From: a virus
UHGV virus genome: UHGV-0084588
DNA: 64,000 bases
Strand: one strand, 5' to 3'
Of this stretch, positions 1 to 64,000 are shown one piece after another. Within the stretch, counting starts at the first letter, position 1. The number at the start of each line of letters is the position of its first letter. The notes beneath the pieces were generated by a model, which saw only the letters and a program-made list of their open reading frames with translations, ran no database searches and was not told the origin of the DNA. Position numbers and translations under genes: made by a program.

Positions 1-112
1 TTCTGGAAAAACTTGTGTTAACACACAAAGTCTGGCGTAAAGAAGACGCCCCAGAGCACATGTTCATTTTAGAGTACGCTGTCATTCCAAATCAGCCGTT
101 CTTCTAATCTCT

Positions 113-150
113 ACCCCTTACCCTTTACGGAGTAAGGGGTAATTTTATTT
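113..150 (+). terminator. intrinsic terminator upstream of first gene
   Basis: Inverted repeat ACCCCTTAC/GTAAGGGGT followed by AATTTTATTTT. Confidence 0.5.
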
Positions 151-173
151 TCATTCCCTAAAGGAACAGAGAT

Positions 174-653
174 ATGATAAAATTCATTTGGCGTTACCCA
201 ACACGTTTTTGGTTTGTGGTGCTTGAACTGTGTATGGTTCTTGTAGCGGTTACTTTTATCGATGCACCTGCCTCACAGTTGACCATTTTCTGTCTTTTCG
301 TGGCAGTTCCTGTATGGGTTATTGCGAAGGCTATTAAGTTCGCCATGGTGAGTTGGGCGAATTATACGTGTCCGTATAAACCTAGACAAATCATGAACTG
401 GTTAATGTTTATTGAAGAACGTTTACCGGCGCAACGTAAATTACTGGGCTGGTCGTCAATGTTAGATATTGCGCTAGAAACCAATGCAAAGTTCCCCGGC
501 GCGAAAAACCCGTATTTGCTGTTGGCGGTAATTGTTGCGCAACAAAAACTGGTAGGCGATCGTTGGTTGCCAGAAGAAGCGAAAGCGTATATCCGTAAAC
601 ATCCAAAAGCTTTTTACTCGGTAGGTCAATGGCGTAACTTACCACTATTTTAA
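174..653 (+). CDS. hypothetical membrane protein
   Basis: 159-aa ORF with ATG start and hydrophobic N-terminal segments (FWFVVLELCMVLVAV, LTIFCLFVAVPVWVIA). Confidence 0.55.
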   Translation: MIKFIWRYPTRFWFVVLELCMVLVAVTFIDAPASQLTIFCLFVAVPVWVIAKAIKFAMVSWANYTCPYKPRQIMNWLMFIEERLPAQRKLLGWSSMLDIALETNAKFPGAKNPYLLLAVIVAQQKLVGDRWLPEEAKAYIRKHPKAFYSVGQWRNLPLF

Positions 654-706
654 CTTTTTACATAACCCTTAGTTGATTTGAACAAACCTAAAAGAGGACT
701 ATTAAA

Positions 707-1639
707 ATGACTTTTCCATCTGAAGTAATTTACGAACTGGCTAACACTCTACGTCGTCGTTATAGCTACCATATGCTGCAAACCAGCGTAGGTCCAACCG
801 CTGCTTTTCTGCGTAACCATTTCCTAGGCAGCAATCAGTCTTCAATTACGCAGGAAACGATTTTCTCTATCGATCGTACCACCGATATTCTTCCGATTGA
901 CTGTGCAATTGCGGTTCAAAATGGGGATACGTTCAACTTCGCCATGGGAATGCGCCATACAACCGTTACTGTTGACCCAAGCGTGGGGATCGAACATTCT
1001 TTCATGCGTAATCCGTATCCACTGTCGGATAACTGGTTCGTTGTTGTAGAACAAGGCGTGAATAAGTACGAAGTTGTTGCGGCGCACGACGAATCTTTCT
1101 TTGGTTTGGGGGAGATTTCACGTCCCCTGGAAATTGCTCTCGAACTTCGACAGGGTAATATCGGATTAAATGGGGGTGTTGTCTACTTCATCCTGAGCAA
1201 CTGGGCGCATGTGAGCCACGTCCTGAGAAAAGCTGACGCAACGTTCCATGCAACAAAAGTAAGTTACTTCTCCGCTGAGAATAAAGTTCAAGACGAAGAA
1301 GAAACAGTACCTGGCACAGAAGTCGCCGTTTGTGAAAACTACGACGATCTGAAATCTGTACTCGTTAAGCGTGATGTTTTCGAATCGTTAAACCTGGATT
1401 TCCCTGGTGACGAAAATGAAATATCCGTAGCTGATCTGGTAGAAGCATTGTGTCAGAAAGACCAAGCTAACGAAATTAGCGACGAAGAAGCGGAACTCTT
1501 CCAAGTTCAACAACTCGTCAGCAAGGTTATCGGTGGCCAGGAAATCGTTGACACCCTTATGGCTTTACCGCCGAAGAAACGTACTCAAAAGTACATTCGT
1601 GAACTGGTTCTTGACAAGCTGGGCCAAACCAAAAAATAA
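707..1639 (+). CDS. hypothetical protein, paralog of the downstream gene
   Basis: 310-aa ORF; RBS AAGAGGA upstream; N-terminus MTFPSEVIYELANTLRRR and internal GGVVYFILSNWAHV resemble the next ORF. Confidence 0.6.
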   Translation: MTFPSEVIYELANTLRRRYSYHMLQTSVGPTAAFLRNHFLGSNQSSITQETIFSIDRTTDILPIDCAIAVQNGDTFNFAMGMRHTTVTVDPSVGIEHSFMRNPYPLSDNWFVVVEQGVNKYEVVAAHDESFFGLGEISRPLEIALELRQGNIGLNGGVVYFILSNWAHVSHVLRKADATFHATKVSYFSAENKVQDEEETVPGTEVAVCENYDDLKSVLVKRDVFESLNLDFPGDENEISVADLVEALCQKDQANEISDEEAELFQVQQLVSKVIGGQEIVDTLMALPPKKRTQKYIRELVLDKLGQTKK

Positions 1640-1647
1640 TCTAAGAC

Positions 1648-1682
1648 CCCTACTCCTCCGGGAGTAGGGTTAATTCTTTTTC
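1648..1682 (+). terminator. intrinsic terminator
   Basis: CCCTACTCC-tccg-GGAGTAGGG hairpin followed by a T-tract. Confidence 0.6.
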
Positions 1683-1700
1683 CATCTTAGGAGTATTAAA

Positions 1701-2249
1701 ATGTTTCCATCGTCTGAATATTTAACTCATCTGGCTTACGGTATTCGCCGTGGTTCTGTTTTCCGCACACGTTTAAAGGATATAAATTTCCTGGCTAATT
1801 TCTTATATAACCATTTTGGTGATGGAACTAACGTTTACAAAAAGATCACCTCAACACAACTTTATTCCCTTATAGCGGCGTCTGAAATCGTACCTACAGA
1901 TATTTGGCGATTCAAACGTTATAACGGAGATATTACAATCAGTTTTCTTGATCATTCCCCTATTACCGTTGAAATCGCCGATCGTATTGACATTAATAGT
2001 GAAATGTCTGGTTGGAAGATTCTGTTTGATTGTGGCAATCGTTATGCGGTACTTGGCTCCTCTGATGAACGTGACTTCCCATTCGACAGGCCCTACTATT
2101 ACCTTAGCGAAGATGATTTCCCGGATAAAGAATCCAATATCTATTTAAACGGGGATACCGTTTACTTCATTTTTCGTACTTGGAACGACGTTGCTGCTAT
2201 GATTGCTCAAGGCGTCATCGATTACCGTAAGCTAGAAGTCGACATTTAA
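1701..2249 (+). CDS. hypothetical protein, paralog of the upstream gene
   Basis: 182-aa ORF; RBS GGAGTATTAAAATG; N-terminus MFPSSEYLTHLAYGIRRG and GDTVYFIFRTWNDV match the preceding ORF. Confidence 0.6.
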   Translation: MFPSSEYLTHLAYGIRRGSVFRTRLKDINFLANFLYNHFGDGTNVYKKITSTQLYSLIAASEIVPTDIWRFKRYNGDITISFLDHSPITVEIADRIDINSEMSGWKILFDCGNRYAVLGSSDERDFPFDRPYYYLSEDDFPDKESNIYLNGDTVYFIFRTWNDVAAMIAQGVIDYRKLEVDI

Positions 2250-2260
2250 AATAAAAGCTA

Positions 2261-2293
2261 CCCTACTCCTTCTGGAGTAGGGTAATCTTTTTA
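2261..2293. terminator. bidirectional intrinsic terminator between convergent genes
   Basis: CCCTACTCC-ttct-GGAGTAGGG hairpin with T-rich runs on both sides. Confidence 0.55.
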
Positions 2294-2914
2294 GTTAACT
2301 AACCCGTTAGCTTTAAGAATCTCTAACATTTGGTTGTTTAACTCTTTTAATTTTTTGTTTTCTTCTGTCAACGCAGCAACTTTCTCGCCTAACGGAATAG
2401 ACTCACGAATTTTATTTTTTCGTGCCGCTTCCATCTGCAAGTGTTGTTCCTCCGTTACCTTCCCCTCATACTCGAGAGTTGTAATTTCAACTTTCGGTTC
2501 AATCCCCAGAGTATGCGTGAGAATATCTGAAACGTCTTTTGTTATAGACGACACTTTCACGTAATCCGGTACTAGTGCCAAATCTACCACTAACACATTT
2601 CGTTGATACGTGATCCCGGATAAACCTGGGTACGATTCCAGGTAGGTGTCAGGTATGTATACAACTTGACCATCACGAGATTTAAATGTCAAAATCGACG
2701 CACTAACATTCGCATCTGCTAAATATTCTTCACGCCCTAGCCCTGCTGGCTGGTAATACGAATTATAAACGTCGATATTCTGACGTACTAAATCTGGGAA
2801 GGTACGCGATGCCTCTACCGTATAAATGACTGTCTCGGCTAAAGTAAATGGTGTTTTTACTTTAAACAGACCCGTGGTGTTGACTGGTACCTGTAGTGGT
2901 AAACGCGTAGCCAT
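2291..2914 (-). CDS. hypothetical protein
   Basis: 207-aa ORF on the minus strand, directly downstream of the 457-aa ORF. Confidence 0.55.
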   Translation of the reverse strand: MATRLPLQVPVNTTGLFKVKTPFTLAETVIYTVEASRTFPDLVRQNIDVYNSYYQPAGLGREEYLADANVSASILTFKSRDGQVVYIPDTYLESYPGLSGITYQRNVLVVDLALVPDYVKVSSITKDVSDILTHTLGIEPKVEITTLEYEGKVTEEQHLQMEAARKNKIRESIPLGEKVAALTEENKKLKELNNQMLEILKANGLVN

Positions 2915-2917
2915 TCA

Positions 2918-4291
2918 TTACTCCTCGTCTAACTCGCTGTACCATTTCGCTTTCCGAGACAGGATTCGATATTCCACATTATCGTACTCAAATACCCAGA
3001 AATAGTTATCGGGGTCTGCCTCATCGACCAGTTTTACAATGTCTAAGCTGGTTTGATACGGGTGGTATTCTTCCGCAGCAATAAGTGCCTGGAAGAATAA
3101 CGCCAACCATTCGGTCGTTGTTTTCGACATACGTGCAATATCAGGGTTAGTCGTCGCAATTAACGCATAATCCGGGATAGTTTCGTGTAAGGTCGCTTTC
3201 CGCGTATCATTTTCCGGCCCACTGATTACAACACAGTTTAATGATTTATAAACGGTTGGTAAGTCAGTTACATCTGTCGTAGGCTTACTGATCGTTTTAG
3301 TATTTCTTTCTGCTACCGTCAGGTCTGCCCATTCTCCAAACCGACTGATAGCTTTGACCCAGAAATCATATGGAAGGATAGGGGAATAAAGCGCCGCTAC
3401 GTCTTCCTCATTAGGTATTCCACGAATTTTCCATCCAGGAACAATTGTAAATTTCGTGGTAGTGAAAATTTCAGGAAATACCTTTACCCCGACGGGGACA
3501 GTAAAGCTAGAATTAGCGAGAATATGTTCACGCAACGCTTGCTTTATTTTCGTTGGGTTTTTTCCCGCACGGCCGTAAATAATAACCGACATTGGGACAA
3601 CTAGGGTGGACTCGTAGTTTTCTTGATCGTGCCAAGTATAGTAGTTGGTTTGGATAGCGGTGTAAGGAAATCCTGCCATTAACTCATTGATTTTCTTATG
3701 GTGTTCGGTAAGGTTAAACCCTTCCATCGCCTTTTCAACGACTGACTTGGTCGACAAAAATGTGTCGATTGGTGAAATCGGCATCTGCACTTCGATTTCG
3801 AATCCTGTGTAATCTTGATCGAAGTCTTCATCCGAGAACCAAACAATGATCTGATTATCTACATCAGTGTCATCTTGTACTTGATCTGCTGTTGCTTCAT
3901 ATTTCCAGCTCACCCAGCGTGGGAACCAATTACTGTTCGTCTGAATCATCGCACCGGACTGAACGCCAGAAATGGTTGATTGGAATTGGCCTAGTAATAG
4001 GCGCTGGAATTCAAGTTCGTCATTTCTCAGATTCCCCAAGATGGCTTGCTGGTAAATCCATTGAGAAACGGTTAGAATATGATCAGAAAACTCGGCTGGC
4101 ACAACAACCGTCTGTTTTTCTCGTTTAGACGTAAAAGTCACCAATTGTACTTGCAAATTGGTTTTAGTAAACGTCTGTTTACTCTTCGCGTACGAGAGTG
4201 TCAAATCCGACAGCTCGCCCACCGGAGCGGTGACGCCGTCCTGATTGTCAAACAGTGCCGGTATCTGAATAAAACCTTGTAAGTCTAACAT
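2918..4291 (-). CDS. hypothetical protein
   Basis: 457-aa ORF on the minus strand; no recognisable motif. Confidence 0.6.
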   Translation of the reverse strand: MLDLQGFIQIPALFDNQDGVTAPVGELSDLTLSYAKSKQTFTKTNLQVQLVTFTSKREKQTVVVPAEFSDHILTVSQWIYQQAILGNLRNDELEFQRLLLGQFQSTISGVQSGAMIQTNSNWFPRWVSWKYEATADQVQDDTDVDNQIIVWFSDEDFDQDYTGFEIEVQMPISPIDTFLSTKSVVEKAMEGFNLTEHHKKINELMAGFPYTAIQTNYYTWHDQENYESTLVVPMSVIIYGRAGKNPTKIKQALREHILANSSFTVPVGVKVFPEIFTTTKFTIVPGWKIRGIPNEEDVAALYSPILPYDFWVKAISRFGEWADLTVAERNTKTISKPTTDVTDLPTVYKSLNCVVISGPENDTRKATLHETIPDYALIATTNPDIARMSKTTTEWLALFFQALIAAEEYHPYQTSLDIVKLVDEADPDNYFWVFEYDNVEYRILSRKAKWYSELDEE

Positions 4292-4316
4292 AATTAAAAA
4301 TACTCCGAGGTGAGCA

Positions 4317-4820
4317 ATGGGTTCATTTTTTAAAGTGCTTCCGTTCTTCCTTCAGATGTTAATGGAAGCATTTAAACCAGGAGAAGGAGAAAACGTATCA
4401 AGAGCAAGCAAGATAATGACTCTAATCATCACGATCTTGTTGTCGTATTCTGGCTTCGTCTCCTACGCCTATGTACAACAGTTTCACGCGCTCGTTGCAG
4501 TGCAGTCTCATGACACTTATATGTCGCAGTCTTACCAAGAGATGAAACAAGATCGAGATAAACTAAAAGAAGATAATGGGAAGTTATACGACAGACTCTT
4601 CGTTTGCCTCGGCCAGAAACCGCCATATGAAAGCACGTTTAATTCATCGAAAGCGAGCGGTACGACGAAGGATCTGTCCTCGGCAAAACCAGAAACTCCT
4701 GTTAATCCGGCTTCAACACCAGAACAACGTAAAGAGGCTTCGGCGAGACCTGTTGGTAATTTAAACGCGAACAGTTTTCGACAGGAGATCATAAAGACGC
4801 TATCGTCTTCTAAGGAGTGA
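4317..4820 (+). CDS. hypothetical protein with an N-terminal hydrophobic segment
   Basis: 167-aa ORF; RBS GAGGTGAGCAATG; hydrophobic stretch IMTLIITILLSYSGFVSYAYV. Confidence 0.5.
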   Translation: MGSFFKVLPFFLQMLMEAFKPGEGENVSRASKIMTLIITILLSYSGFVSYAYVQQFHALVAVQSHDTYMSQSYQEMKQDRDKLKEDNGKLYDRLFVCLGQKPPYESTFNSSKASGTTKDLSSAKPETPVNPASTPEQRKEASARPVGNLNANSFRQEIIKTLSSSKE

Positions 4821-4823
4821 TTG

Positions 4824-5279
4824 ATGAAAATGCTATTATTCATCATGGTAGTGTTCGTGGGGTTGGTGAGTAATAGCTACGGTGACGAAGTTGAACGTCC
4901 AGCTTATAGGCCACTGGAGCTTCCTCCTGAACCACCAATAATGGTGAATTGGAAAATTGACAAGAATGCAATGCGTGAGTATGTTGCAGATGTCAACACC
5001 TATGCTTATTACGTTTATGTCTACACACGAAATTTAAACCAGCAAGCCGCTAAACGTGGCTGGAGTCCACCAATGTTGGCTCCACTTTGTGAACGCTATG
5101 AGTTACCGAAATTACACGTTGTACCTGAGCGCTTGTCTCTTGATGAGGGTTCTTTAACAGCCCAAGAGATTAGCCGTGATTTATCGCGTAAACTCAATAA
5201 TTTGTTGTGGAATTACCGTTCCGACCGTCAGGCACTGCTCGATTCGTATAACCAATACTTGACATCGTGTTTGTACTGA
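4824..5279 (+). CDS. hypothetical secreted or periplasmic protein
   Basis: ATG 7 nt after GGAG chosen over the TTG in the ORF track; N-terminus MKMLLFIMVVFVGLVSNSYG looks like a signal peptide. Confidence 0.5.
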   Translation: MKMLLFIMVVFVGLVSNSYGDEVERPAYRPLELPPEPPIMVNWKIDKNAMREYVADVNTYAYYVYVYTRNLNQQAAKRGWSPPMLAPLCERYELPKLHVVPERLSLDEGSLTAQEISRDLSRKLNNLLWNYRSDRQALLDSYNQYLTSCLY

Positions 5280-5283
5280 CACT

Positions 5284-5325
5284 CCCTCCTGTACCCTTCG
5301 TGGTACAGGAGGGTCTTTCTTTTTA
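5284..5325 (+). terminator. intrinsic terminator
   Basis: CCCTCCTGTACC-cttcgt-GGTACAGGAGGG hairpin followed by TCTTTCTTTTT. Confidence 0.6.
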
Positions 5326-5368
5326 ACGTTTACGACTATTTTAATGTAGACTAACAGGAGAATTCAAC

Positions 5369-6103
5369 ATGACCTACCCAAAAATTATCACCCCGTACAC
5401 ACCGACGTTGGTTATTGGTGCCGATGTAGAAACCAAATCGTTACGCCCCGATGCTTATCTGTTGAGTGCAGGATTAGTGGCGTTTGACGTCCCTACCTTG
5501 AAAATGGTTGGTTCCTCATACATCCGTATCGATCCTAACGATCCTAAAGCAAAAGCTATTTTCCACGAAGACCCACAAACGGTTGGATGGTGGGAAGGTA
5601 AAGGCGAACCTGAATACGCACCGTCTCGTGAAGCCTATGCGGAAGCATGGGGTGGAACAACAGCATTGCCTGATGCTCTGTGGGCGATGCAAAAATGGCT
5701 CGGGGAGATCACCGCAAAACATGAGTTTGTTATTACCATGCGCGGTCCCGACTTCGATGCGCCGATTTTCATGAACGCTTTCGCACAGTGCGATATTCCG
5801 CCAGGGAAGTTCCGTAAATTTAGTGCGCTGGATAGCGATCGCACCGCAGAGCGTTTAGCCTTTGCGTTTGGTTTCGAACCCGACTTAACGGTAGAGCAAG
5901 TTTATTGGACGCGCGGTAAGCCCGCTTTTGAGCACCACGCAATGTGGGATGCAGCAAAAGAAGCCTACACCACGGCACGTATTTATCACCTCGCTTTGGT
6001 CACCCGCCAATACGGGTTTGAACGCGCCAAAGCCTGTCACGAAGAACTGAAAACTGGCGAGTATGTTGCGCCGCAGATTCGTGATCAATTAACCAGGGAT
6101 TAA
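5369..6103 (+). CDS. DEDDh-type 3'-5' exonuclease (DnaQ/RNase T-like fold)
   Basis: Exo I motif VIGADVET, Exo II GPDFDAPIF, Exo III HHAMWDA in the expected order; RBS ACAGGAGAA. Confidence 0.65.
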   Translation: MTYPKIITPYTPTLVIGADVETKSLRPDAYLLSAGLVAFDVPTLKMVGSSYIRIDPNDPKAKAIFHEDPQTVGWWEGKGEPEYAPSREAYAEAWGGTTALPDALWAMQKWLGEITAKHEFVITMRGPDFDAPIFMNAFAQCDIPPGKFRKFSALDSDRTAERLAFAFGFEPDLTVEQVYWTRGKPAFEHHAMWDAAKEAYTTARIYHLALVTRQYGFERAKACHEELKTGEYVAPQIRDQLTRD

Positions 6104-6105
6104 GA

Positions 6106-7626
6106 ATGAAGAACGTTGATGTTGCAGTAATTTACACGGACGGTAGCCATTTGACCTCCCCGCTCGGTACAGGGGCGGGGATTCATGGATACTTATTTAA
6201 TCGTGAAGCGATTGAGGATGGTCGGGTTTACCGCCATCCCACTATTCCAGAGGGGATTACGACGTCAGGATACCGCCAGATAAACAAGGATGAAAAACTT
6301 CCGCCTTTACCAGAAACCGTGGAGTTTATTGACGGCGTTGTTCCTGTACCAAAAATGTCACACTCCGACGTTGCAGAACTCGTGGCTTTCCTGACCGTCT
6401 TCGAACACGCCCCCTTCGTTGCCAAAAACTACGTTATCTATATCGACGCATCTTACGTTGTCAACACGTATAACGACTGGATCGATGGTTGGGCAGCACG
6501 TGGTTGGCGTCGTGCGGACGGTACACCTATTGCGAATCTGGAATTAATCCAACGGATGTGGGAGGTTAAACATCGCTTAAAGAAAGAAGGGAAAGGTGTT
6601 CGTGTCCTTAAAATTAAAGGCCACTCTGGACGTTATGGAAACGAACGCGCAGACGAGTTAGCGCGGAAAGGCTCAATTATCTCTGCCCGAGGGGAGGGGT
6701 TAGACTATACACCGTATTGGTCAAAAGACGAGCTGCCTGAGGAAGAACAGCAACCGGAAGTTGTTGGTGAGGGTGTCAATTTGTCCGCTTTCCCCGATAT
6801 CTGTGTTACGAAGTTCTGTTACCCGATGGTGAACGAACCCCATCCCACTGTTACAGTTAACGGTAATAAACTTTATTACATGTTCGGTGGAAACCACGCA
6901 AAACAGAAGGACGATATCGTCTTCGTTGGTAAGTACATTCCAGATGCACAATTCTGCGTAATGTTTACCAAAGAACCGTGGGATAACGTATACGAGTTGG
7001 TAAATACCCATTCTGCGAAAGCGTGGGAAGGGGTGCCCCGTTTACGTCAATTTGATCCTATCGCCGTTGTTTTTAACTTATTCGTAAAGCGTAAGAAGTT
7101 CGCAGAAGCCGCTGCTAACGGCATTCCTATCGATCGGATGCATTTTAGCGAAGACAAAAACCTGTGGATGTTTGAAGATCTTTCGATTACACGAATTCTT
7201 CGTCCTGCGCTATTATCTTATCGTTGTATTGCGATTCGTGATGAGCTTGCAGGTTGGTTACGCGATGCCATGGAAGGGAAAAACTCAGTAGTGTTGAATG
7301 ACATTACTGACGTACTTTACGATGAGAAAGGTAAGCCGAAGAAAGACATTTATCGTAACGTAGATAAAGGTTTTGACGTAACCATCCAGATCCCTGGTAG
7401 TAAAAACAAGGTTAAAGCTATCCTTACTCGAGGTATCGACATACCGACGCGTACGGAAATCAACCGTATCAAAGAACCGGAAGGGCGGTTCTACGTGGCT
7501 GTACGTCGTCCAGAACGGCAGTATATCGAATACGCGTTGGTTTATATCGGGGAAAAATATCATGGTTTGTGGTGCGGCTATTATTCAAACAAACGAATAT
7601 TGACGGATAAGGAGCTTGAATGCTGA
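6106..7626 (+). CDS. RNase HI domain fused to a roughly 310-aa C-terminal region of unknown function
   Basis: N-terminal 190 aa carry RNase HI motifs (VAVIYTDGS, SHSDVAELVAF, YIDASYVVNTYNDWIDGWAARGWRRADGTPIAN, KGHSGRYGNERADELARKG) closely matching E. coli RnhA; the rest has no recognisable motif. Confidence 0.7.
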   Translation: MKNVDVAVIYTDGSHLTSPLGTGAGIHGYLFNREAIEDGRVYRHPTIPEGITTSGYRQINKDEKLPPLPETVEFIDGVVPVPKMSHSDVAELVAFLTVFEHAPFVAKNYVIYIDASYVVNTYNDWIDGWAARGWRRADGTPIANLELIQRMWEVKHRLKKEGKGVRVLKIKGHSGRYGNERADELARKGSIISARGEGLDYTPYWSKDELPEEEQQPEVVGEGVNLSAFPDICVTKFCYPMVNEPHPTVTVNGNKLYYMFGGNHAKQKDDIVFVGKYIPDAQFCVMFTKEPWDNVYELVNTHSAKAWEGVPRLRQFDPIAVVFNLFVKRKKFAEAAANGIPIDRMHFSEDKNLWMFEDLSITRILRPALLSYRCIAIRDELAGWLRDAMEGKNSVVLNDITDVLYDEKGKPKKDIYRNVDKGFDVTIQIPGSKNKVKAILTRGIDIPTRTEINRIKEPEGRFYVAVRRPERQYIEYALVYIGEKYHGLWCGYYSNKRILTDKELEC

Positions 7627-8288
7627 TCGTTTATAGTGAGGTCTTGTCAAAAGCCCCTCGGTTTTTACAAACTCACTTTATGTATAACGCACGGCAGTAT
7701 TGGGGCTTTAAAGCCCCTTACTCCGAAGATTGGGAAGTTGTGGAAAAGTTAGCATTTGTGTTTTCTCTTTCGTTGTTGTGGGAGATCATTGCACTATACA
7801 ACGCGGGTTGTGATATCCCTGAGAACGGCTTTTTCCAACAACACCTATTCCAAAAATTCACAGCATCGATAGAAAATCATGAAGTACGCAAGGAGTGTAT
7901 CGGCTACGCAGAGCATTCTGAAGAATTGAGAAAGATTTCCAAATTAGTTATCACGCGGGCATGGGCTGAATTCGAAACTTACCCCGAAAAAATAATTTGG
8001 TTTAATCGTGAACAGTTTATTAAAGAGGCAGTCAGTCAACATCCCGTTCGATTAATCGTGTTAAAGCCGTCCGATCTTGCCTTACGCCGTGTCTATTCGT
8101 TTCCAGAGGAAATCATTTTTTCCGCAGGAACAGCAGATTATGGTATTTTTAAGCAAGGTGATTCTTGGATTCTTCCGCACGACTTAGACCAGTATTTGCT
8201 CAATAGCGATCAAATACATTCGGGTTATGACTCACAGGTGAAGGAGTTTACAGTCGATCCTTTTTTCGCTAAAAATATTCTTAGATAG
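7620..8288 (+). CDS. hypothetical protein
   Basis: 222-aa ORF whose start overlaps the upstream stop; operon-like packing. Confidence 0.5.
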   Translation: MLIVYSEVLSKAPRFLQTHFMYNARQYWGFKAPYSEDWEVVEKLAFVFSLSLLWEIIALYNAGCDIPENGFFQQHLFQKFTASIENHEVRKECIGYAEHSEELRKISKLVITRAWAEFETYPEKIIWFNREQFIKEAVSQHPVRLIVLKPSDLALRRVYSFPEEIIFSAGTADYGIFKQGDSWILPHDLDQYLLNSDQIHSGYDSQVKEFTVDPFFAKNILR

Positions 8289-8302
8289 ATATTATCCAGG
8301 TG
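8284..8302 (+). promoter_or_regulatory. candidate phage promoter motif GATAGATATTATCC-AGGTG
   Basis: 14-nt match to the motif at 62141-62154 and near match at 17398-17411; about 25 nt upstream of the 8325 start codon. Confidence 0.3.
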
Positions 8303-8324
8303 TAACACCATTGGAGTTATTAAA

Positions 8325-9062
8325 ATGCTAAAAGTTTATGTCCCTCAATTACAACGTATCAATCCCTCGTTGTTCGAGGGAATCTTTTATAAAATTTGGC
8401 CACAATACTTCAATGAACATTTGAAGGACCCGAAGTGGTCAACCGCACAAGGAGAATTCTTTTATACCGCACAGACTGCCTGCACAAACGTCTTTACTCG
8501 TTTCATCGCTGAGGTTATTGACGCTGTCAATACCAACCGAAACTTTGACCTTCGTGACGTCGTAATAGATCTCTCTGGGATCTTCGATAACTACGATTGC
8601 GATGATGCTGTGTTCGAACATTTCTCTTCTGAAGATGTCTGGGAGGCCGTTTATCAATGGCTAGAATACTACGTAAACCTTCTGCTCTCTCCAGAGATGT
8701 TAGAAAATTTCAATAAAGCACTCTTTCCCATTTATATCGACTTAATGAACGTTAAGCGGACAAAGAACCTCGTTGGTTTCTGGTTTTCGACCTACGATGC
8801 TGAAAGCAGATTGTGGGAAAAAGAAATGATTGCTTTTGGTATCGAGCGCGGCGATTACGATGAATTATATCGAGGGTATTGGCCCTTCGATCGTCACGAA
8901 AACGGCTATTGCGGCAATCCGTACTTGTGGTCTTTTTATTTCTGTAATCAGACCGGTGTTATTTATCTTGAAGACACTGGTGTGCAAATTCCTAACGGTG
9001 CTGATGTAACATACTGCCAGTTACGTAAAGACCGAGACGACATCATTTATCAGGGCTATTAA
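8325..9062 (+). CDS. hypothetical protein
   Basis: 245-aa ORF; RBS GGAGTTATTAAAATG. Confidence 0.5.
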   Translation: MLKVYVPQLQRINPSLFEGIFYKIWPQYFNEHLKDPKWSTAQGEFFYTAQTACTNVFTRFIAEVIDAVNTNRNFDLRDVVIDLSGIFDNYDCDDAVFEHFSSEDVWEAVYQWLEYYVNLLLSPEMLENFNKALFPIYIDLMNVKRTKNLVGFWFSTYDAESRLWEKEMIAFGIERGDYDELYRGYWPFDRHENGYCGNPYLWSFYFCNQTGVIYLEDTGVQIPNGADVTYCQLRKDRDDIIYQGY

Positions 9063-9063
9063 C

Positions 9064-9606
9064 ATGAAAATACTTATCGATTTCTCACTCAGCGAGTCAC
9101 GGGACAAATTAAACAAGGTGTTAAGTGAAATGCGTAGTCGTGTTGCGTTTGAATTACACGATGCAATAGCAGTGCATGAGAACAAGATTTCTGAAGAACA
9201 CGATGGTGCTGATATTACTATCCTGGATTCAGAAGAGATGGTGAATAACCTCGTTGAGCAGTTAGTGATAAAAATCAGTTCGGCCATGACATACCCGCAT
9301 TTAGTGCAGGTAACTGATCCCGATACCGATATTCGCCTGATTCTTGAGAAAGCCTTTCTACATGCCGCGCATTACTTACAGAATAATGCTCCAGATACCC
9401 TCGACGAAGTGTACGTCGCAATATTGCAGCGCCAATCTTCAACGACGGATATAATAGACACAACATGTTGGAGCGATATTCTTACCAACGAAACGATGTC
9501 CCGTATCCGGGATATTTTCCTTGAGACACTCGGGTTAGTTGAGAAAATCTGTCATGCTGAGCTCATCTACCTATCGTCAAAATACGGACAACCTAAAGGA
9601 GTATAA
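9064..9606 (+). CDS. hypothetical protein
   Basis: 180-aa ORF tightly packed after the upstream gene. Confidence 0.5.
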   Translation: MKILIDFSLSESRDKLNKVLSEMRSRVAFELHDAIAVHENKISEEHDGADITILDSEEMVNNLVEQLVIKISSAMTYPHLVQVTDPDTDIRLILEKAFLHAAHYLQNNAPDTLDEVYVAILQRQSSTTDIIDTTCWSDILTNETMSRIRDIFLETLGLVEKICHAELIYLSSKYGQPKGV

Positions 9607-9608
9607 CC

Positions 9609-10133
9609 GTGGATATTTTAATTCAGCTTCGTAAGAAAACAACCATTGCCACGCCGATAGCGTTAGAGGAGAAAATCTCTGGCGCGGTTGCACGCAAGCT
9701 CTGTGGTGCCCACGGCTTTAGCGACCATCAGGAGCGGGTCGTTACTGCCGCCACATTACACAACTTACGACACACAGTTCATTACTGTTTAGTTGACAAC
9801 GTCACCATCACTCTTGATGATAACGTAAAGGTCGACCAACTGCGACGCGAAATTGTCCACAAGATCGAGTCTTACAATAGACGTTTCGATCGGGCGTGTG
9901 CGCGTTTAACTGATGACGAGGCTCTACGAAAACGTTTGAAACTTGAAATTGAGTATGCGGCGCAACGTTACGGGATTGGCGGTACCGAACCGTGTCTGAC
10001 TGAACAAGAAATCACGTTAGCAATCGAGGTTTATACCACTCTCTGCTGCGTCATCCTAAAAGAGACCAACCACGAAATTACAAAAGCGTTGTTAAACACC
10101 GCAGACAAACTCTCCCCAATTTTAGGACAATAA
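9609..10133 (+). CDS. hypothetical protein
   Basis: 174-aa ORF with GTG start preceded by AAGGAG. Confidence 0.45.
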   Translation: MDILIQLRKKTTIATPIALEEKISGAVARKLCGAHGFSDHQERVVTAATLHNLRHTVHYCLVDNVTITLDDNVKVDQLRREIVHKIESYNRRFDRACARLTDDEALRKRLKLEIEYAAQRYGIGGTEPCLTEQEITLAIEVYTTLCCVILKETNHEITKALLNTADKLSPILGQ

Positions 10134-10134
10134 A

Positions 10135-10620
10135 ATGAACGTAAATGCAATTATCAATCTCTCTAATAGCGACATTGTCCACGAGTTTCTGAACCACTGC
10201 GATCGCACAGAACAGTCTATCCGTAACTTGTTAGCTCCGAAAACAGTGGATGCCATTTGGATAGCTTCACAGGCAGCGGGCGTTATCGTTGCAAGATATC
10301 GCGCGACATTGCTAATGAATCTGGACAATTTCTTCGATCAGCCAGGGCTTATTACATGGACTTCTATCGGGCGTCGGTTTTACGACATCCGTATCGAAAC
10401 CCTACGCTCGATAATTAATGGCTGGCACAACGGGTATATGCCTGACGTAACAGTACCCTACACTGCTCCCGAATGGCGACGCTTTTATAGTCAGATATGG
10501 AGTAATGAAAGCGTTTATCATGAAATAGTGGCACTTATCAGTGCCGACCAAAGCCAACTTGCATACCAGCTATGGGAGTGGCTAAAAGCTAATTATCCTG
10601 ATTACGTCAAAATCGACTAA
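10135..10620 (+). CDS. hypothetical protein
   Basis: 161-aa ORF; start 2 nt after the upstream stop. Confidence 0.5.
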   Translation: MNVNAIINLSNSDIVHEFLNHCDRTEQSIRNLLAPKTVDAIWIASQAAGVIVARYRATLLMNLDNFFDQPGLITWTSIGRRFYDIRIETLRSIINGWHNGYMPDVTVPYTAPEWRRFYSQIWSNESVYHEIVALISADQSQLAYQLWEWLKANYPDYVKID

Positions 10621-10626
10621 CACCCA

Positions 10627-10657
10627 CCCTAGCTTCGGCTAGGGTAACTTTATTTTT
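10627..10657 (+). terminator. intrinsic terminator
   Basis: CCCTAGC-ttcg-GCTAGGG hairpin followed by TAACTTTATTTTT. Confidence 0.5.
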
Positions 10658-10679
10658 AACCATTTTAGGAGAATATGCC

Positions 10680-11606
10680 ATGTATTTGTACAAAAGTAAA
10701 AAAGTAAAAGGTATTAAAGACTGCCTTAGACAAATGGGGAGTCAGCATCTAGAAAATGTCATGGAAGAAAATCAAACAAAAGAAAATCCCGTCTCGAAGT
10801 GGATAAAAAAGAATCGTAAGCATTTAACTAATGCCTTTATACCCTACGACGCTGAGTTAGGCCTCAAAGATCCCCGTTCTCTTCACGCTCAAACATTGGC
10901 AATTGGATGGCTATACGGTGGTGCTTCCTTAATATCCGATCGAGCACTTAGAGAACTTGTTTTCGAGACTGAGATGCCCAGTAAATTCCCTGAAGAGTGG
11001 TTAGACTTTATACCTACTTGGACTGTAGCAATCGATGTAGGTAAAGAAGATGAGACTTTCTTTCTCGGTTATCGAAAAAATAGGAATAGAAGGTTTATTA
11101 TAATCGCTACAAATACTGATTACGGGTTAACAGAAGGCGTTACCACGATCGCCACCTGCTCGTTAGAGATATGTAGTGTTGGAAACGGGCTTGTTGAAAT
11201 CGATTATACGACTGGCGTACAGACCGAACAAGAGAAGACGTTATGGTTATCACTGGCTAAGACCGCCATATCGTTGATATTTCTCTGTACGCTAATCCCG
11301 CCTAATCTCAGAGGGTCTTTCAATGACATTAAGTTCAAAGAAATCAAAAAGAATGGTAGCATAAGTCACGAAATCAAACCTCGTGAACGTGACGTTAAAA
11401 TAGACATCACGCCAGGACAAGTGAAATATCTAAAGGGATTTAACACCGACTTGAAAACCATGGAAGGTATCAAACACGCCAAGGCTGCACATATTCGTCG
11501 CGCACACTGGCGCAGATATTGGGTCGGTCCAAGAGATGGGGAAAGGAAGAGAAAACTTTACTGGATTCCGCCTACATTTGTCCGTGGCTACGTACCCCAC
11601 AATTAA
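10680..11606 (+). CDS. hypothetical protein, paralog family with C-terminal AHIRRAHWRRYW motif
   Basis: 308-aa ORF; RBS TAGGAGAAT; C-terminus KAAHIRRAHWRRYWVGP...WIPPTFVRGY. Confidence 0.55.
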   Translation: MYLYKSKKVKGIKDCLRQMGSQHLENVMEENQTKENPVSKWIKKNRKHLTNAFIPYDAELGLKDPRSLHAQTLAIGWLYGGASLISDRALRELVFETEMPSKFPEEWLDFIPTWTVAIDVGKEDETFFLGYRKNRNRRFIIIATNTDYGLTEGVTTIATCSLEICSVGNGLVEIDYTTGVQTEQEKTLWLSLAKTAISLIFLCTLIPPNLRGSFNDIKFKEIKKNGSISHEIKPRERDVKIDITPGQVKYLKGFNTDLKTMEGIKHAKAAHIRRAHWRRYWVGPRDGERKRKLYWIPPTFVRGYVPHN

Positions 11607-11631
11607 GCTAAAAGTGTTTAGGAGCATTAAA

Positions 11632-12531
11632 ATGATAGCGAATAATAGACTTTACGGGAAAGCGCTAAGACGCATGAGCGAACAGATAGAAAAAGCGCAC
11701 CAAACAATTCACGGATTAGACCAGTGCCGTTTTATTCGGTTCATTAACGAGCATAAACGACAAATACCCGTAACGTTTATGCCAGTTAAAGATCCGACTT
11801 ATCGAGAGTATGGTGTTACAGAACAGATTCCTAGACTGATTAAACAGTCCCTGGGTCTAGGGTGGCAATACGCTGCTGTTGAAATCATCTCGGATGAAGA
11901 ACTGATGGCGCTCTTAGCAAAAACTGAGAGACTAAAAAATATCCCGTACTTCTGGATAGAAACCATCCCTTCATTTACTTTCTCGGTTACCGTAAATCTC
12001 GACGAAAGCCCAATCACGTTATTTATCGGAAGACGTCTTTACGAAGGCGAAGAAGTTCTCTTTGTGATGTCATGCGAAGAACGTGAAGAATCGGTATACA
12101 TGGAGTTTGAGATTTACAAAATCGATAAAAGCGAAGATGATTTCGTCGAGCTAAAACCGCTCCTTACTTCGGTTAAAGAGAATCAACGACTACTCGACGC
12201 CGTCTACATCGGGCTATATCTTTCGTCACGAATTAAACGTACTGAACGTGAGAAGAAAGAATTTCGTGGAAGAACGATTCGTTATGTTCCTGATACAGAG
12301 ATTCGCCCACGTAGTGAAGCAGTCGTTTTAGACGTAAGTCCGGTACAATGGGAAGATATAGAGCAGCAACGCAAGGAAGGACACGAGGTTTGTTTGGCAA
12401 TTTATTGCGCAGCACATATCCGTCGTGCTCATTGGAAGCGTGTATGGTGTGGTAAAATGTCAGAAATGCGCTGGCGCGAATGGCGATGGATAGCGCCAAG
12501 CTACATCTCTGGATTTTATCGTGGGAAATAA
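11632..12531 (+). CDS. hypothetical protein, paralog of the upstream gene
   Basis: ATG at 11632 after TAGGAGCATTAAA preferred over the longer track ORF; C-terminus CAAHIRRAHWKRVWCG...WIAPSYISGFY. Confidence 0.55.
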   Translation: MIANNRLYGKALRRMSEQIEKAHQTIHGLDQCRFIRFINEHKRQIPVTFMPVKDPTYREYGVTEQIPRLIKQSLGLGWQYAAVEIISDEELMALLAKTERLKNIPYFWIETIPSFTFSVTVNLDESPITLFIGRRLYEGEEVLFVMSCEEREESVYMEFEIYKIDKSEDDFVELKPLLTSVKENQRLLDAVYIGLYLSSRIKRTEREKKEFRGRTIRYVPDTEIRPRSEAVVLDVSPVQWEDIEQQRKEGHEVCLAIYCAAHIRRAHWKRVWCGKMSEMRWREWRWIAPSYISGFYRGK

Positions 12532-12539
12532 ATAGTTTA

Positions 12540-12586
12540 CCCCTAGACCGTGTGGTCTAGGGGTAGCTTTACTTTTTTATTTTTTG
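12540..12586. terminator. intrinsic terminator at the end of the plus-strand gene block
   Basis: CCCCTAGACC-gtgt-GGTCTAGGGG hairpin followed by a long T-tract that runs into the 3' end of the minus-strand gene. Confidence 0.55.
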
Positions 12587-13332
12587 TTTGCCTTAAGCGC
12601 TTTTAAGCGTTCGGCAGTAACGTTCAGGCATTCGATTAATTCGTTAACCTGTTTCATGAACAAACCAAACAGCTCCACCCAATCGGAAGCAAAATCTAAC
12701 ATCATCGTCAGTTCTTTTGCTACATTCGGATGAATGTTTTGTTCGGACAAGATTTCTGACGTAGTGCGAATAGACTCGATTGACTTGTCGATGTTTGTCC
12801 GTAGACGTTTTGTGATTTCAACGTTCAGTGCCTTAGCGCGATTGAACGCAACATCAATTTCGGACGCGCTGTGATACGTCTTCTCAATTGGTCGCTGGTC
12901 GATAACGTTGTTAGTGTACGATTTCGCTAACAAGTTAACCAGATCTTTCGGGTTAACGTTACGTAAAGGTATATTAACATTTTTGTAACGGAAACCAATC
13001 GGTAATGACAGTACACCCACATCATGTGTAAGGGCCGAAAGTTGTTTATCGACCGGCAACAGAATACCCGTATAAATGTTTTGCAGTGAACTCCATACGG
13101 ATTCTAAGCGGTTCAAATGATCCATCACGTAGGTATTAAACCCAGGTGGAACGATAACCAACATTCCCGCAAAGTGAAGGAATTTTTCTTGTTGCATCCA
13201 CTTGGAAACGTCCGACATCTCGTCATAAGTGGTTAATGCAATCTCTTGTTGAGGGCCACTAAAGCCTTTCGGTAAGATTGCAGACGCTTTAGCGGCGAAG
13301 CTAGATAACGCTGCAAGTGGATTTACATTCAT
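12577..13332 (-). CDS. hypothetical protein
   Basis: 251-aa ORF; the only minus-strand gene between two plus-strand blocks. Confidence 0.5.
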   Translation of the reverse strand: MNVNPLAALSSFAAKASAILPKGFSGPQQEIALTTYDEMSDVSKWMQQEKFLHFAGMLVIVPPGFNTYVMDHLNRLESVWSSLQNIYTGILLPVDKQLSALTHDVGVLSLPIGFRYKNVNIPLRNVNPKDLVNLLAKSYTNNVIDQRPIEKTYHSASEIDVAFNRAKALNVEITKRLRTNIDKSIESIRTTSEILSEQNIHPNVAKELTMMLDFASDWVELFGLFMKQVNELIECLNVTAERLKALKANKK

Positions 13333-13430
13333 TCTAAAACCTCGGATTATAAGTCAGGGTTACATAGTAAAGTCTTTTTACAGTTCACCCAAACCTTATG
13401 ACCGAGACAATTCCATAAAGGTAAAGCTCG

Positions 13431-13730
13431 ATGAAAATCAAATTACTGACTCGAAACACCACACCGCGTTTAGAACCGGAAATTTATCTGACCCCAGTTA
13501 AAAAAGGTCAGAACGGTAAACCTATTCAAGTTGGAAAAGTCTTGAGCGTAACGTCGTGCCCGAGCGGTAAACGTGTTATGGAACTGGAAATTGACGAGCG
13601 TAACAAACGCCGTTTCGAGTCTATTGAAAACCCTTATCCTGAAAATGTGGAAGAAGTTACTGAGTGGGTAGAGACCTACTTTGAATTCTGGCACAACCGC
13701 CGTCTCCTTCTTCCGACCAAGAATCGTTAA
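13431..13730 (+). CDS. hypothetical protein
   Basis: 99-aa ORF at the start of a plus-strand block. Confidence 0.4.
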   Translation: MKIKLLTRNTTPRLEPEIYLTPVKKGQNGKPIQVGKVLSVTSCPSGKRVMELEIDERNKRRFESIENPYPENVEEVTEWVETYFEFWHNRRLLLPTKNR

Positions 13731-13745
13731 TTATCGGAGCGCTAA

Positions 13746-15242
13746 ATGGCAGGCCCAACTAAACAAGTTATCGGTGAAGTAATTCGTCCACGTTTTAACG
13801 TTTACACCATCATGGATCATGCCTTAGGTAACTACGAAAAAGGTGAAGATGGTTTGTACTACCTTAACGGTGGTTTTGCCCACATCATGGGTTTCGCAGG
13901 TCGCGGTAACACTTTTAAATCCACCTTGTTAGATTTCTGTATTTTCCAAATCCTGCAACGTTATAAAGCAGAGTGGGGTTCTAAGTACGATACAGAAGTG
14001 TCAGCCGCCCTCGATCGTTTAGAAACTGGGTACATCTCTGCCATGAACGCTAACGGTATCGACGACGGAACGTCCGTACTGGAGCTTATCCACGAAGGTC
14101 GATATAACCTGGTCGGTTCTGACGTAATGCCTGGGGAACAGTATTACAGTGATTATATTCGCGATGAAGTTGAAAAACGCTTCAAGCAGTATATGTCTGG
14201 TAAAACCCGCGTAACGCCGTTCCCCGATCCGGTTCGTCGTAAGTTAAAAGAAATCCTGGACCCCTGGCTTTATTCTATCGATTCCCTGTCAGAGTGGCAT
14301 TCCAGTTCGCTGGAAGACAAACACGCAAAAACGGATATTGGGGATTCTGATCAGAACATCCTCAACGCCCACGATGCCCTGCAAAAGTCGAACATGATGA
14401 GCCGCTGGCCGTCTGCGTTTGCACGCGGTGGTTTTTACATGGGCTTCGTGGCACAGATGGCCGATGACTCTGGGAAAGCGATGGCAGGTGGCCGTCAGGC
14501 ACAAAAAGCAAATGCGAAAATTCTTGACGATGCCAACGACGATTTAAAATTCGCAGGTATTCCTCGCCGTCAGCTTAGCTTTTTAACAAACTCTTTTATC
14601 GTCGCGACGAAATCAGGGGAACTGAAGAAAGACCAGAGCTATAACGCGCAGACGGGTGTTAACGAAGAACTTTATCCGACGTCACGCTCTAAGGCGATGA
14701 ATGCTTCGGTAAACGACTTGAAGATTATCACCTTTACTCAGTATCGTGCGAAGGGTGGTCACACTGGTGTGAAATTCCAGATGATCTTCTCTCAGGAAAT
14801 GGGTCTGTTATATCACCTGAGCCTGTGGCACTATTTAAGCGACACACTGAAGAAGTCAGACTTTGGTTTCACGTCAAGCGGTAGTGGCGGCTCCATCAAA
14901 GAACTGGACATTCTACCTGGTGTGAAATTCCAACGCACGACAATCCGTGATATGATTTCTGATAACGCACGCTTACGTCGCGCTTTAGAAATCACGGCGG
15001 CAATCGCGTATATGCAAAACAACTACCATCGTCTTGAAATGAAGTATCATCTCAGCATGGGTGAGATTTACAAACTGATTGACGAGAAGTGGGACTGGAA
15101 TGAAATTCTGGACAACACGGTAGAATACTGGATGTTTAAAGACCAGGAAACCAAAGGCGGTAAACGCACACTGACTGCACGTACTATTCTGGGTATGGCT
15201 GTCGATGGACTAGAACCGAAGTTCCTGACGAAAAAGAAATAA
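13746..15242 (+). CDS. possible RecA/UvsX-family recombinase
   Basis: Non-canonical Walker A-like GRGNTFKST, similar to the UvsX-type motif as I recall it, and Walker B-like LYSIDSLSE; RBS GGAG 8 nt upstream. Confidence 0.4.
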   Translation: MAGPTKQVIGEVIRPRFNVYTIMDHALGNYEKGEDGLYYLNGGFAHIMGFAGRGNTFKSTLLDFCIFQILQRYKAEWGSKYDTEVSAALDRLETGYISAMNANGIDDGTSVLELIHEGRYNLVGSDVMPGEQYYSDYIRDEVEKRFKQYMSGKTRVTPFPDPVRRKLKEILDPWLYSIDSLSEWHSSSLEDKHAKTDIGDSDQNILNAHDALQKSNMMSRWPSAFARGGFYMGFVAQMADDSGKAMAGGRQAQKANAKILDDANDDLKFAGIPRRQLSFLTNSFIVATKSGELKKDQSYNAQTGVNEELYPTSRSKAMNASVNDLKIITFTQYRAKGGHTGVKFQMIFSQEMGLLYHLSLWHYLSDTLKKSDFGFTSSGSGGSIKELDILPGVKFQRTTIRDMISDNARLRRALEITAAIAYMQNNYHRLEMKYHLSMGEIYKLIDEKWDWNEILDNTVEYWMFKDQETKGGKRTLTARTILGMAVDGLEPKFLTKKK

Positions 15243-15286
15243 ATGGGCTCGGGTAGGGATTACCCTACCCGACCTAAGGAGTCATC

Positions 15287-15586
15287 ATGCGTTATCAAAC
15301 GGAGATTGTGGAACGCTTAAGTGAAGGATTGGCAAGTGTTAATTTAGAAACAGCGGCCGAATTTCGTGAAGCCTTCACTCTTCCGTTTCCCGATCTGGAA
15401 TCCTTTTGTTTAAAGGTCGCTGAGTATTACTCGAATCTATTAGTACGTTACGGGTATGCGCCAGTACGTTCCGAACTTCCTGAAAACACGGAAGCTATCA
15501 GCTACTGGATTGACCTGCTTGAAGCAGAAACGTTATCCAATCTACGTAAGGCGGTAGACAATGAAACTCGAACCAGCGCGGCGTAA
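15287..15586 (+). CDS. hypothetical acidic protein
   Basis: 99-aa ORF; RBS TAAGGAG immediately after a hairpin. Confidence 0.4.
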   Translation: MRYQTEIVERLSEGLASVNLETAAEFREAFTLPFPDLESFCLKVAEYYSNLLVRYGYAPVRSELPENTEAISYWIDLLEAETLSNLRKAVDNETRTSAA

Positions 15587-16229
15587 GAAGGCGGAAGCCT
15601 ACGCCTTACAAATCTTAAAGTTGGTAGACCCTTCTGGCATTAATGCCGAAGCCGCGAAGAAAGCCTTCGCACGAATGACCGACGAACAGTTTAACCGACT
15701 TCGTAACGGTTTACCTATTTACAACCCGGTGGGAAGTAAAGTCGAAATTGACCACCTGCGCAATATCGAGGTGTGCAAAATCCTAGGGGTAAACCTGGAG
15801 CAACGGTTGTGGCTAACAGAACCAAAAACAGGTGTTTATCACCGTACTCGTTACCCTCACTTGGTCTTACGCTTGCCTGTCCGTCGTCAGACGCAGATGC
15901 AAGAAAAGAAAATGGCGGTTGCGAAGAACGACAAAGTTCGCGATAAACTCTCCGGTCAAGTTGTCGGTCCTTCCAAAGCATCCGGGGTCTCCTTCCCAGA
16001 AGCATACATCATGTATTCCGATGGTCACGACTGGACACTGAAAGAGTTCTTGTGGGCGCGTGGTGGTAACGACGCACTACAACGTGCTTTCTATCAGTCG
16101 CTGCGCCAAACCGGTAAAGGACGTATCGATTTGCCTGGAGCGGAGCGAACGAGTTCTAAAGCAACACGGACGTGGTCAGCGTACCTCAAAGCGATGCATA
16201 TCGGTAACAACATAGGCCATCCGTCATGA
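15561..16229 (+). CDS. hypothetical protein
   Basis: 222-aa ORF overlapping the upstream gene by 26 nt in another frame. Confidence 0.45.
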   Translation: MKLEPARRKKAEAYALQILKLVDPSGINAEAAKKAFARMTDEQFNRLRNGLPIYNPVGSKVEIDHLRNIEVCKILGVNLEQRLWLTEPKTGVYHRTRYPHLVLRLPVRRQTQMQEKKMAVAKNDKVRDKLSGQVVGPSKASGVSFPEAYIMYSDGHDWTLKEFLWARGGNDALQRAFYQSLRQTGKGRIDLPGAERTSSKATRTWSAYLKAMHIGNNIGHPS

Positions 16230-16948
16230 GATTATCTCGACGTTTCTTAATCGATATTGATACGCTATTTGATACGCGTTTAGGTTGGGTAAAAGCCATT
16301 AAGCCTGAAAGCTTAGCCTTACTAGACTACGATGTTTATCGGCGTCGCTATACAGAAGCATGGGCGGGTGTACTCGGGTTTGAAAAATGGGATGAAGAGT
16401 GGCGGAAGCGGGATAAGCGCGCATTGATTAATGCGCAGCCTACTGAATTATTGGCAACGATGAAAAACGAATTCGAGTGTATGATGCTTGAAATCGAAAT
16501 GCATTCGCCAATTGAAAAACCTACTCTGACCATCAATACATGGCCTTATACGGATTTAACAGGCGAAGAACTTCAAGCCTTTTTGAATCTGTTTCGGATG
16601 TATTACAATAACGTACAAGTCGAATTGGTGTCTTGGTCGTTAGAAGACCTCACACCGGGGAGATTATCATTGGCGTGGGATTGCTGGATAATGTACGATT
16701 GGTTCGAGTGGATTAAGCTTAACGCTTCGCACTTGAAAAAACCGATTCCAAGCTTTACCATCACACACCCTGCCATGCTCACACCAGAATTGACCGGCGT
16801 GTTGGTTGAACAAATCAAACAAGACGGCGTTAACCCGTTTAAGGAACATATCCGGTTTATGGCAGAGTGGGTCGGTGTCGACCCACGGGATGCTGCTTTA
16901 TTTAGTCTTGCTCGTCCTGTTCAGGACGTGCAAACGCCGCCATCATAA
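16226..16948 (+). CDS. hypothetical protein
   Basis: 240-aa ORF with ATGA start-stop overlap to the upstream gene. Confidence 0.5.
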   Translation: MRLSRRFLIDIDTLFDTRLGWVKAIKPESLALLDYDVYRRRYTEAWAGVLGFEKWDEEWRKRDKRALINAQPTELLATMKNEFECMMLEIEMHSPIEKPTLTINTWPYTDLTGEELQAFLNLFRMYYNNVQVELVSWSLEDLTPGRLSLAWDCWIMYDWFEWIKLNASHLKKPIPSFTITHPAMLTPELTGVLVEQIKQDGVNPFKEHIRFMAEWVGVDPRDAALFSLARPVQDVQTPPS

Positions 16949-17366
16949 TGGACTTAACATCGATTTGTTCACCTACTGGTGCCAGCTCCCCTTCTGTTAC
17001 CTCAACATTGGGAATAGCAGGAACGGGGGGCTGGTAGCCCTGGGTTTCTTCGATTTCCTCATCATGACGTCGTATTTTGATATTACCACGTTGCATGAGG
17101 ATGCTATTAAGTGCATTCGCCAAATCTTGGTTAGCTTCGCTGTTTTTCTGTGCAGCGGCGACACGACGTTTGGAAATGATTTGTTTATCAACGTCGTTAA
17201 GCAAAGACCCTAGACGGTCTACCGTTTTCAAGTCTTTGTGTGCTTGTGGATCGTCTAAGATGAGGTTCACAATCCGTACACGGGCTTGTTGCGTTTGGCG
17301 GAGAAGCGATTCTTCGTCGTCCACATCTCCATCAAACGCCTGATATTTCACTTCTTCGTCAGCCAT
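16902..17366 (-). CDS. hypothetical protein with strongly acidic termini
   Basis: 154-aa ORF; RBS GAGGTAG on the minus strand; N-terminus MADEEVKYQAFDGDVDDEE, C-terminus PEQDEQD; 3' end overlaps the convergent upstream gene. Confidence 0.45.
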   Translation of the reverse strand: MADEEVKYQAFDGDVDDEESLLRQTQQARVRIVNLILDDPQAHKDLKTVDRLGSLLNDVDKQIISKRRVAAAQKNSEANQDLANALNSILMQRGNIKIRRHDEEIEETQGYQPPVPAIPNVEVTEGELAPVGEQIDVKSIMMAAFARPEQDEQD

Positions 17367-17397
17367 TCTTACTACCTCAATTTCAAAAAGAAGTCAG

Positions 17398-17420
17398 ACA
17401 GATATTATCTACGTGAGACA
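17398..17420 (+). promoter_or_regulatory. candidate phage promoter motif GACAGATATTATCT-ACGTGAGAC
   Basis: Near match to 8284-8302 and 62141-62163; 18 nt upstream of the 17438 start codon. Confidence 0.3.
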
Positions 17421-17437
17421 TTCTTTAGGAGTGAATT

Positions 17438-17986
17438 ATGTTAACAGGAATAATAACTCGTTTTAAACAACGGTTAGAGAATAATCGTTTAAAAGCCCTC
17501 AGAGAGTCTCTGAAGCAGGAGTTCCATAAGAACACCCACAACCCCTATGTCAGAGTCTTTACCGGCTTACAATTGCTTACGTTGCCTTTAAACATAAATG
17601 AAGAACCCTTTCGCCCCAGCCTTCGTGGCTTCCTCGAATTGCGTGTTAATAACATTGATCTTGTTTATCAACGTTTAGCATTTCTCATTAACGAATACCA
17701 ACGAGCAATTAACAGGAGTTCAATTGAATGGCTACCATTGCCCGATGCTTTAAATAAACGAAACGACTTGGCAGAATACCGATGGCTAGACACTTATTTT
17801 GGGACGTCCAGTCCTGAGGTTGCCGCTTATAAATTGGGTAAATTACTCGCGCTAATTCAACCCTATGAATCGGCGTTCCTTAAACCGGAGTCCGACGAAG
17901 ACAAAGCGTTGGTAAACCAAACAGCGCATTTATTCCGGGAGTTGGAAACACTGATCGAACACTACCTTTTAGAACGCCCTATTTAA
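17438..17986 (+). CDS. hypothetical protein
   Basis: 182-aa ORF; RBS TAGGAGTGAATTATG. Confidence 0.5.
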   Translation: MLTGIITRFKQRLENNRLKALRESLKQEFHKNTHNPYVRVFTGLQLLTLPLNINEEPFRPSLRGFLELRVNNIDLVYQRLAFLINEYQRAINRSSIEWLPLPDALNKRNDLAEYRWLDTYFGTSSPEVAAYKLGKLLALIQPYESAFLKPESDEDKALVNQTAHLFRELETLIEHYLLERPI

Positions 17987-18019
17987 CAAACCAGTAACCC
18001 CTTGTAACAAGGTGATGTG

Positions 18020-18862
18020 ATGGATAGCAAAAAAGTAAGTGTGGTCGTGGACGCTGAAGACGAACGTGCTGGCGGACCACTTCAAACGCTTTATTGGAAT
18101 TATAAAGAATTGATCGGATGGAAGCCTTCGGATTACAAACTCGCCGTCGCCAAACATATTCTGTCTCCAGAATTTAAAACACGTTCAAAAGCAACGATGG
18201 ACGATCGAATACAACGTATCTCCACGAAGCTGAGTTCAGGTAACATCCCTGCACTACCTGTCGATCTTACCTGGCGAGGTTTTACAGAAGGGTTGGTGAT
18301 TACCGGAGTGGAAACACTGCGGATTTGTGTAACCACTTACCGAGGACACTTCAAAACAAAAACCGTATCTGAAGTTACCACACGCGTGCGTGAAGATCTC
18401 GCTCGGGATTTGTTCGAAGATAACGACGAACGACCTAAGGAGTCTGCAACGGCGCAACTGAACCGTTATTTCCAGAACTGTGGTGAGACCGCAAAGATGA
18501 TGGTACATCCGTTATCTCGGTTAACTTGGACTATCTTCGCAAACATGAAAATGAATGCGGATTGGTGGTACCGTCTTTCCACAAACTTCGTTAACGATCC
18601 TGCTAACTGTGAGCAGACGCCGTCGAAACGAAATGATTTGCGGCACAATATGCAGCACAATCTAAGGTTAAAAAAGAAGTTTTCCTGGAAATGGTTTATG
18701 AGGGTACTCAAGGCAATTGATGTTCGTAGCTTCGAAATCCTTTTGACTTTAAGGCGTCAGAAAGACAATAAGATCTACGAAGTTCAGGTCACGGTAAACC
18801 TTGACGAATACCAAATTGGAGACCAGAATGAAAATCGACCAAATAACCAGTCAGATAAATAA
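18020..18862 (+). CDS. hypothetical protein
   Basis: ATG at 18020 preferred over the GTG at 18017; about 280 aa. Confidence 0.5.
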   Translation: MDSKKVSVVVDAEDERAGGPLQTLYWNYKELIGWKPSDYKLAVAKHILSPEFKTRSKATMDDRIQRISTKLSSGNIPALPVDLTWRGFTEGLVITGVETLRICVTTYRGHFKTKTVSEVTTRVREDLARDLFEDNDERPKESATAQLNRYFQNCGETAKMMVHPLSRLTWTIFANMKMNADWWYRLSTNFVNDPANCEQTPSKRNDLRHNMQHNLRLKKKFSWKWFMRVLKAIDVRSFEILLTLRRQKDNKIYEVQVTVNLDEYQIGDQNENRPNNQSDK

Positions 18863-20102
18863 AGGTCAGTCGGCAATCGATAATTCCGTTAATACGGCAA
18901 AGAGCGCCGCAAACCGCGTACAAACAACGGTGGAGAATGCGGAGCGTGGTATTAAGAACACGGTCGATAGCGTCAGCCGACTATCAGACCGCGCTGGTGA
19001 AACTTTCAACAAATTCATTAGCGGCGGCAACGAACTGACCAGCAAAATTGGTAACCTTTTTGGCGGTAGCGATACCGCCAGTGTTGGAGGTAGTAAGACT
19101 GCGGGGAGTTCGGCCTCCGGTGTATCGCCGGGACAAAAGGTTCCCGGTTTTGCATCTAACACCAAAGAAACGCTTCCTGTCCTCGACCCACAAAAGCGTG
19201 ACGTTTCTGAACCCTTTAAGAAAAAGGATGAAGATGGCCTAAAAGCGCTAGACTACCTAAGTCCAGGTGGGATGGGGAAGCTGTTAGGTAAAGGGTGGGA
19301 TAGTATCGGCAGCTTAACCGACTCCGTTTTATCCGGTATCGGTACTGACTTTAACTCGGTGAAAAAACGTCTCGAAGGGACGATGAACATTGCTGGGCAA
19401 CTGGCTAAACTCCCCTCGGAAGTTAGTCAAGAAGTCAACGGGTTTATGTCTGAAGTCAACAGTATGCGTTATCAAATCACCTCGATCGTTGATGACGTAC
19501 AACATACTTTCGACAGCTACAAAGACTTAGACGACTTCTTAGCCATCGATAACCTGATTAACAGCTTTAAAGGCAGCGACAGTTTCTCCACGTTAGACAT
19601 TAATACCTCTTCAGCACTGATTTATGGCCTATCTACCAAACTGAACAGTTATGGTTTACCGGCTAAAATCGAACCGATGCTTCAAGCGATTACCGACACA
19701 CAAGCAAAAGAGGTACTGTACGGCGAGTTGATGATTCAGGCGGCAGCGACAGGTAATCTGGATTCAACGGAATACTATCTGGATAAACTCCAACCAGGAC
19801 AAGGAACCCAGATCGCAACCACCGTTATCCAAAACCTCATGGCTAACCTTCGGGTTGAACCTGGTGTCAGTTTCAAAACGTATGGTACTCGCCTATTAAC
19901 GTTATTTAAAGGATTAGATGCAAAGTGGGACAAAGCGAAGAACATCACGCCGGAGATGACTGAACTTAAACTTTACACCTACGCGGGCGTAAATGCGATT
20001 CAGGCACTACTGACCACTGAGAAACGTAATTACGTGATTGCTGCAGGCAGTGTAAGTTACCAGTCTACCGACAAAATCGTGGAAGACTATTTTGCAATTT
20101 AA
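18828..20102 (+). CDS. hypothetical protein, Ser/Gly/Thr-rich N-terminal region
   Basis: ATG at 18828 after GGAG preferred over the TTG at 18801; no recognisable catalytic motif. Confidence 0.45.
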   Translation: MKIDQITSQINKGQSAIDNSVNTAKSAANRVQTTVENAERGIKNTVDSVSRLSDRAGETFNKFISGGNELTSKIGNLFGGSDTASVGGSKTAGSSASGVSPGQKVPGFASNTKETLPVLDPQKRDVSEPFKKKDEDGLKALDYLSPGGMGKLLGKGWDSIGSLTDSVLSGIGTDFNSVKKRLEGTMNIAGQLAKLPSEVSQEVNGFMSEVNSMRYQITSIVDDVQHTFDSYKDLDDFLAIDNLINSFKGSDSFSTLDINTSSALIYGLSTKLNSYGLPAKIEPMLQAITDTQAKEVLYGELMIQAAATGNLDSTEYYLDKLQPGQGTQIATTVIQNLMANLRVEPGVSFKTYGTRLLTLFKGLDAKWDKAKNITPEMTELKLYTYAGVNAIQALLTTEKRNYVIAAGSVSYQSTDKIVEDYFAI

Positions 20103-20112
20103 GAGGCCGGTT

Positions 20113-20934
20113 ATGTCCGAACCACAATTACTGCGTTCCGTATTAAAGAAGATCAAAAGTCAGAGCGAAGACAATCAAGCATTGGCTTTAACGCTGGGTT
20201 ATCAGCCTGGCCGAAATAATCCTAATACATACGTTAGCGCGTCGAACATTGTGCTTACTCCTGATGAGCGCTTTGTTTATGTCCTATACCTTCGTCGTTT
20301 AGGCTACGTTTGTGCGTTACCCGAAAAACTCCCTTTTACCGACGGTATTAACCATCTTAATCTTTACTCTAACGGTCGTACTACCGTAGGGAAAATGATC
20401 AGTAACTTCTACGCGCAACCTGACGGTGCTAAATTCGACACAATTCACGGTCAGTTTTTAACGTTGGAAGGTTACTATCATTATTTAAGGATCGTAGACT
20501 ATCTGTTCTACAAGGGTTACGGAATAAACGCGTTGGGTCGTTTGGAAACTGAATATCCAGACATTCGTTTATTACGAACCCTGACTGGGGCCGAATGTAT
20601 ACAACGCGGTCGGCGATTAAAGGCGAGTATCTACGGTGGCACGGATTATCGACCTGGCGAGTTTAGCAATTACGCGAACGGTGCATTTCAAAACGCATTA
20701 CTGCGTAAGCTCCGACTCTTGAAGTTTGACGGAAGTTGCTTAGGTAATGTGTTATCGTACTGCCATTCGATGGGACTACCGTTCTTGCATTACTACGTTA
20801 TGAACGGTCGGGTTATTACACCACCCCATTCAGAATGGCTTCCTAATCTGGTGGTTTCTATTGTAGAAAACATCGACTTTAACGACACAACGTTCGACAT
20901 TACGAGCGTCAGTGAAAGTATGGGATTAATCTAA
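20113..20934 (+). CDS. hypothetical protein
   Basis: ATG at 20113 after AAGAGG preferred over the TTG at 20092. Confidence 0.45.
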   Translation: MSEPQLLRSVLKKIKSQSEDNQALALTLGYQPGRNNPNTYVSASNIVLTPDERFVYVLYLRRLGYVCALPEKLPFTDGINHLNLYSNGRTTVGKMISNFYAQPDGAKFDTIHGQFLTLEGYYHYLRIVDYLFYKGYGINALGRLETEYPDIRLLRTLTGAECIQRGRRLKASIYGGTDYRPGEFSNYANGAFQNALLRKLRLLKFDGSCLGNVLSYCHSMGLPFLHYYVMNGRVITPPHSEWLPNLVVSIVENIDFNDTTFDITSVSESMGLI

Positions 20935-21593
20935 TGGGATTATTCGATACCCTTGCGCAATTGGAAAAAGCGCAGGAAGAAGAGGTTATTCGCGTTGCAG
21001 GCGAATCCATTAAACGTGAAGTGGAAAAGGAATATTGCGTTTGGGTAAAACCCACGCAAGCGGGATGGGATTGGCTACACGCACAGTCCACTAAGATGTT
21101 CATGGACATTCTCATGCCGATAGAAGGTGGGCGTCGTCGTATCCGTATTAAAGAAGAAGGTACAGCACAGCTAACGCTTAAGCGTAAATTCCTGGACGGA
21201 AAGGTTGAAGAGAATTCGGATATCGGTATTAGTTCTGCACTCTCTTTTTACAAGGACGGTTATTTGGCTCACCTGGTGAAACGTATCCACTTAGAACCTG
21301 GCGAATTAGCCGATAAAGGCGCTAAGCATTGGGATATTGATATTTTCACTATCACCACCGGTCACCCTGCAATTGAAGTTTCGGCTGACTTTAACGATCT
21401 CCTCACCGAGATGCGTAGTAGTACCAGCGTCGGTGACTGGGTGAAAGTTGAACTGGAAGTCGAGCGTTACGAGATTGCGGATGTGCTGTCTGTAATTCCG
21501 TTTGAGTTTGACGGCCACATTCCGGCTACACCGAAAGATCCTGAAGATCAAGAATATCTTCGCGATTACTGGGATTCAGTTACCCGTATGTAA
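20934..21593 (+). CDS. hypothetical protein
   Basis: 219-aa ORF with TAATG stop-start overlap. Confidence 0.5.
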   Translation: MGLFDTLAQLEKAQEEEVIRVAGESIKREVEKEYCVWVKPTQAGWDWLHAQSTKMFMDILMPIEGGRRRIRIKEEGTAQLTLKRKFLDGKVEENSDIGISSALSFYKDGYLAHLVKRIHLEPGELADKGAKHWDIDIFTITTGHPAIEVSADFNDLLTEMRSSTSVGDWVKVELEVERYEIADVLSVIPFEFDGHIPATPKDPEDQEYLRDYWDSVTRM

Positions 21594-21597
21594 TACC

Positions 21598-21637
21598 TAC
21601 CCTACTCCTAGACAGGAGTAGGGTATTTTCATTTTTT
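21598..21637 (+). terminator. intrinsic terminator
   Basis: TACCCTACTCC-tagaca-GGAGTAGGGTA hairpin followed by TTTTCATTTTTT. Confidence 0.6.
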
Positions 21638-21657
21638 ACCCTAAAGGAGAAATTACC

Positions 21658-22011
21658 ATGCAAGCTCAGTTTTTTAATACACCCAACGGATTCGGTTTTA
21701 GATTCCCTGAATCTGTTATTGAAGTACCCCTCACACGCGGGGTGCTATTAAAACTACGCACCGTTCTTGCCAGCTTCTCAGGAAAGACTGTGGATATTCG
21801 CGTATGGTCAGGCTCGGGAAGTCCTGGTGGTGTTTTGTTTGTCGATTACAATTGGATTAAAAGAACAGGTTTTCCGCTTGTACGAAAAGTTGAAGCTGTA
21901 CACGGATTATCCTTCCACAGTCTACTAGGGGATTTATCGTTTCCTGAAACCGGCGATTATTCTTCTCCTGCGGATGACGAATACCAAATTCATCTTGTTT
22001 TGTTGAAATGA
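21658..22011 (+). CDS. hypothetical protein
   Basis: 117-aa ORF; RBS AAAGGAGAAATTACCATG. Confidence 0.45.
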   Translation: MQAQFFNTPNGFGFRFPESVIEVPLTRGVLLKLRTVLASFSGKTVDIRVWSGSGSPGGVLFVDYNWIKRTGFPLVRKVEAVHGLSFHSLLGDLSFPETGDYSSPADDEYQIHLVLLK

Positions 22012-22071
22012 TTTTTACAGTTGGGAACAGACTTATGTCTCCCAAGACAGCGTTTAAGCGGAGAAACAATT

Positions 22072-22647
22072 ATGCGTGGATATATTCTCGATCTTGCAAT
22101 TTCTGTAGAAGAACTTGTGGAAAAACTCGGCGGTACCGGTCGCGGACTTCATGAGAAGACCAAAAGCATAGCCTATCTTCTCGAACCAAAATACGAACGG
22201 AAACTCCACATGATTGCTTCCGTTCGCAACAAAGCCTCTCACAGGAGAATTCTTCCCGATCGCATAGACGTCTATGAACAAGCTGTGGAAGAAACGAGGC
22301 TCTATTTAGAAGAGCTGATCAGAAAAATTGAAGAACGGAAACGTCGATATGAAGCGGAAATAAATTCGGCGGAAATAAATACTCGCTATCTAACACGTGA
22401 AGAGGCGTGGAGAAGACTAGCAGACGAGATCAGACGCCATGATAATGATGTGGCGCGTATGGAGGAGTATGCCAGGACAACGGGTATAGACCCGGCTACT
22501 ACGAAAGAGAAGAAGAATACAGGCCCGTCTACTACGGAAGAGAAGAAATGGTCTGATTTGACTGTAGTAGAAAAGATAGGTTGGGGTGCCGGTATTGCAA
22601 TCATGGGAGCTGCGGTTGCGTACCTTAAAATAAAGTCTCGTGACTAA
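22072..22647 (+). CDS. hypothetical protein with a C-terminal membrane anchor
   Basis: ATG at 22072 after GGAGAAACAATT preferred over the TTG at 22021; C-terminal hydrophobic segment IGWGAGIAIMGAAVAYL. Confidence 0.4.
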   Translation: MRGYILDLAISVEELVEKLGGTGRGLHEKTKSIAYLLEPKYERKLHMIASVRNKASHRRILPDRIDVYEQAVEETRLYLEELIRKIEERKRRYEAEINSAEINTRYLTREEAWRRLADEIRRHDNDVARMEEYARTTGIDPATTKEKKNTGPSTTEEKKWSDLTVVEKIGWGAGIAIMGAAVAYLKIKSRD

Positions 22648-22661
22648 ATCGGGTATCGGAA

Positions 22662-23207
22662 ATGAAACAAATACAGTTAACTGATCACGTTAATGCGTTT
22701 AAACACTTTCTGGATAACGCGGGTATAAAACCCGGCGAACAGACAGACGCATGGACTGCACGTGTTTATGGAAGTATTGGCAAAGTCTGTGAATCCACGA
22801 CAACACACGACGGGTTGTTTGTTGCTAAAGCAGTGGGCATCGCCTTGTGGGATATTGCTGCTCTAGTTTACGTGATGAATAACGGGGATTTACGTCCCCT
22901 TGAAAAATCGCTACACCGACTACTAGCCATTAAGAAATGGAAAAACGAACATCCTGAGTCAATCGCGGTTACGTTGATGCCAGAAGCGGTACTTGCTATC
23001 AAAGCGGTACGAAGTTGTACCGCTCGCGCACAAATGGAGCGGCGTCTACATCTCGCGACGCTCTTTTATCAATTGGCCAGAATTGTAAAGATGAACGGCC
23101 TAATCTTCGACCGGGTTCTACAGAACGGACGTATAAGTTGGACAGAAGAACTAAGTAGTTCTCCGTTCTATACAAAACTAAAACTTAAAGACATTTTGAA
23201 GGGTTAA
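22662..23207 (+). CDS. hypothetical protein
   Basis: 181-aa ORF. Confidence 0.45.
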   Translation: MKQIQLTDHVNAFKHFLDNAGIKPGEQTDAWTARVYGSIGKVCESTTTHDGLFVAKAVGIALWDIAALVYVMNNGDLRPLEKSLHRLLAIKKWKNEHPESIAVTLMPEAVLAIKAVRSCTARAQMERRLHLATLFYQLARIVKMNGLIFDRVLQNGRISWTEELSSSPFYTKLKLKDILKG

Positions 23208-23208
23208 C

Positions 23209-23517
23209 ATGGAAAACTATTCGGGTTGGGCAATTTCGCAGTGCATTGGCTATTCTTTACGTTCTTTAGTGCGTACACTTTATAACAAAAACTCAGGCGA
23301 AACTATTACACCACAGCTACTGGGCAAATTGGAAGTTGAAGTTAACCACAAATTAAAACAGTTACTCGACAGCCACGTAAGAACAATGCGTTGGGAGTTC
23401 TTGCTACGCGGTAAGAAGCCAACAATTACCGTTGTAGCAGAAGGCAGTGAAATCGTACTGCAGTCCAACGCAGACCTATTTGAAATTTTAACTGAACTCG
23501 AAAAGGACAAAATCTGA
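23209..23517 (+). CDS. hypothetical protein
   Basis: 102-aa ORF immediately upstream of thyA, with an ATGA overlap. Confidence 0.45.
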
Positions 23518-24551
23518 TGAAACAGTATTTAGCGTTAATGCAAGACATTCTGGATAACGGTGTTGTTAAGAAAGACCGCACAGGTGTAGGGACACTTTCT
23601 GTATTCGGCCGTCAACTACGTTTTGACCTGAAAGAAGGTTTCCCATTAGTCACTACGAAAAAGGTTCACCTGAAAAGTATCATTCATGAACTGTTGTGGT
23701 TCTTAAACGGTGACACTAACGTGAAGTACCTGCAAGAGAACGGGGTAAAAATCTGGAATGCATGGAGTGATGAAGAGGGGAACTTAGGGCCAGTTTATGG
23801 TAAACAATGGCGCGAATGGCGCGACTGTAAAGTTGTGGAGTGCCATGACGTAAGACGTACACAACAACTGATGCAGCGGGGTTACAAGTATATTGGGAAT
23901 ATGAAGGAAGATGGTACGACGTATTTGGTTTATGAAAAACCACATGACCAGATCAGCAAAGTTATCCAACAACTTCGTGAAGACCCTGACTCCCGCCGTA
24001 TTATCGTTAGCGCCTGGAATGTAGGTGACCTGGACGATATGGCACTTAATCCATGCCACAACTATTTCCAATTCTACACAACAGAAATGACGTTGCTTGA
24101 ACGACTGGATTGGTACGAAGCAAATGAACCGGAAAAATTTGCGAACGCGCCACTTATTAATCACGAAGATATTGATGATGAAGAACGACTTCATGAAACT
24201 TTAGATCGTGAAGGTATCCCTCGTCGTAAGCTTTCATGTTTTTACATGATGCGCAGCAACGATGTCGCATTAGGAAAACCGTTCAACATCGCGTCATACG
24301 CTCTGTTAACTCATATGGTTGCCCAACAAGTGAATATGGTTCCCGATGAGTTAGTTTATAGTGGGGTCGATGTGCATTTATATCTGAACCACATCGATCA
24401 AATAAAACTCCAGTTGACTCGTGAGCCGTACCCGTTACCTAAATTGGTTATTAAACGTAAACCCGAATCTATCTTCGACTACAAATACGAGGACTTTGAA
24501 GTAGTCGGTTACCAATCACACCCACACATCGCCATGCCTGTCGCGGTGTAA
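23517..24551 (+). CDS. thyA: thymidylate synthase (ThyA type) with two insertions
   Basis: Long stretches match E. coli ThyA ([59 protein letters not shown], catalytic [22 protein letters not shown]); 344 aa versus about 264 because of two inserted segments. Confidence 0.9.
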
Positions 24552-24580
24552 ACTACCACTTAACTAAAAGGAATGATAAA

Positions 24581-25027
24581 ATGTCTAAAACTCATGTTGA
24601 CTATAACATCGTAGTAGAAGAATTATCAAAAGGTTTAACCGATCTGGATTCTAAAGATAATCCGTTTACTGATCGTTATGGTCCCAATGCCTTATCTGAA
24701 TTTCGTACTATCCGCTACGGTACAGGCAGGCAGACAGGACTTACAGACTTCGGTGTCGAGTTAGCTAAGAACCATAAAGGGAAGGTGTTATTCGTTAACC
24801 CAAAAGGGTTCTTAGAGGACGATGTGCTATTCCGTTTGGGTCTCGAAGACTTGCCTGAGAATATCACGCAAATCATTGGTTATCAGATGGGTACAGAAAA
24901 AGAAAAATACAGTCTTGTCATTGTAGACGACGCTGGGGTTTTCTTTAGCATGTTCCGTTACATGAAGTTTTTCCGCTTACTAGCAAACTCAGTAACTAAA
25001 GACGTCGTAATACATTTAATGGGTTAG
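24581..25027 (+). CDS. hypothetical protein
   Basis: 148-aa ORF; RBS AAAGGAATGATAAAATG. Confidence 0.5.
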   Translation: MSKTHVDYNIVVEELSKGLTDLDSKDNPFTDRYGPNALSEFRTIRYGTGRQTGLTDFGVELAKNHKGKVLFVNPKGFLEDDVLFRLGLEDLPENITQIIGYQMGTEKEKYSLVIVDDAGVFFSMFRYMKFFRLLANSVTKDVVIHLMG

Positions 25028-25046
25028 TTGGCGATAAGGAAAAATT

Positions 25047-25220
25047 ATGTTGGGCGATGTTCTTAATTTCACAATATCGTATTTCGAGCCGAAGAAGTTC
25101 CGTACTTTTAACACACGTTATTGTAAAGGGCCGAAAAAAGGGCGTAAACGTTTCCAAGTAATCCAACTTGATTATTCCAAGTTCCTTGAAGCTAACCCAT
25201 TCGAGAAGGAGGAACAATGA
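25047..25220 (+). CDS. small basic hypothetical protein (57 aa)
   Basis: Below the ORF-track cutoff; RBS AAGGAAAAATTATG; stop overlaps the next start (ATGA). Confidence 0.3.
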   Translation: MLGDVLNFTISYFEPKKFRTFNTRYCKGPKKGRKRFQVIQLDYSKFLEANPFEKEEQ

Positions 25221-25399
25221 AGAAGCCATATTTTCATAACCTCAGATTCTTTACAGGTACTCTATATTTTATTGGCTACAACCGCGTACGTAAGGGACCT
25301 GGTAAATCGAAAGTACGCACTGTGCAGTATAAAAAGGCAATGACAGCGTCAGTTCCATTACGGATGGGCCTGCTTCTGTCTCACATCCGCCATCGTTAA
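25217..25399 (+). CDS. small basic hypothetical protein (60 aa)
   Basis: RBS GAAGGAGGAACAATG; translationally coupled to the previous small ORF. Confidence 0.3.
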   Translation: MKKPYFHNLRFFTGTLYFIGYNRVRKGPGKSKVRTVQYKKAMTASVPLRMGLLLSHIRHR

Positions 25400-25441
25400 A
25401 TCAAAACTGCTAACACCTTTGTAAGAAATTTGGGAACTAAA

Positions 25442-25585
25442 ATGACTGAAGAAGTTAAAGTAGAAACCGTTAAAGAAACTGATGAATTTGCAATCCCTGG
25501 CTTAGACCCGGAAGCGACCGTAGAGAAGGGAGCCGACCCGACCACGGAAGACGATAACTGCTCAGGCGGGGCTTGCAAAATTTAA
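25442..25585 (+). CDS. small acidic peptide (47 aa) ending in CSGGACKI
   Basis: Below the ORF-track cutoff; followed immediately by a strong terminator; weak RBS. Confidence 0.25.
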   Translation: MTEEVKVETVKETDEFAIPGLDPEATVEKGADPTTEDDNCSGGACKI

Positions 25586-25593
25586 CAGTTCCT

Positions 25594-25633
25594 GGGGTGC
25601 TTATGTAGCACCCCTAATCCTTATTCTTTTTTT
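25594..25633 (+). terminator. intrinsic terminator
   Basis: GGGGTGC-ttatgta-GCACCCC hairpin followed by a T-rich tract. Confidence 0.55.
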
Positions 25634-25655
25634 GTTTAAACTAATGGAGTTTAAA

Positions 25656-26489
25656 ATGGGCGAACGTTTTGACATCAACACTATTTACAACATCGTAGTT
25701 AATCCTGGTCAGCACCTGGAAGAAGTTAACGCGCAACTGCGCGCTCTGAATGAGAATTCAGTACAGTTCGACGCTATTTACACAATTGGTGTAAACCCTA
25801 GTACCAACCGTATTCGTGTAGAAGGTAAACGCCACACCGGTAATCAAGAACTGGATATTGAAACGATTGTAGCGCCTATTAAGCTTACCGATGCCGTTTA
25901 TAACGGTACGGTAATGCATACAGAATCTGTTCTAGTTTGCACGATCGCAAAATGTGTAAAACTCGTTAAAGGTTGGTCTAAAGAACGTGGTATCCTTGAC
26001 AACGGTAAAGTGGAAACACAAATCACGAAGTTCTTTGAAGAGTTTGGTGAAATCGCAACAGGTATCAGTAAAAACAAACCTGAACTGATCATGGATGGTA
26101 TTGGTGATGCGTTGGTGGTTCTGGTAAACATCATCGAATTAGGGGATGCGTATTCTGGTCACCTTACAGTGGCAGAAGACTGCATCGAGTCTGGTCTACG
26201 CTTAAACGTGGAAGATGTAGCTGAAGTTGAAGAAAATTTAAACAACGCTGGATACCCACATCAACAATACCTTCGCGCTATTGAAAGTTTTGCCACAACC
26301 TTTATGGAAGGTAAAGATCATGGTTTCGATTTCGTTAGCCTGGGTTTAGCCCATCTTGCTCGTATCGCCTTGTATTATAAACTGGATATTCGTCATTGCT
26401 TCTCTTTAGCCTGGCATGAAATCAAAGACCGTAAAGGCTATCTGAACGCCGACGGCATCTTTGTAAAAGAAGCAGACTTGGCGAAATAA
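25656..26489 (+). CDS. possible MazG-like nucleotide pyrophosphohydrolase
   Basis: ATG at 25656 after GGAG preferred over 25632; segment FFEEFGEIATG...LIMDGIGDALVVLVNIIELGD resembles the EExGE...D metal-binding pattern of MazG-type enzymes. Confidence 0.4.
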   Translation: MGERFDINTIYNIVVNPGQHLEEVNAQLRALNENSVQFDAIYTIGVNPSTNRIRVEGKRHTGNQELDIETIVAPIKLTDAVYNGTVMHTESVLVCTIAKCVKLVKGWSKERGILDNGKVETQITKFFEEFGEIATGISKNKPELIMDGIGDALVVLVNIIELGDAYSGHLTVAEDCIESGLRLNVEDVAEVEENLNNAGYPHQQYLRAIESFATTFMEGKDHGFDFVSLGLAHLARIALYYKLDIRHCFSLAWHEIKDRKGYLNADGIFVKEADLAK

Positions 26490-26498
26490 ACAAAAGCA

Positions 26499-26548
26499 CC
26501 TACCTCCGAAAGGAGGTAGGTTAACTTTCTTATTTTTTTCTTTTTTTA
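26499..26548. terminator. bidirectional intrinsic terminator between convergent genes
   Basis: CCTACCTCC-gaaa-GGAGGTAGG hairpin followed by a long T-tract. Confidence 0.6.
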
Positions 26549-27109
26549 AGCGCCTGGAACAATCCCAGAAGAGATATACGTTAAACCGTCAAGTTCGGTG
26601 ACTTTAATCAACTTCGAAATATCCTTACCGTCGGACGGCAGCTCTGTTAAGTACACCTCCAGCCGACCTGTCCACGCCAAAGATCTCCCATTCATGATAA
26701 TGATGGTTTTATCTCTGCTGTCCGGTGCAGCTGTTGGGTTCTCAACTTCGTCGTCGGTAATCTGTAAATTGTACTTGGTGCGAAAAAGCTGTAGTACCTC
26801 AGATACCGTAGCCGCACTAACACCCGCAACAGAAACTACAAAGTCACCTAAGAGGTGCTCTAGATCCAATCGACGATAAATAACATCGATTTTACCAAAC
26901 GTTTTCTGTTCAATAATTCCCTGGACGCTAAGTTGGGTATTTAATCGCGTAAATTGAGTTTCTGGTGTTTCTACCGCAGGAATATGTGACGGTGTGCCAA
27001 AATTCAACTTATCGATTGTAATACCTTTCTCTACCAAACCAGGATTCTTTTTTACTAATAACTCATAAACCAGTTGTTTTCCTGATTTACCTAATAGCGT
27101 ATTAGCCAT
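26546..27109 (-). CDS. hypothetical protein, co-oriented with the giant virion gene
   Basis: 187-aa ORF; last gene of the minus-strand block. Confidence 0.5.
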   Translation of the reverse strand: MANTLLGKSGKQLVYELLVKKNPGLVEKGITIDKLNFGTPSHIPAVETPETQFTRLNTQLSVQGIIEQKTFGKIDVIYRRLDLEHLLGDFVVSVAGVSAATVSEVLQLFRTKYNLQITDDEVENPTAAPDSRDKTIIIMNGRSLAWTGRLEVYLTELPSDGKDISKLIKVTELDGLTYISSGIVPGA

Positions 27110-27125
27110 TATTTCCTCTCAAACA

Positions 27126-29297
27126 TTAACGTGCTTGCGGCAAGAAGATGTTCGCGATCTGGCGTGCTGGAAGCACATCAAACGCAGAGTTGATAAAGCT
27201 GCCTTGTGACCATGCAGATGCCCAGTTCTGTGCCCAAATGCTTCCTTGGATCTTAGCACGCTCTATACCGTTCGTACGCTCGTACAACGTCGCTGCACCC
27301 AAACACGCCATAAACTCACTGAATTTATTATCGTCGTCCCAAACACCGGTGTCTGTAACGATGGGCATATACATCACACGGGACAAATCGCGGATGGTAA
27401 CATTGATATCACAAGACAGTGGAACAGAATCGCCTGGCCGCCAACCTAAACCACCAACACCGAATTGTAAAGACAAAGACGTTACGATAGCATTACGGAA
27501 CGAGAATCGGCCTTGTGAGTAACATTCCAAATAAAACGGATGAGTGAATGATTGTTTACCCGTCGCAATTGGACATACCGCGGCGATCCAAAAGGACAGC
27601 GGCACTAGAATTTCCTGGAAGATATCCAGGTCACTTCCCGACCACGCACGTAAAGGTATTGTCAAGTTAATATCGTCACCCGAGGCATCCGAACTGTCCC
27701 ACACCTCTGGGAAGTCGATGACGGATGAGTTATATAACGACATAATCCCCGTTAAATGAAGCGTATCTGCTAACCCACGCATTACGGACTTAAAGCCTGT
27801 AATTAATGAATCGACCGCGTTGAAGCCGGTTTGCCCGCCAGACAAGTTTACTTCAAGTTGACGAGCTTTTGCCGTCATTGAGTTAACTGTACTAGAAATC
27901 TCCGGCTCTTTTGTGGAGTTAGAGAACGAACGAGAGACGGTGTCCTTCCCATCGATTCTCCAGGTCACCCACTGAGAACCGTTGTAGATTTCGGACAGCG
28001 CCTGTGCTTTAATCCCTTCAATCTGTTCGCCAACCACTTTAACAAAGTCGCCGAAGAACGTCTCCATGGTCGATTCTTTGCCTTTATCCGCCCAGGACTG
28101 TATCGTATTCTGTTGTCCCTCGGTGAGGTTACTCGCATCGGCATTTTCCAAATCCTCATTCATTTTGTTTTGGATTTCTGCCGCCTGCGCCTCTAGGTCG
28201 CTTGCCGTTCCCCCAGTTTGTAACCCTGAACTAAACGCATCGAGAACCCCTTTCTCCAGTTCATCAACGCTGTTAATATCTTTACCCGACGCGTCTTTCG
28301 CCGCATAACCACCGCGTTCGGATGCGGCTAACCGTTCCATGTCTTGCAAAGAAACTTCGTAATTTCTCACATCGTCAGAATACGAAGCTGCGCCATATGT
28401 GCTATCCAAATAGAAATTTCGTATCCGCTCGGCGAGATCATCGTCACTTGAGGACTGCTTACGAAGCTCTTTTAAACGTTGATTCTGATAGTTCGCCAAA
28501 GTTTGATAACGGTTGATCATCTTAAAGACATCGAATTCACCGTCTTTTTTCCAAACCTCCGGCAACGCTTCAAACGCATCGTCGCGCGCTTTTTTGTTTC
28601 CTTTTCCATCGCCGTCTTGACTAACCTGGAAGGTACCTAAGATACCCGTAGGAACCAAACGACGATAAACAAGTTGCGTATTCAAGATGTTCTGTACAGC
28701 ACGCAAATACAGATGCATCGTCGGTTTAACGTAATAATAACGCGACGTTTGTTTATTCAACGCTGCCGCGAGAATGCGTGGAGTAATTAAAATTACCGCA
28801 AAAGCGACAGTACCCACCGTTGCCCATATCGCTGCCGCGCCGATATAACTTGCTATCGTACGGATCATTCCCGGATAGTCACCCGTACGCGCTAAATATG
28901 CTAAGTTGGAATCGTACATATTCGCAAAGAACGCGGCCATGCCCAGATATTTCGGCTTTCCGAAACGGCAATGTACGTAAAACGAATTTTGGTTAATACT
29001 TTCGTAATAATACGTCCCTAAGCGATAAGAAGCGGTTGGCATACCGTTAGCCAACGCCTTTTTCTCCGCCTCACGATTACCGGGTCGTGCAAATGCCCCA
29101 GTTGATGGGGGGTCTGCAAACCACGTAAACTGCGGAGGGCTATTAATCGCTTTACTACCGCCCATGGTCGTATCTTCAAAAGACATCATACCGTTAGAGT
29201 AGCGTCGCAAGGCCAGAAAACGTTCATCTCGGCCTTCCAACTCTCCCTTAAATAGATTTCTGACCCAGCTTGAGTCGTTAGCTGATCTAGCGTCCAC
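27126..29297 (-). CDS. hypothetical protein, possibly virion-associated
   Basis: 723-aa ORF directly downstream of the 2374-aa gene; internal hydrophobic stretch AAAIWATVGTVAFAVILI. Confidence 0.55.
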   Translation of the reverse strand: MDARSANDSSWVRNLFKGELEGRDERFLALRRYSNGMMSFEDTTMGGSKAINSPPQFTWFADPPSTGAFARPGNREAEKKALANGMPTASYRLGTYYYESINQNSFYVHCRFGKPKYLGMAAFFANMYDSNLAYLARTGDYPGMIRTIASYIGAAAIWATVGTVAFAVILITPRILAAALNKQTSRYYYVKPTMHLYLRAVQNILNTQLVYRRLVPTGILGTFQVSQDGDGKGNKKARDDAFEALPEVWKKDGEFDVFKMINRYQTLANYQNQRLKELRKQSSSDDDLAERIRNFYLDSTYGAASYSDDVRNYEVSLQDMERLAASERGGYAAKDASGKDINSVDELEKGVLDAFSSGLQTGGTASDLEAQAAEIQNKMNEDLENADASNLTEGQQNTIQSWADKGKESTMETFFGDFVKVVGEQIEGIKAQALSEIYNGSQWVTWRIDGKDTVSRSFSNSTKEPEISSTVNSMTAKARQLEVNLSGGQTGFNAVDSLITGFKSVMRGLADTLHLTGIMSLYNSSVIDFPEVWDSSDASGDDINLTIPLRAWSGSDLDIFQEILVPLSFWIAAVCPIATGKQSFTHPFYLECYSQGRFSFRNAIVTSLSLQFGVGGLGWRPGDSVPLSCDINVTIRDLSRVMYMPIVTDTGVWDDDNKFSEFMACLGAATLYERTNGIERAKIQGSIWAQNWASAWSQGSFINSAFDVLPARQIANIFLPQAR

Positions 29298-29307
29298 GTT
29301 TTACCTC

Positions 29308-29337
29308 TAAAAAAAACGGGGGTAGTTTCCTACCCCC
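29308..29337 (-). terminator. intrinsic terminator between two co-oriented minus-strand genes
   Basis: On the minus strand, GGGGGTAG-gaaa-CTACCCCC followed by TTTTTTTT. Confidence 0.55.
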
Positions 29338-29345
29338 TGTTGTTA

Positions 29346-32300
29346 TTACGCCGATTTACGACTAACGTCGAGTTGTGGCGCTGGTTGGGTTATTGACACG
29401 TTACGTGACGCCGAACCCGGAGCGGTTGACGCAGGGTTAGCCGGTCCGTTTTGCATAGCCTGTGGTCGCTGACGAAGAATTGTTACAATCTCTTTCAGGT
29501 AGCCCGCAGACTCTTTTGCAACCGCCAGCTGCTGTACGCTGATCGGATCACCGCTGTTCACTGTAGAGCCGGTCTGTGCATCGGACGTTACTGTTGGTGC
29601 AGGGCGGACTGATTTCTCCATCTGCTGTCTAGCACCTTCTTTTACTTTAGCAACATCCTCTTCGGCCAGGCCGTCAGCACGAGCGTTTTGACCCACCGTA
29701 TCTACAACAACTGACGCATCACTCGGTGTAACGTCGCCGCCAGGGCTCGGCACAGCCGGACCACCGCCCGTCGCAGCTTTAATGTCATCGGCCCCCATTG
29801 CACCTTTATCTGCTAAGGCTGCATCACGATTCGCCTCGTTCGCAGCTGGCAGGTTATCTGCCGGGCCTGTGATAGACGGATCGTTAGCAGCGCCCGCAGC
29901 GATGGCTGGGGATGACGGCATTGGCGTTACGCCTGTCGTCAAGTCTTTCACCGATGCCTGATTAGCCGCAATTGCGTTTGTTCCTACTGCACCAATCTTA
30001 CCACCCATGATGTTGAGCACTTCATCCAAACTACGCAATTTTCCATTCTTGTAGAAAATTGTGCTGTTTGCCGCGATTTGATCGGCCGATGCACCACGCG
30101 ATGACGGACCGTTCGGATCACGCTTCCATTCTTGCAGGAATTTCTTACCGCCACCTTGTCCTAAGAAGTGGTAGAGGTAAACTGCTGCACCAGGAGGATC
30201 GATGCCACCTAAATCCTTTCTGGCTTTCTCGATATTGTCACGAATATGGCGGACACCAAGCAGAGTATTCGCCCACGGGTCATACTGGTCGGTTTGCGGG
30301 ATACCGTAACGTCTAGCGTAAGCTTTCATCTGCGCACCCCAGGTATCGTTGATGAACTGGAACAAGCCAGCCGCAGAACTTCCTTTAGCTTTGATGCCGT
30401 ATCTAAGTCCTGATTCTGCTTGTGCCATTCCCAGAGCTAACGCTGGGGGAACACCCATCATCTTCGCTACATCTGTAATCAGTGCCGCAACCGCATTCAG
30501 GTTAGGCTTCAATCCGTCGCCCAACGTTGAAATTGGATACTTAGCCGCTAACGTTTTATAATCACCGTCTTGCATCTCGCCAAGCTTCACACCGAAGTTA
30601 CCGGTACTAAACGCGGCGTAATTCTTAGCTCCCATCTGACCATAAGCACCAGCCAAATCGTTTGGCGTGCCGTAATTCCCACCGTCATTCGCTGCCGGTT
30701 GAAGCAGATCGCGATAAGAGGAGGAAGTATTCATCTGTTGCCGAGGTGGTTGGTCCTTCTCGTCATCGGTCAAGAACATCTGAGTCGCACGATCTTTTCG
30801 CTGCCAGTTCACACGGAAACCAGCAGAAGGCGTAGCACGCAGCGTTTTACGTACTGCCAAATCAGCTTCCTTAGACAGTTCTTTCAGATTCTCTAACTCC
30901 GTCGCAACTGAACCAGCGTCAGTGTTAGCATCACCCCCTAACGGGTTAAACGGTACCTCCCACACCGATTGGCGAATACCCCCTTTCAGGTTGTATGCAC
31001 CACGCATCATCAGTGCGATTTCATACAAGAACCCGCCTGTAACGCGTAGGTCCATCGGATCGGCAGCAGGGACATAACGTTTCACTCCAACCACGTACGT
31101 CATGAAGACAGGTAAGAAGCGGTTATAGAACCAGTTCTTGTACCGATCTTCTTTTGGCCCACCAATAGCGTCAGGTGCAATCACCGCAATCGCACGTTTC
31201 CAGTCTCCTTTATACGTACAACTTTTCACATCAGTGTCTTGCAACACTTGACGTTCTAGGAGCGTATAGAGGTTACGGGTTGTTTGAGTAATGCTCACAG
31301 CACCATAAGCTTTCAACCTTACAGATTCCAAATCACGGAGATCGGTTTCTTTAGGTAAGCTTCTCCAGTCAACTTGAACCTGAACTTGTTCGGTGCCGTC
31401 TTCCCAACCTTCAACCTTTGCAACCTCTTTGTTGCGTTCCGCATCCGCTTGAGCCAACGCTTGGGACGATTCCGCCACAGAAGCAACTTTGTGTCCTTCG
31501 GCCACGCCGCCTGTAGCATTAACATCCTTACGTTTTTCATCACGACGCATGTTAATCGAACGAAGCACGCGTTCTTGTGCTTCAACGACTTCTTCACCTG
31601 ACAAAAACTCGGCCGGGGTAAACGTTACGAAATCCCACGCTTTAGAGAACCAACCTTGGTTAACCTTGCGGGGGTCTTCTAATGCACGGAATGCAGGTGC
31701 GTCTTTCGACATCTTCATTTTGTTAAAGATGTTCAACATGTCTGCTTTCGACACTTTCGCTGGATTACCGACGTCAGCTAACGCGATATCGTTATCCATC
31801 GATTTCAGTGCCGTAATCCAACGTAAGTAAATAGGCACAAAACGTTGTAGCATAAACGCACTAAACGCCAGCATTTCGCCTTTGTCTTCTACGTTAGTAC
31901 CAAACCCTTCGGCCAGTTTCTTCACGTCGTCACCGGACAAACCACGCAGCTGCGCTTGACCGTTCTCTGTATAAGAGATATACGGTTTCAAGTTGTCTTC
32001 TAAATAACGTGCTTTTGCACCGTCGTCGGAAGACCATTCATCGTGGTCTCTAAAACCGTACTGCGCCAATCGCATGTTATCCAGATACTGGGCATTTACA
32101 CGGGTTGCAGTTTTATACGCAAACCAAGACAGCGCAGCGCCTGCAGCGACCAAGCCAATAATCGGCCAGCCAACCGCAGTTACCACTGCAGATGCCGCTG
32201 TCGCGACAGCACTCACCGCAGGGACAGCCAAACGGGTCACAGCAAACTTACCAACGTTCCACAACGCTTTGCCTGCAAATCCAACCGGCTTGAAGATTCC

Positions 32301-35300
32301 CCATTTTGCAACTTTACCTAAGATTGAACCCACTGTGCCCAAAATACTCACAATCGGTCCTACCAACGGCAGTCCTTTAAGGAAATCCATTACCCCACGT
32401 TTACCACCTTTCTTCTCAGCCTCTTTCTTAGCCTTTTCCTCTTCCTTAGAACGACGACGGCGTCGGAAGAACTGGAAGTAATCGCGTTTTTCATCACTGG
32501 CAGGCGGCTTATTGCGTTGGCCGAACTTACTGAACATAGTTCTTAACAAACCATCCGAAGCACCTGCTTTTTCCGCAGAATCACGCATGGTGTTAAACCA
32601 TGACATTTCCTGAAGATTAACCATTCGGTTCAGGCGTTCCAGTAAAGCTGACCCAACGCTACGGGCTTTCTGTTTCCCTTTATTAATCACACGACCAGCG
32701 CTATCCATTACGGTGTCTAAGTCTTCTTTTGCCGCATCGACGATACGTGTTTTAGACACCTTGCCTCTTGCGTAGATGTGTTGACGGTAAAACTCAGCAA
32801 CATCGTCATCGCGTCCTGCTAAACGACTCTCCATTCGATAACGTGTGCCAATATCGAAACGTGGATCACGGAAAGTATCGACCATATCGCTTGCACGACC
32901 ACGGAAACGATCAAACCAACCACGTGCGGCACCGCCCCAACGAGAAAGACGATCGCCTACCGCACCGCGATAACGGGACATTCTGTCACGCATCCGACCA
33001 CGCCAATCCCGGAACCCCTGAAAATGTTCACGGAACCCTTCACGTATGTCTTTAGCACGTTGGAATAATCCTTTAACTGAGCTGGCTCCCGTATTCCGTT
33101 CCATCTGTTCTGTCCAGGTATCATCTTCTGGTTCACCTGGCAATCTCCGGTTAAGGAGTTTGTAGATACGGATTAAGATGTGGTTAGTTTTACGGCCGTT
33201 CGACCATGAGAACACACTAAACCCACCACCAGAACCCCCTTCCTTACGGTTCTGCCACCAACGTGTCAGAGGGTTATCAGAAGCCAACTCTTTGAGCTTC
33301 TCAAACCCGCGTTTTGCATTGTTCCACAAACGTGCTGGCATTCCCGTTACACGGGAAATCATGCTTTGTAAACGGGTTTTCTCTGCGCCCTCTGGAACCT
33401 CATTTAACCACTCACGTGCTTTCTCGAACAACGAAGCCGCTTTAGGTGAAATGAAGCCTAAAAGTTTCTTCGGTAAAGTCACAGCTTTGTTTACCGCCGT
33501 TCCTGCTTTCCCAGAAATGTACTGGAAAAGCGCTTGAACTTTACCGCCTTTGTAGAATCGCAGTTTACCTGCGGCAGCCAAATCAGCAGCAGATAAGATT
33601 AAATTACCCGCTTCATCGACAATATCACGTCCCAGTTTAATATCGTCGAGGGTTTTAAGTTGAATCAGCTTCTCAGTTTTCGGGTCAGCCTGGTAATATT
33701 CCCCAGCTTCTAAACGACTTCCTTGTAATACGACGTTGCCACGTTCATCGTAAATATCACGAACACCTAAAACGCCTTTACCGAAAGCTACAGCAGAATT
33801 CCAACCTGTCGATAGAGTACCTGTTACTAACCCTTTCAGTCGGCTAAATACACCGGGTCCTTCGGAGGAGCCGCCTGAGAATTTCCCACGGATAAAACCA
33901 CCTAAAGCCTGCAGACGATCTTTCCCACGTAGGAACAGATTCTTACCAAAACGCCCTACACCTGAACCGGTATCCCAAAGCACCCCAGCCCAACGGCGTA
34001 ACAAGCCTGTCTCGCCTAGCACAATACGTTTGCGTTTACGACGACGTTTACGACCCGAGTCACTCGAACTTTCAGTTTCGTCACCGTCATCACGACTACC
34101 GCCTAAACTGGCTAGGAGAATACCTTCCTCATCCATGTTCTTAACGTGTTTGAGGATATCTTGCACTGTGCTAGATTCGGGCTGTTTACGTACAGCATCA
34201 ATCAAACGGTCGAATTGCTGTTCCAACCCGGCGTTCGTATCTGGACGACTGCTTAATAGTTCAACAAAGTTAGTGGATTTCTCTCCATAAAGTACCGCAG
34301 CGAGTTGACGTGCGCTTAAACCGCGACCACGACCACCTTTTCCACCGCCACGCACATTGGACAGTTCTTTGTCTTCAAAGCTCGGCTCTGCACCTGCACC
34401 CATCCGACGCAAGTAATCACCCAGCGCAGAACCGTTTTGCAATTTACGCTGAATCTCTTGCTCACGGGTTAACGAACGTCCAGAGCGGGTCTTACCCATC
34501 GACAGGTCATTAAATAACGTATAGGGATCGTTAATGTCCTTATCGACCTCGAAAATGTCTTTCTTCGCATCGTATTTAAAAATACCGGAATCACGAAGTG
34601 CATTCTCGCCGTAAATCACAGACGCAGCATCAACAGTGTCCTGACGTGCGCGAATCGTTGACTGGATAGCGGCGATTTTGTTTGAAATCGCGTTGCTCAA
34701 TTCATGGTGTCCACCAACCAGTTCCGCAGAACGGGCTTCTAAAACACCCTGAATCGCTTCCACAGCGTTTGCGTTCATGTACCGATACATGTGCATCGGG
34801 TCTTTCAATAAAGACCCTACATCGAACGCTTTCCCTTCCGAGGCACGGGATTCGATGTAGTCTGCTAACGCCTGACGTGTTTTCCGATCGAGCGTTTTAT
34901 CTTTATCGATAAAGTCGACTGTATCGTTGATGTAAGTCTGTAAACGTTTACGCTGATCGTCATTAGCAACCGCTTTACGAACACGATTACCAATAACTTT
35001 ACGATCCACCATACCGCGTGTGGTCAGGTCATAAACCTGATCGTGGTGTTCACCATATCCACGACGAATAGATTTGTTAATCTCGGACAGTAACGTCGGA
35101 ATAACTTCAGTGATGCTGAGGTAAGCTTTACGATCGAATTTCGCCGCCGCAGAAAGAGATTCCGCAGAGCGATCGTCTAATGCTAACGTTTCGCGACGTA
35201 GCGGGTTAACCAATCCCAATTCGTGCATTAGTCGAAACAGATCAGCTAACGGGCCGCTTGTTTCTCCTGCTATTGCTGAGTTAGAAATAGACGATAAATT

Positions 35301-36470
35301 TCCAAAACCATACTTCGCCAACTGAAGGCGTTTCATGACTTCTGGATTTTTCTCCAACTCGCCACGAGTCCAGTTTTGTAGACGTTCGATCTGGGGTTGT
35401 AAGAGCCGTTTTGCTAACCAACCACCTGCAAAACCTGCCGCTTTATTACGCGAGTTTGTATTACGACGGTCAGGAGACAACGATGAGCTGTCCGACATGT
35501 CAAAGTCGTCTTCCTGGGCCATCCCTAGAACTTGTTCTAGAATCCCACGACCATCGCTAAAGACGTTCGAGATTTTCTTCTTCGCGTTCTCACGAATCTG
35601 GCTAATGAAATTGTCTGCGTAATGTAAGGGGTTCATCCACTCCGCAGCTTTACGTTTTACATTAGCCCAACGAATTTCAGAAAACTCTTCCTTCGCGTAG
35701 TCTGGCAGTGCTGTGTTCTTAACGATGGCTTCTAATGCCGGTGTATTGCGTGCAAACTCGTCTTGTTTGAGTTTCGCAATATCCTGCAAAGCAAACAATG
35801 TCCGGTATTGCAGCTCTAACTGCTTACGCTGAACATTCAACAACACGCCCCGACTTAAGCTAGTCGTTAAGTTGACGTCTTTTGCAATACCGATTACTGT
35901 CTGGAACAGTGCGTCGGACTTCATGTCCTTAATCGTGTCACGCAAGCGGTCTTCAACCATCCCTTCTTGCGTTTCACGTTGCTGGTCCGCCGTTTGCGGT
36001 GCACCTGAGAACACGCTGTCCAGCTCACGATCCATCAACGCTTGTTTAGGATCGTAATTCCCATAGTCGATTTGATCGTTACGTGCCCACTTGTCGATTT
36101 TCCGTGTTACGGATTCCGGTAAATACCGTTTCAGTGTTGGGCCTAACTGTCTCGCTTGCATCTTAACGACGCGAGACGTCTTTTCAATCTCGTCTTTCGT
36201 ATGGGCCAGAATGTCTTGACCTGCAGCTTTAACGTTTTGATAGCCTTCGTAGGCTTCTGCCGCAGGTTTAGGCATCCCTTTTAAAATAACCTGATCACGT
36301 TTGTTTTCGGGCCAGATAGTCGACAACGCCGACTTACGGGCAGCACGAAATGTGTCCATGACCGGGTTACGCGATTGGTCTTGTTGACGAGGGGGCTCAT
36401 CAAAATCGTCCCAGTCGTCCATGTTATCAAGATCGATTTCATCGAAATCATCTTTACCTTTTTTAGCCAT
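29346..36470 (-). CDS. giant virion protein (2374 aa) with C-terminal lytic transglycosylase domain
   Basis: Acidic N-terminus (DDFDEIDLDNMDDWDDFDE); long hydrophobic Ala/Val/Gly-rich membrane-like region; C-terminal region with AQAESGL, AAGLFQF and YLYHFLGQGG resembling the SLT signature; overall like phiKZ gp181-type proteins. Confidence 0.8.
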   Translation of the reverse strand: MAKKGKDDFDEIDLDNMDDWDDFDEPPRQQDQSRNPVMDTFRAARKSALSTIWPENKRDQVILKGMPKPAAEAYEGYQNVKAAGQDILAHTKDEIEKTSRVVKMQARQLGPTLKRYLPESVTRKIDKWARNDQIDYGNYDPKQALMDRELDSVFSGAPQTADQQRETQEGMVEDRLRDTIKDMKSDALFQTVIGIAKDVNLTTSLSRGVLLNVQRKQLELQYRTLFALQDIAKLKQDEFARNTPALEAIVKNTALPDYAKEEFSEIRWANVKRKAAEWMNPLHYADNFISQIRENAKKKISNVFSDGRGILEQVLGMAQEDDFDMSDSSSLSPDRRNTNSRNKAAGFAGGWLAKRLLQPQIERLQNWTRGELEKNPEVMKRLQLAKYGFGNLSSISNSAIAGETSGPLADLFRLMHELGLVNPLRRETLALDDRSAESLSAAAKFDRKAYLSITEVIPTLLSEINKSIRRGYGEHHDQVYDLTTRGMVDRKVIGNRVRKAVANDDQRKRLQTYINDTVDFIDKDKTLDRKTRQALADYIESRASEGKAFDVGSLLKDPMHMYRYMNANAVEAIQGVLEARSAELVGGHHELSNAISNKIAAIQSTIRARQDTVDAASVIYGENALRDSGIFKYDAKKDIFEVDKDINDPYTLFNDLSMGKTRSGRSLTREQEIQRKLQNGSALGDYLRRMGAGAEPSFEDKELSNVRGGGKGGRGRGLSARQLAAVLYGEKSTNFVELLSSRPDTNAGLEQQFDRLIDAVRKQPESSTVQDILKHVKNMDEEGILLASLGGSRDDGDETESSSDSGRKRRRKRKRIVLGETGLLRRWAGVLWDTGSGVGRFGKNLFLRGKDRLQALGGFIRGKFSGGSSEGPGVFSRLKGLVTGTLSTGWNSAVAFGKGVLGVRDIYDERGNVVLQGSRLEAGEYYQADPKTEKLIQLKTLDDIKLGRDIVDEAGNLILSAADLAAAGKLRFYKGGKVQALFQYISGKAGTAVNKAVTLPKKLLGFISPKAASLFEKAREWLNEVPEGAEKTRLQSMISRVTGMPARLWNNAKRGFEKLKELASDNPLTRWWQNRKEGGSGGGFSVFSWSNGRKTNHILIRIYKLLNRRLPGEPEDDTWTEQMERNTGASSVKGLFQRAKDIREGFREHFQGFRDWRGRMRDRMSRYRGAVGDRLSRWGGAARGWFDRFRGRASDMVDTFRDPRFDIGTRYRMESRLAGRDDDVAEFYRQHIYARGKVSKTRIVDAAKEDLDTVMDSAGRVINKGKQKARSVGSALLERLNRMVNLQEMSWFNTMRDSAEKAGASDGLLRTMFSKFGQRNKPPASDEKRDYFQFFRRRRRSKEEEKAKKEAEKKGGKRGVMDFLKGLPLVGPIVSILGTVGSILGKVAKWGIFKPVGFAGKALWNVGKFAVTRLAVPAVSAVATAASAVVTAVGWPIIGLVAAGAALSWFAYKTATRVNAQYLDNMRLAQYGFRDHDEWSSDDGAKARYLEDNLKPYISYTENGQAQLRGLSGDDVKKLAEGFGTNVEDKGEMLAFSAFMLQRFVPIYLRWITALKSMDNDIALADVGNPAKVSKADMLNIFNKMKMSKDAPAFRALEDPRKVNQGWFSKAWDFVTFTPAEFLSGEEVVEAQERVLRSINMRRDEKRKDVNATGGVAEGHKVASVAESSQALAQADAERNKEVAKVEGWEDGTEQVQVQVDWRSLPKETDLRDLESVRLKAYGAVSITQTTRNLYTLLERQVLQDTDVKSCTYKGDWKRAIAVIAPDAIGGPKEDRYKNWFYNRFLPVFMTYVVGVKRYVPAADPMDLRVTGGFLYEIALMMRGAYNLKGGIRQSVWEVPFNPLGGDANTDAGSVATELENLKELSKEADLAVRKTLRATPSAGFRVNWQRKDRATQMFLTDDEKDQPPRQQMNTSSSYRDLLQPAANDGGNYGTPNDLAGAYGQMGAKNYAAFSTGNFGVKLGEMQDGDYKTLAAKYPISTLGDGLKPNLNAVAALITDVAKMMGVPPALALGMAQAESGLRYGIKAKGSSAAGLFQFINDTWGAQMKAYARRYGIPQTDQYDPWANTLLGVRHIRDNIEKARKDLGGIDPPGAAVYLYHFLGQGGGKKFLQEWKRDPNGPSSRGASADQIAANSTIFYKNGKLRSLDEVLNIMGGKIGAVGTNAIAANQASVKDLTTGVTPMPSSPAIAAGAANDPSITGPADNLPAANEANRDAALADKGAMGADDIKAATGGGPAVPSPGGDVTPSDASVVVDTVGQNARADGLAEEDVAKVKEGARQQMEKSVRPAPTVTSDAQTGSTVNSGDPISVQQLAVAKESAGYLKEIVTILRQRPQAMQNGPANPASTAPGSASRNVSITQPAPQLDVSRKSA

Positions 36471-36499
36471 AACGTTTAATCCGTATCAGGAGATTTAGC

Positions 36500-38119
36500 G
36501 TGAATAAACTTAATTGGGTTGACTTTTATCTGCTCAATGTAAACAAGTCTCTTGTGTCGCGATTACGACCCGTCACGACCACGGATACTTTCCAGGGGTT
36601 AACAAAAAACTTTCACCCCGAAGGTCTTTACTCTACAGAGATTTTTGGACTCACGGGTAGTGAAGCGCGAGACTCTACATTCTCTTATATCGATATTAAA
36701 CTCGATATCATTTCGCCGACAGTGTGTTTGGCGTTATTCCAACTCAAACAACTCTACGAAGAAATTTGTTCTGGAAAACGCTACGCAACGTGGAGCGAAA
36801 AAGAAAAAGATTTCGAACCGGCCTTGCCGGGAGACCCAGGCGCAGATACCGGTTTTAACTTCTTCCTCAGTCACTATAACGATTTAAAACCTAAGCGTAA
36901 CGAGTCCCTACAACGTGACGAAACCGTGGATTTCTTTTTGAAATTCCGCCCCGTCAGTCTTAGTCGATACGTTCTCGTGTTACCCGCGGGTTTACGCGAT
37001 TTAGTAATTCGGCAAGATGGCAGAGAGCAAGAAGAAGAAATCGGTGGGATGTATCGTCGGTTGGTATCTCTCGCCAGGGCAATCCCTGACCGAGCAACCC
37101 GTGTCGAATTAACTAACCCCGTACGCTGGAAACTTCAACAAACCTTCAATGATATCTGGATGTATTTCTTTAACATCCAAGACGGTAAAGGGGGTTTCCA
37201 ACGTCGTAAAGTGACGTCTCGTAAATTAATGAACGGGACACGTAACGTATTGTCCTCGTTCTCGACGGGGTCTAAATGCATGGGTCGTGAAGACGCTATT
37301 CGTCCTACCGACACCAAAATTGGTTTATACCAGGGTTTAAAAGCATTACTCCCTGTTGCGCAGTACCAAATACGTGAACGTTACCTCGGTAACATCCGTG
37401 CTGGTGATGGCAACCTTTACGGCGTAAACACCAAAACCCTTAAACGTGAATTCTTGGAAGTAGGTGGTCGTGTATACGACACCTTTACCACCGACGATGG
37501 GATTGAATCCTTAATCAACCGAATGGAAGCTCGCGAGCTTCGCCATCAGCCGATTATGTTGGATGACACCCACTACATTGCGTTGGTTTACCAAGACACC
37601 AAACATTTTAAGGTGTTCTACGATATTGAAGAACTTCCTAAAACGTTTGACCGAAAATTCGTTCACGGTATGACACTCGTCGAATTGCTTTATTTGTCGG
37701 GCTACGAACTTTGGAACGATTATTTCGGTTTCGTTACACGTTATCCCGTTACAGGCCGAGGCTCGACGTATTCATCGACCATAAGATTGGAGACCACCAC
37801 GTCATCTTTATATTTAAAAGAACTGGAAGATGACTGGGAAACTGAAAAACCCCGAGGGGCTATCAGTTACCCTGACCGGTCGGTTCCTACCTTCGTTGAG
37901 TCTATGGCACCACACCCTTCACGCCTAGGTGGCTTAGGGGGTGACTATGACGGTGATACCGGCTCGTTTAACGCGCCTATGTCCCAGGAAGCGCTCGAGG
38001 AAAACCGGAACTGGATACACTCGAAAAACTACTGGTTCGATTCTGATGGGAACTTTAAAATCAATCCTATCAACAACGTGATTAAACGTGCAACGCAAGC
38101 GTTATTAAAGAACCCATAA
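36500..38119 (+). CDS. multisubunit-type RNA polymerase beta-prime-like subunit, N-terminal half
   Basis: GTG start after [18 protein letters not shown]...MYRRLV parallels bacterial beta-prime VLPVLPPDLRPLV...[29 protein letters not shown] parallels [43 protein letters not shown] parallels the catalytic [20 protein letters not shown]. Confidence 0.75.
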   Translation: [539 protein letters not shown]

Positions 38120-38128
38120 GGCTAAGCA

Positions 38129-41100
38129 ATGCTGCTCATTAAACAGTTTAACCAACGCTTCTCGGTGCGTAAAACCGACGAGTTTGGTAATCCGAGGATT
38201 ATCCCGCTCGAGAAGCTACAGATACCGCGTGGTTCTGTACTCCACGTCATTGATCTCGACCAGGTGGTATTAGCACCGCCTGCAACGCTTGAAATTATTC
38301 AACCGTTAGAAAAACCTGCTCAGGTTCGCCACCACTTTAAATTACCGGAAGACGGTATTAGTGGGCATCCTCGTAACAAGCCTGTACAGGGACAAGAACG
38401 TGCTATCTTTGCCTACCACCGTGCAAACCGTCCGATGCGTCGTCTTACCTCAGACGAACTGGTTCGCAAAGACTTAAAAGTTCTCCTGATCGAGAACTAC
38501 ACGCCGATGTTATCGCACTACTACTATCCTGACACCCAGTTAGCCTGGTACGATAGATTGCGTAACATCCAACTATTGATGATTAACCAGTTCAAATACG
38601 ACACGCAAGAATACATGCGTCAGAACTATTTCGTTATTGAACTGGGTTCGGCATTGCCTTCGTTCCAGAAGTTTCAAACAACCTATAACGACCGTGTTAA
38701 GAGCAAGATTGAGAAGTTCCAGGACTTCAACTTGCTGTGGTTATTAGAATTGTTTGCTTGGGCTTATGGAAAACAATCTGATTCCTTATTCGCGGGAATG
38801 GATTTAACTCAGCTGTCACGAATGAACTTTATCTTCACCCACAACACGGGCTTTACGTCCATGAACATGGGTGTTGTAGAGAAAATGCGTAAGTCTTCCG
38901 GCGGCCGTTTAAGTGACGACCAAATGGCGCGGATGTTCTACCGTACGCTGGTGCGTGTAATGACACAAGCACCGTCTAACGCGTACGAAGCGGAGTTCCT
39001 AACGCCTGAAGGTGACGAACGTGTTTTCCTTAAAGACGTCGAAGAAGAAACCGTTGATGTTGTCGACGACGATGACGTTGTTAATGACGCTGTGGTGGAA
39101 TCCGATAACACCTTCGATGAAAAAGAAGACGTTGTTATTGAAGAACCGAAGGAAGACGTCAAACCGACGACAATTGTTGTCGAGAAAGTCATTCCGCATG
39201 ACGAAATTATTAAACAGGAAGCACAACGCTTAGCTGAAGCGGGCCGCTTAAGTTCTAAAGCATATCAGTTCCTGTCTGAATCGTCTAAACGTTTCGTTCA
39301 GCTGCCTAACCCGTATAACCCGAAAGAAACCTACGGGGAAGCGCTTACTGTTCACGAAAAGGATATCGTCGTTAAAGCTGAACCGAAAAAAGTTCAGCGG
39401 CTTGTTACCGACGAAGGGTGGGCAGAGAACGTCACCGACCAGATGGTGAAACAGTACAACCAGACCATGATGACCAAGGACGTACTGGCGGCGGTCGCCA
39501 GTTCACAACGTTTGGGTCTGGCAGTTCACAACCACACGGTGGAAAAAGAAGTTTCTGTTACAGGGACTATCGAACACCACACTTTACGTGTTCAGCCGGT
39601 CGGCGGTGAACCAACAACCGTTCGCTTCTCCATCCCAGGCTTGACCGAGGACGGTACTTGGGTAGCTAACGGTGTCGAATACACCATGCGTCGACAACGT
39701 GTGGACTTACCGATTCGTAAAGTTGCGCCGGATACAGTCGCGCTGACTACCGCTTACGGTAAAAACTTTGTCCGTCGTAGTGATAAGGTCGCGAACGATT
39801 ACGGTCGTTGGTTAACCAACGCGATTATCACACGTGCTGTTGATCCGACAAACACCGAAGTCACCGATGCACGTTTAGCAAATGTGTTCGATCCTACGCA
39901 ACATCTGCCGCGTCAGTATACGGAGATTGCACGCCGTATTGCCAGCTTTAATGCAAACGGCTATATGTGGAACTTCGACTACAAAGAAGCCGTTAACTTC
40001 TTTAACGACGAGCAGCTCAGAGACGCCGATGCTGCCAAACTTCTGCCGGTGGCGAAACGTCCGCGTAGTGAAACAATCCTGGCAATGGATGACAAATCCA
40101 TGCTTTACGGTGTGAACGGAAACAAAGTTGAGCCAGTGGGAACTATCGCAGAGGTACTGGGCTTTAATAGCCAGAAAGTGCCTCGCGAAATGACCGAGCT
40201 GTCTTTGATGGGTAAATCTTTGTCGCTTGGTTTTATCTTCTCGTTCTATCTTGGACTCCAGGGAATGTTGAAACATTTCGGTATCCAATACGAGTTGGTT
40301 CCTGCAGGTCAACGTGTTGATAAGAATGCCTACGACAGTATTATTCGACTACAAGACTGTAAACTTTTAGTTACTTGCGATAACGATCAACAGAAGATGA
40401 TTCTGCATGGTTTGGATCGCTATCTCAAACACCTGGTTGCTTATACCGAATCAGAAGCAGACCGTGAAGACATTTACCTGAACTTATTACGTGATGCAGA
40501 TGGCCTAACACCACGGTACATCAACGAGCTGAAACAGATGCGGTCCGCGTTTGTTGACGACATGCACGCACGTATCCTCAGGAAAATGGGTGAACCAGAA
40601 ACCTTTATTGGTTTGCTGGAACGTTCTAACGAACTGTTACAAACTGACCACTCTTTACCAGAGATTAACGGCGACGAAATGATGTTCTTAGGAAATCAGA
40701 GGATTGCCTACCACATCTATACCGCGATGGTCAGAGCGATGCGTAACTACAATAACGCACCGGGTAGTAACCGTAAGTTCGAACTGACGCAAGACATGGT
40801 TTGGGGTGCAATTAACTCCGACCCGTCGGTACTTTTGGCACCAGGCGCTAACCCTATTCAGTCGATTAAAGAAAAAGACGTTATTACGATGGGGGGTACA
40901 GGCGGTCGTAATCGTAAAACGATGGTCTACCACACGCGTGAATTCCAACCCAGTGATATCGGGATAGTCTCGGGTAACACCGTAGATAACGGGGACGTAG
41001 GTATTACTGCTTTCGTCACCAATAACCCACGTTTTGACACCGTTGACGGTACTACGTTTAAACGTGAAGAGAAAACCCCGAAACCAAGCGACACCCTTTC

Positions 41101-42295
41101 GTTTATTGACGGGTTAGTACCAGATACGTTAATGGACGACGCAAAGCGTCAAAACTTCGTTGGGATTCAGTTAGGTTCTGCCACCAGTTGTATTGGGGCA
41201 ACCACAACCCCGTATCGTACTGAACAGGAGAAATTCGTCGCACACCGTACTTCGGTGAAACATGCACGCGTTATTGATAAAGCAGGTAAGATTACTGGTC
41301 TGTCGAAAGACCACATTGAAATTACGTACGAAGATGGAAGTAAAGAAGCCTTTCCTCTAGGGCGCTGGTTCGGCCCCCACGAAGGTACCTTCTATCCGCA
41401 CACCTTGGTAACACGCTGGAAAGCCGGTGATAAGCTCCCGGCCGGAGCAGTGATTACGTACAACGAGCAACACTTTGAACCTGATATTTACGATCCTACT
41501 CAGGTTTCCTGGAAAAACGGGGTACTGGCTACCGTTGCTTTATTAGAAGCTGAAGAAGTTATCGAAGACTCCAATGCAATTTCTGAACGGTTCGCGAAGA
41601 AAATGGTGGGGCAGGTAACAAAGCTGAAAGAAGTGACGATTAACAGCAACCAGATGCTTCTGGAAATCGTGAATGAAGGAGACCACGTAGACGTCGATAC
41701 AATCCTATGCACGTTTACTGACGACTTGACAGGCGATATGAGTGCCTTTAGTCAGGAAGCAGCCGCAACGTTGCAAAGTTTAAGTTCGTACGCACCTCGT
41801 GCAGGGGTACGTGGTATCGTGGATAAGATCGAAGTGGTGTATCACGGTGAAACCGAAGACATGACACCAAGCCTTGCTGAACTGGTGCGTAAATACGACA
41901 GAATTCGTCGTAAAGCCGCTTTGGCAGTTGGGCGAGGTGATCCGGTTTCAGGCAGTGTAAACGGCGACTACCGTGTCGAAGGTGTACCATTAGCCTTTAA
42001 CTCACTTTGTGTTCGATTCTTTATTACACACGACGTTGAGATGGCCGCTGCGGATAAGATGGTTATTGCTAACCAGCTAAAAACCACCGTACAAGAAGTC
42101 ATGTACGGCGACAACAAAACAGAGGATGGTGATGACCTGGACGTGTTGTTCGGTCGTGATTCTGTCGATGCGCGTATCGTAGGTTCAATCCAACGTATCG
42201 GTACCGCGAATGCTGTAGGTGAACAAGCCGGGATTCTCATCGGGCGTATACTCGATGGGGAAGCTGTGCCTGATTTACCCGCGACACTTAAATAA
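38129..42295 (+). CDS. multisubunit-type RNA polymerase beta-like subunit
   Basis: C-terminal third shows beta-like blocks in order: HTREFQPSDIGIV...FVTNNPRFDT, WKAGDKLPAGAVI, EDSNAISERF (compare EDSILVSERV), PRAGVRGIVDKIEVVYHG (compare PNGVSGTVIDVQVFTRDG), AADKM (compare PGDKMAGRHGNKG); N-terminal two-thirds not assignable. Confidence 0.55.
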   Translation: MLLIKQFNQRFSVRKTDEFGNPRIIPLEKLQIPRGSVLHVIDLDQVVLAPPATLEIIQPLEKPAQVRHHFKLPEDGISGHPRNKPVQGQERAIFAYHRANRPMRRLTSDELVRKDLKVLLIENYTPMLSHYYYPDTQLAWYDRLRNIQLLMINQFKYDTQEYMRQNYFVIELGSALPSFQKFQTTYNDRVKSKIEKFQDFNLLWLLELFAWAYGKQSDSLFAGMDLTQLSRMNFIFTHNTGFTSMNMGVVEKMRKSSGGRLSDDQMARMFYRTLVRVMTQAPSNAYEAEFLTPEGDERVFLKDVEEETVDVVDDDDVVNDAVVESDNTFDEKEDVVIEEPKEDVKPTTIVVEKVIPHDEIIKQEAQRLAEAGRLSSKAYQFLSESSKRFVQLPNPYNPKETYGEALTVHEKDIVVKAEPKKVQRLVTDEGWAENVTDQMVKQYNQTMMTKDVLAAVASSQRLGLAVHNHTVEKEVSVTGTIEHHTLRVQPVGGEPTTVRFSIPGLTEDGTWVANGVEYTMRRQRVDLPIRKVAPDTVALTTAYGKNFVRRSDKVANDYGRWLTNAIITRAVDPTNTEVTDARLANVFDPTQHLPRQYTEIARRIASFNANGYMWNFDYKEAVNFFNDEQLRDADAAKLLPVAKRPRSETILAMDDKSMLYGVNGNKVEPVGTIAEVLGFNSQKVPREMTELSLMGKSLSLGFIFSFYLGLQGMLKHFGIQYELVPAGQRVDKNAYDSIIRLQDCKLLVTCDNDQQKMILHGLDRYLKHLVAYTESEADREDIYLNLLRDADGLTPRYINELKQMRSAFVDDMHARILRKMGEPETFIGLLERSNELLQTDHSLPEINGDEMMFLGNQRIAYHIYTAMVRAMRNYNNAPGSNRKFELTQDMVWGAINSDPSVLLAPGANPIQSIKEKDVITMGGTGGRNRKTMVYHTREFQPSDIGIVSGNTVDNGDVGITAFVTNNPRFDTVDGTTFKREEKTPKPSDTLSFIDGLVPDTLMDDAKRQNFVGIQLGSATSCIGATTTPYRTEQEKFVAHRTSVKHARVIDKAGKITGLSKDHIEITYEDGSKEAFPLGRWFGPHEGTFYPHTLVTRWKAGDKLPAGAVITYNEQHFEPDIYDPTQVSWKNGVLATVALLEAEEVIEDSNAISERFAKKMVGQVTKLKEVTINSNQMLLEIVNEGDHVDVDTILCTFTDDLTGDMSAFSQEAAATLQSLSSYAPRAGVRGIVDKIEVVYHGETEDMTPSLAELVRKYDRIRRKAALAVGRGDPVSGSVNGDYRVEGVPLAFNSLCVRFFITHDVEMAAADKMVIANQLKTTVQEVMYGDNKTEDGDDLDVLFGRDSVDARIVGSIQRIGTANAVGEQAGILIGRILDGEAVPDLPATLK

Positions 42296-42342
42296 TCTCG
42301 AGGGGTGGGTCGCTCCCACCCTGATAAACTCCGGAGAAGAGA

Positions 42343-42636
42343 ATGTCTATTCTAGATAAAATCAAACAGCGGCACGGTATTCCGACTGGGAAAAATATTA
42401 CCCAGCAAAACGTGGAGGGATACAGTCCCATTCAACGTACCAACTACGTGTCTTTAGGTAATACCGTTGAATTAGCAACGGAGATTGTACATGGACTGAT
42501 TCGCGGTAACTCAGGAATGTCTGACCGTATCGGTGATCAGAAACTGCTGAAACGTGATATCGCAGATCTGGTGGGCGCGCGTTTGTACGCGATGCTTCAG
42601 GCGAACATCAGCACGAATAAAGAGGTTAAACAATGA
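42343..42636 (+). CDS. hypothetical protein
   Basis: 97-aa ORF; RBS GGAGAAGAGAATG right after a hairpin. Confidence 0.45.
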   Translation: MSILDKIKQRHGIPTGKNITQQNVEGYSPIQRTNYVSLGNTVELATEIVHGLIRGNSGMSDRIGDQKLLKRDIADLVGARLYAMLQANISTNKEVKQ

Positions 42637-44093
42637 TCAGTTTATACTCGCTGAATGCGGTTACTAACGCCATGAAACTGTGCAAACAGCATAATGTTCA
42701 GCTTGGCACAGACGTTGACTCTCCGGTTGATTTACTCAACCGTGCGGTCGACCCTACGCGCGTTTTCGATACCACAATCACCGACGAACAGTTCTTCCAG
42801 GAACTGCCTGCGATTACGCAGCTTAAACGTCCTGTAGACGGTACGGCAGAAGCTTCGATTATTCGTGACGGCGCTGTTGAAGTTGAAGCACTGCGTGTTG
42901 ACGATCACGAAACCACGCTATTCGAACTGAAGAACATGGCCATTCAGCGTTGTAACGGGATGCTAGACTTTGCCCGTAACGTTGTTCAACCGTTTGTACA
43001 GTTGGTTATCCAGAATAACACGATTGAAGATGTCAAACCGTTGGTCGAAGACTGGAACCTGATTCCAGTAGGTATCGATCCGTGTGTAGATTCCCCGGTT
43101 GTCCAGGCGCTGATTCAAGAAATCGCCAACCCGATGGGTAACGGTACAACTTACGACCCGATCAAGTTCGATGTACCGGCCAACATCGAGATTCCGGAAA
43201 CAGGTGTAAAAGCGTACGATGAACTGGTACGTAAATTACTGAACGATCTGAATCTCAGCATGTACGACGCAGCAAAACTGCTGCTGGCAGGTAACTACAC
43301 CGTACCTGTTGCAGATAAAGCACCAGAGATGGTAAAAGAACGTGTTCTGGTACTGCTGTTGTCTTCGTTCTTCATTGAACGTCCGTGGCCTGACTCAGGT
43401 GTTGACGCTCTGAAATGGAAGGCGGAAATGGGTCGTGCCTATTACACGTCTATCGGCTGGGTATACGGTTTCGAAAAAGCGGTGGCTAACCGTGTCGCCA
43501 CAGGTAACATCGTTTACTCCTACGATACCAGCGAGAAAAACGTTTATATCTGTCAGGAAACGATGGACGACTACCTGGAAAAAGGCGGTATCGTTGAAGC
43601 CCTGTTGGGTGCCATTTACCTGATGGATGAAGGCGACTATAACGTTTCTGCACGTGTTGCGTCTCTGCTGGAGAACCAGAAAGCCTACGTTGAGGCTTAC
43701 AACCGTCGTGCAATTATCGTTCAAAAACGAAACGAACTCGATTGGGTAAGTCGTAACCGCCAGGCACTGAAAAATGCGTTCTCGATTGCAATCGACCAGC
43801 TCGACCAGGGCTACCTGACTGTTGGCGAACTGACGCGTACTCGCGAAGAAGTCAAGCAGGTTGTTATGGGCTTTTGTGATGATTTCTTTGTCAACGCAGA
43901 CGAAGACATTACGTTGTTTATCATCCGGACTGCATGTAACTCCGTATTCTGCGCCTACGAAATTGATCCGCTAATGCGTGCGATTCACACGGCGATGATT
44001 GAGAACACCGACCCGGCAGAAGCCGCAACCAGTTGGATGATTGACTATGTACTGAACTGGATTGCAGGTTCAGTATTCGTCGATAAACTTTAA
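42633..44093 (+). CDS. hypothetical protein
   Basis: 486-aa ORF with ATGA overlap to the upstream gene. Confidence 0.55.
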   Translation: MISLYSLNAVTNAMKLCKQHNVQLGTDVDSPVDLLNRAVDPTRVFDTTITDEQFFQELPAITQLKRPVDGTAEASIIRDGAVEVEALRVDDHETTLFELKNMAIQRCNGMLDFARNVVQPFVQLVIQNNTIEDVKPLVEDWNLIPVGIDPCVDSPVVQALIQEIANPMGNGTTYDPIKFDVPANIEIPETGVKAYDELVRKLLNDLNLSMYDAAKLLLAGNYTVPVADKAPEMVKERVLVLLLSSFFIERPWPDSGVDALKWKAEMGRAYYTSIGWVYGFEKAVANRVATGNIVYSYDTSEKNVYICQETMDDYLEKGGIVEALLGAIYLMDEGDYNVSARVASLLENQKAYVEAYNRRAIIVQKRNELDWVSRNRQALKNAFSIAIDQLDQGYLTVGELTRTREEVKQVVMGFCDDFFVNADEDITLFIIRTACNSVFCAYEIDPLMRAIHTAMIENTDPAEAATSWMIDYVLNWIAGSVFVDKL

Positions 44094-44105
44094 CGCGCTT
44101 AGGAG

Positions 44106-44840
44106 GTGATCGTGAGTGCGATTGAAACAGCCCGTCGTGACCCTACTAAGGTTCATGCGGACTTGGTAAATAACGGCACGGTCACCACTACCAAAGGGGG
44201 ATGTTTCATTTACATCCCCGTTGGGTTTGTGGCGAAGGAGTTGGCGGTTATTTCTTCTACGGTAACAATTGTAGGGATCTTTGCGATTTCTACCGACCGT
44301 AAAACATATGGGGTGTCCAGCGTTACAACGCTTATGGAAATTACCCCAACGGCGTTTGAAGAGATCGACGTCTTTGGCGTTCCTTATTACGAATTTCGTT
44401 TTGATCCCGGTACAGTGGTTTTCCCCAACCGCAATTTACAGGTGTTGTCTCACCCTATTTACAACATTGCGTCGTATATTTACGACTTTGGTAATCGTCC
44501 TTTCTGGTTTACTGCAGCGGATGATGCTGAACTCTTGGCACCTGATAAAGTCAAGAAATGGAACGGTTTTACTGTATTTGCCGATCAGATTACCGCTGAC
44601 GTTTACGCAGCACACACGCAGCGTAAAGTAGGTGATCCGAGAACGTTCTTCCGTTACACGCTGAAGAAAGATAGCGATCTTAACAACCCTGTGCAGTTTA
44701 TTCCGTTGCGCAGTGGTTCACTTAACAAAACGTCGAGACTGGCGAAACTTGCGGACGTAGAACTTAAACGTGGTATTCGTTCCGCGTTACAGGTTGACCC
44801 GGTGCGTGCCGAACCGCTCGAAGATTTGTTTATGAGGTAA
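44106..44840 (+). CDS. hypothetical protein
   Basis: ORF after RBS TAGGAGG; start may be the second GTG at 44112. Confidence 0.5.
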   Translation: MIVSAIETARRDPTKVHADLVNNGTVTTTKGGCFIYIPVGFVAKELAVISSTVTIVGIFAISTDRKTYGVSSVTTLMEITPTAFEEIDVFGVPYYEFRFDPGTVVFPNRNLQVLSHPIYNIASYIYDFGNRPFWFTAADDAELLAPDKVKKWNGFTVFADQITADVYAAHTQRKVGDPRTFFRYTLKKDSDLNNPVQFIPLRSGSLNKTSRLAKLADVELKRGIRSALQVDPVRAEPLEDLFMR

Positions 44841-44871
44841 TCCTACCTTTTACTTTTACTCGGGGAAAACA

Positions 44872-45675
44872 ATGGACAATTTAACACTGCGTTACAACTG
44901 TGTAGCGTTAGCCGGTGTTAACGCTCCAGCCACACTGGAGAAAGACGCGGATGGTTATTACCGCGTACTGTTGGGTGCTTTGAATATCTTTAACTCGGAA
45001 GGGATTTTTTACGCCTATAACGAGTCTAAACACGTATTCGAACGCTCGAATATTTTTATGCGTAAAGTGAAAGCAGGGAATCTGTTCGGGGAAGAAGATC
45101 ACCCGGCACCAGAGCCTGGCATGACCGAAGCGCAGTGGATCGATCGCAACGAGTGGATTGAGACGAAAAATGTCTGTATGCACATTCGTGAAGTTGAGGT
45201 GATTCCAACCGACCAAACCTGTAACGGGTTGCCGGTTATGGAAATCTGGGGCTGGGTTAAGCCGAACCGTGAACGTGGTCCGTACTTAGCAGAAGCGCTC
45301 GAAAACCCACACCAGAACGTATGTTTCTCTCTGCGCGCAATCGTACGTGAAGGCTATGTAGGTGGTGTGAAAACACGTCGCTTAGATCGCCTGGTGACGT
45401 TCGACTGGGTTATCGAAGACGGATTGCAGATTTGTAATAAATACTCTGCAATTCAACGCGGTAGCAAAGTGGCGCAAGAATCCACTCGTGTACTGCTGGA
45501 CCGTCGTGTTTCTCTCCAGGCGCTGGAGGACATTCTGCGAAATCCTAACACTACGTCTGCTATCGCGACAGAATCTCGTCGTGGTGAAGTTCGTGCGTTA
45601 GCGCAGGAGTACCTGGCCATCGCTAATAAGAAAACTAACCTACGTGTTATGGGTTTAGGTAACGGGAAGTGGTAA
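44872..45675 (+). CDS. hypothetical protein, possibly a prohead protease
   Basis: 267-aa ORF; weak resemblance only (EEDHP and later FSLRAIV...DRLVTFDWVIEDG) to the His/Ser pattern of caudoviral prohead proteases. Confidence 0.45.
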   Translation: MDNLTLRYNCVALAGVNAPATLEKDADGYYRVLLGALNIFNSEGIFYAYNESKHVFERSNIFMRKVKAGNLFGEEDHPAPEPGMTEAQWIDRNEWIETKNVCMHIREVEVIPTDQTCNGLPVMEIWGWVKPNRERGPYLAEALENPHQNVCFSLRAIVREGYVGGVKTRRLDRLVTFDWVIEDGLQICNKYSAIQRGSKVAQESTRVLLDRRVSLQALEDILRNPNTTSAIATESRRGEVRALAQEYLAIANKKTNLRVMGLGNGKW

Positions 45676-46314
45676 ATGGCTGATACTATTGAACCTTCGT
45701 TGGTGAAGTGGTTAGAGCAACAACTGCCACGCACCGCAAAGAAAGTTTCTTTGAAAAAGTTAGATAGTGCCCCGTTACATATCAGCGATCGAAAGATTCC
45801 GGTTTTCACACCTCGGATTCCTTATAGCGTTTACAGTGACGAAGACAAAACGGTGCCCCGTATTTGCTGTTCTGTCGATTTAGAACGTTGTCTGCGTGGT
45901 GTTCGTCGTTACTTTACACCTGCGGAAACCGCAAACGTTGTGCCGCGTTTTTATCTGTATGGGTTCGACGAACGTGATGTCGTGCAGCCCTCGATAGAAC
46001 TGTCGGCTGAACCCTACCGCGCTAATGAAGTGTGGATTGTTCCTCACCGCTTATCAAACTGGGAAATTAAACCTAGTATGGTTGGTGAGCTGCGTTTAGT
46101 TCGATTAGCAAATAACGGATACACTCACACGTTAGCAGTAGCGCTTAACCAAGACGTTCGTTTGAATACTAACCAGCTATTAAAAAGTGGTTCATTCTAC
46201 GAACTTACTGTAACGTGTAGTGAACGGGAACCTCAGATTACGATTTCTGATGCAAAAGAAATCTCTCGGGGTATTTTTGACGCTGCGTTAAACGAATACA
46301 CTGTAACTCCATAA
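45676..46314 (+). CDS. hypothetical protein
   Basis: 212-aa ORF starting right at the upstream stop. Confidence 0.5.
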   Translation: MADTIEPSLVKWLEQQLPRTAKKVSLKKLDSAPLHISDRKIPVFTPRIPYSVYSDEDKTVPRICCSVDLERCLRGVRRYFTPAETANVVPRFYLYGFDERDVVQPSIELSAEPYRANEVWIVPHRLSNWEIKPSMVGELRLVRLANNGYTHTLAVALNQDVRLNTNQLLKSGSFYELTVTCSEREPQITISDAKEISRGIFDAALNEYTVTP

Positions 46315-46363
46315 TCGCCCAGTTCATGGTCTGCAACCCGAATTTGTCGATTGTGAGGGAAGC

Positions 46364-46663
46364 ATGAAAGTGGTTAACATTGCCATACCTCCGACTTTGC
46401 AAACTTTAACGCCTGAGGAATTGAAAGCACTAACAATCTATGCCGTTCAAGAACGCGCTGGAAAGGAAGTGCTTTCTTCGATACTCGCTGAACGTTTTGA
46501 CACCAAACGTAAAGTCAACAACATTGTCGCAGGTATTTCACAACAAGATATCGCGAAATTTTATTGCGATGTACGTCAAGCCGGTACCGAAATCGATTTT
46601 ACACGTACTTACCTCTTGTTAACTGAACCGTTTCGGTTCATTCTTTCGATTAAGCAGTCCTAA
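46364..46663 (+). CDS. hypothetical protein
   Basis: 99-aa ORF. Confidence 0.4.
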   Translation: MKVVNIAIPPTLQTLTPEELKALTIYAVQERAGKEVLSSILAERFDTKRKVNNIVAGISQQDIAKFYCDVRQAGTEIDFTRTYLLLTEPFRFILSIKQS

Positions 46664-46729
46664 TTTTTTATTTTTACGATTTCTACCGTTATTGTGTCGG
46701 AGGAACTTCTACAAAAAGGATAATCAAAA

Positions 46730-47281
46730 ATGTTCAATTTAGATAGTGACGGCGTATTCGCAAGTTGGCGCAAATACGTGCTGACTCACCACTTTCAAGG
46801 AATGTCCATACAAGAATTTCATGGAATGCCGGAATTGCGCCGCCGTGCACTAGTCCGGGAAATGTATTTAAAAGACCCGGATCTTTTCTATAAACTAGAC
46901 CCTATACCCGAGGCCGAAAAAATCCTCGAAACGGTAGAAAGTCTGGGGGAATGTTGGGCGATATTAACGTCGGGTTCGGAAGACCATTTCGATCACGACC
47001 GTGTTGTTGAGTGTAAAAAATTATTCTTCGAGAAACACTTTGGTGTGCCTGGTCACAAAGTTATCGTAACTACAAACTCTGCGGAAAAAGCGACTTACGC
47101 TGATAAAGGGAGATTGTTAGTGGATGACTATGGCCGGAATTGCCGTGAGTGGGTGTTAAAGAACGGGACCGCGATTTATACGCGAACGGATGAACCTGAC
47201 GTCGAAGCAGTTTGTCGGCAGCTCAGAACATTCGCAGAAAATCCCTTCGAATACTCAGGTCAGATTTTGTGCGTGCAGTAA
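46730..47281 (+). CDS. possible HAD-family 5'(3')-deoxyribonucleotidase
   Basis: N-terminal MFNLDSDGVFASW matches the DxDGV motif I of HAD nucleotidases; later LLVDDYGRN is DD-motif-like. Confidence 0.5.
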   Translation: MFNLDSDGVFASWRKYVLTHHFQGMSIQEFHGMPELRRRALVREMYLKDPDLFYKLDPIPEAEKILETVESLGECWAILTSGSEDHFDHDRVVECKKLFFEKHFGVPGHKVIVTTNSAEKATYADKGRLLVDDYGRNCREWVLKNGTAIYTRTDEPDVEAVCRQLRTFAENPFEYSGQILCVQ

Positions 47282-47290
47282 AACCTTTCG

Positions 47291-47330
47291 GCTAGTCTAT
47301 TCGATGAATAGACTAGCCCACCTTTATTTT
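47291..47330 (+). terminator. intrinsic terminator
   Basis: GGCTAGTCTATTC-gatg-AATAGACTAGCC hairpin followed by CACCTTTATTTT. Confidence 0.55.
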
Positions 47331-47350
47331 AACCGTATTGAAAATTATCT

Positions 47351-47375
47351 TAGATATATTTTACTTAGGTGAGCG
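47351..47375 (+). promoter_or_regulatory. candidate phage promoter, variant motif TAGATATATTTTAC-TTAGGTGAG
   Basis: Looser relative of the GATAGATATTATCC-GTGAGA motif; lies between a terminator and the 47426 start. Confidence 0.25.
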
Positions 47376-47425
47376 TTGTAGAATTACACGCTATTCGACT
47401 GTTTAACCTAAAGGAGTATTAAAAA

Positions 47426-47815
47426 ATGAAAAACGAATTATTTAAAGACCCGTTTGTTGTATTAATGATTTCTACTCGTGCAGTCATGCGTCCAGATGAC
47501 CTGGAACGATTAATTACAGATGAAACTTATCTGTGCGAGCAGCGTGACAAACTACTGAACAAAGAATGTCCTTGCGAAAGTATTGGACGTCTAGTGGCTA
47601 TTTTCCGTAACCCCGAGTGGCGTAGAAGTAATGAATTGTCTGATATCTTGAGTGTTTCGCTTGCGAAATTGGCGATGTTGTTCTCCCTCGATAAAGACCT
47701 CAAACAATGTCTTTCTACGTCAGAGCGCATCGAACTGTTTGAAGGTATTCGAGAATCAGTTAAACAAATTAATGCCATCAGAAACAATTGGGTGTTTTCT
47801 AGCGTAGGTAGCTAA
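47426..47815 (+). CDS. hypothetical protein, first of a tandem paralog pair
   Basis: 129-aa ORF; shares DPF(V/T)...NPEWRR / SPKWRE segments with the next ORF. Confidence 0.45.
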   Translation: MKNELFKDPFVVLMISTRAVMRPDDLERLITDETYLCEQRDKLLNKECPCESIGRLVAIFRNPEWRRSNELSDILSVSLAKLAMLFSLDKDLKQCLSTSERIELFEGIRESVKQINAIRNNWVFSSVGS

Positions 47816-47816
47816 A

Positions 47817-48206
47817 ATGGAATGGTCAAAAGAACTTATTGATATTTGTCGTGACCCTTTTACCTTATGGATTCTGTGTAGCTTACGTCGCGATGATAGA
47901 TTCTATACTTTCGTAACAGACCCTCAAGCTCTTGAGCTCCATGTAAAACGCGTTGAGGCGCATTTAGAAGCGTTAAAAGAGGAAAGTAATACCATTGGAC
48001 CTAAAGATGCATTTCTGTGCCGTATGGCGTCTCCTAAGTGGCGTGAAGCGCATCAGCTAAAAGCATCTACGCTCCCGGATATGGTGCAAGAACTTGCAAG
48101 GGCAATAAGCACCGACCATATCCTTTATCGAAACATTATCCAAGAACCTGACGATTGGAAAAACCATCGTATTCTGTTGGCACGCTGTCAGTTCACATTC
48201 TCTTAA
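47817..48206 (+). CDS. hypothetical protein, second of a tandem paralog pair
   Basis: 129-aa ORF of identical length starting 1 nt after the upstream stop. Confidence 0.45.
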   Translation: MEWSKELIDICRDPFTLWILCSLRRDDRFYTFVTDPQALELHVKRVEAHLEALKEESNTIGPKDAFLCRMASPKWREAHQLKASTLPDMVQELARAISTDHILYRNIIQEPDDWKNHRILLARCQFTFS

Positions 48207-48227
48207 TCGACTTGTAAGGTATTATCA

Positions 48228-48899
48228 ATGGAAGCTACTGAAATTAATAAATTCTGGGAACGTGTACTTAGCCACTTCCGCGATTTCTATCGCTATACCG
48301 ATAGCGCACACCGACTAGACCACATTCTTTCTGTGAAGTCGAACGCTGTTCGTATCGCTTACCTGTTGAATGAAACACAGCACTTAAAGAATGTTCTGGT
48401 TGCCGTAGCAGCACACGACATTTTCTCCACACCTGCTGACCGTGCTTCTCACCACATCAAAGCATTCAATTACGTGCTTGATTCTGCACCTATCCTCAGA
48501 CGTCGCTTTAAACTTAGTTCCGACGATGTAACCGAGGTAGCGTATGCAGTATTAGAACATCGGAGTTCCCACAAAGGTGGTTATAATTCCATTGTTTCTG
48601 AAATTGTCGCTGCCGCCGATCGTGGTATCCCTACCATCGAAGAAGTTAAAAATTACATGCACCGCTCTTACTTATACGCACGTGACCATGGAAAATCCGT
48701 TACCGATTCAAAGTTCCATGCAATCAGTCACGTGCAAAATAAGTTCGGTCGTAATGGCAAATCTCGTGTTCCTGATTGGTATAACGCATTGTTTGCGAAA
48801 GAAATCTTGGAACGCCAAGAGTACGTTGAAATGCTCGACTTAGCGTATTTCACCGACGAAATCATCACTGGCTTAGAAAGCCGTCTTCAACAACAGTAA
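48228..48899 (+). CDS. possible HD-domain phosphohydrolase
   Basis: H...HD...H...D pattern: SAHRLDHILSV, VAAHDIFS, VLEHR, AAADRG. Confidence 0.5.
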   Translation: MEATEINKFWERVLSHFRDFYRYTDSAHRLDHILSVKSNAVRIAYLLNETQHLKNVLVAVAAHDIFSTPADRASHHIKAFNYVLDSAPILRRRFKLSSDDVTEVAYAVLEHRSSHKGGYNSIVSEIVAAADRGIPTIEEVKNYMHRSYLYARDHGKSVTDSKFHAISHVQNKFGRNGKSRVPDWYNALFAKEILERQEYVEMLDLAYFTDEIITGLESRLQQQ

Positions 48900-48918
48900 A
48901 CCTTAAGGAATAAATCAA

Positions 48919-49401
48919 ATGGCACAAGTAATGTCTACTAAAGAACTGGCTGCAATGATCGATGCGCTGGAAACTCCAGCAATGGCTCTTGACGAAAGCG
49001 CTCTGCTTAACGCAGACCCGTTAATCAAAATCTACGAAGAATCACTTCCGGTCATCAAAGTGAACGACACCGATTATCGTCTGACGCTACAAGATGCGGA
49101 TGCGGTTCGCCAACACGATGCAAACTTCCTGGAAGTCTACGGTAAGGTTGCGTCAGAACTTATCGTTGAGAAAGCGAAAGCAGACGACGAACTGGTCGCA
49201 CTAGACCTTACCACGAATATTGGTAACGCGTCGTTCTCTACGGTGTTCTCACGTCCAACTGGGGAAACAGTAGGGGCGTCTGAATGGGCAGCTTCTATCG
49301 GCTTTGGTTACGGTGTACCTAAGTCAAAAGAGCTGGAAGGGAAAATGCGCAAAGTGTTTGCCGATGCGATGATGGCGGGCGATGACGAAGACGACGAATA
49401 A
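48919..49401 (+). CDS. hypothetical protein with acidic C-terminus
   Basis: 160-aa ORF followed by a terminator; C-terminal GDDEDDE. Confidence 0.5.
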   Translation: MAQVMSTKELAAMIDALETPAMALDESALLNADPLIKIYEESLPVIKVNDTDYRLTLQDADAVRQHDANFLEVYGKVASELIVEKAKADDELVALDLTTNIGNASFSTVFSRPTGETVGASEWAASIGFGYGVPKSKELEGKMRKVFADAMMAGDDEDDE

Positions 49402-49419
49402 GATCGGCATCATTTCAGG

Positions 49420-49445
49420 AGCCCGACTATATCGGGCTTTTGTTC
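49420..49445 (+). terminator. intrinsic terminator
   Basis: AGCCCGA-ctatat-TCGGGCT hairpin followed by TTTTGTT. Confidence 0.45.
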
Positions 49446-49561
49446 CTGAAGAGAAAATCAATCCTACGAAATGGCAACAACCTCTTTCTCGGAAGCCAGG
49501 ACCACCTAGACCGATCGATGGTCTGGTTTACCTGAGCCACCGACGGAGAAAATAAAATCTA

Positions 49562-49593
49562 GGGCGGTCTTATGACCGCCTTATTTTTTTTTG
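49562..49593 (+). terminator. intrinsic terminator
   Basis: GGCGGTC-ttat-GACCGCC hairpin followed by TTATTTTTTTTT. Confidence 0.6.
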
Positions 49594-49611
49594 ATTTCAG
49601 GAGATAAAACA

Positions 49612-50169
49612 ATGCAAAACTTATTCGATGGTTATCCCATGGCTCAAGAAAAGCCGAATACAGAACGGGCTGTCGCGCTTCCTAACGTCATGAACCGTAC
49701 AGAAGTCATTAGTCATCTTAACCAGATCGGTGAAATCTTTACGTTGTCTATGCAAGCCACTTTAGGTGATGCGTTTCCACACATTGCGGGCTGGCCTGCT
49801 GAAACGATCCCACACACTATCAACGGCTACCAGCGTTTCTTAACCGAAATACGTAGCAGTTCTGTCGGTAATGTCGTCGCCGGTTACGTTATCCGTTTCA
49901 AACAACTCTTACGGATTGAGTTCGGTGAAGATGTATTAGAAGCTTTGGAATCTGAATTGGTTAGCTTGCACAACAACGAAATTATACGTAACGAAAAAGG
50001 AAATGGCGACACAGAACTAACACTGTGGCGTGTTGCTTATCCCAGCGACACCACCAACACGCCACCCACCACGTTCGATTTACTCTCTACGTTCCTGCTG
50101 TTAATGCAGATGAAAAACTTAATTATTCGTTCTTCTGCCCGTAAACAACTGGCGCAAGAAGAAAAATAA
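49612..50169 (+). CDS. hypothetical protein
   Basis: ATG at 49612 after CAGGAGATAAAACA preferred over the TTG at 49591. Confidence 0.5.
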   Translation: MQNLFDGYPMAQEKPNTERAVALPNVMNRTEVISHLNQIGEIFTLSMQATLGDAFPHIAGWPAETIPHTINGYQRFLTEIRSSSVGNVVAGYVIRFKQLLRIEFGEDVLEALESELVSLHNNEIIRNEKGNGDTELTLWRVAYPSDTTNTPPTTFDLLSTFLLLMQMKNLIIRSSARKQLAQEEK

Positions 50170-50173
50170 AAGC

Positions 50174-50214
50174 TACCTACCTCCATGACGGAGGTAGGTA
50201 AACTTATTTTTTTT
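50174..50214. terminator. bidirectional intrinsic terminator between convergent genes
   Basis: CTACCTACCTCC-atgac-GGAGGTAGGTA hairpin with T-rich runs on both sides. Confidence 0.6.
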
Positions 50215-50217
50215 TGC

Positions 50218-51093
50218 TTAACGAAGCTGATTTGCCATCTGTTCGTCGGACACAGAACGATAACCGCCAGCCGTAGCATCGACGTCTGGGTTGATACCGT
50301 TGGTCTGTTGAGACGGAGTAAGCCACAGTTTGCGTTCGTAAGGACGCAGACCGTAAAGCTTCATGCGCTCCAGTTCTTTCTGAGCTGCCTGCATCGGGCC
50401 CCAACCTGTCCATTGCTGGGAGGTGAAGGTGATGGACAGTTCGTTGGTCTGAGGACCGGTGTTCGGGTCACGTTCACCGATATCCTGACCGTTAGATTCA
50501 GGAGCCATGTTCGTCAGCCACCAAGCGTTCTGCGGTTTACGCTGATACGCATCCGGTTCGAAATACAGCACGGTCATGCTGTACATATCCGGCAGGTGAT
50601 CTGGCACGTTCGGGTTGATTGCCGCCAGACCAGGGTGGCCTGTGTGCGGATCACAAACACCGTAAACCAACCACGCCCAGAGCATGTTCTGATACACTTT
50701 ACCCAGTTTATCCGGGGTAGTGTGTGTAACAGAAGACAGTGCTTCCGTTACCAGACCAGCTTCGTACTGAACGCGGTTGTTACGTCCCTGCTGGGTCTGT
50801 ACGTACTCAGCACTCAGGGATTTGTCCAGACCGGTAATCGTGGTGTGAACCTCGATGAACGATTTGATTGCCTGACGCCACAGTTGTGGGTTCGGCATGT
50901 AATCAACCCAACGAGGGAATTCCATCACACGTGCGATTACGTTACGACGCAGACGGTGGGCGTTGGTAACGAACTTACCAACCTGGCCGACCGGACCGTT
51001 TTGACCAGACGAGAAGGGGTTAACCATATCGTACTGGCCACCATCGACGTGGAGGCCCTGGTCAGGTAAAATCATGCGTTCTTTGATAGACAT
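50218..51093 (-). CDS. hypothetical structural protein, possibly tail tube
   Basis: 291-aa ORF directly downstream of the 685-aa ORF; functional guess rests on size and order only. Confidence 0.45.
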   Translation of the reverse strand: MSIKERMILPDQGLHVDGGQYDMVNPFSSGQNGPVGQVGKFVTNAHRLRRNVIARVMEFPRWVDYMPNPQLWRQAIKSFIEVHTTITGLDKSLSAEYVQTQQGRNNRVQYEAGLVTEALSSVTHTTPDKLGKVYQNMLWAWLVYGVCDPHTGHPGLAAINPNVPDHLPDMYSMTVLYFEPDAYQRKPQNAWWLTNMAPESNGQDIGERDPNTGPQTNELSITFTSQQWTGWGPMQAAQKELERMKLYGLRPYERKLWLTPSQQTNGINPDVDATAGGYRSVSDEQMANQLR

Positions 51094-51096
51094 CTA

Positions 51097-53154
51097 TTAG
51101 ACCTCCGTACTGTTGCGACGATAAACTTTGATCGTCGTGTTGAACTGCGACAACAGTACACCGCCTTCAGCTTTAATATCCAGCGTGATAGAGTAGCCGT
51201 TGGCTTTATCGTCCGCTGTCATATACGCACTCGGGGTAATGTCGGCAATATTATCCAGGCGACCTTCCAAACGCTCGGTGATTTTGTTTTCAATCATTTT
51301 CGCGCGTTCGTCGTCCGTCATACGGCTTTCACCGGACATATCTGCCCAAACCTGATCACTGACGCGATAAACGTAAGTCAGGATAAAGTTAAACAGTGCA
51401 TTGTTCAGCACTGAACGCTCTTCGCTATAGATGGACTGGATAGCTGGGATGAACAAACGATAGTAGTCGCGGGAACGTGCGGTAACCAGGGACACATCCC
51501 AGTCGGATGCGTAAACCTCATTACCTTTCCACGGCATACTCAGATCGTACAGATCTTCGATGATCGTCTCTTCACCACGGCTGAAACGATACGCCGGTTT
51601 TGCACGTCCTTCACCGGAACCGAGATACTTCGAGAAGAAGTTCGCAATGCTATAACACATCGGAACCGGTTTCTTGTAGCTCGAGTTACGGATGAATGCA
51701 GACTGGCCAGTAATCATACCACGGCACGCTGGGGTACCGTAATAGGACGACTCAGGCACAGACGTAATCATTTCGATCAGCGCTGTCTTCACGTTCTCTT
51801 CGGTTTGTAGGTCATTACGACCTTCGTTATAAACGTGAGTACAGAGTGTCAGGAACGTGTTGCGAGAACGACCAATGAAATTGGTCAGCACTTTCTTGGT
51901 ATCCATGCTAAAGCCGGAGTCCCAGAAACAGCCTAACGAATATTTCAGTTCGTTATCGTAACGGACTTTACCGCCGTCCGGGAACTGGCTCATCTCACGA
52001 CGCACAAGTTTGTCGTAAGCATCATTACCCATCGTCCCGTCACTACCGCCCTGCAGATAGTGAATGTTAGAAGCAGAAAAGACAACTTTACCCACTTCAT
52101 CAGATGGGCTAACTTGCAGACCATCGTACATTTGACCGGTTAAATCCAGACCGCCGAAGATATCAACCATATACGGATCGGTGATCGCTGGTTTCGCATT
52201 CTGAATTTTAGACTGTGCCAGTTTCAGAACAGTTTCCAGGTTTTCACGGTAAATGTAGAACTCTTCGAAAGGACCGTAGTCCGGCAGACCGCCGATGTCT
52301 GGCATCGTCTGACGATAGGCATCTGGAACAACGACTTCGAAGTCCAGTTGGGTAGCCATCGGCTGATAGTATGCATCGGGCTTGAAGCTAACATTGATGC
52401 TGCTAAGACCTTTAAGGGTCTTCCAAATTACCGGCGATGTAACCCCTGCTAAGGTTTCAAACCATTGCAGTGCGTACATACGTCCACCTACGTTGGTCTG
52501 ATAAGCAGACGCGATAGATGGGCTGGATTTTTCGTTCAGCGGAACCAGTTTAAAACCGAAACCGTTGACATCAGCACCCGCGTACGGGCCTTTAATGTCG
52601 AAGATCGGATAGAGCTTTGATTTCGTGCTGCTGGTTTCGTCGGTCATTGTCCCTTCAGTAACCACACCTTTTTTCAGGGTGCTTACATCTTCGACAACTT
52701 GCAGACGGAAAACCACTTTCAAGCCATCAACGTCTTCTTTCTTCTTCGGCTTACCATTACTTTCGTACTGGATAATGCCGTTCACACGCTCGTATGAAGG
52801 AACTTTGGTTTCGAGGACGTCAGCCACCAGACGGATAGCTGCGGTTTTCGCATCATCCGGTACCAGACGCTGATACATACACTCGTTACCATTGGCATTA
52901 AACATCGCCTGGAAGGGTGTGTTGAACGTCGCGTAATCGCCACGCAGGTCGAACAAATCACGACCAAGCAGAGACAATGCATTATCCCCGGATAACGGGA
53001 ACGCCTCGTCGTCTACCCCGCGTGATGCAAAGGTGAAGATCAGCGGCTTATGAATCGGATCACCCGTGGGGGTCCGGACAAGCTCAGGGACAGAGTTATC
53101 CTGCCACCCTTGCTTGTTATTCAATGGCGCGCCGTTTCGTGGAATAAAACTCAT
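51097..53154 (-). CDS. hypothetical structural protein, possibly tail sheath
   Basis: 685-aa ORF followed by a roughly 290-aa ORF, the usual sheath-then-tube arrangement; no diagnostic motif. Confidence 0.45.
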   Translation of the reverse strand: MSFIPRNGAPLNNKQGWQDNSVPELVRTPTGDPIHKPLIFTFASRGVDDEAFPLSGDNALSLLGRDLFDLRGDYATFNTPFQAMFNANGNECMYQRLVPDDAKTAAIRLVADVLETKVPSYERVNGIIQYESNGKPKKKEDVDGLKVVFRLQVVEDVSTLKKGVVTEGTMTDETSSTKSKLYPIFDIKGPYAGADVNGFGFKLVPLNEKSSPSIASAYQTNVGGRMYALQWFETLAGVTSPVIWKTLKGLSSINVSFKPDAYYQPMATQLDFEVVVPDAYRQTMPDIGGLPDYGPFEEFYIYRENLETVLKLAQSKIQNAKPAITDPYMVDIFGGLDLTGQMYDGLQVSPSDEVGKVVFSASNIHYLQGGSDGTMGNDAYDKLVRREMSQFPDGGKVRYDNELKYSLGCFWDSGFSMDTKKVLTNFIGRSRNTFLTLCTHVYNEGRNDLQTEENVKTALIEMITSVPESSYYGTPACRGMITGQSAFIRNSSYKKPVPMCYSIANFFSKYLGSGEGRAKPAYRFSRGEETIIEDLYDLSMPWKGNEVYASDWDVSLVTARSRDYYRLFIPAIQSIYSEERSVLNNALFNFILTYVYRVSDQVWADMSGESRMTDDERAKMIENKITERLEGRLDNIADITPSAYMTADDKANGYSITLDIKAEGGVLLSQFNTTIKVYRRNSTEV

Positions 53155-53216
53155 GGAACGTCTCCATATTCAGTCTTTAAGACCTTGAAAAAGGGTCATA
53201 CTAAGGTATCATACTC

Positions 53217-54125
53217 ATGGCACTCAAAAACGCTTACAACGGTACTCCGTTTAATACCATAGACCTTACCCGCTTACACGCGGATTTGGAACTGGCGCGT
53301 AAAGTCAATCAGACCGTTGCACAGTCTGACGAAGTACATTACGTTATCGAAACCGCCGATGTAAAACCGTTCCCGTTACCGATCGTCATCGGTGATGACG
53401 TGTACGTTGACGCACGAACATTCACTACGCTCGACAAAAACGGCGTACTGAAAATCCGTAACCCCATTGAGCACCAATTACGTCTCGACGAAGCACGTTG
53501 GGAATTAGTGTGGAAACGGAACAATGATAAGCTCGGTACATTAATGTCACGTATGTCTTATCACCATGAGATCTTCAGCAGGTGGATTAGCGATGCAATT
53601 GAACACACCTACGCACTTGCTCCATATCAAAGCGGTCAAGTCAAGGCACTCGCTGCCCTGTTTTCCGTAGGACAGTTCTACAACAACTTCGAAGATGAAG
53701 TTAAAATGTTAAGAATGCAGCAGCAGTTAGAGCGTGAACTTCGCCTCGGACCACAGATTTTTGAAACCGTTACCGGAAACACAGAGTTCCTGTTCCCACG
53801 CAATATCGGTGAATTCGTCGAGATGGTAAAAGCTGCAGACATTACCGCACGCTTAAAAGATCTCAGCGTAGTAAGTTTGCAAGGTATGCTGGCAACGAGC
53901 TTGGGTAGTTTTATTAGCTACGATCGTCAACTTGTTACCAGCGCTATCGAATACCCGCCGTCTCTCTTTGTTATTACCCGCACTTGCTTAGAGAACGTGG
54001 TATTCAACCGCTCCCGTTTAGGTGGGCTAATTAAGAAATGTGACGTGGCAAAACGTAAAGACGCTTTTATCATGGCATACGACACATTACTTAACCAAAA
54101 CACCAAACCGATAAACAACCAGTAA
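53217..54125 (+). CDS. hypothetical protein
   Basis: 302-aa ORF transcribed divergently from the 685-aa gene. Confidence 0.5.
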   Translation: MALKNAYNGTPFNTIDLTRLHADLELARKVNQTVAQSDEVHYVIETADVKPFPLPIVIGDDVYVDARTFTTLDKNGVLKIRNPIEHQLRLDEARWELVWKRNNDKLGTLMSRMSYHHEIFSRWISDAIEHTYALAPYQSGQVKALAALFSVGQFYNNFEDEVKMLRMQQQLERELRLGPQIFETVTGNTEFLFPRNIGEFVEMVKAADITARLKDLSVVSLQGMLATSLGSFISYDRQLVTSAIEYPPSLFVITRTCLENVVFNRSRLGGLIKKCDVAKRKDAFIMAYDTLLNQNTKPINNQ

Positions 54126-54135
54126 GAGGTCCACT

Positions 54136-56652
54136 ATGGAGAACTGGCTGGTCGCCCACGCCATCCAAAAAGCGTGGCAGCGTCCATATCTCGACGGGGT
54201 GCTCAACATCGCACCCTTCCGTCTTTCACCCAAGACCGGGGCGATCGGCTTTTTCAAACACGGTCGGATTCCGGTCGCTTTACCGAAAGAAAATTCGTGG
54301 TGGCACGCCTATGCGGTGGATAAACTTCATGTAAACTGGGGGAATTTTGCTATTCCCCTAAACCGTTGGAAGAAACTTTCCACCTGCGTAAACGGTTTTA
54401 GCACCTGGATACAAGTCTATAACGAAAACGGAACGACAATTCCTTCCGAATACGTTTATTTCTACCGTAACAGTGCAGGAATGGTTTACATGGCTATTCC
54501 GCAATCCGATCGGTATGCCTGGTTGGACAACGATCCCTGTTACCTGCGAATTTATCCTGGTTACAGCGGGGGTGAGAACGCACCGTACATCAACCCAACA
54601 ACGGTTGAGTTTTATTCACCGCCGAATCGGGAACAAGTTCAAAAAGTTATTGACCGGTTCAACTACCTGAAACAACAAAACAAAGGGTATGTTGAGTTCT
54701 GGTTAAACGGAGAACTGGTTGATTCTCCAAAACCTGCGGATATTAAAACGTGGGACGATATCGACATTCGCGTCGATGGTCGTGTTCGCCGTGTTGTAGA
54801 ATTTCGCTGCGGCGACTTACAAACGTTTATGTCCAAACTGGATAGCAAACGAAAATACTTGCTCCATATTCCGAAAAAAGATGGCATCTGGATTTTTAAC
54901 AACGATGCAGAAATCCAGCTTTACTGGAAAGGCCGGGGGCGTTATTACCATCGGCACCGACACCAGGCACTGCGTCAGCTAACATGGAACGATTTATCAA
55001 TCCCGACTGAACGTATTGCAAAATACCGCAACGTTTTTAGTGGCTCAATCACCGACCTGGACGATTTGATCATCAGGCTGATTATTCGCGACGACTATCT
55101 GGATATTGCGCCGTTGTTTAACTCGGCACACATACACGATTTATACCGATTATCAGATGACCTGATTATCGACGCGATGATCGGCGCGAATGCAAACGTA
55201 ACGGAGTGGCAAGCCGCTAATCTGGAACAAGCTGCTTTTAACCGACTAGCAGCTGCTAAGCTTGAGAATATTACGCGTGATTTGTGTACTGATGCCTACG
55301 GTTACAATGCTGTAAGTCGTTATGCTGCCGACACCCCTCAGCGACTTACGCTAACGGAGGGAGGATACCGCGCTACCCTACCTGCGTTACTGGCAACCAA
55401 CTCGACCGTGTACGAGTATGACGGTGACGGACTGCTGTTAGAAGCACATCAAAACCGTGGTTATGACGTTTACCAAGCACGCAACCCTAACACCAGAATT
55501 ATCGAAGCAATTGAAGGTGATAAAGACGAGGCAGTAACTATCGTTGATAACGCCGATGATTTCGAAATTCAGGAAGGCCAAAACGTTAACTTGTGGTTGC
55601 GTAAAGTTATCGATGATATCCCACGGGACGAATATCTGAAGGCAGTAGAAGGGACGGATTACACCCGTGAAGGTAATAACATTACCTGGACTGTGGACCG
55701 TACCCGTCGTCATCCTACGGTGATTTACGACGATCGCCATCTGTATTTCGAAATTGATGTGGCGGTCAGAGAAGGGGAGATTCGTATTCCTATTCTGGCC
55801 CGAAACCAAGAAGGTAATCGACGCACTCTGTGGATTCCGATGGAAACTGTTGAAGTGTGGTTAAACGGACACCCTCTGGTACACGGCATCGATTATCACG
55901 TCATTTGGCCAGAAATCGTTGTAGTCTGCAAAGCTTGGATGAGCGATTCTGATGAGAACCACATCGCGGTGCGTTGTCGTGGTGTCACTGGTGAACTTCG
56001 TGTTCCGAAACACGGTTTCGTCTCAAGCGGGCTGTTATCAAATAACAACCAATTCGATTGTCGTGACGACAAAGTTATTCGTGTCGTTGCTGGCGGTTCC
56101 TTGCTATTACGTGACGAGGTAGTGTTCCGCGAAGACAACACTGTGGGTGTCAATATTGTTGATGACGGTTATCCCTATTCTGTCGACGACCCTACAATAC
56201 CATTGCGTACGCTGGTAACGGGGAACACGTATGCACTCAGGGACGCAGCTCGTGACCTGGATAGTCGTGTAGAAAACTACATGACTAACTGGTTCCCGAC
56301 ACCACCCCCACAGAATCCTGTGCCGTTGCCGCACCTGTATCACCTTTATTCGCCTACGCTGAATAAAATCCTGTGGGACTACTTACGGGGTGTTCTCACC
56401 CTAGTGGAAGACGACCCAGATTATCGTATCTCAACAACACAGTTGGACGAAATTATGGAGCGGTATAAAGACCTGCTTCCTTTCGACCCCGCGTATATCG
56501 GTTACGATAAAGCGTTTGTCAAACTCCATCCGCATGTGAAATACCAAACCGTGGAAGTTAACGAACTCGGGTTCGCGTTTTTGGATCGCGTTAACGAGCG
56601 GTATCTGAATGGTGAAGTTCAGCTGAACCAGTATCTGAAAATCAAGGGTTAA
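54136..56652 (+). CDS. hypothetical protein, likely structural
   Basis: 838-aa ORF in a block ending with terminase; no recognisable motif. Confidence 0.55.
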   Translation: MENWLVAHAIQKAWQRPYLDGVLNIAPFRLSPKTGAIGFFKHGRIPVALPKENSWWHAYAVDKLHVNWGNFAIPLNRWKKLSTCVNGFSTWIQVYNENGTTIPSEYVYFYRNSAGMVYMAIPQSDRYAWLDNDPCYLRIYPGYSGGENAPYINPTTVEFYSPPNREQVQKVIDRFNYLKQQNKGYVEFWLNGELVDSPKPADIKTWDDIDIRVDGRVRRVVEFRCGDLQTFMSKLDSKRKYLLHIPKKDGIWIFNNDAEIQLYWKGRGRYYHRHRHQALRQLTWNDLSIPTERIAKYRNVFSGSITDLDDLIIRLIIRDDYLDIAPLFNSAHIHDLYRLSDDLIIDAMIGANANVTEWQAANLEQAAFNRLAAAKLENITRDLCTDAYGYNAVSRYAADTPQRLTLTEGGYRATLPALLATNSTVYEYDGDGLLLEAHQNRGYDVYQARNPNTRIIEAIEGDKDEAVTIVDNADDFEIQEGQNVNLWLRKVIDDIPRDEYLKAVEGTDYTREGNNITWTVDRTRRHPTVIYDDRHLYFEIDVAVREGEIRIPILARNQEGNRRTLWIPMETVEVWLNGHPLVHGIDYHVIWPEIVVVCKAWMSDSDENHIAVRCRGVTGELRVPKHGFVSSGLLSNNNQFDCRDDKVIRVVAGGSLLLRDEVVFREDNTVGVNIVDDGYPYSVDDPTIPLRTLVTGNTYALRDAARDLDSRVENYMTNWFPTPPPQNPVPLPHLYHLYSPTLNKILWDYLRGVLTLVEDDPDYRISTTQLDEIMERYKDLLPFDPAYIGYDKAFVKLHPHVKYQTVEVNELGFAFLDRVNERYLNGEVQLNQYLKIKG

Positions 56653-56654
56653 TC

Positions 56655-58295
56655 ATGGCCTTAACAACCGACATTATTAATAAGGATCGCGGGTTTCGTG
56701 TATGGCGTCCTGAAGAACTCTATGCGCCGGAACGTCAAACCGGATACGTACCGAACCCGAAAGATCTGATCGTTAACGATATCACCTCTGGTTTCGATAT
56801 CGTCGTAAGCGTTAACTACTCCAAACCGTCGTGGGAAACCGAACCATGGGGTGGCGTGGGTGTGGCTAATCAGGACGGCCGTCTAAACGGCCACTACCCA
56901 CTGCGTAGCGATAAATATCGTGTCTACGTGGATTCTACGAAACTCCCGGCAACAATGGTGTTGGATAACGCACTCACCTTTGAAGGGCCGGATGTGGACG
57001 GGGTGCGCATTTTCCGAGGCAGTAAAGTTGACGACAGTGCTGAAATACTTTCCGGCTACTACAAAGACGGTAAATTAAAATACACTTACTTACCAGTCCA
57101 GACGATTTCTGTCGAGGGTGCTGAGCGTGTCGTTAAACAAACGTTACCTGGTGCTTGCTTGGCTGAGGTCGAAAACGGTGAAGAGTGTATGTTCGCGGTT
57201 TACTCCGACGTCGGTAACGTGGTGCAAATCGGTCACGCGCACATCATCAAAACGAACCTGGTAATGCCGCAAGAAACGCCAGCTCGTACTGTGTTGGGTA
57301 TTAAGTTGGTGTCGCCGTTCTTGGTAGACAACGACGGCACCACACTGACGCTACCGATCAACATGCCAATCGAGTCCATACCGCTCTGGTGTGACGTTGT
57401 TTACAGCGATGGCACAAAACGACTACCTATCGATCAGGCTCGTGTGAAATTCAACGGATTACGTAACGCAGGTTCACACGACACGTTCTACATCGCTTCT
57501 AACTCAGGTAACACCCTACCTTGTGTACTGAGCTACAAGTTATCCAGAGGCGAAACTTACGGAGGTACCGATGTCGTAGGTGACACCATTGTGAAAAACT
57601 ATACGGCGGTAACGGAACAGGTCGACGGTGCCTACAGCATGAAACTTTTCGTTGTGCCGAGATGGCTGGATGCCACACGTGGCTATCGTCTGGACTTCTT
57701 GCTGTACAACCTGACACGCGGTAAGGTTTACGATGCAACGGCGCACGTTAACTACACCACGGGCACGACCTTCGATCCGTTACTGATGGGTGTTAAACAA
57801 CGCCTTAATGTTCAGGTCGATATTAGTAAGGTAGACAGCAAATTCCGTGCGTTTATTCAGTCTCAGTCATTCGCCATTACGCTTGTAAACCCAGGTAACG
57901 AACTGAACTCGAACTTCATTCTGGAATACTTACCAGACGGTTTGAAGTATGGAGAAAACGTGTGGGCGGAGTTTAAATACTCCAACGTCAATTATTCTGA
58001 AATCGACGTCAGTAACAAAGTGGCCTCTAAGGCAGAATGGTTGAAGCTGTTGTACGAACCGATTTATCCGTTGTACGATCGTCGTAATGAGTCTGAACCG
58101 CCCGAACCAACACACTTCGAAATCCACGTCGGGGGTAAAGTTTACACCTATAGCGTAGACGAGTGGTTGGATAAAAAGGTTATAGACTACCGCGTACCAC
58201 TGGACGCTCCGCTGGTGATTCGTTGGATACGTCGCACACCAACAGATACATTAAACTTAGCTGCGTCGCCAATGCTGGCGCACCACATCGAATAA
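56655..58295 (+). CDS. hypothetical protein, likely structural
   Basis: 546-aa ORF starting 2 nt after the upstream stop. Confidence 0.55.
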   Translation: MALTTDIINKDRGFRVWRPEELYAPERQTGYVPNPKDLIVNDITSGFDIVVSVNYSKPSWETEPWGGVGVANQDGRLNGHYPLRSDKYRVYVDSTKLPATMVLDNALTFEGPDVDGVRIFRGSKVDDSAEILSGYYKDGKLKYTYLPVQTISVEGAERVVKQTLPGACLAEVENGEECMFAVYSDVGNVVQIGHAHIIKTNLVMPQETPARTVLGIKLVSPFLVDNDGTTLTLPINMPIESIPLWCDVVYSDGTKRLPIDQARVKFNGLRNAGSHDTFYIASNSGNTLPCVLSYKLSRGETYGGTDVVGDTIVKNYTAVTEQVDGAYSMKLFVVPRWLDATRGYRLDFLLYNLTRGKVYDATAHVNYTTGTTFDPLLMGVKQRLNVQVDISKVDSKFRAFIQSQSFAITLVNPGNELNSNFILEYLPDGLKYGENVWAEFKYSNVNYSEIDVSNKVASKAEWLKLLYEPIYPLYDRRNESEPPEPTHFEIHVGGKVYTYSVDEWLDKKVIDYRVPLDAPLVIRWIRRTPTDTLNLAASPMLAHHIE

Positions 58296-58341
58296 ATATA
58301 ACAAGCCTCCTACCCGAAAGGGTAGGAGGCGAGGAGTCTGT

Positions 58342-60450
58342 ATGATACTACGAGAATCGGATTGGCGTTATTATCCGGGCGCAATTGTGGATGATAAAAC
58401 CACAAACAAATCGTTTATCAAATTTGCAAATATCCTAAAAAAGCTGGGCGTGAAGCACTGGTATATTCACCTCGCCTTACATAACCCCTTACTGCAAGGG
58501 GTCGATCCTTTTGACGAAAACCTAACGGACGAACAGAAGGCATATATCACTATCGAATGTGCTGAAAACCCTTGGTACTGGTTTCGAGAGTGTGTCAGGG
58601 TACCTGCGGACGGTATGAAATACGGCTCACCGTTCCGTATCGACCGTGGTAACTTTTCGATGTATTGGATTTTCTTCAACAACATCGACGCCGCCGTCGA
58701 ATTCCTCCGTCAGCACGGTAAAACCGTCGGGATGAGCGGATTGTTGTTGTGGCTAATTCGGTTTCTGGAAAACTCTCGTACGATTCTTATCACAAAAGGT
58801 CCGGCACTGCGTGAAGAAACCATTAACAAACTTAAGCAACTGCGTAACGGTCTACCCTCGTACTTGTGGCCAGCGCATCCAGACGATCCAGATAACCGCG
58901 AAACCTTTGCGTGTTTAGCCCAGGGTAACAAACTGATTACGGGTATTGGTCAAAACGACCCAGAATCGGCTAACGGTATCGGTCGTGGACTTACTGCCGG
59001 TCGTCTGTTCTCGGACGAAGGACCCTTTACCAAAAACGTACACCACATTCTACCAGCAGCACTAGCATCCGGTACAGCGGCACGTCGTATTAACGAAGCG
59101 GAAGGTGTCCCTTACGGTAACGTATTCGCAACAACTCCGGGTGACTTAGCGACAGAAGAAGGCAAGTACATGTACGAGCTGATGACGTCGGGGATTATGT
59201 GGGATGAGCGCTATATCGACATTCCAACCCGTAAACAGCTCATTGATATCATCCGTTCTAACTCCACGGCAGAAGTTCCACGTATCATGTTCTACGTGAA
59301 ATACAACCACCGTCAGCTCGGTACCAGCGATGAGCAGTTAGCGGCAATGATTGCGAACGCCAAAGGTACCCCTGACCAGATCCGTCGTGACTTCGGTGGG
59401 GAATGGACGACCGGTGGTCTGAACAAGCCGTTCTCAGCGGAAGATGCAGATCGTATGAATGCTTCCCGTATGCGTGCTGTGTTTAAAGATATTTCACCAC
59501 AAAACTACGTTACCGACTGGTACTACACCGAAGAGGAGATGATGACGAAGCTCAAAGACCGACACGTCATCGGGTTGGATACCTCTGAGGCTGTGGGTCG
59601 AGACGCGATCGCCATGTCTATTGTTAACTCTGTGACTGCAGAGTATGCAGGTAAATTAACCGTTAACGAATCTAACGTTATCTCTTTCGCGATTCATTTA
59701 GCGGATTTTATGGTGCGATATCCTAACACGGTACTAATCCTGGAACGACGGTCTACTGGCTCGTCTGTGGCTGATGCGATTATCCTGCAGTTACAGACTC
59801 GTGTCACGGACTTACATCGTCGTTTATTTGTGAGAATCACCCAGGACTACTCACGTACGGATGATCTCTACAAAGAGTATCACCGTGGACCTATTGGTAA
59901 CGCTGAGAAGTTCTGGAATAAATTCCGTAAATATATCGGTTTCTCAACCGACCAGGAAAAACGTCGTAAACTGTACGGTGAGGTATTCACCACAGCGTTG
60001 CGCTTATCCGCGGATAAACTCCGTTGCGGAGAACTCATCGACCAGATACTTAACCTCGTGGAGAAAAATGGTCGTATTGACCACAAGGCTTCAGGTCATG
60101 ACGATCTCGTGATTTCTTGGTTACTTGCGATGTGGTTATTGCTGCTTGGGAATAACCTGGGGCATTATGAAATCAACAACAGTCGATTGATGATGCGCAA
60201 TCGTAATTTAGTCGAAAATCGCGAAGGGGTGGATGAAGAGTTACAACTCGAGGAGGAGGCGCGACAGCAGGAACTGATGGGGGAAATTGAGCGTCTTGTG
60301 CGAACCACAAACGGGTTATTAGACCCGGTTCAAGCAATGGCTGCTCGTAACCGTCTCCAGTCCCTCATTGCTCAACTTAACACTGATACACAAAACGTGG
60401 CGTCAATGGAAAGCTTGAGAGAGCTTATCCAACGCCAGAGGATGAAGTGA
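58342..60450 (+). CDS. terminase large subunit
   Basis: Walker A-like LRQHGKTVG near residue 120, comparable to the T4 gp17-type motif; size 702 aa; RBS GAGGAG. Confidence 0.6.
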   Translation: MILRESDWRYYPGAIVDDKTTNKSFIKFANILKKLGVKHWYIHLALHNPLLQGVDPFDENLTDEQKAYITIECAENPWYWFRECVRVPADGMKYGSPFRIDRGNFSMYWIFFNNIDAAVEFLRQHGKTVGMSGLLLWLIRFLENSRTILITKGPALREETINKLKQLRNGLPSYLWPAHPDDPDNRETFACLAQGNKLITGIGQNDPESANGIGRGLTAGRLFSDEGPFTKNVHHILPAALASGTAARRINEAEGVPYGNVFATTPGDLATEEGKYMYELMTSGIMWDERYIDIPTRKQLIDIIRSNSTAEVPRIMFYVKYNHRQLGTSDEQLAAMIANAKGTPDQIRRDFGGEWTTGGLNKPFSAEDADRMNASRMRAVFKDISPQNYVTDWYYTEEEMMTKLKDRHVIGLDTSEAVGRDAIAMSIVNSVTAEYAGKLTVNESNVISFAIHLADFMVRYPNTVLILERRSTGSSVADAIILQLQTRVTDLHRRLFVRITQDYSRTDDLYKEYHRGPIGNAEKFWNKFRKYIGFSTDQEKRRKLYGEVFTTALRLSADKLRCGELIDQILNLVEKNGRIDHKASGHDDLVISWLLAMWLLLLGNNLGHYEINNSRLMMRNRNLVENREGVDEELQLEEEARQQELMGEIERLVRTTNGLLDPVQAMAARNRLQSLIAQLNTDTQNVASMESLRELIQRQRMK

Positions 60451-60686
60451 TGGCTCCAATTTACTATTTACTTGTGTTCTTTTCGTGGATAGCGACGTAT
60501 AAAATGATCCGCGAGAGTTATCAAGCGATAAAACAATACGGACGCTCGCAAGGTATTCCCTTACGAAAAACACAGTATGTGCAGGCATTGGCGGTATTTG
60601 GCCTGATGGTAGCAGGTACATCAGCCACCTATGCGATAAACATGGTCTATTCTATACACCTTGTGGTAATGTCAGGGCCCCATTGA
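60447..60686 (+). CDS. small hypothetical membrane protein
   Basis: 79-aa ORF with ATGA overlap to terminase; two hydrophobic segments. Confidence 0.35.
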   Translation: MMAPIYYLLVFFSWIATYKMIRESYQAIKQYGRSQGIPLRKTQYVQALAVFGLMVAGTSATYAINMVYSIHLVVMSGPH

Positions 60687-60701
60687 ACCCAACTAAATAA
60701 A

Positions 60702-60748
60702 CTAGCCAGTAACCCGTTAGGGTTACTGGCTAACTCTTTTTTATTTCT
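60702..60748. terminator. bidirectional intrinsic terminator between convergent genes
   Basis: TAGCCAGTAACCC-gtta-GGGTTACTGGCTA hairpin followed by CTCTTTTTTATTTC. Confidence 0.6.
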
Positions 60749-62117
60749 GTAACGACCGGATTAAGAAATATAACAACAACGCATTACGCAAAGCTGCTAA
60801 CGCGGATTCGTGTCGGATGTGTGTTTCCTTCGCCGCTAATTTCTCAATTCTCGACCGTAAGGATAACACATACGGGTTCGGTGATTTCGATGCTTGATAC
60901 AACGCACGCATACGCTGCAACACCGTGACCGCATCATTGAAGTTGATACGGTTGGTAACAATCTCATCAAAAGCATGTGAGAGCGTATCCTCCATAATGC
61001 TATTGATTTCATCACGCTTCTTACCAATCGGCAAACTGGCGATATAAGTCAGCAGCGTTTTCAGCGCGGCAGGAGATGCTTTGGGTACCATTTCAAGCAC
61101 CACACGAGCCAACTCTTCCTTGTACAGATTGTTAATGTCGTAAGACGCATCAAACAGATTCTGCTTTGCGATCTCTAATGCACCGACTTTATCACGGATA
61201 ACAGACTGCCCATCTAACTCGATACGCGCGGATTGACTAACCACGCGACTATTCTCACGACGTACACGATCGAGCACCGCGTAGTAATCTTTCACGGTTT
61301 GCTTAGTACGTGTATTTAAATCGGTGATATAACGCAGTACCAAGTCAGGGGTGTCAAAGCGTTTTACAGCATCGTAGTTCGGGTATTCGGGCGAGCAGAA
61401 ATACGTCGAACGTTCGGCCATGTGCAATCCCCAGTTACCCAAACGACGAATATCGAATTTCATTGAGAGCATCGAATACGCCGCTTCTGCAGCAGGGAGA
61501 TCAACCGGTTTCGGAAAGAAGTGATAGTAAATACTCGAGTAGAATTTAAACTGGAGTATCGTCACCAAGTCAATTGCTGCAGCATGGATTTCTTTGTCAC
61601 CGAATTTCGGAATCATCAAGTGTAGTAAATACACAATCGTGAGGTTGTAGGTGTCGCCAGCAACCTGCCAGTCGGTATTAATCGACTGGGACTCTTTAAT
61701 CAGTTCTGACAGGTAATCTTCGTCAACGTTAATAACTTCATCGAACAGGCGATTACGGTCTGAATCGAAAAAGCGGATGCTCTGCACCCCGAGCAAGTTA
61801 GAACCTAACCACTCCACATTACCTTCGCGAGAAAGCACGCCGCTCACATAGTGACGAATTTTAGACGCCAGCTTTCGGTCTACAGTTAGCTGTTTGAATA
61901 CAGTGTCGAACGCTTTACGTAAACTGTCGTCACGACGGGCTTCGTGAGCGACACCCAGTCCCATCGGGACGTAGCCACCAAAACCGTAGTCGTAGTACAA
62001 ACCCGATGAGGTTTCCGCGTCATCGAAGAACGGATCACGGCCGAACGATTCCTGAGCGACGCGAGTTCCAGCTTTCTGGTAGCAGCCGGATGTAAAATCA
62101 TAAACCAGTTCAGCCAT
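60741..62117 (-). CDS. hypothetical protein
   Basis: 458-aa ORF on the minus strand. Confidence 0.55.
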   Translation of the reverse strand: MAELVYDFTSGCYQKAGTRVAQESFGRDPFFDDAETSSGLYYDYGFGGYVPMGLGVAHEARRDDSLRKAFDTVFKQLTVDRKLASKIRHYVSGVLSREGNVEWLGSNLLGVQSIRFFDSDRNRLFDEVINVDEDYLSELIKESQSINTDWQVAGDTYNLTIVYLLHLMIPKFGDKEIHAAAIDLVTILQFKFYSSIYYHFFPKPVDLPAAEAAYSMLSMKFDIRRLGNWGLHMAERSTYFCSPEYPNYDAVKRFDTPDLVLRYITDLNTRTKQTVKDYYAVLDRVRRENSRVVSQSARIELDGQSVIRDKVGALEIAKQNLFDASYDINNLYKEELARVVLEMVPKASPAALKTLLTYIASLPIGKKRDEINSIMEDTLSHAFDEIVTNRINFNDAVTVLQRMRALYQASKSPNPYVLSLRSRIEKLAAKETHIRHESALAALRNALLLYFLIRSLQK

Positions 62118-62140
62118 TAGTGAACCTCGAAATAATTACG

Positions 62141-62163
62141 GATAGATATTATCCTAGTGAGAG
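62141..62163 (+). promoter_or_regulatory. candidate phage promoter motif GATAGATATTATCC-TAGTGAGAG
   Basis: Shares a 14-nt core with 8284-8297; 28 nt upstream of the 62191 start, in a divergent intergenic region. Confidence 0.3.
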
Positions 62164-62190
62164 TCTTATTCTACCTAAAGGAGTTTTAAA

Positions 62191-63315
62191 ATGAGAAATT
62201 ACTTACGTAAACCCGTTTGGCACAGAATGCTGCGCGAAGGTACCATCGACCGAAATCAAAACGTCAAAATGTGGGTTCTTCCACACGGTGTAATTTGTGA
62301 TTTGGTTCGTGTCGGGGGTATGGACATCTTGCGCAACGGTACCTACGACGCGGTCAATTCGTTTCTTGCACGCGAACTGGCAGAGGCAGGTTTACATGGC
62401 GAAATTCTGTTTTACACAACACGCGTCATTCCCCAAACGTTGTCGAAATGGCTAACGTATTGGTTATCAGGCGATCCTGATGCATCGGACCCAGAACTCA
62501 ACTCAGTAACGATTACAACGTTGGGACAATACCCAACTAAACCGCTGCCGTTTCAGGTAAACGTGGTAGAACCTTTAATCGTAAAAGCAGGTGATGTGTT
62601 CGATACGATTAAAGCTAAATCCAGAAACCAAGCGGTTTCACAGTTCCTCGTAGAAACTGAAAATGAAGTGTTTCGCCTGGAACCCGTCCGTAAAACAGAT
62701 GCCACATTACTGGCAGTGACTGATTACGGAGTTGTGTGTCGTTCTACAGAAGGTCACACTTTCCTGTGTACGATTTTGTCCCGTCGTATACAAGCCCAGT
62801 TGGCGCACTACAAACTGGGATTGGGAGACATCATCGGTACTACGCTACGCATCGAATACACGATGTATACCGAAGGCAACAGGTTGTGTAACTACAAGTC
62901 ACCTATCGCCTATCGAGCACTGGCGTTAGACAGTCTCGGTGATTGGGTTTCAACGACATACGATGGGCCTTCACCGTTTAAAACAATCCCGACACAACGG
63001 CCTGCGTTGTTGACGGTTACTCGTTGCAATCGCGCTGAAATCTACGAGGAAAACGGGGTGATTTATGGCTTAGAACGTGAGACAGGATTAACGCTGTTTC
63101 GTTTCCGACGAGGTCCAGAATACGGACGTTACGCTGCCGTTTTCGAACGGGAAGGGGAACAAGAAACCTGGCTTTTCGATTCCGATTTCTCGGTTGATGT
63201 CATCGACCCCGAGGGGTTTATTGCTTCAGTCGGAAATCAGGTGTTCTACGCCACCGGTTACAGTTTGGTCGATGTGAAACTGTACTATCCGTCAAAAGAA
63301 CTGACGACTCTGTAA
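62191..63315 (+). CDS. hypothetical protein
   Basis: 374-aa ORF; RBS AAAGGAGTTTTAAAATG. Confidence 0.55.
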   Translation: MRNYLRKPVWHRMLREGTIDRNQNVKMWVLPHGVICDLVRVGGMDILRNGTYDAVNSFLARELAEAGLHGEILFYTTRVIPQTLSKWLTYWLSGDPDASDPELNSVTITTLGQYPTKPLPFQVNVVEPLIVKAGDVFDTIKAKSRNQAVSQFLVETENEVFRLEPVRKTDATLLAVTDYGVVCRSTEGHTFLCTILSRRIQAQLAHYKLGLGDIIGTTLRIEYTMYTEGNRLCNYKSPIAYRALALDSLGDWVSTTYDGPSPFKTIPTQRPALLTVTRCNRAEIYEENGVIYGLERETGLTLFRFRRGPEYGRYAAVFEREGEQETWLFDSDFSVDVIDPEGFIASVGNQVFYATGYSLVDVKLYYPSKELTTL

Positions 63316-63325
63316 AAAATATTCT

Positions 63326-63360
63326 GGGGAGACTTCGGTCTCCCCCGTTTTATTTTTTTT
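63326..63360 (+). terminator. intrinsic terminator
   Basis: GGGGAGAC-ttcg-GTCTCCCC hairpin followed by GTTTTATTTTTTTT. Confidence 0.6.
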
Positions 63361-64000
63361 GCCCAAAAATCAAAAACGCGCTGAGAGCGATTCTAACGCA
63401 TTTTTCTTTCCAGGTGGTACGTTCGTACTCCTCACCCACGTTCATCTCGCCATAGCGCTTCCCACGAAGAATTTGAGGGTGTTTTGATTGTGGGTTTTGA
63501 ATTTATTTTCGCTCAACGCCATGAAACCGCGATTTTGCCGTTCGAACTGTCACGTCAACCCCCATCCCTGAGCAGGTCAAAAACCCACCCCATCGTAAAA
63601 CGCTCTAGAACGCGTTCTGACACAAAAAACGCCTCAAGGGGTACACTTGGGTACCCGAACCCCGTTCAACTCGTTACAAAGCGATTGAGAGCGTCTGAGG
63701 GGCATTCCCCACGACCAATTCCACACCACCATCTGGTCGGCGGACCGGCCGCCGCGACGATCAAAAAAACATTCACGCTTCGCGTACTAGGGGATCAGTT
63801 GGATTGATCAACTTACTGAATCTTCACACACTGAAGATTCAGGTTGAGTAGTTTTCTAGCTTTGGTTTTTTGATCTTTTAAATTTTTTAATACTCTTCGA
63901 GAGACACTAAGTCTCTCGAATCGATCTTAAATTTTTAACTCTCTCAAAAATCTGATCTCAAGATCTCTTCCTTATACGCGTGCGTACGCACGCGCGTATA
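63361..64000. other. palindrome-rich non-coding region (candidate origin, terminus or regulatory hub)
   Basis: No credible ORF; perfect inverted repeats at 63607-63618, 63818-63840, 63897-63919 and 63977-63994, plus AT-rich runs. Confidence 0.4.

Follow-up and report, generated by a model that had tools for sequence, protein, structure and literature searches.

Probable genes for the beta'N and betaN subunits of a virion-packaged multisubunit RNA polymerase in DNA of an SPN3US-like jumbo phage

PhiKZ-like jumbo phages start transcription without the host enzyme by means of split multisubunit RNA polymerases (RNAPs) packaged in the virion, a feature that defines the group and has been studied in depth. 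Two adjacent plus-strand genes in a 64,000-nucleotide stretch of viral DNA (UHGV virus genome UHGV-0084588, referred to here as the window) raise the question of whether such a polymerase is encoded there and, if so, whether it is the packaged (vRNAP) or the non-virion (nvRNAP) enzyme. The original prediction had read their products as a beta-prime N-terminal fragment carrying the catalytic aspartates and a beta-like protein lacking the beta C-terminus, both of the phiKZ-like split type. Our analysis upholds this reading and indicates that the two genes very probably encode beta'N and betaN of the multisubunit vRNAP that an SPN3US-like jumbo phage packages in its virions; the same high confidence, held for both statements jointly, extends to a phiKZ-related source phage of the Chimalliviridae type. 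On this identification, the vRNAP genes place the window in the genome of an SPN3US-like jumbo phage.

Both open reading frames are present at the lengths originally described. The beta'N gene (539 aa, 36500..38119, + strand) begins with a GTG start codon and carries AGGAG 7 nt upstream of the start, while the betaN gene (1388 aa, 38129..42295, + strand) begins with ATG. Their products fall into the PHROG RNAP families phrog_2986 (E 7e-234) and phrog_3148 (E 0), respectively. A Pfam search had been suggested as a check on the prediction; Pfam-A returned no family at E <= 1 for either protein despite the confirmed RNAP homology, the RNA polymerase models reached no threshold, and neither protein attained the gathering threshold of RNA_pol_Rpb1 or RNA_pol_Rpb2. 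Both proteins have diverged too far for the Pfam models. Single-sequence PDB searches with either protein were marginal at best, and the RNAP homology of both is visible only by family profiles or fold comparison. The similarity to RNAP subunits nonetheless lies far beyond chance.

Comparison with the SPN3US and phiKZ subunits identified full-length orthologues of both proteins. The SPN3US vRNAP consists of gp240 (beta'N), gp241 (betaN), gp218 (betaC), gp244 (beta'C) and gp42 (beta'M), and gene order and lengths are the same in the window. Beta'N shares 86% identity with gp240 over its full length and betaN shares 76% with gp241. The flanking genes also agree (gp239, a giant tail/SLT protein, gp242, gp243 and the protease gp245). 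In phiKZ, the counterparts are gp180 (beta'N, 32% identity) and gp178 (betaN, 30% over aa 2-1368, N-terminal domain included), within the syntenic series gp181(-)/gp180/gp178/gp177/gp176/gp175 at 30-37% identity; in phiKZ the subunit genes are separated by an additional ORF, gp179. The nearest sequences to both genes are contigs of ~220-225 kb in Salmonella assemblies and IMG/VR, whereas SPN3US-like and Erwinia phiEaH2-like phages show only ~74-76% nucleotide identity over both genes. The phage of the window is a different phage from SPN3US, but its polymerase system is already well studied; four of the five vRNAP subunits can now be annotated with confidence, but no new principle is added.

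The beta'N subunit carries the catalytic signature of beta-prime. The DYDGD motif (aa 482-486, 37943..37957, + strand) supplies the analogue of the Mg-binding Asp triad of NADFDGD (D482/D484/D486), an assignment based on alignment and invariance: D482, D484, G485 and D486 are unchanged throughout 33 homologues, and the homologue sets used for invariance in this work extend to members with about 20-40% identity. In alignments the block pairs with NADFDGD in plastid beta' and with DYDGD in AR9 beta', and its context reads GGDYDGD where the canonical form is NADFDGD. It had been placed at 37940-37957; the motif is there, but that span reads GDYDGD in frame. The other peptide blocks quoted for the two proteins were all recovered, namely a 12-residue block at beta'N aa 158-169, MYRRLV at aa 184-189 and a 23-residue block at aa 229-251, together with PRAGVRGIVDKIEVVYHG at betaN aa 1223-1240 and AADKM at betaN aa 1307-1311. 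The beta'N C-terminus lies 53 residues past D486, close to the 50 residues first estimated, and the split site thus falls soon after the catalytic loop.

Profile and structure comparisons agree with this assignment. The best PDB match of the beta'N family profile is the beta' chain of the AR9 nvRNAP (7s01_d, 2e-13), followed by bacterial and plastid beta' at 1e-9 to 1e-6, and the VLPxxLR, GKxGxxR and DYDGD blocks of beta'N have aligned counterparts in AR9, plastid and bacterial beta'. The AF2 model of beta'N (pLDDT 81) matched the AR9 nvRNAP beta' in Foldseek at 4.5e-14, and its 557 matches at E<=1e-3 were exclusively RNAP beta' chains; the TM-scores were only ~0.3, so the model of the subunit on its own does not recover the arrangement of domains. 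Among solved structures, the enzyme of this Bacillus phage (PDB 7S00/7S01) gives beta'N its best match, with the DYDGD triad common to both, and its beta' chain (426 residues) breaks ~55 residues past DYDGD, much as beta'N does. It differs in being a non-virion enzyme with only ~13% identity to beta'N. A natural split of beta' (RpoC1/gamma) occurs in plastids and cyanobacteria. When the beta'N and betaN profiles are compared with cellular RNAPs (Thermus 1IW7 chain C; plastid RpoC1 8QMA), the conserved blocks are collinear around the active centre and fall on VLPxxLR, GKxGxxR, NADFDGD, NGxERV, DDANR and GDK..K. In contrast to the cellular enzymes, the phage enzyme would have beta in two polypeptides and beta' in three, and no alpha, omega or sigma homologues are known for enzymes of this kind.

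The betaN family profile matches Thermus beta (1.5e-13) over three collinear blocks, which also align to Francisella beta. The N-terminal ~900 aa had been said to match nothing recognisable; beta homology instead begins near residue 500, and the extra N-terminal part comprises only ~470 residues, which cellular beta lacks. The first beta-homologous block, SIPGLTEDGTWVANGVEYTMRRQRVDLPIRKV (aa 501-532, 39629..39724, + strand), running from SIPGLTEDGTWVANG to RRQR, corresponds in the alignments to residues 117-144 of Thermus beta and 130-155 of Francisella beta. Further along, DDAKRQN (aa 1003-1009, 41135..41155, + strand) is the counterpart of the bacterial DDANR block and lines up with HDDANR in both Thermus and Francisella beta, with D1003, R1007 and Q1014 invariant among homologues. 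EDSNAISERF (aa 1146-1155, + strand) is a probable counterpart of the bacterial NFEDSxxxSER on the basis of conservation and local score; the block exists as predicted, but its true span is 41564..41593, the claimed 41566-41595 being out of frame. Homologues all keep E1146 and D1147, and nearly all keep S1148. Against Francisella EDSILLSERIVK it has an ungapped BLOSUM62 score of 32, compared with 5 in the register chosen by HMMER, whose long alignment sets E1146-D1147 10 residues off the bacterial ED. The pairing with the bacterial EDSxxxSER block is likely, with a register that is ambiguous between the two alignments. Finally, AADKMVIANQLKT (aa 1307-1319, 42047..42085, + strand), in which K1310 and K1318 are invariant, is the counterpart of GDKxxxRHGNKG and is paired with GDKLANRHGNKG in Thermus beta 822-915. 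BetaN stops at a point equivalent to about residue 915 of the 1119 in Thermus beta and so lacks the beta C-terminus, the rest being accounted for by the 222-aa betaC.

The remaining beta and beta-prime fragments had been reported as not identified in the window. A search for them located two of the three, giving four of the five vRNAP subunit genes inside the window. The betaC gene (222 aa, 15561..16229, + strand; phrog_3233 'RNA polymerase beta subunit', 6e-93) is the orthologue of SPN3US gp218 (83% identity), which was assigned as betaC by SPN3US virion MS and an amber mutant (PMC5105663, PMC5694885). Its profile found no match in PDB, and a comparison with the C-terminus of E. coli beta by hhalign was weak but collinear (E 0.015). 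The beta'C candidate (244 aa, 44106..44840, + strand; phrog_2926 'virion structural protein', 2.6e-90) is the orthologue of SPN3US gp244 (86% identity) and phiKZ gp176 (31%). Its profile likewise had no PDB match; the beta'C role comes from SPN3US genetics and proteomics, plus a weak published HHpred match (PMC5105663, PMC5694885). Only beta'M (gp42-type) is absent from the window, and its gene was found ~65 kb downstream of beta'N in the 95-98% identical sister genome IMGVR_UViG_3300029126_000001. The giant virion protein said to adjoin the polymerase genes is real. This minus-strand neighbour (2374 aa, 29346..36470; phrog_3201 'tail fiber protein' E 0, phrog_4067 transglycosylase 4e-27) contains a lytic transglycosylase region, is orthologous to SPN3US gp239 (60% identity) and occupies the same position as phiKZ gp181 ('tail-associated endolysin'). 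On the other side, the prohead (head maturation) protease gene (44872..45675, + strand; phrog_3014 1e-104), orthologous to SPN3US gp245 (81% identity) and phiKZ gp175 (37%), belongs to a conserved head-gene block with the vRNAP genes.

Orthology to SPN3US appears to settle the choice between a packaged and a non-virion polymerase in favor of the virion enzyme, because the orthologous proteins have been characterized by SPN3US virion proteomics and amber mutants. All of gp240, gp241, gp42, gp218 and gp244 were detected in SPN3US heads, and loss of gp241, gp218 or gp244 strips all five from virions (PMC5105663, PMC5694885). The vRNAP of phiKZ-type phages is delivered by injection and carries out the transcription of early genes (PMC13282480). 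In the window phage, the five polypeptides (beta'N, betaN, betaC, the beta'C candidate and beta'M) would rebuild a bacterial-type beta/beta' catalytic core, to which beta'N would contribute the DxDGD Mg-binding loop. BetaN would provide the larger part of the active-site wall formed by beta, with the DDAxR, EDS and DK...K blocks among its elements. If it follows the SPN3US and phiKZ examples, the complex would assemble late in infection, enter the prohead as a unit, be ejected together with the DNA and transcribe the early phage genes without the host polymerase.

That the two genes instead encode subunits of the nvRNAP, made after infection to transcribe middle and late genes, is extremely improbable. 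Both types of enzyme are split beta/beta' homologues, and the best solved-structure match of beta'N is indeed the AR9 non-virion enzyme, but no vRNAP structure was found in the PDB searches or in the literature consulted. Identities of 76-86% with gp240 and gp241, both virion subunits in SPN3US, point the other way, as does tblastn of the SPN3US nvRNAP proteins gp34 and gp35, which gave no match in the window. In addition, the genes lie in the conserved head-gene block beside the gene for the prohead protease, an arrangement also seen in phiKZ, whose gp178 and gp180 carry the annotation of structural head proteins, and the betaN N-terminal domain profile matches phiKZ gp178 and not SPN3US gp34 or gp35. 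We also regard as very improbable that the proteins are degenerate RNAP relics serving purely as structural or ejection head proteins without catalysis. Such a role would suit their extreme divergence from cellular RNAPs (no Pfam matches), the GGDYDGD sequence in place of the canonical NADFDGD and the abundance of betaN in SPN3US heads reported in the literature. Yet the three catalytic aspartates and key beta residues stay invariant down to about 20-40% identity, host-RNAP-independent early transcription has been published for phiKZ-type phages (PMC13282480), and the vRNAP subunits are essential in SPN3US (PMC5105663, PMC5694885).

On the preferred reading of a packaged polymerase, betaN carries an N-terminal module whose folded domain is family-wide, confidently predicted and without a known fold relative. 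The module begins with this family-specific domain (aa 1-286, 38129..38986, + strand) for which AF2 confidently predicts an alpha/beta fold and which had no fold match among solved structures (PDB). An acidic disordered linker follows (aa 287-353, 38987..39187, + strand; assigned by pLDDT and charge), with pLDDT <50 at aa 287-327 and 340-353 and with 28 D+E against 6 K+R in aa 281-360. The very acidic stretch DVVDDDDVVNDAVVESD noted earlier lies within it at aa 310-326. Across the family the linker varies in length and sequence while its acidity is constant; it is shorter in the window than in gp241 and longer in phiKZ. A conserved helical segment (aa 354-470, 39188..39538, + strand; AF2 and conservation) leads to the beta core, with helices at aa 357-370, 376-390 and 435-462 (pLDDT ~80), and is shared by the window phage and phiKZ. 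No match to the extension had been recognised, but the whole of betaN aligns to phiKZ gp178 from residue 2. The domain profile matched 428 representatives (among the 150 listed, nearly all have it at the N-terminus) and had no match in SPN3US gp34, gp35 or gp42. The module is vRNAP-specific, cellular beta subunits having no counterpart.

SPN3US betaN (gp241) has an N-terminal extension of ~400 residues (PMC5105663), which betaN of the window shares and for which capsid targeting or holding is a published hypothesis. The most likely role of the module in the window phage would similarly be to target or hold the assembled vRNAP in the capsid. A built-in promoter-specificity or DNA-handling module that replaces a sigma factor is an unlikely substitute for this role, though several observations accord with it: the module is conserved over the whole vRNAP family and was not detected in gp34 or gp35, the two nvRNAP proteins of SPN3US that were examined; alpha, sigma or omega homologues are not known for the vRNAP in the literature; and the SPN3US betaN domain is kept uncleaved in mature virions according to published work. 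The AR9 nvRNAP has a separate promoter-specificity subunit. To our knowledge, no such separate subunit is known for a vRNAP. The tripeptide at the domain boundary is A-Y-E in the window betaN as opposed to D-Y-E in SPN3US.

In relatives, the betaN gene is interrupted by group I introns at two conserved positions. Residues 526-528 correspond to the first of these; one class of 536-632-aa relatives terminates at query residue 526, and in the relative L067 the insert at this site contains an Rfam group I intron match. The second position, D1003-D1004, corresponds to the PhiPA3-type intron site known from the literature, and the first gene piece of both HPP-Temi and 2050HW finishes there in '...DD*'. 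Both sites are empty in the betaN gene of the window phage.

The two adjacent plus-strand open reading frames of the original prediction were recovered as described, with every quoted peptide block present. The first (36500-38119) encodes a 539-aa product and starts with GTG, 7 nt downstream of AGGAG; the second (38129-42295) has an ATG start 9 nt past the stop codon of the first and encodes 1388 aa. A Pfam-A scan, proposed as a check, gave no match at E <= 1 for either protein. A single-sequence PDB search with the 539-aa protein returned only a marginal match to the RNA polymerase (RNAP) beta' subunit (E 0.4). PHROG family phrog_2986 ('RNA polymerase beta subunit') matches this protein end to end (7e-234), and a family profile built from 33 sequences matched beta' chains of plastids (8e-10), bacteria (1e-7 to 1e-6) and, at 2e-13, the non-virion RNAP of AR9 (7S01_d), with alignments covering the VLPxxLR, GKxGxxR...GxR and NADFDGD blocks. 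The DYDGD motif occupies aa 482-486 (nt 37943-37957), the family shows no variation at D482, D484, G485 or D486, and 53 residues lie between the motif and the end of the protein, in agreement with the predicted 50 or so. Foldseek searches with an AlphaFold model (pLDDT 81) matched RNAP beta' chains only (557 at E <= 1e-3; AR9 at 4.5e-14); the TM-scores of only ~0.3 are unsurprising for a subunit of several domains whose partners are absent from the model. Together with 86% identity to SPN3US gp240, these results demonstrate that the 539-aa protein is beta'N, the N-terminal part of beta', as had been proposed.

The 1388-aa protein is betaN, a beta-like protein without the C-terminal region. Its single-sequence PDB search gave chance laccase matches only, while phrog_3148 ('RNA polymerase beta subunit') matches it end to end (E 0) and a family profile of 20 sequences matched many bacterial beta chains, among them that of Thermus (1.5e-13). 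Profile searches thus place both proteins on solved beta' and beta chains. Three blocks of betaN are collinear with Thermus beta: NGxERV (aa 505-532, Thermus 117-144), DDANR (aa 981-1110, Thermus 530-655) and GDK..HGNKG (aa 1295-1385, Thermus 822-915). As the last block ends at Thermus residue 915, betaN lacks the final ~200 residues of a complete beta subunit. All family members share D1003, R1007, E1146, D1147, K1310 and K1318. A third round of homologue searching, with a profile made from the betaN alignment, returned the same 36 proteins and added none. The EDSNAISERF peptide lies at nt 41564-41593, the span originally assigned to it being 2 nt off and out of frame. In a long HMMER alignment to Francisella beta, E1146-D1147 falls opposite the 'KD' of SERIVKDD and not opposite the catalytic ED that NFEDS contains. 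Aligned locally without gaps, EDSNAISERFAK / EDSILLSERIVK scores 32, and HMMER's register scores 5. The unproven reading that EDSNAISERF is the counterpart of the bacterial NFEDS block is, we think, the right one.

Comparison with SPN3US by tblastn gave full-length matches in the same order: gp218 (the C-terminal beta piece, betaC; 15561-16223, 83% identity), gp239 (giant tail/SLT protein; 29349-36470, minus strand, 60%), gp240 (beta'N; 36500-38110, 86%), gp241 (betaN; 38129-42289, 76%), gp242 (42343-42615, 65%), gp243 (42633-44081, 56%), gp244 (beta'C candidate; 44112-44837, 86%) and gp245 (prohead protease; 44872-45672, 81%). The 2374-aa giant gene (29346-36470, minus strand) and beta'N diverge from a shared 29-nt intergenic region. 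The gp242- and gp243-like frames between betaN and the beta'C candidate (42343-42636 and 42633-44093) overlap by 4 nt and belong to PHROG families of unknown function; SPN3US gp243 is reported to be indispensable for filling the head with the major ejection proteins. The phiKZ arrangement is alike, running from gp181 endolysin (minus strand) through gp180, gp179, gp178, gp177.1, gp177 and gp176 to gp175 protease, at 30-37% identity. The assignment to a phiKZ-like split polymerase is borne out by this shared order and similarity; the virion polymerase (vRNAP) system is already well known, and what is new here is another instance of the known type.

The original prediction found no further beta' or beta fragments; where it saw two, the window contains four of the five vRNAP subunit genes. 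Both betaC (15561-16229) and the beta'C candidate (44106-44840) are in the window. The remaining piece, beta'M of the gp42 type, was located by alignment in the sister genome (IMG/VR UViG_3300029126_000001), about 65 kb downstream of beta'N and past the right end of the window; tblastn with SPN3US gp42, and with the non-virion (nvRNAP) proteins gp34 and gp35, gave no match within the window. A single-sequence PDB search with betaC found nothing, and shallow profiles of betaC and beta'C gave no meaningful PDB matches. An hhalign comparison of betaC with the E. coli beta C-terminus was weak (E 0.015, probability 3%) and serves as a lead only. The betaC protein is 222 aa long in the window and in SPN3US. 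In phiEaH2 (RefSeq NC_019929.1, 114816-115133; 19817-20134 of locus L002) a 318-nt (105-aa) 'RNA polymerase beta subunit' is annotated; this annotation appears truncated, because betaC aligns over residues 1-221 in the IMG/VR copy of that genome.

Whether the polymerase is the packaged or the non-virion enzyme was a point of the original prediction. Purified SPN3US heads contain gp240, gp241, gp42, gp218 and gp244, and particles made by amber mutants in gp241, gp218 or gp244 have none of the five subunits, hence the proposal that assembly of the enzyme precedes its entry into the prohead (PMC5105663, PMC5694885). The vRNAP is injected and carries out transcription of early genes (PMC13282480). 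Orthology, taken with the SPN3US and phiKZ virion data, identifies the enzyme encoded in the window as the virion enzyme. An nvRNAP was rejected, since the window has no gp34 or gp35 match and the subunits are orthologous to virion gp240 and gp241. An inactive relic was likewise rejected, as the catalytic residues are conserved in the family. The sequence hallmarks of a complete beta/beta' catalytic core are spread over separate genes, with conserved catalytic residues. Judging from SPN3US and phiKZ work, the vRNAP genes would be expressed late, the five polypeptides would assemble and be taken up by the prohead as a unit, and the enzyme would be ejected along with the DNA, allowing early transcription independent of the host. 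A simple consensus scan found 4 sigma70-type promoter-like sites at 35500-46500 (12.8 +/- 3.7 in shuffles), a shortage that is a weak signal fitting a phage not dependent on host polymerase; a sigma70-type promoter and terminator scan around the RNAP module gave nothing informative.

About 900 N-terminal residues of betaN had been considered unrecognisable. Beta homology in fact begins near aa 500 and phiKZ gp178 aligns to the whole protein from residue 2, so that the true N-terminal extension is, by alignment, some 470 residues. Overall, the observation was confirmed and its interpretation supported with three corrections. The extension matches the ~400-residue N-terminal domain of SPN3US gp241, proposed to direct the complex into the head (PMC5105663). 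AlphaFold (34-sequence alignment, pLDDT 77.9) modelled aa 1-286 with confidence as an alpha/beta domain, aa 287-353 as disordered (the acidic run of the original prediction; 28 D+E vs 6 K+R in aa 281-360) and aa 354-470 as a helical connector. With aa 1-295 as query, an exhaustive HMMER search recovered 428 cluster representatives at E <= 1e-3; among the 150 listed, nearly all have the domain at their very N-terminus. The domain profile matches phiKZ gp178 aa 1-320 (2.9e-90) and gave no match to SPN3US gp34, gp35 or gp42; in a viral model library the domain matches jumbo-phage RNAP beta proteins only. The acidic linker varies in length and sequence among relatives while its acidity is constant. 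This family-wide, uncharacterised domain is the only real remaining novelty, and the N-terminal module would most likely be a capsid-targeting or retention device. In 201phi2-1 an N-terminal propeptide is cleaved at TFE-275, and the SPN3US protein is unprocessed (PMC5694885). An A-Y-E tripeptide lies on the betaN domain boundary (aa 285-287), replaced by D-Y-E in SPN3US and E-Y-E in phiEaH2. Because those two phages do not carry it, the tripeptide is probably there by chance. AxE-type motifs occur by chance at four places within the first 480 residues, and prohead-protease cleavage at AYE-287 was set aside on both grounds.

The relatives of betaN come in three sharply separated lengths: full-length, ~1000-1127 aa (ending at query residues 976-1010) and ~536-632 aa (ending at query residue 526). 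The two break points are conserved sites, at 39704-39712 (aa 526-528) and 41135-41140 (D1003-D1004) in the window, and both are sites of group I introns. The first piece of the gene in HPP-Temi and Serratia phage 2050HW terminates in '...DD*', equivalent to D1003-D1004, followed by an insert, which in 2050HW carries an endonuclease ORF. The mobile intron of PhiPA3 gp210 lies at this position and attacks phiKZ gp178 (bioRxiv 10.1101/2023.09.30.560319). A metagenomic relative (L067) has the gene in three pieces, split at both sites; Rfam Intron_gpI aligns along the whole of its model in each insert (E 3.9e-6 and 1.4e-8, both scores below the gathering threshold), and the second insert holds an HNH/NUMOD1 ORF. 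Rfam and tRNA scans of the whole window found nothing, so its RNAP genes hold no introns; the betaN gene is uninterrupted at both sites, and both empty target sites are thus present.

Megablast of the two RNAP genes gave ~75% nucleotide identity over the full length to Erwinia phages Stratton, phiEaH2 and Asesino, and ~74% across half the length to SPN3US-like Salmonella phages. The nearest homologues of beta'N and betaN (94-96% identity) are annotated as 'hypothetical proteins' on ~220-kb contigs of Salmonella enterica isolate assemblies, and the 225-kb sister genome is 95-98% identical to the window in DNA. The window therefore belongs to an SPN3US-like jumbo phage. Sequencing of Salmonella isolates seems to meet this lineage often; a carrier state, pseudolysogeny or contamination could be the cause. 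The betaN cluster holds 717 member sequences. About 320 nt upstream of betaC, a 498-aa ORF (13746-15242) matches a UvsX-like recombinase family (phrog_97, 1e-55). Over the giant minus-strand gene, at 28000-36000, GC content rises to ~0.49 with strongly negative GC skew (down to -0.20), consistent with the coding strand of that gene and not with foreign origin.
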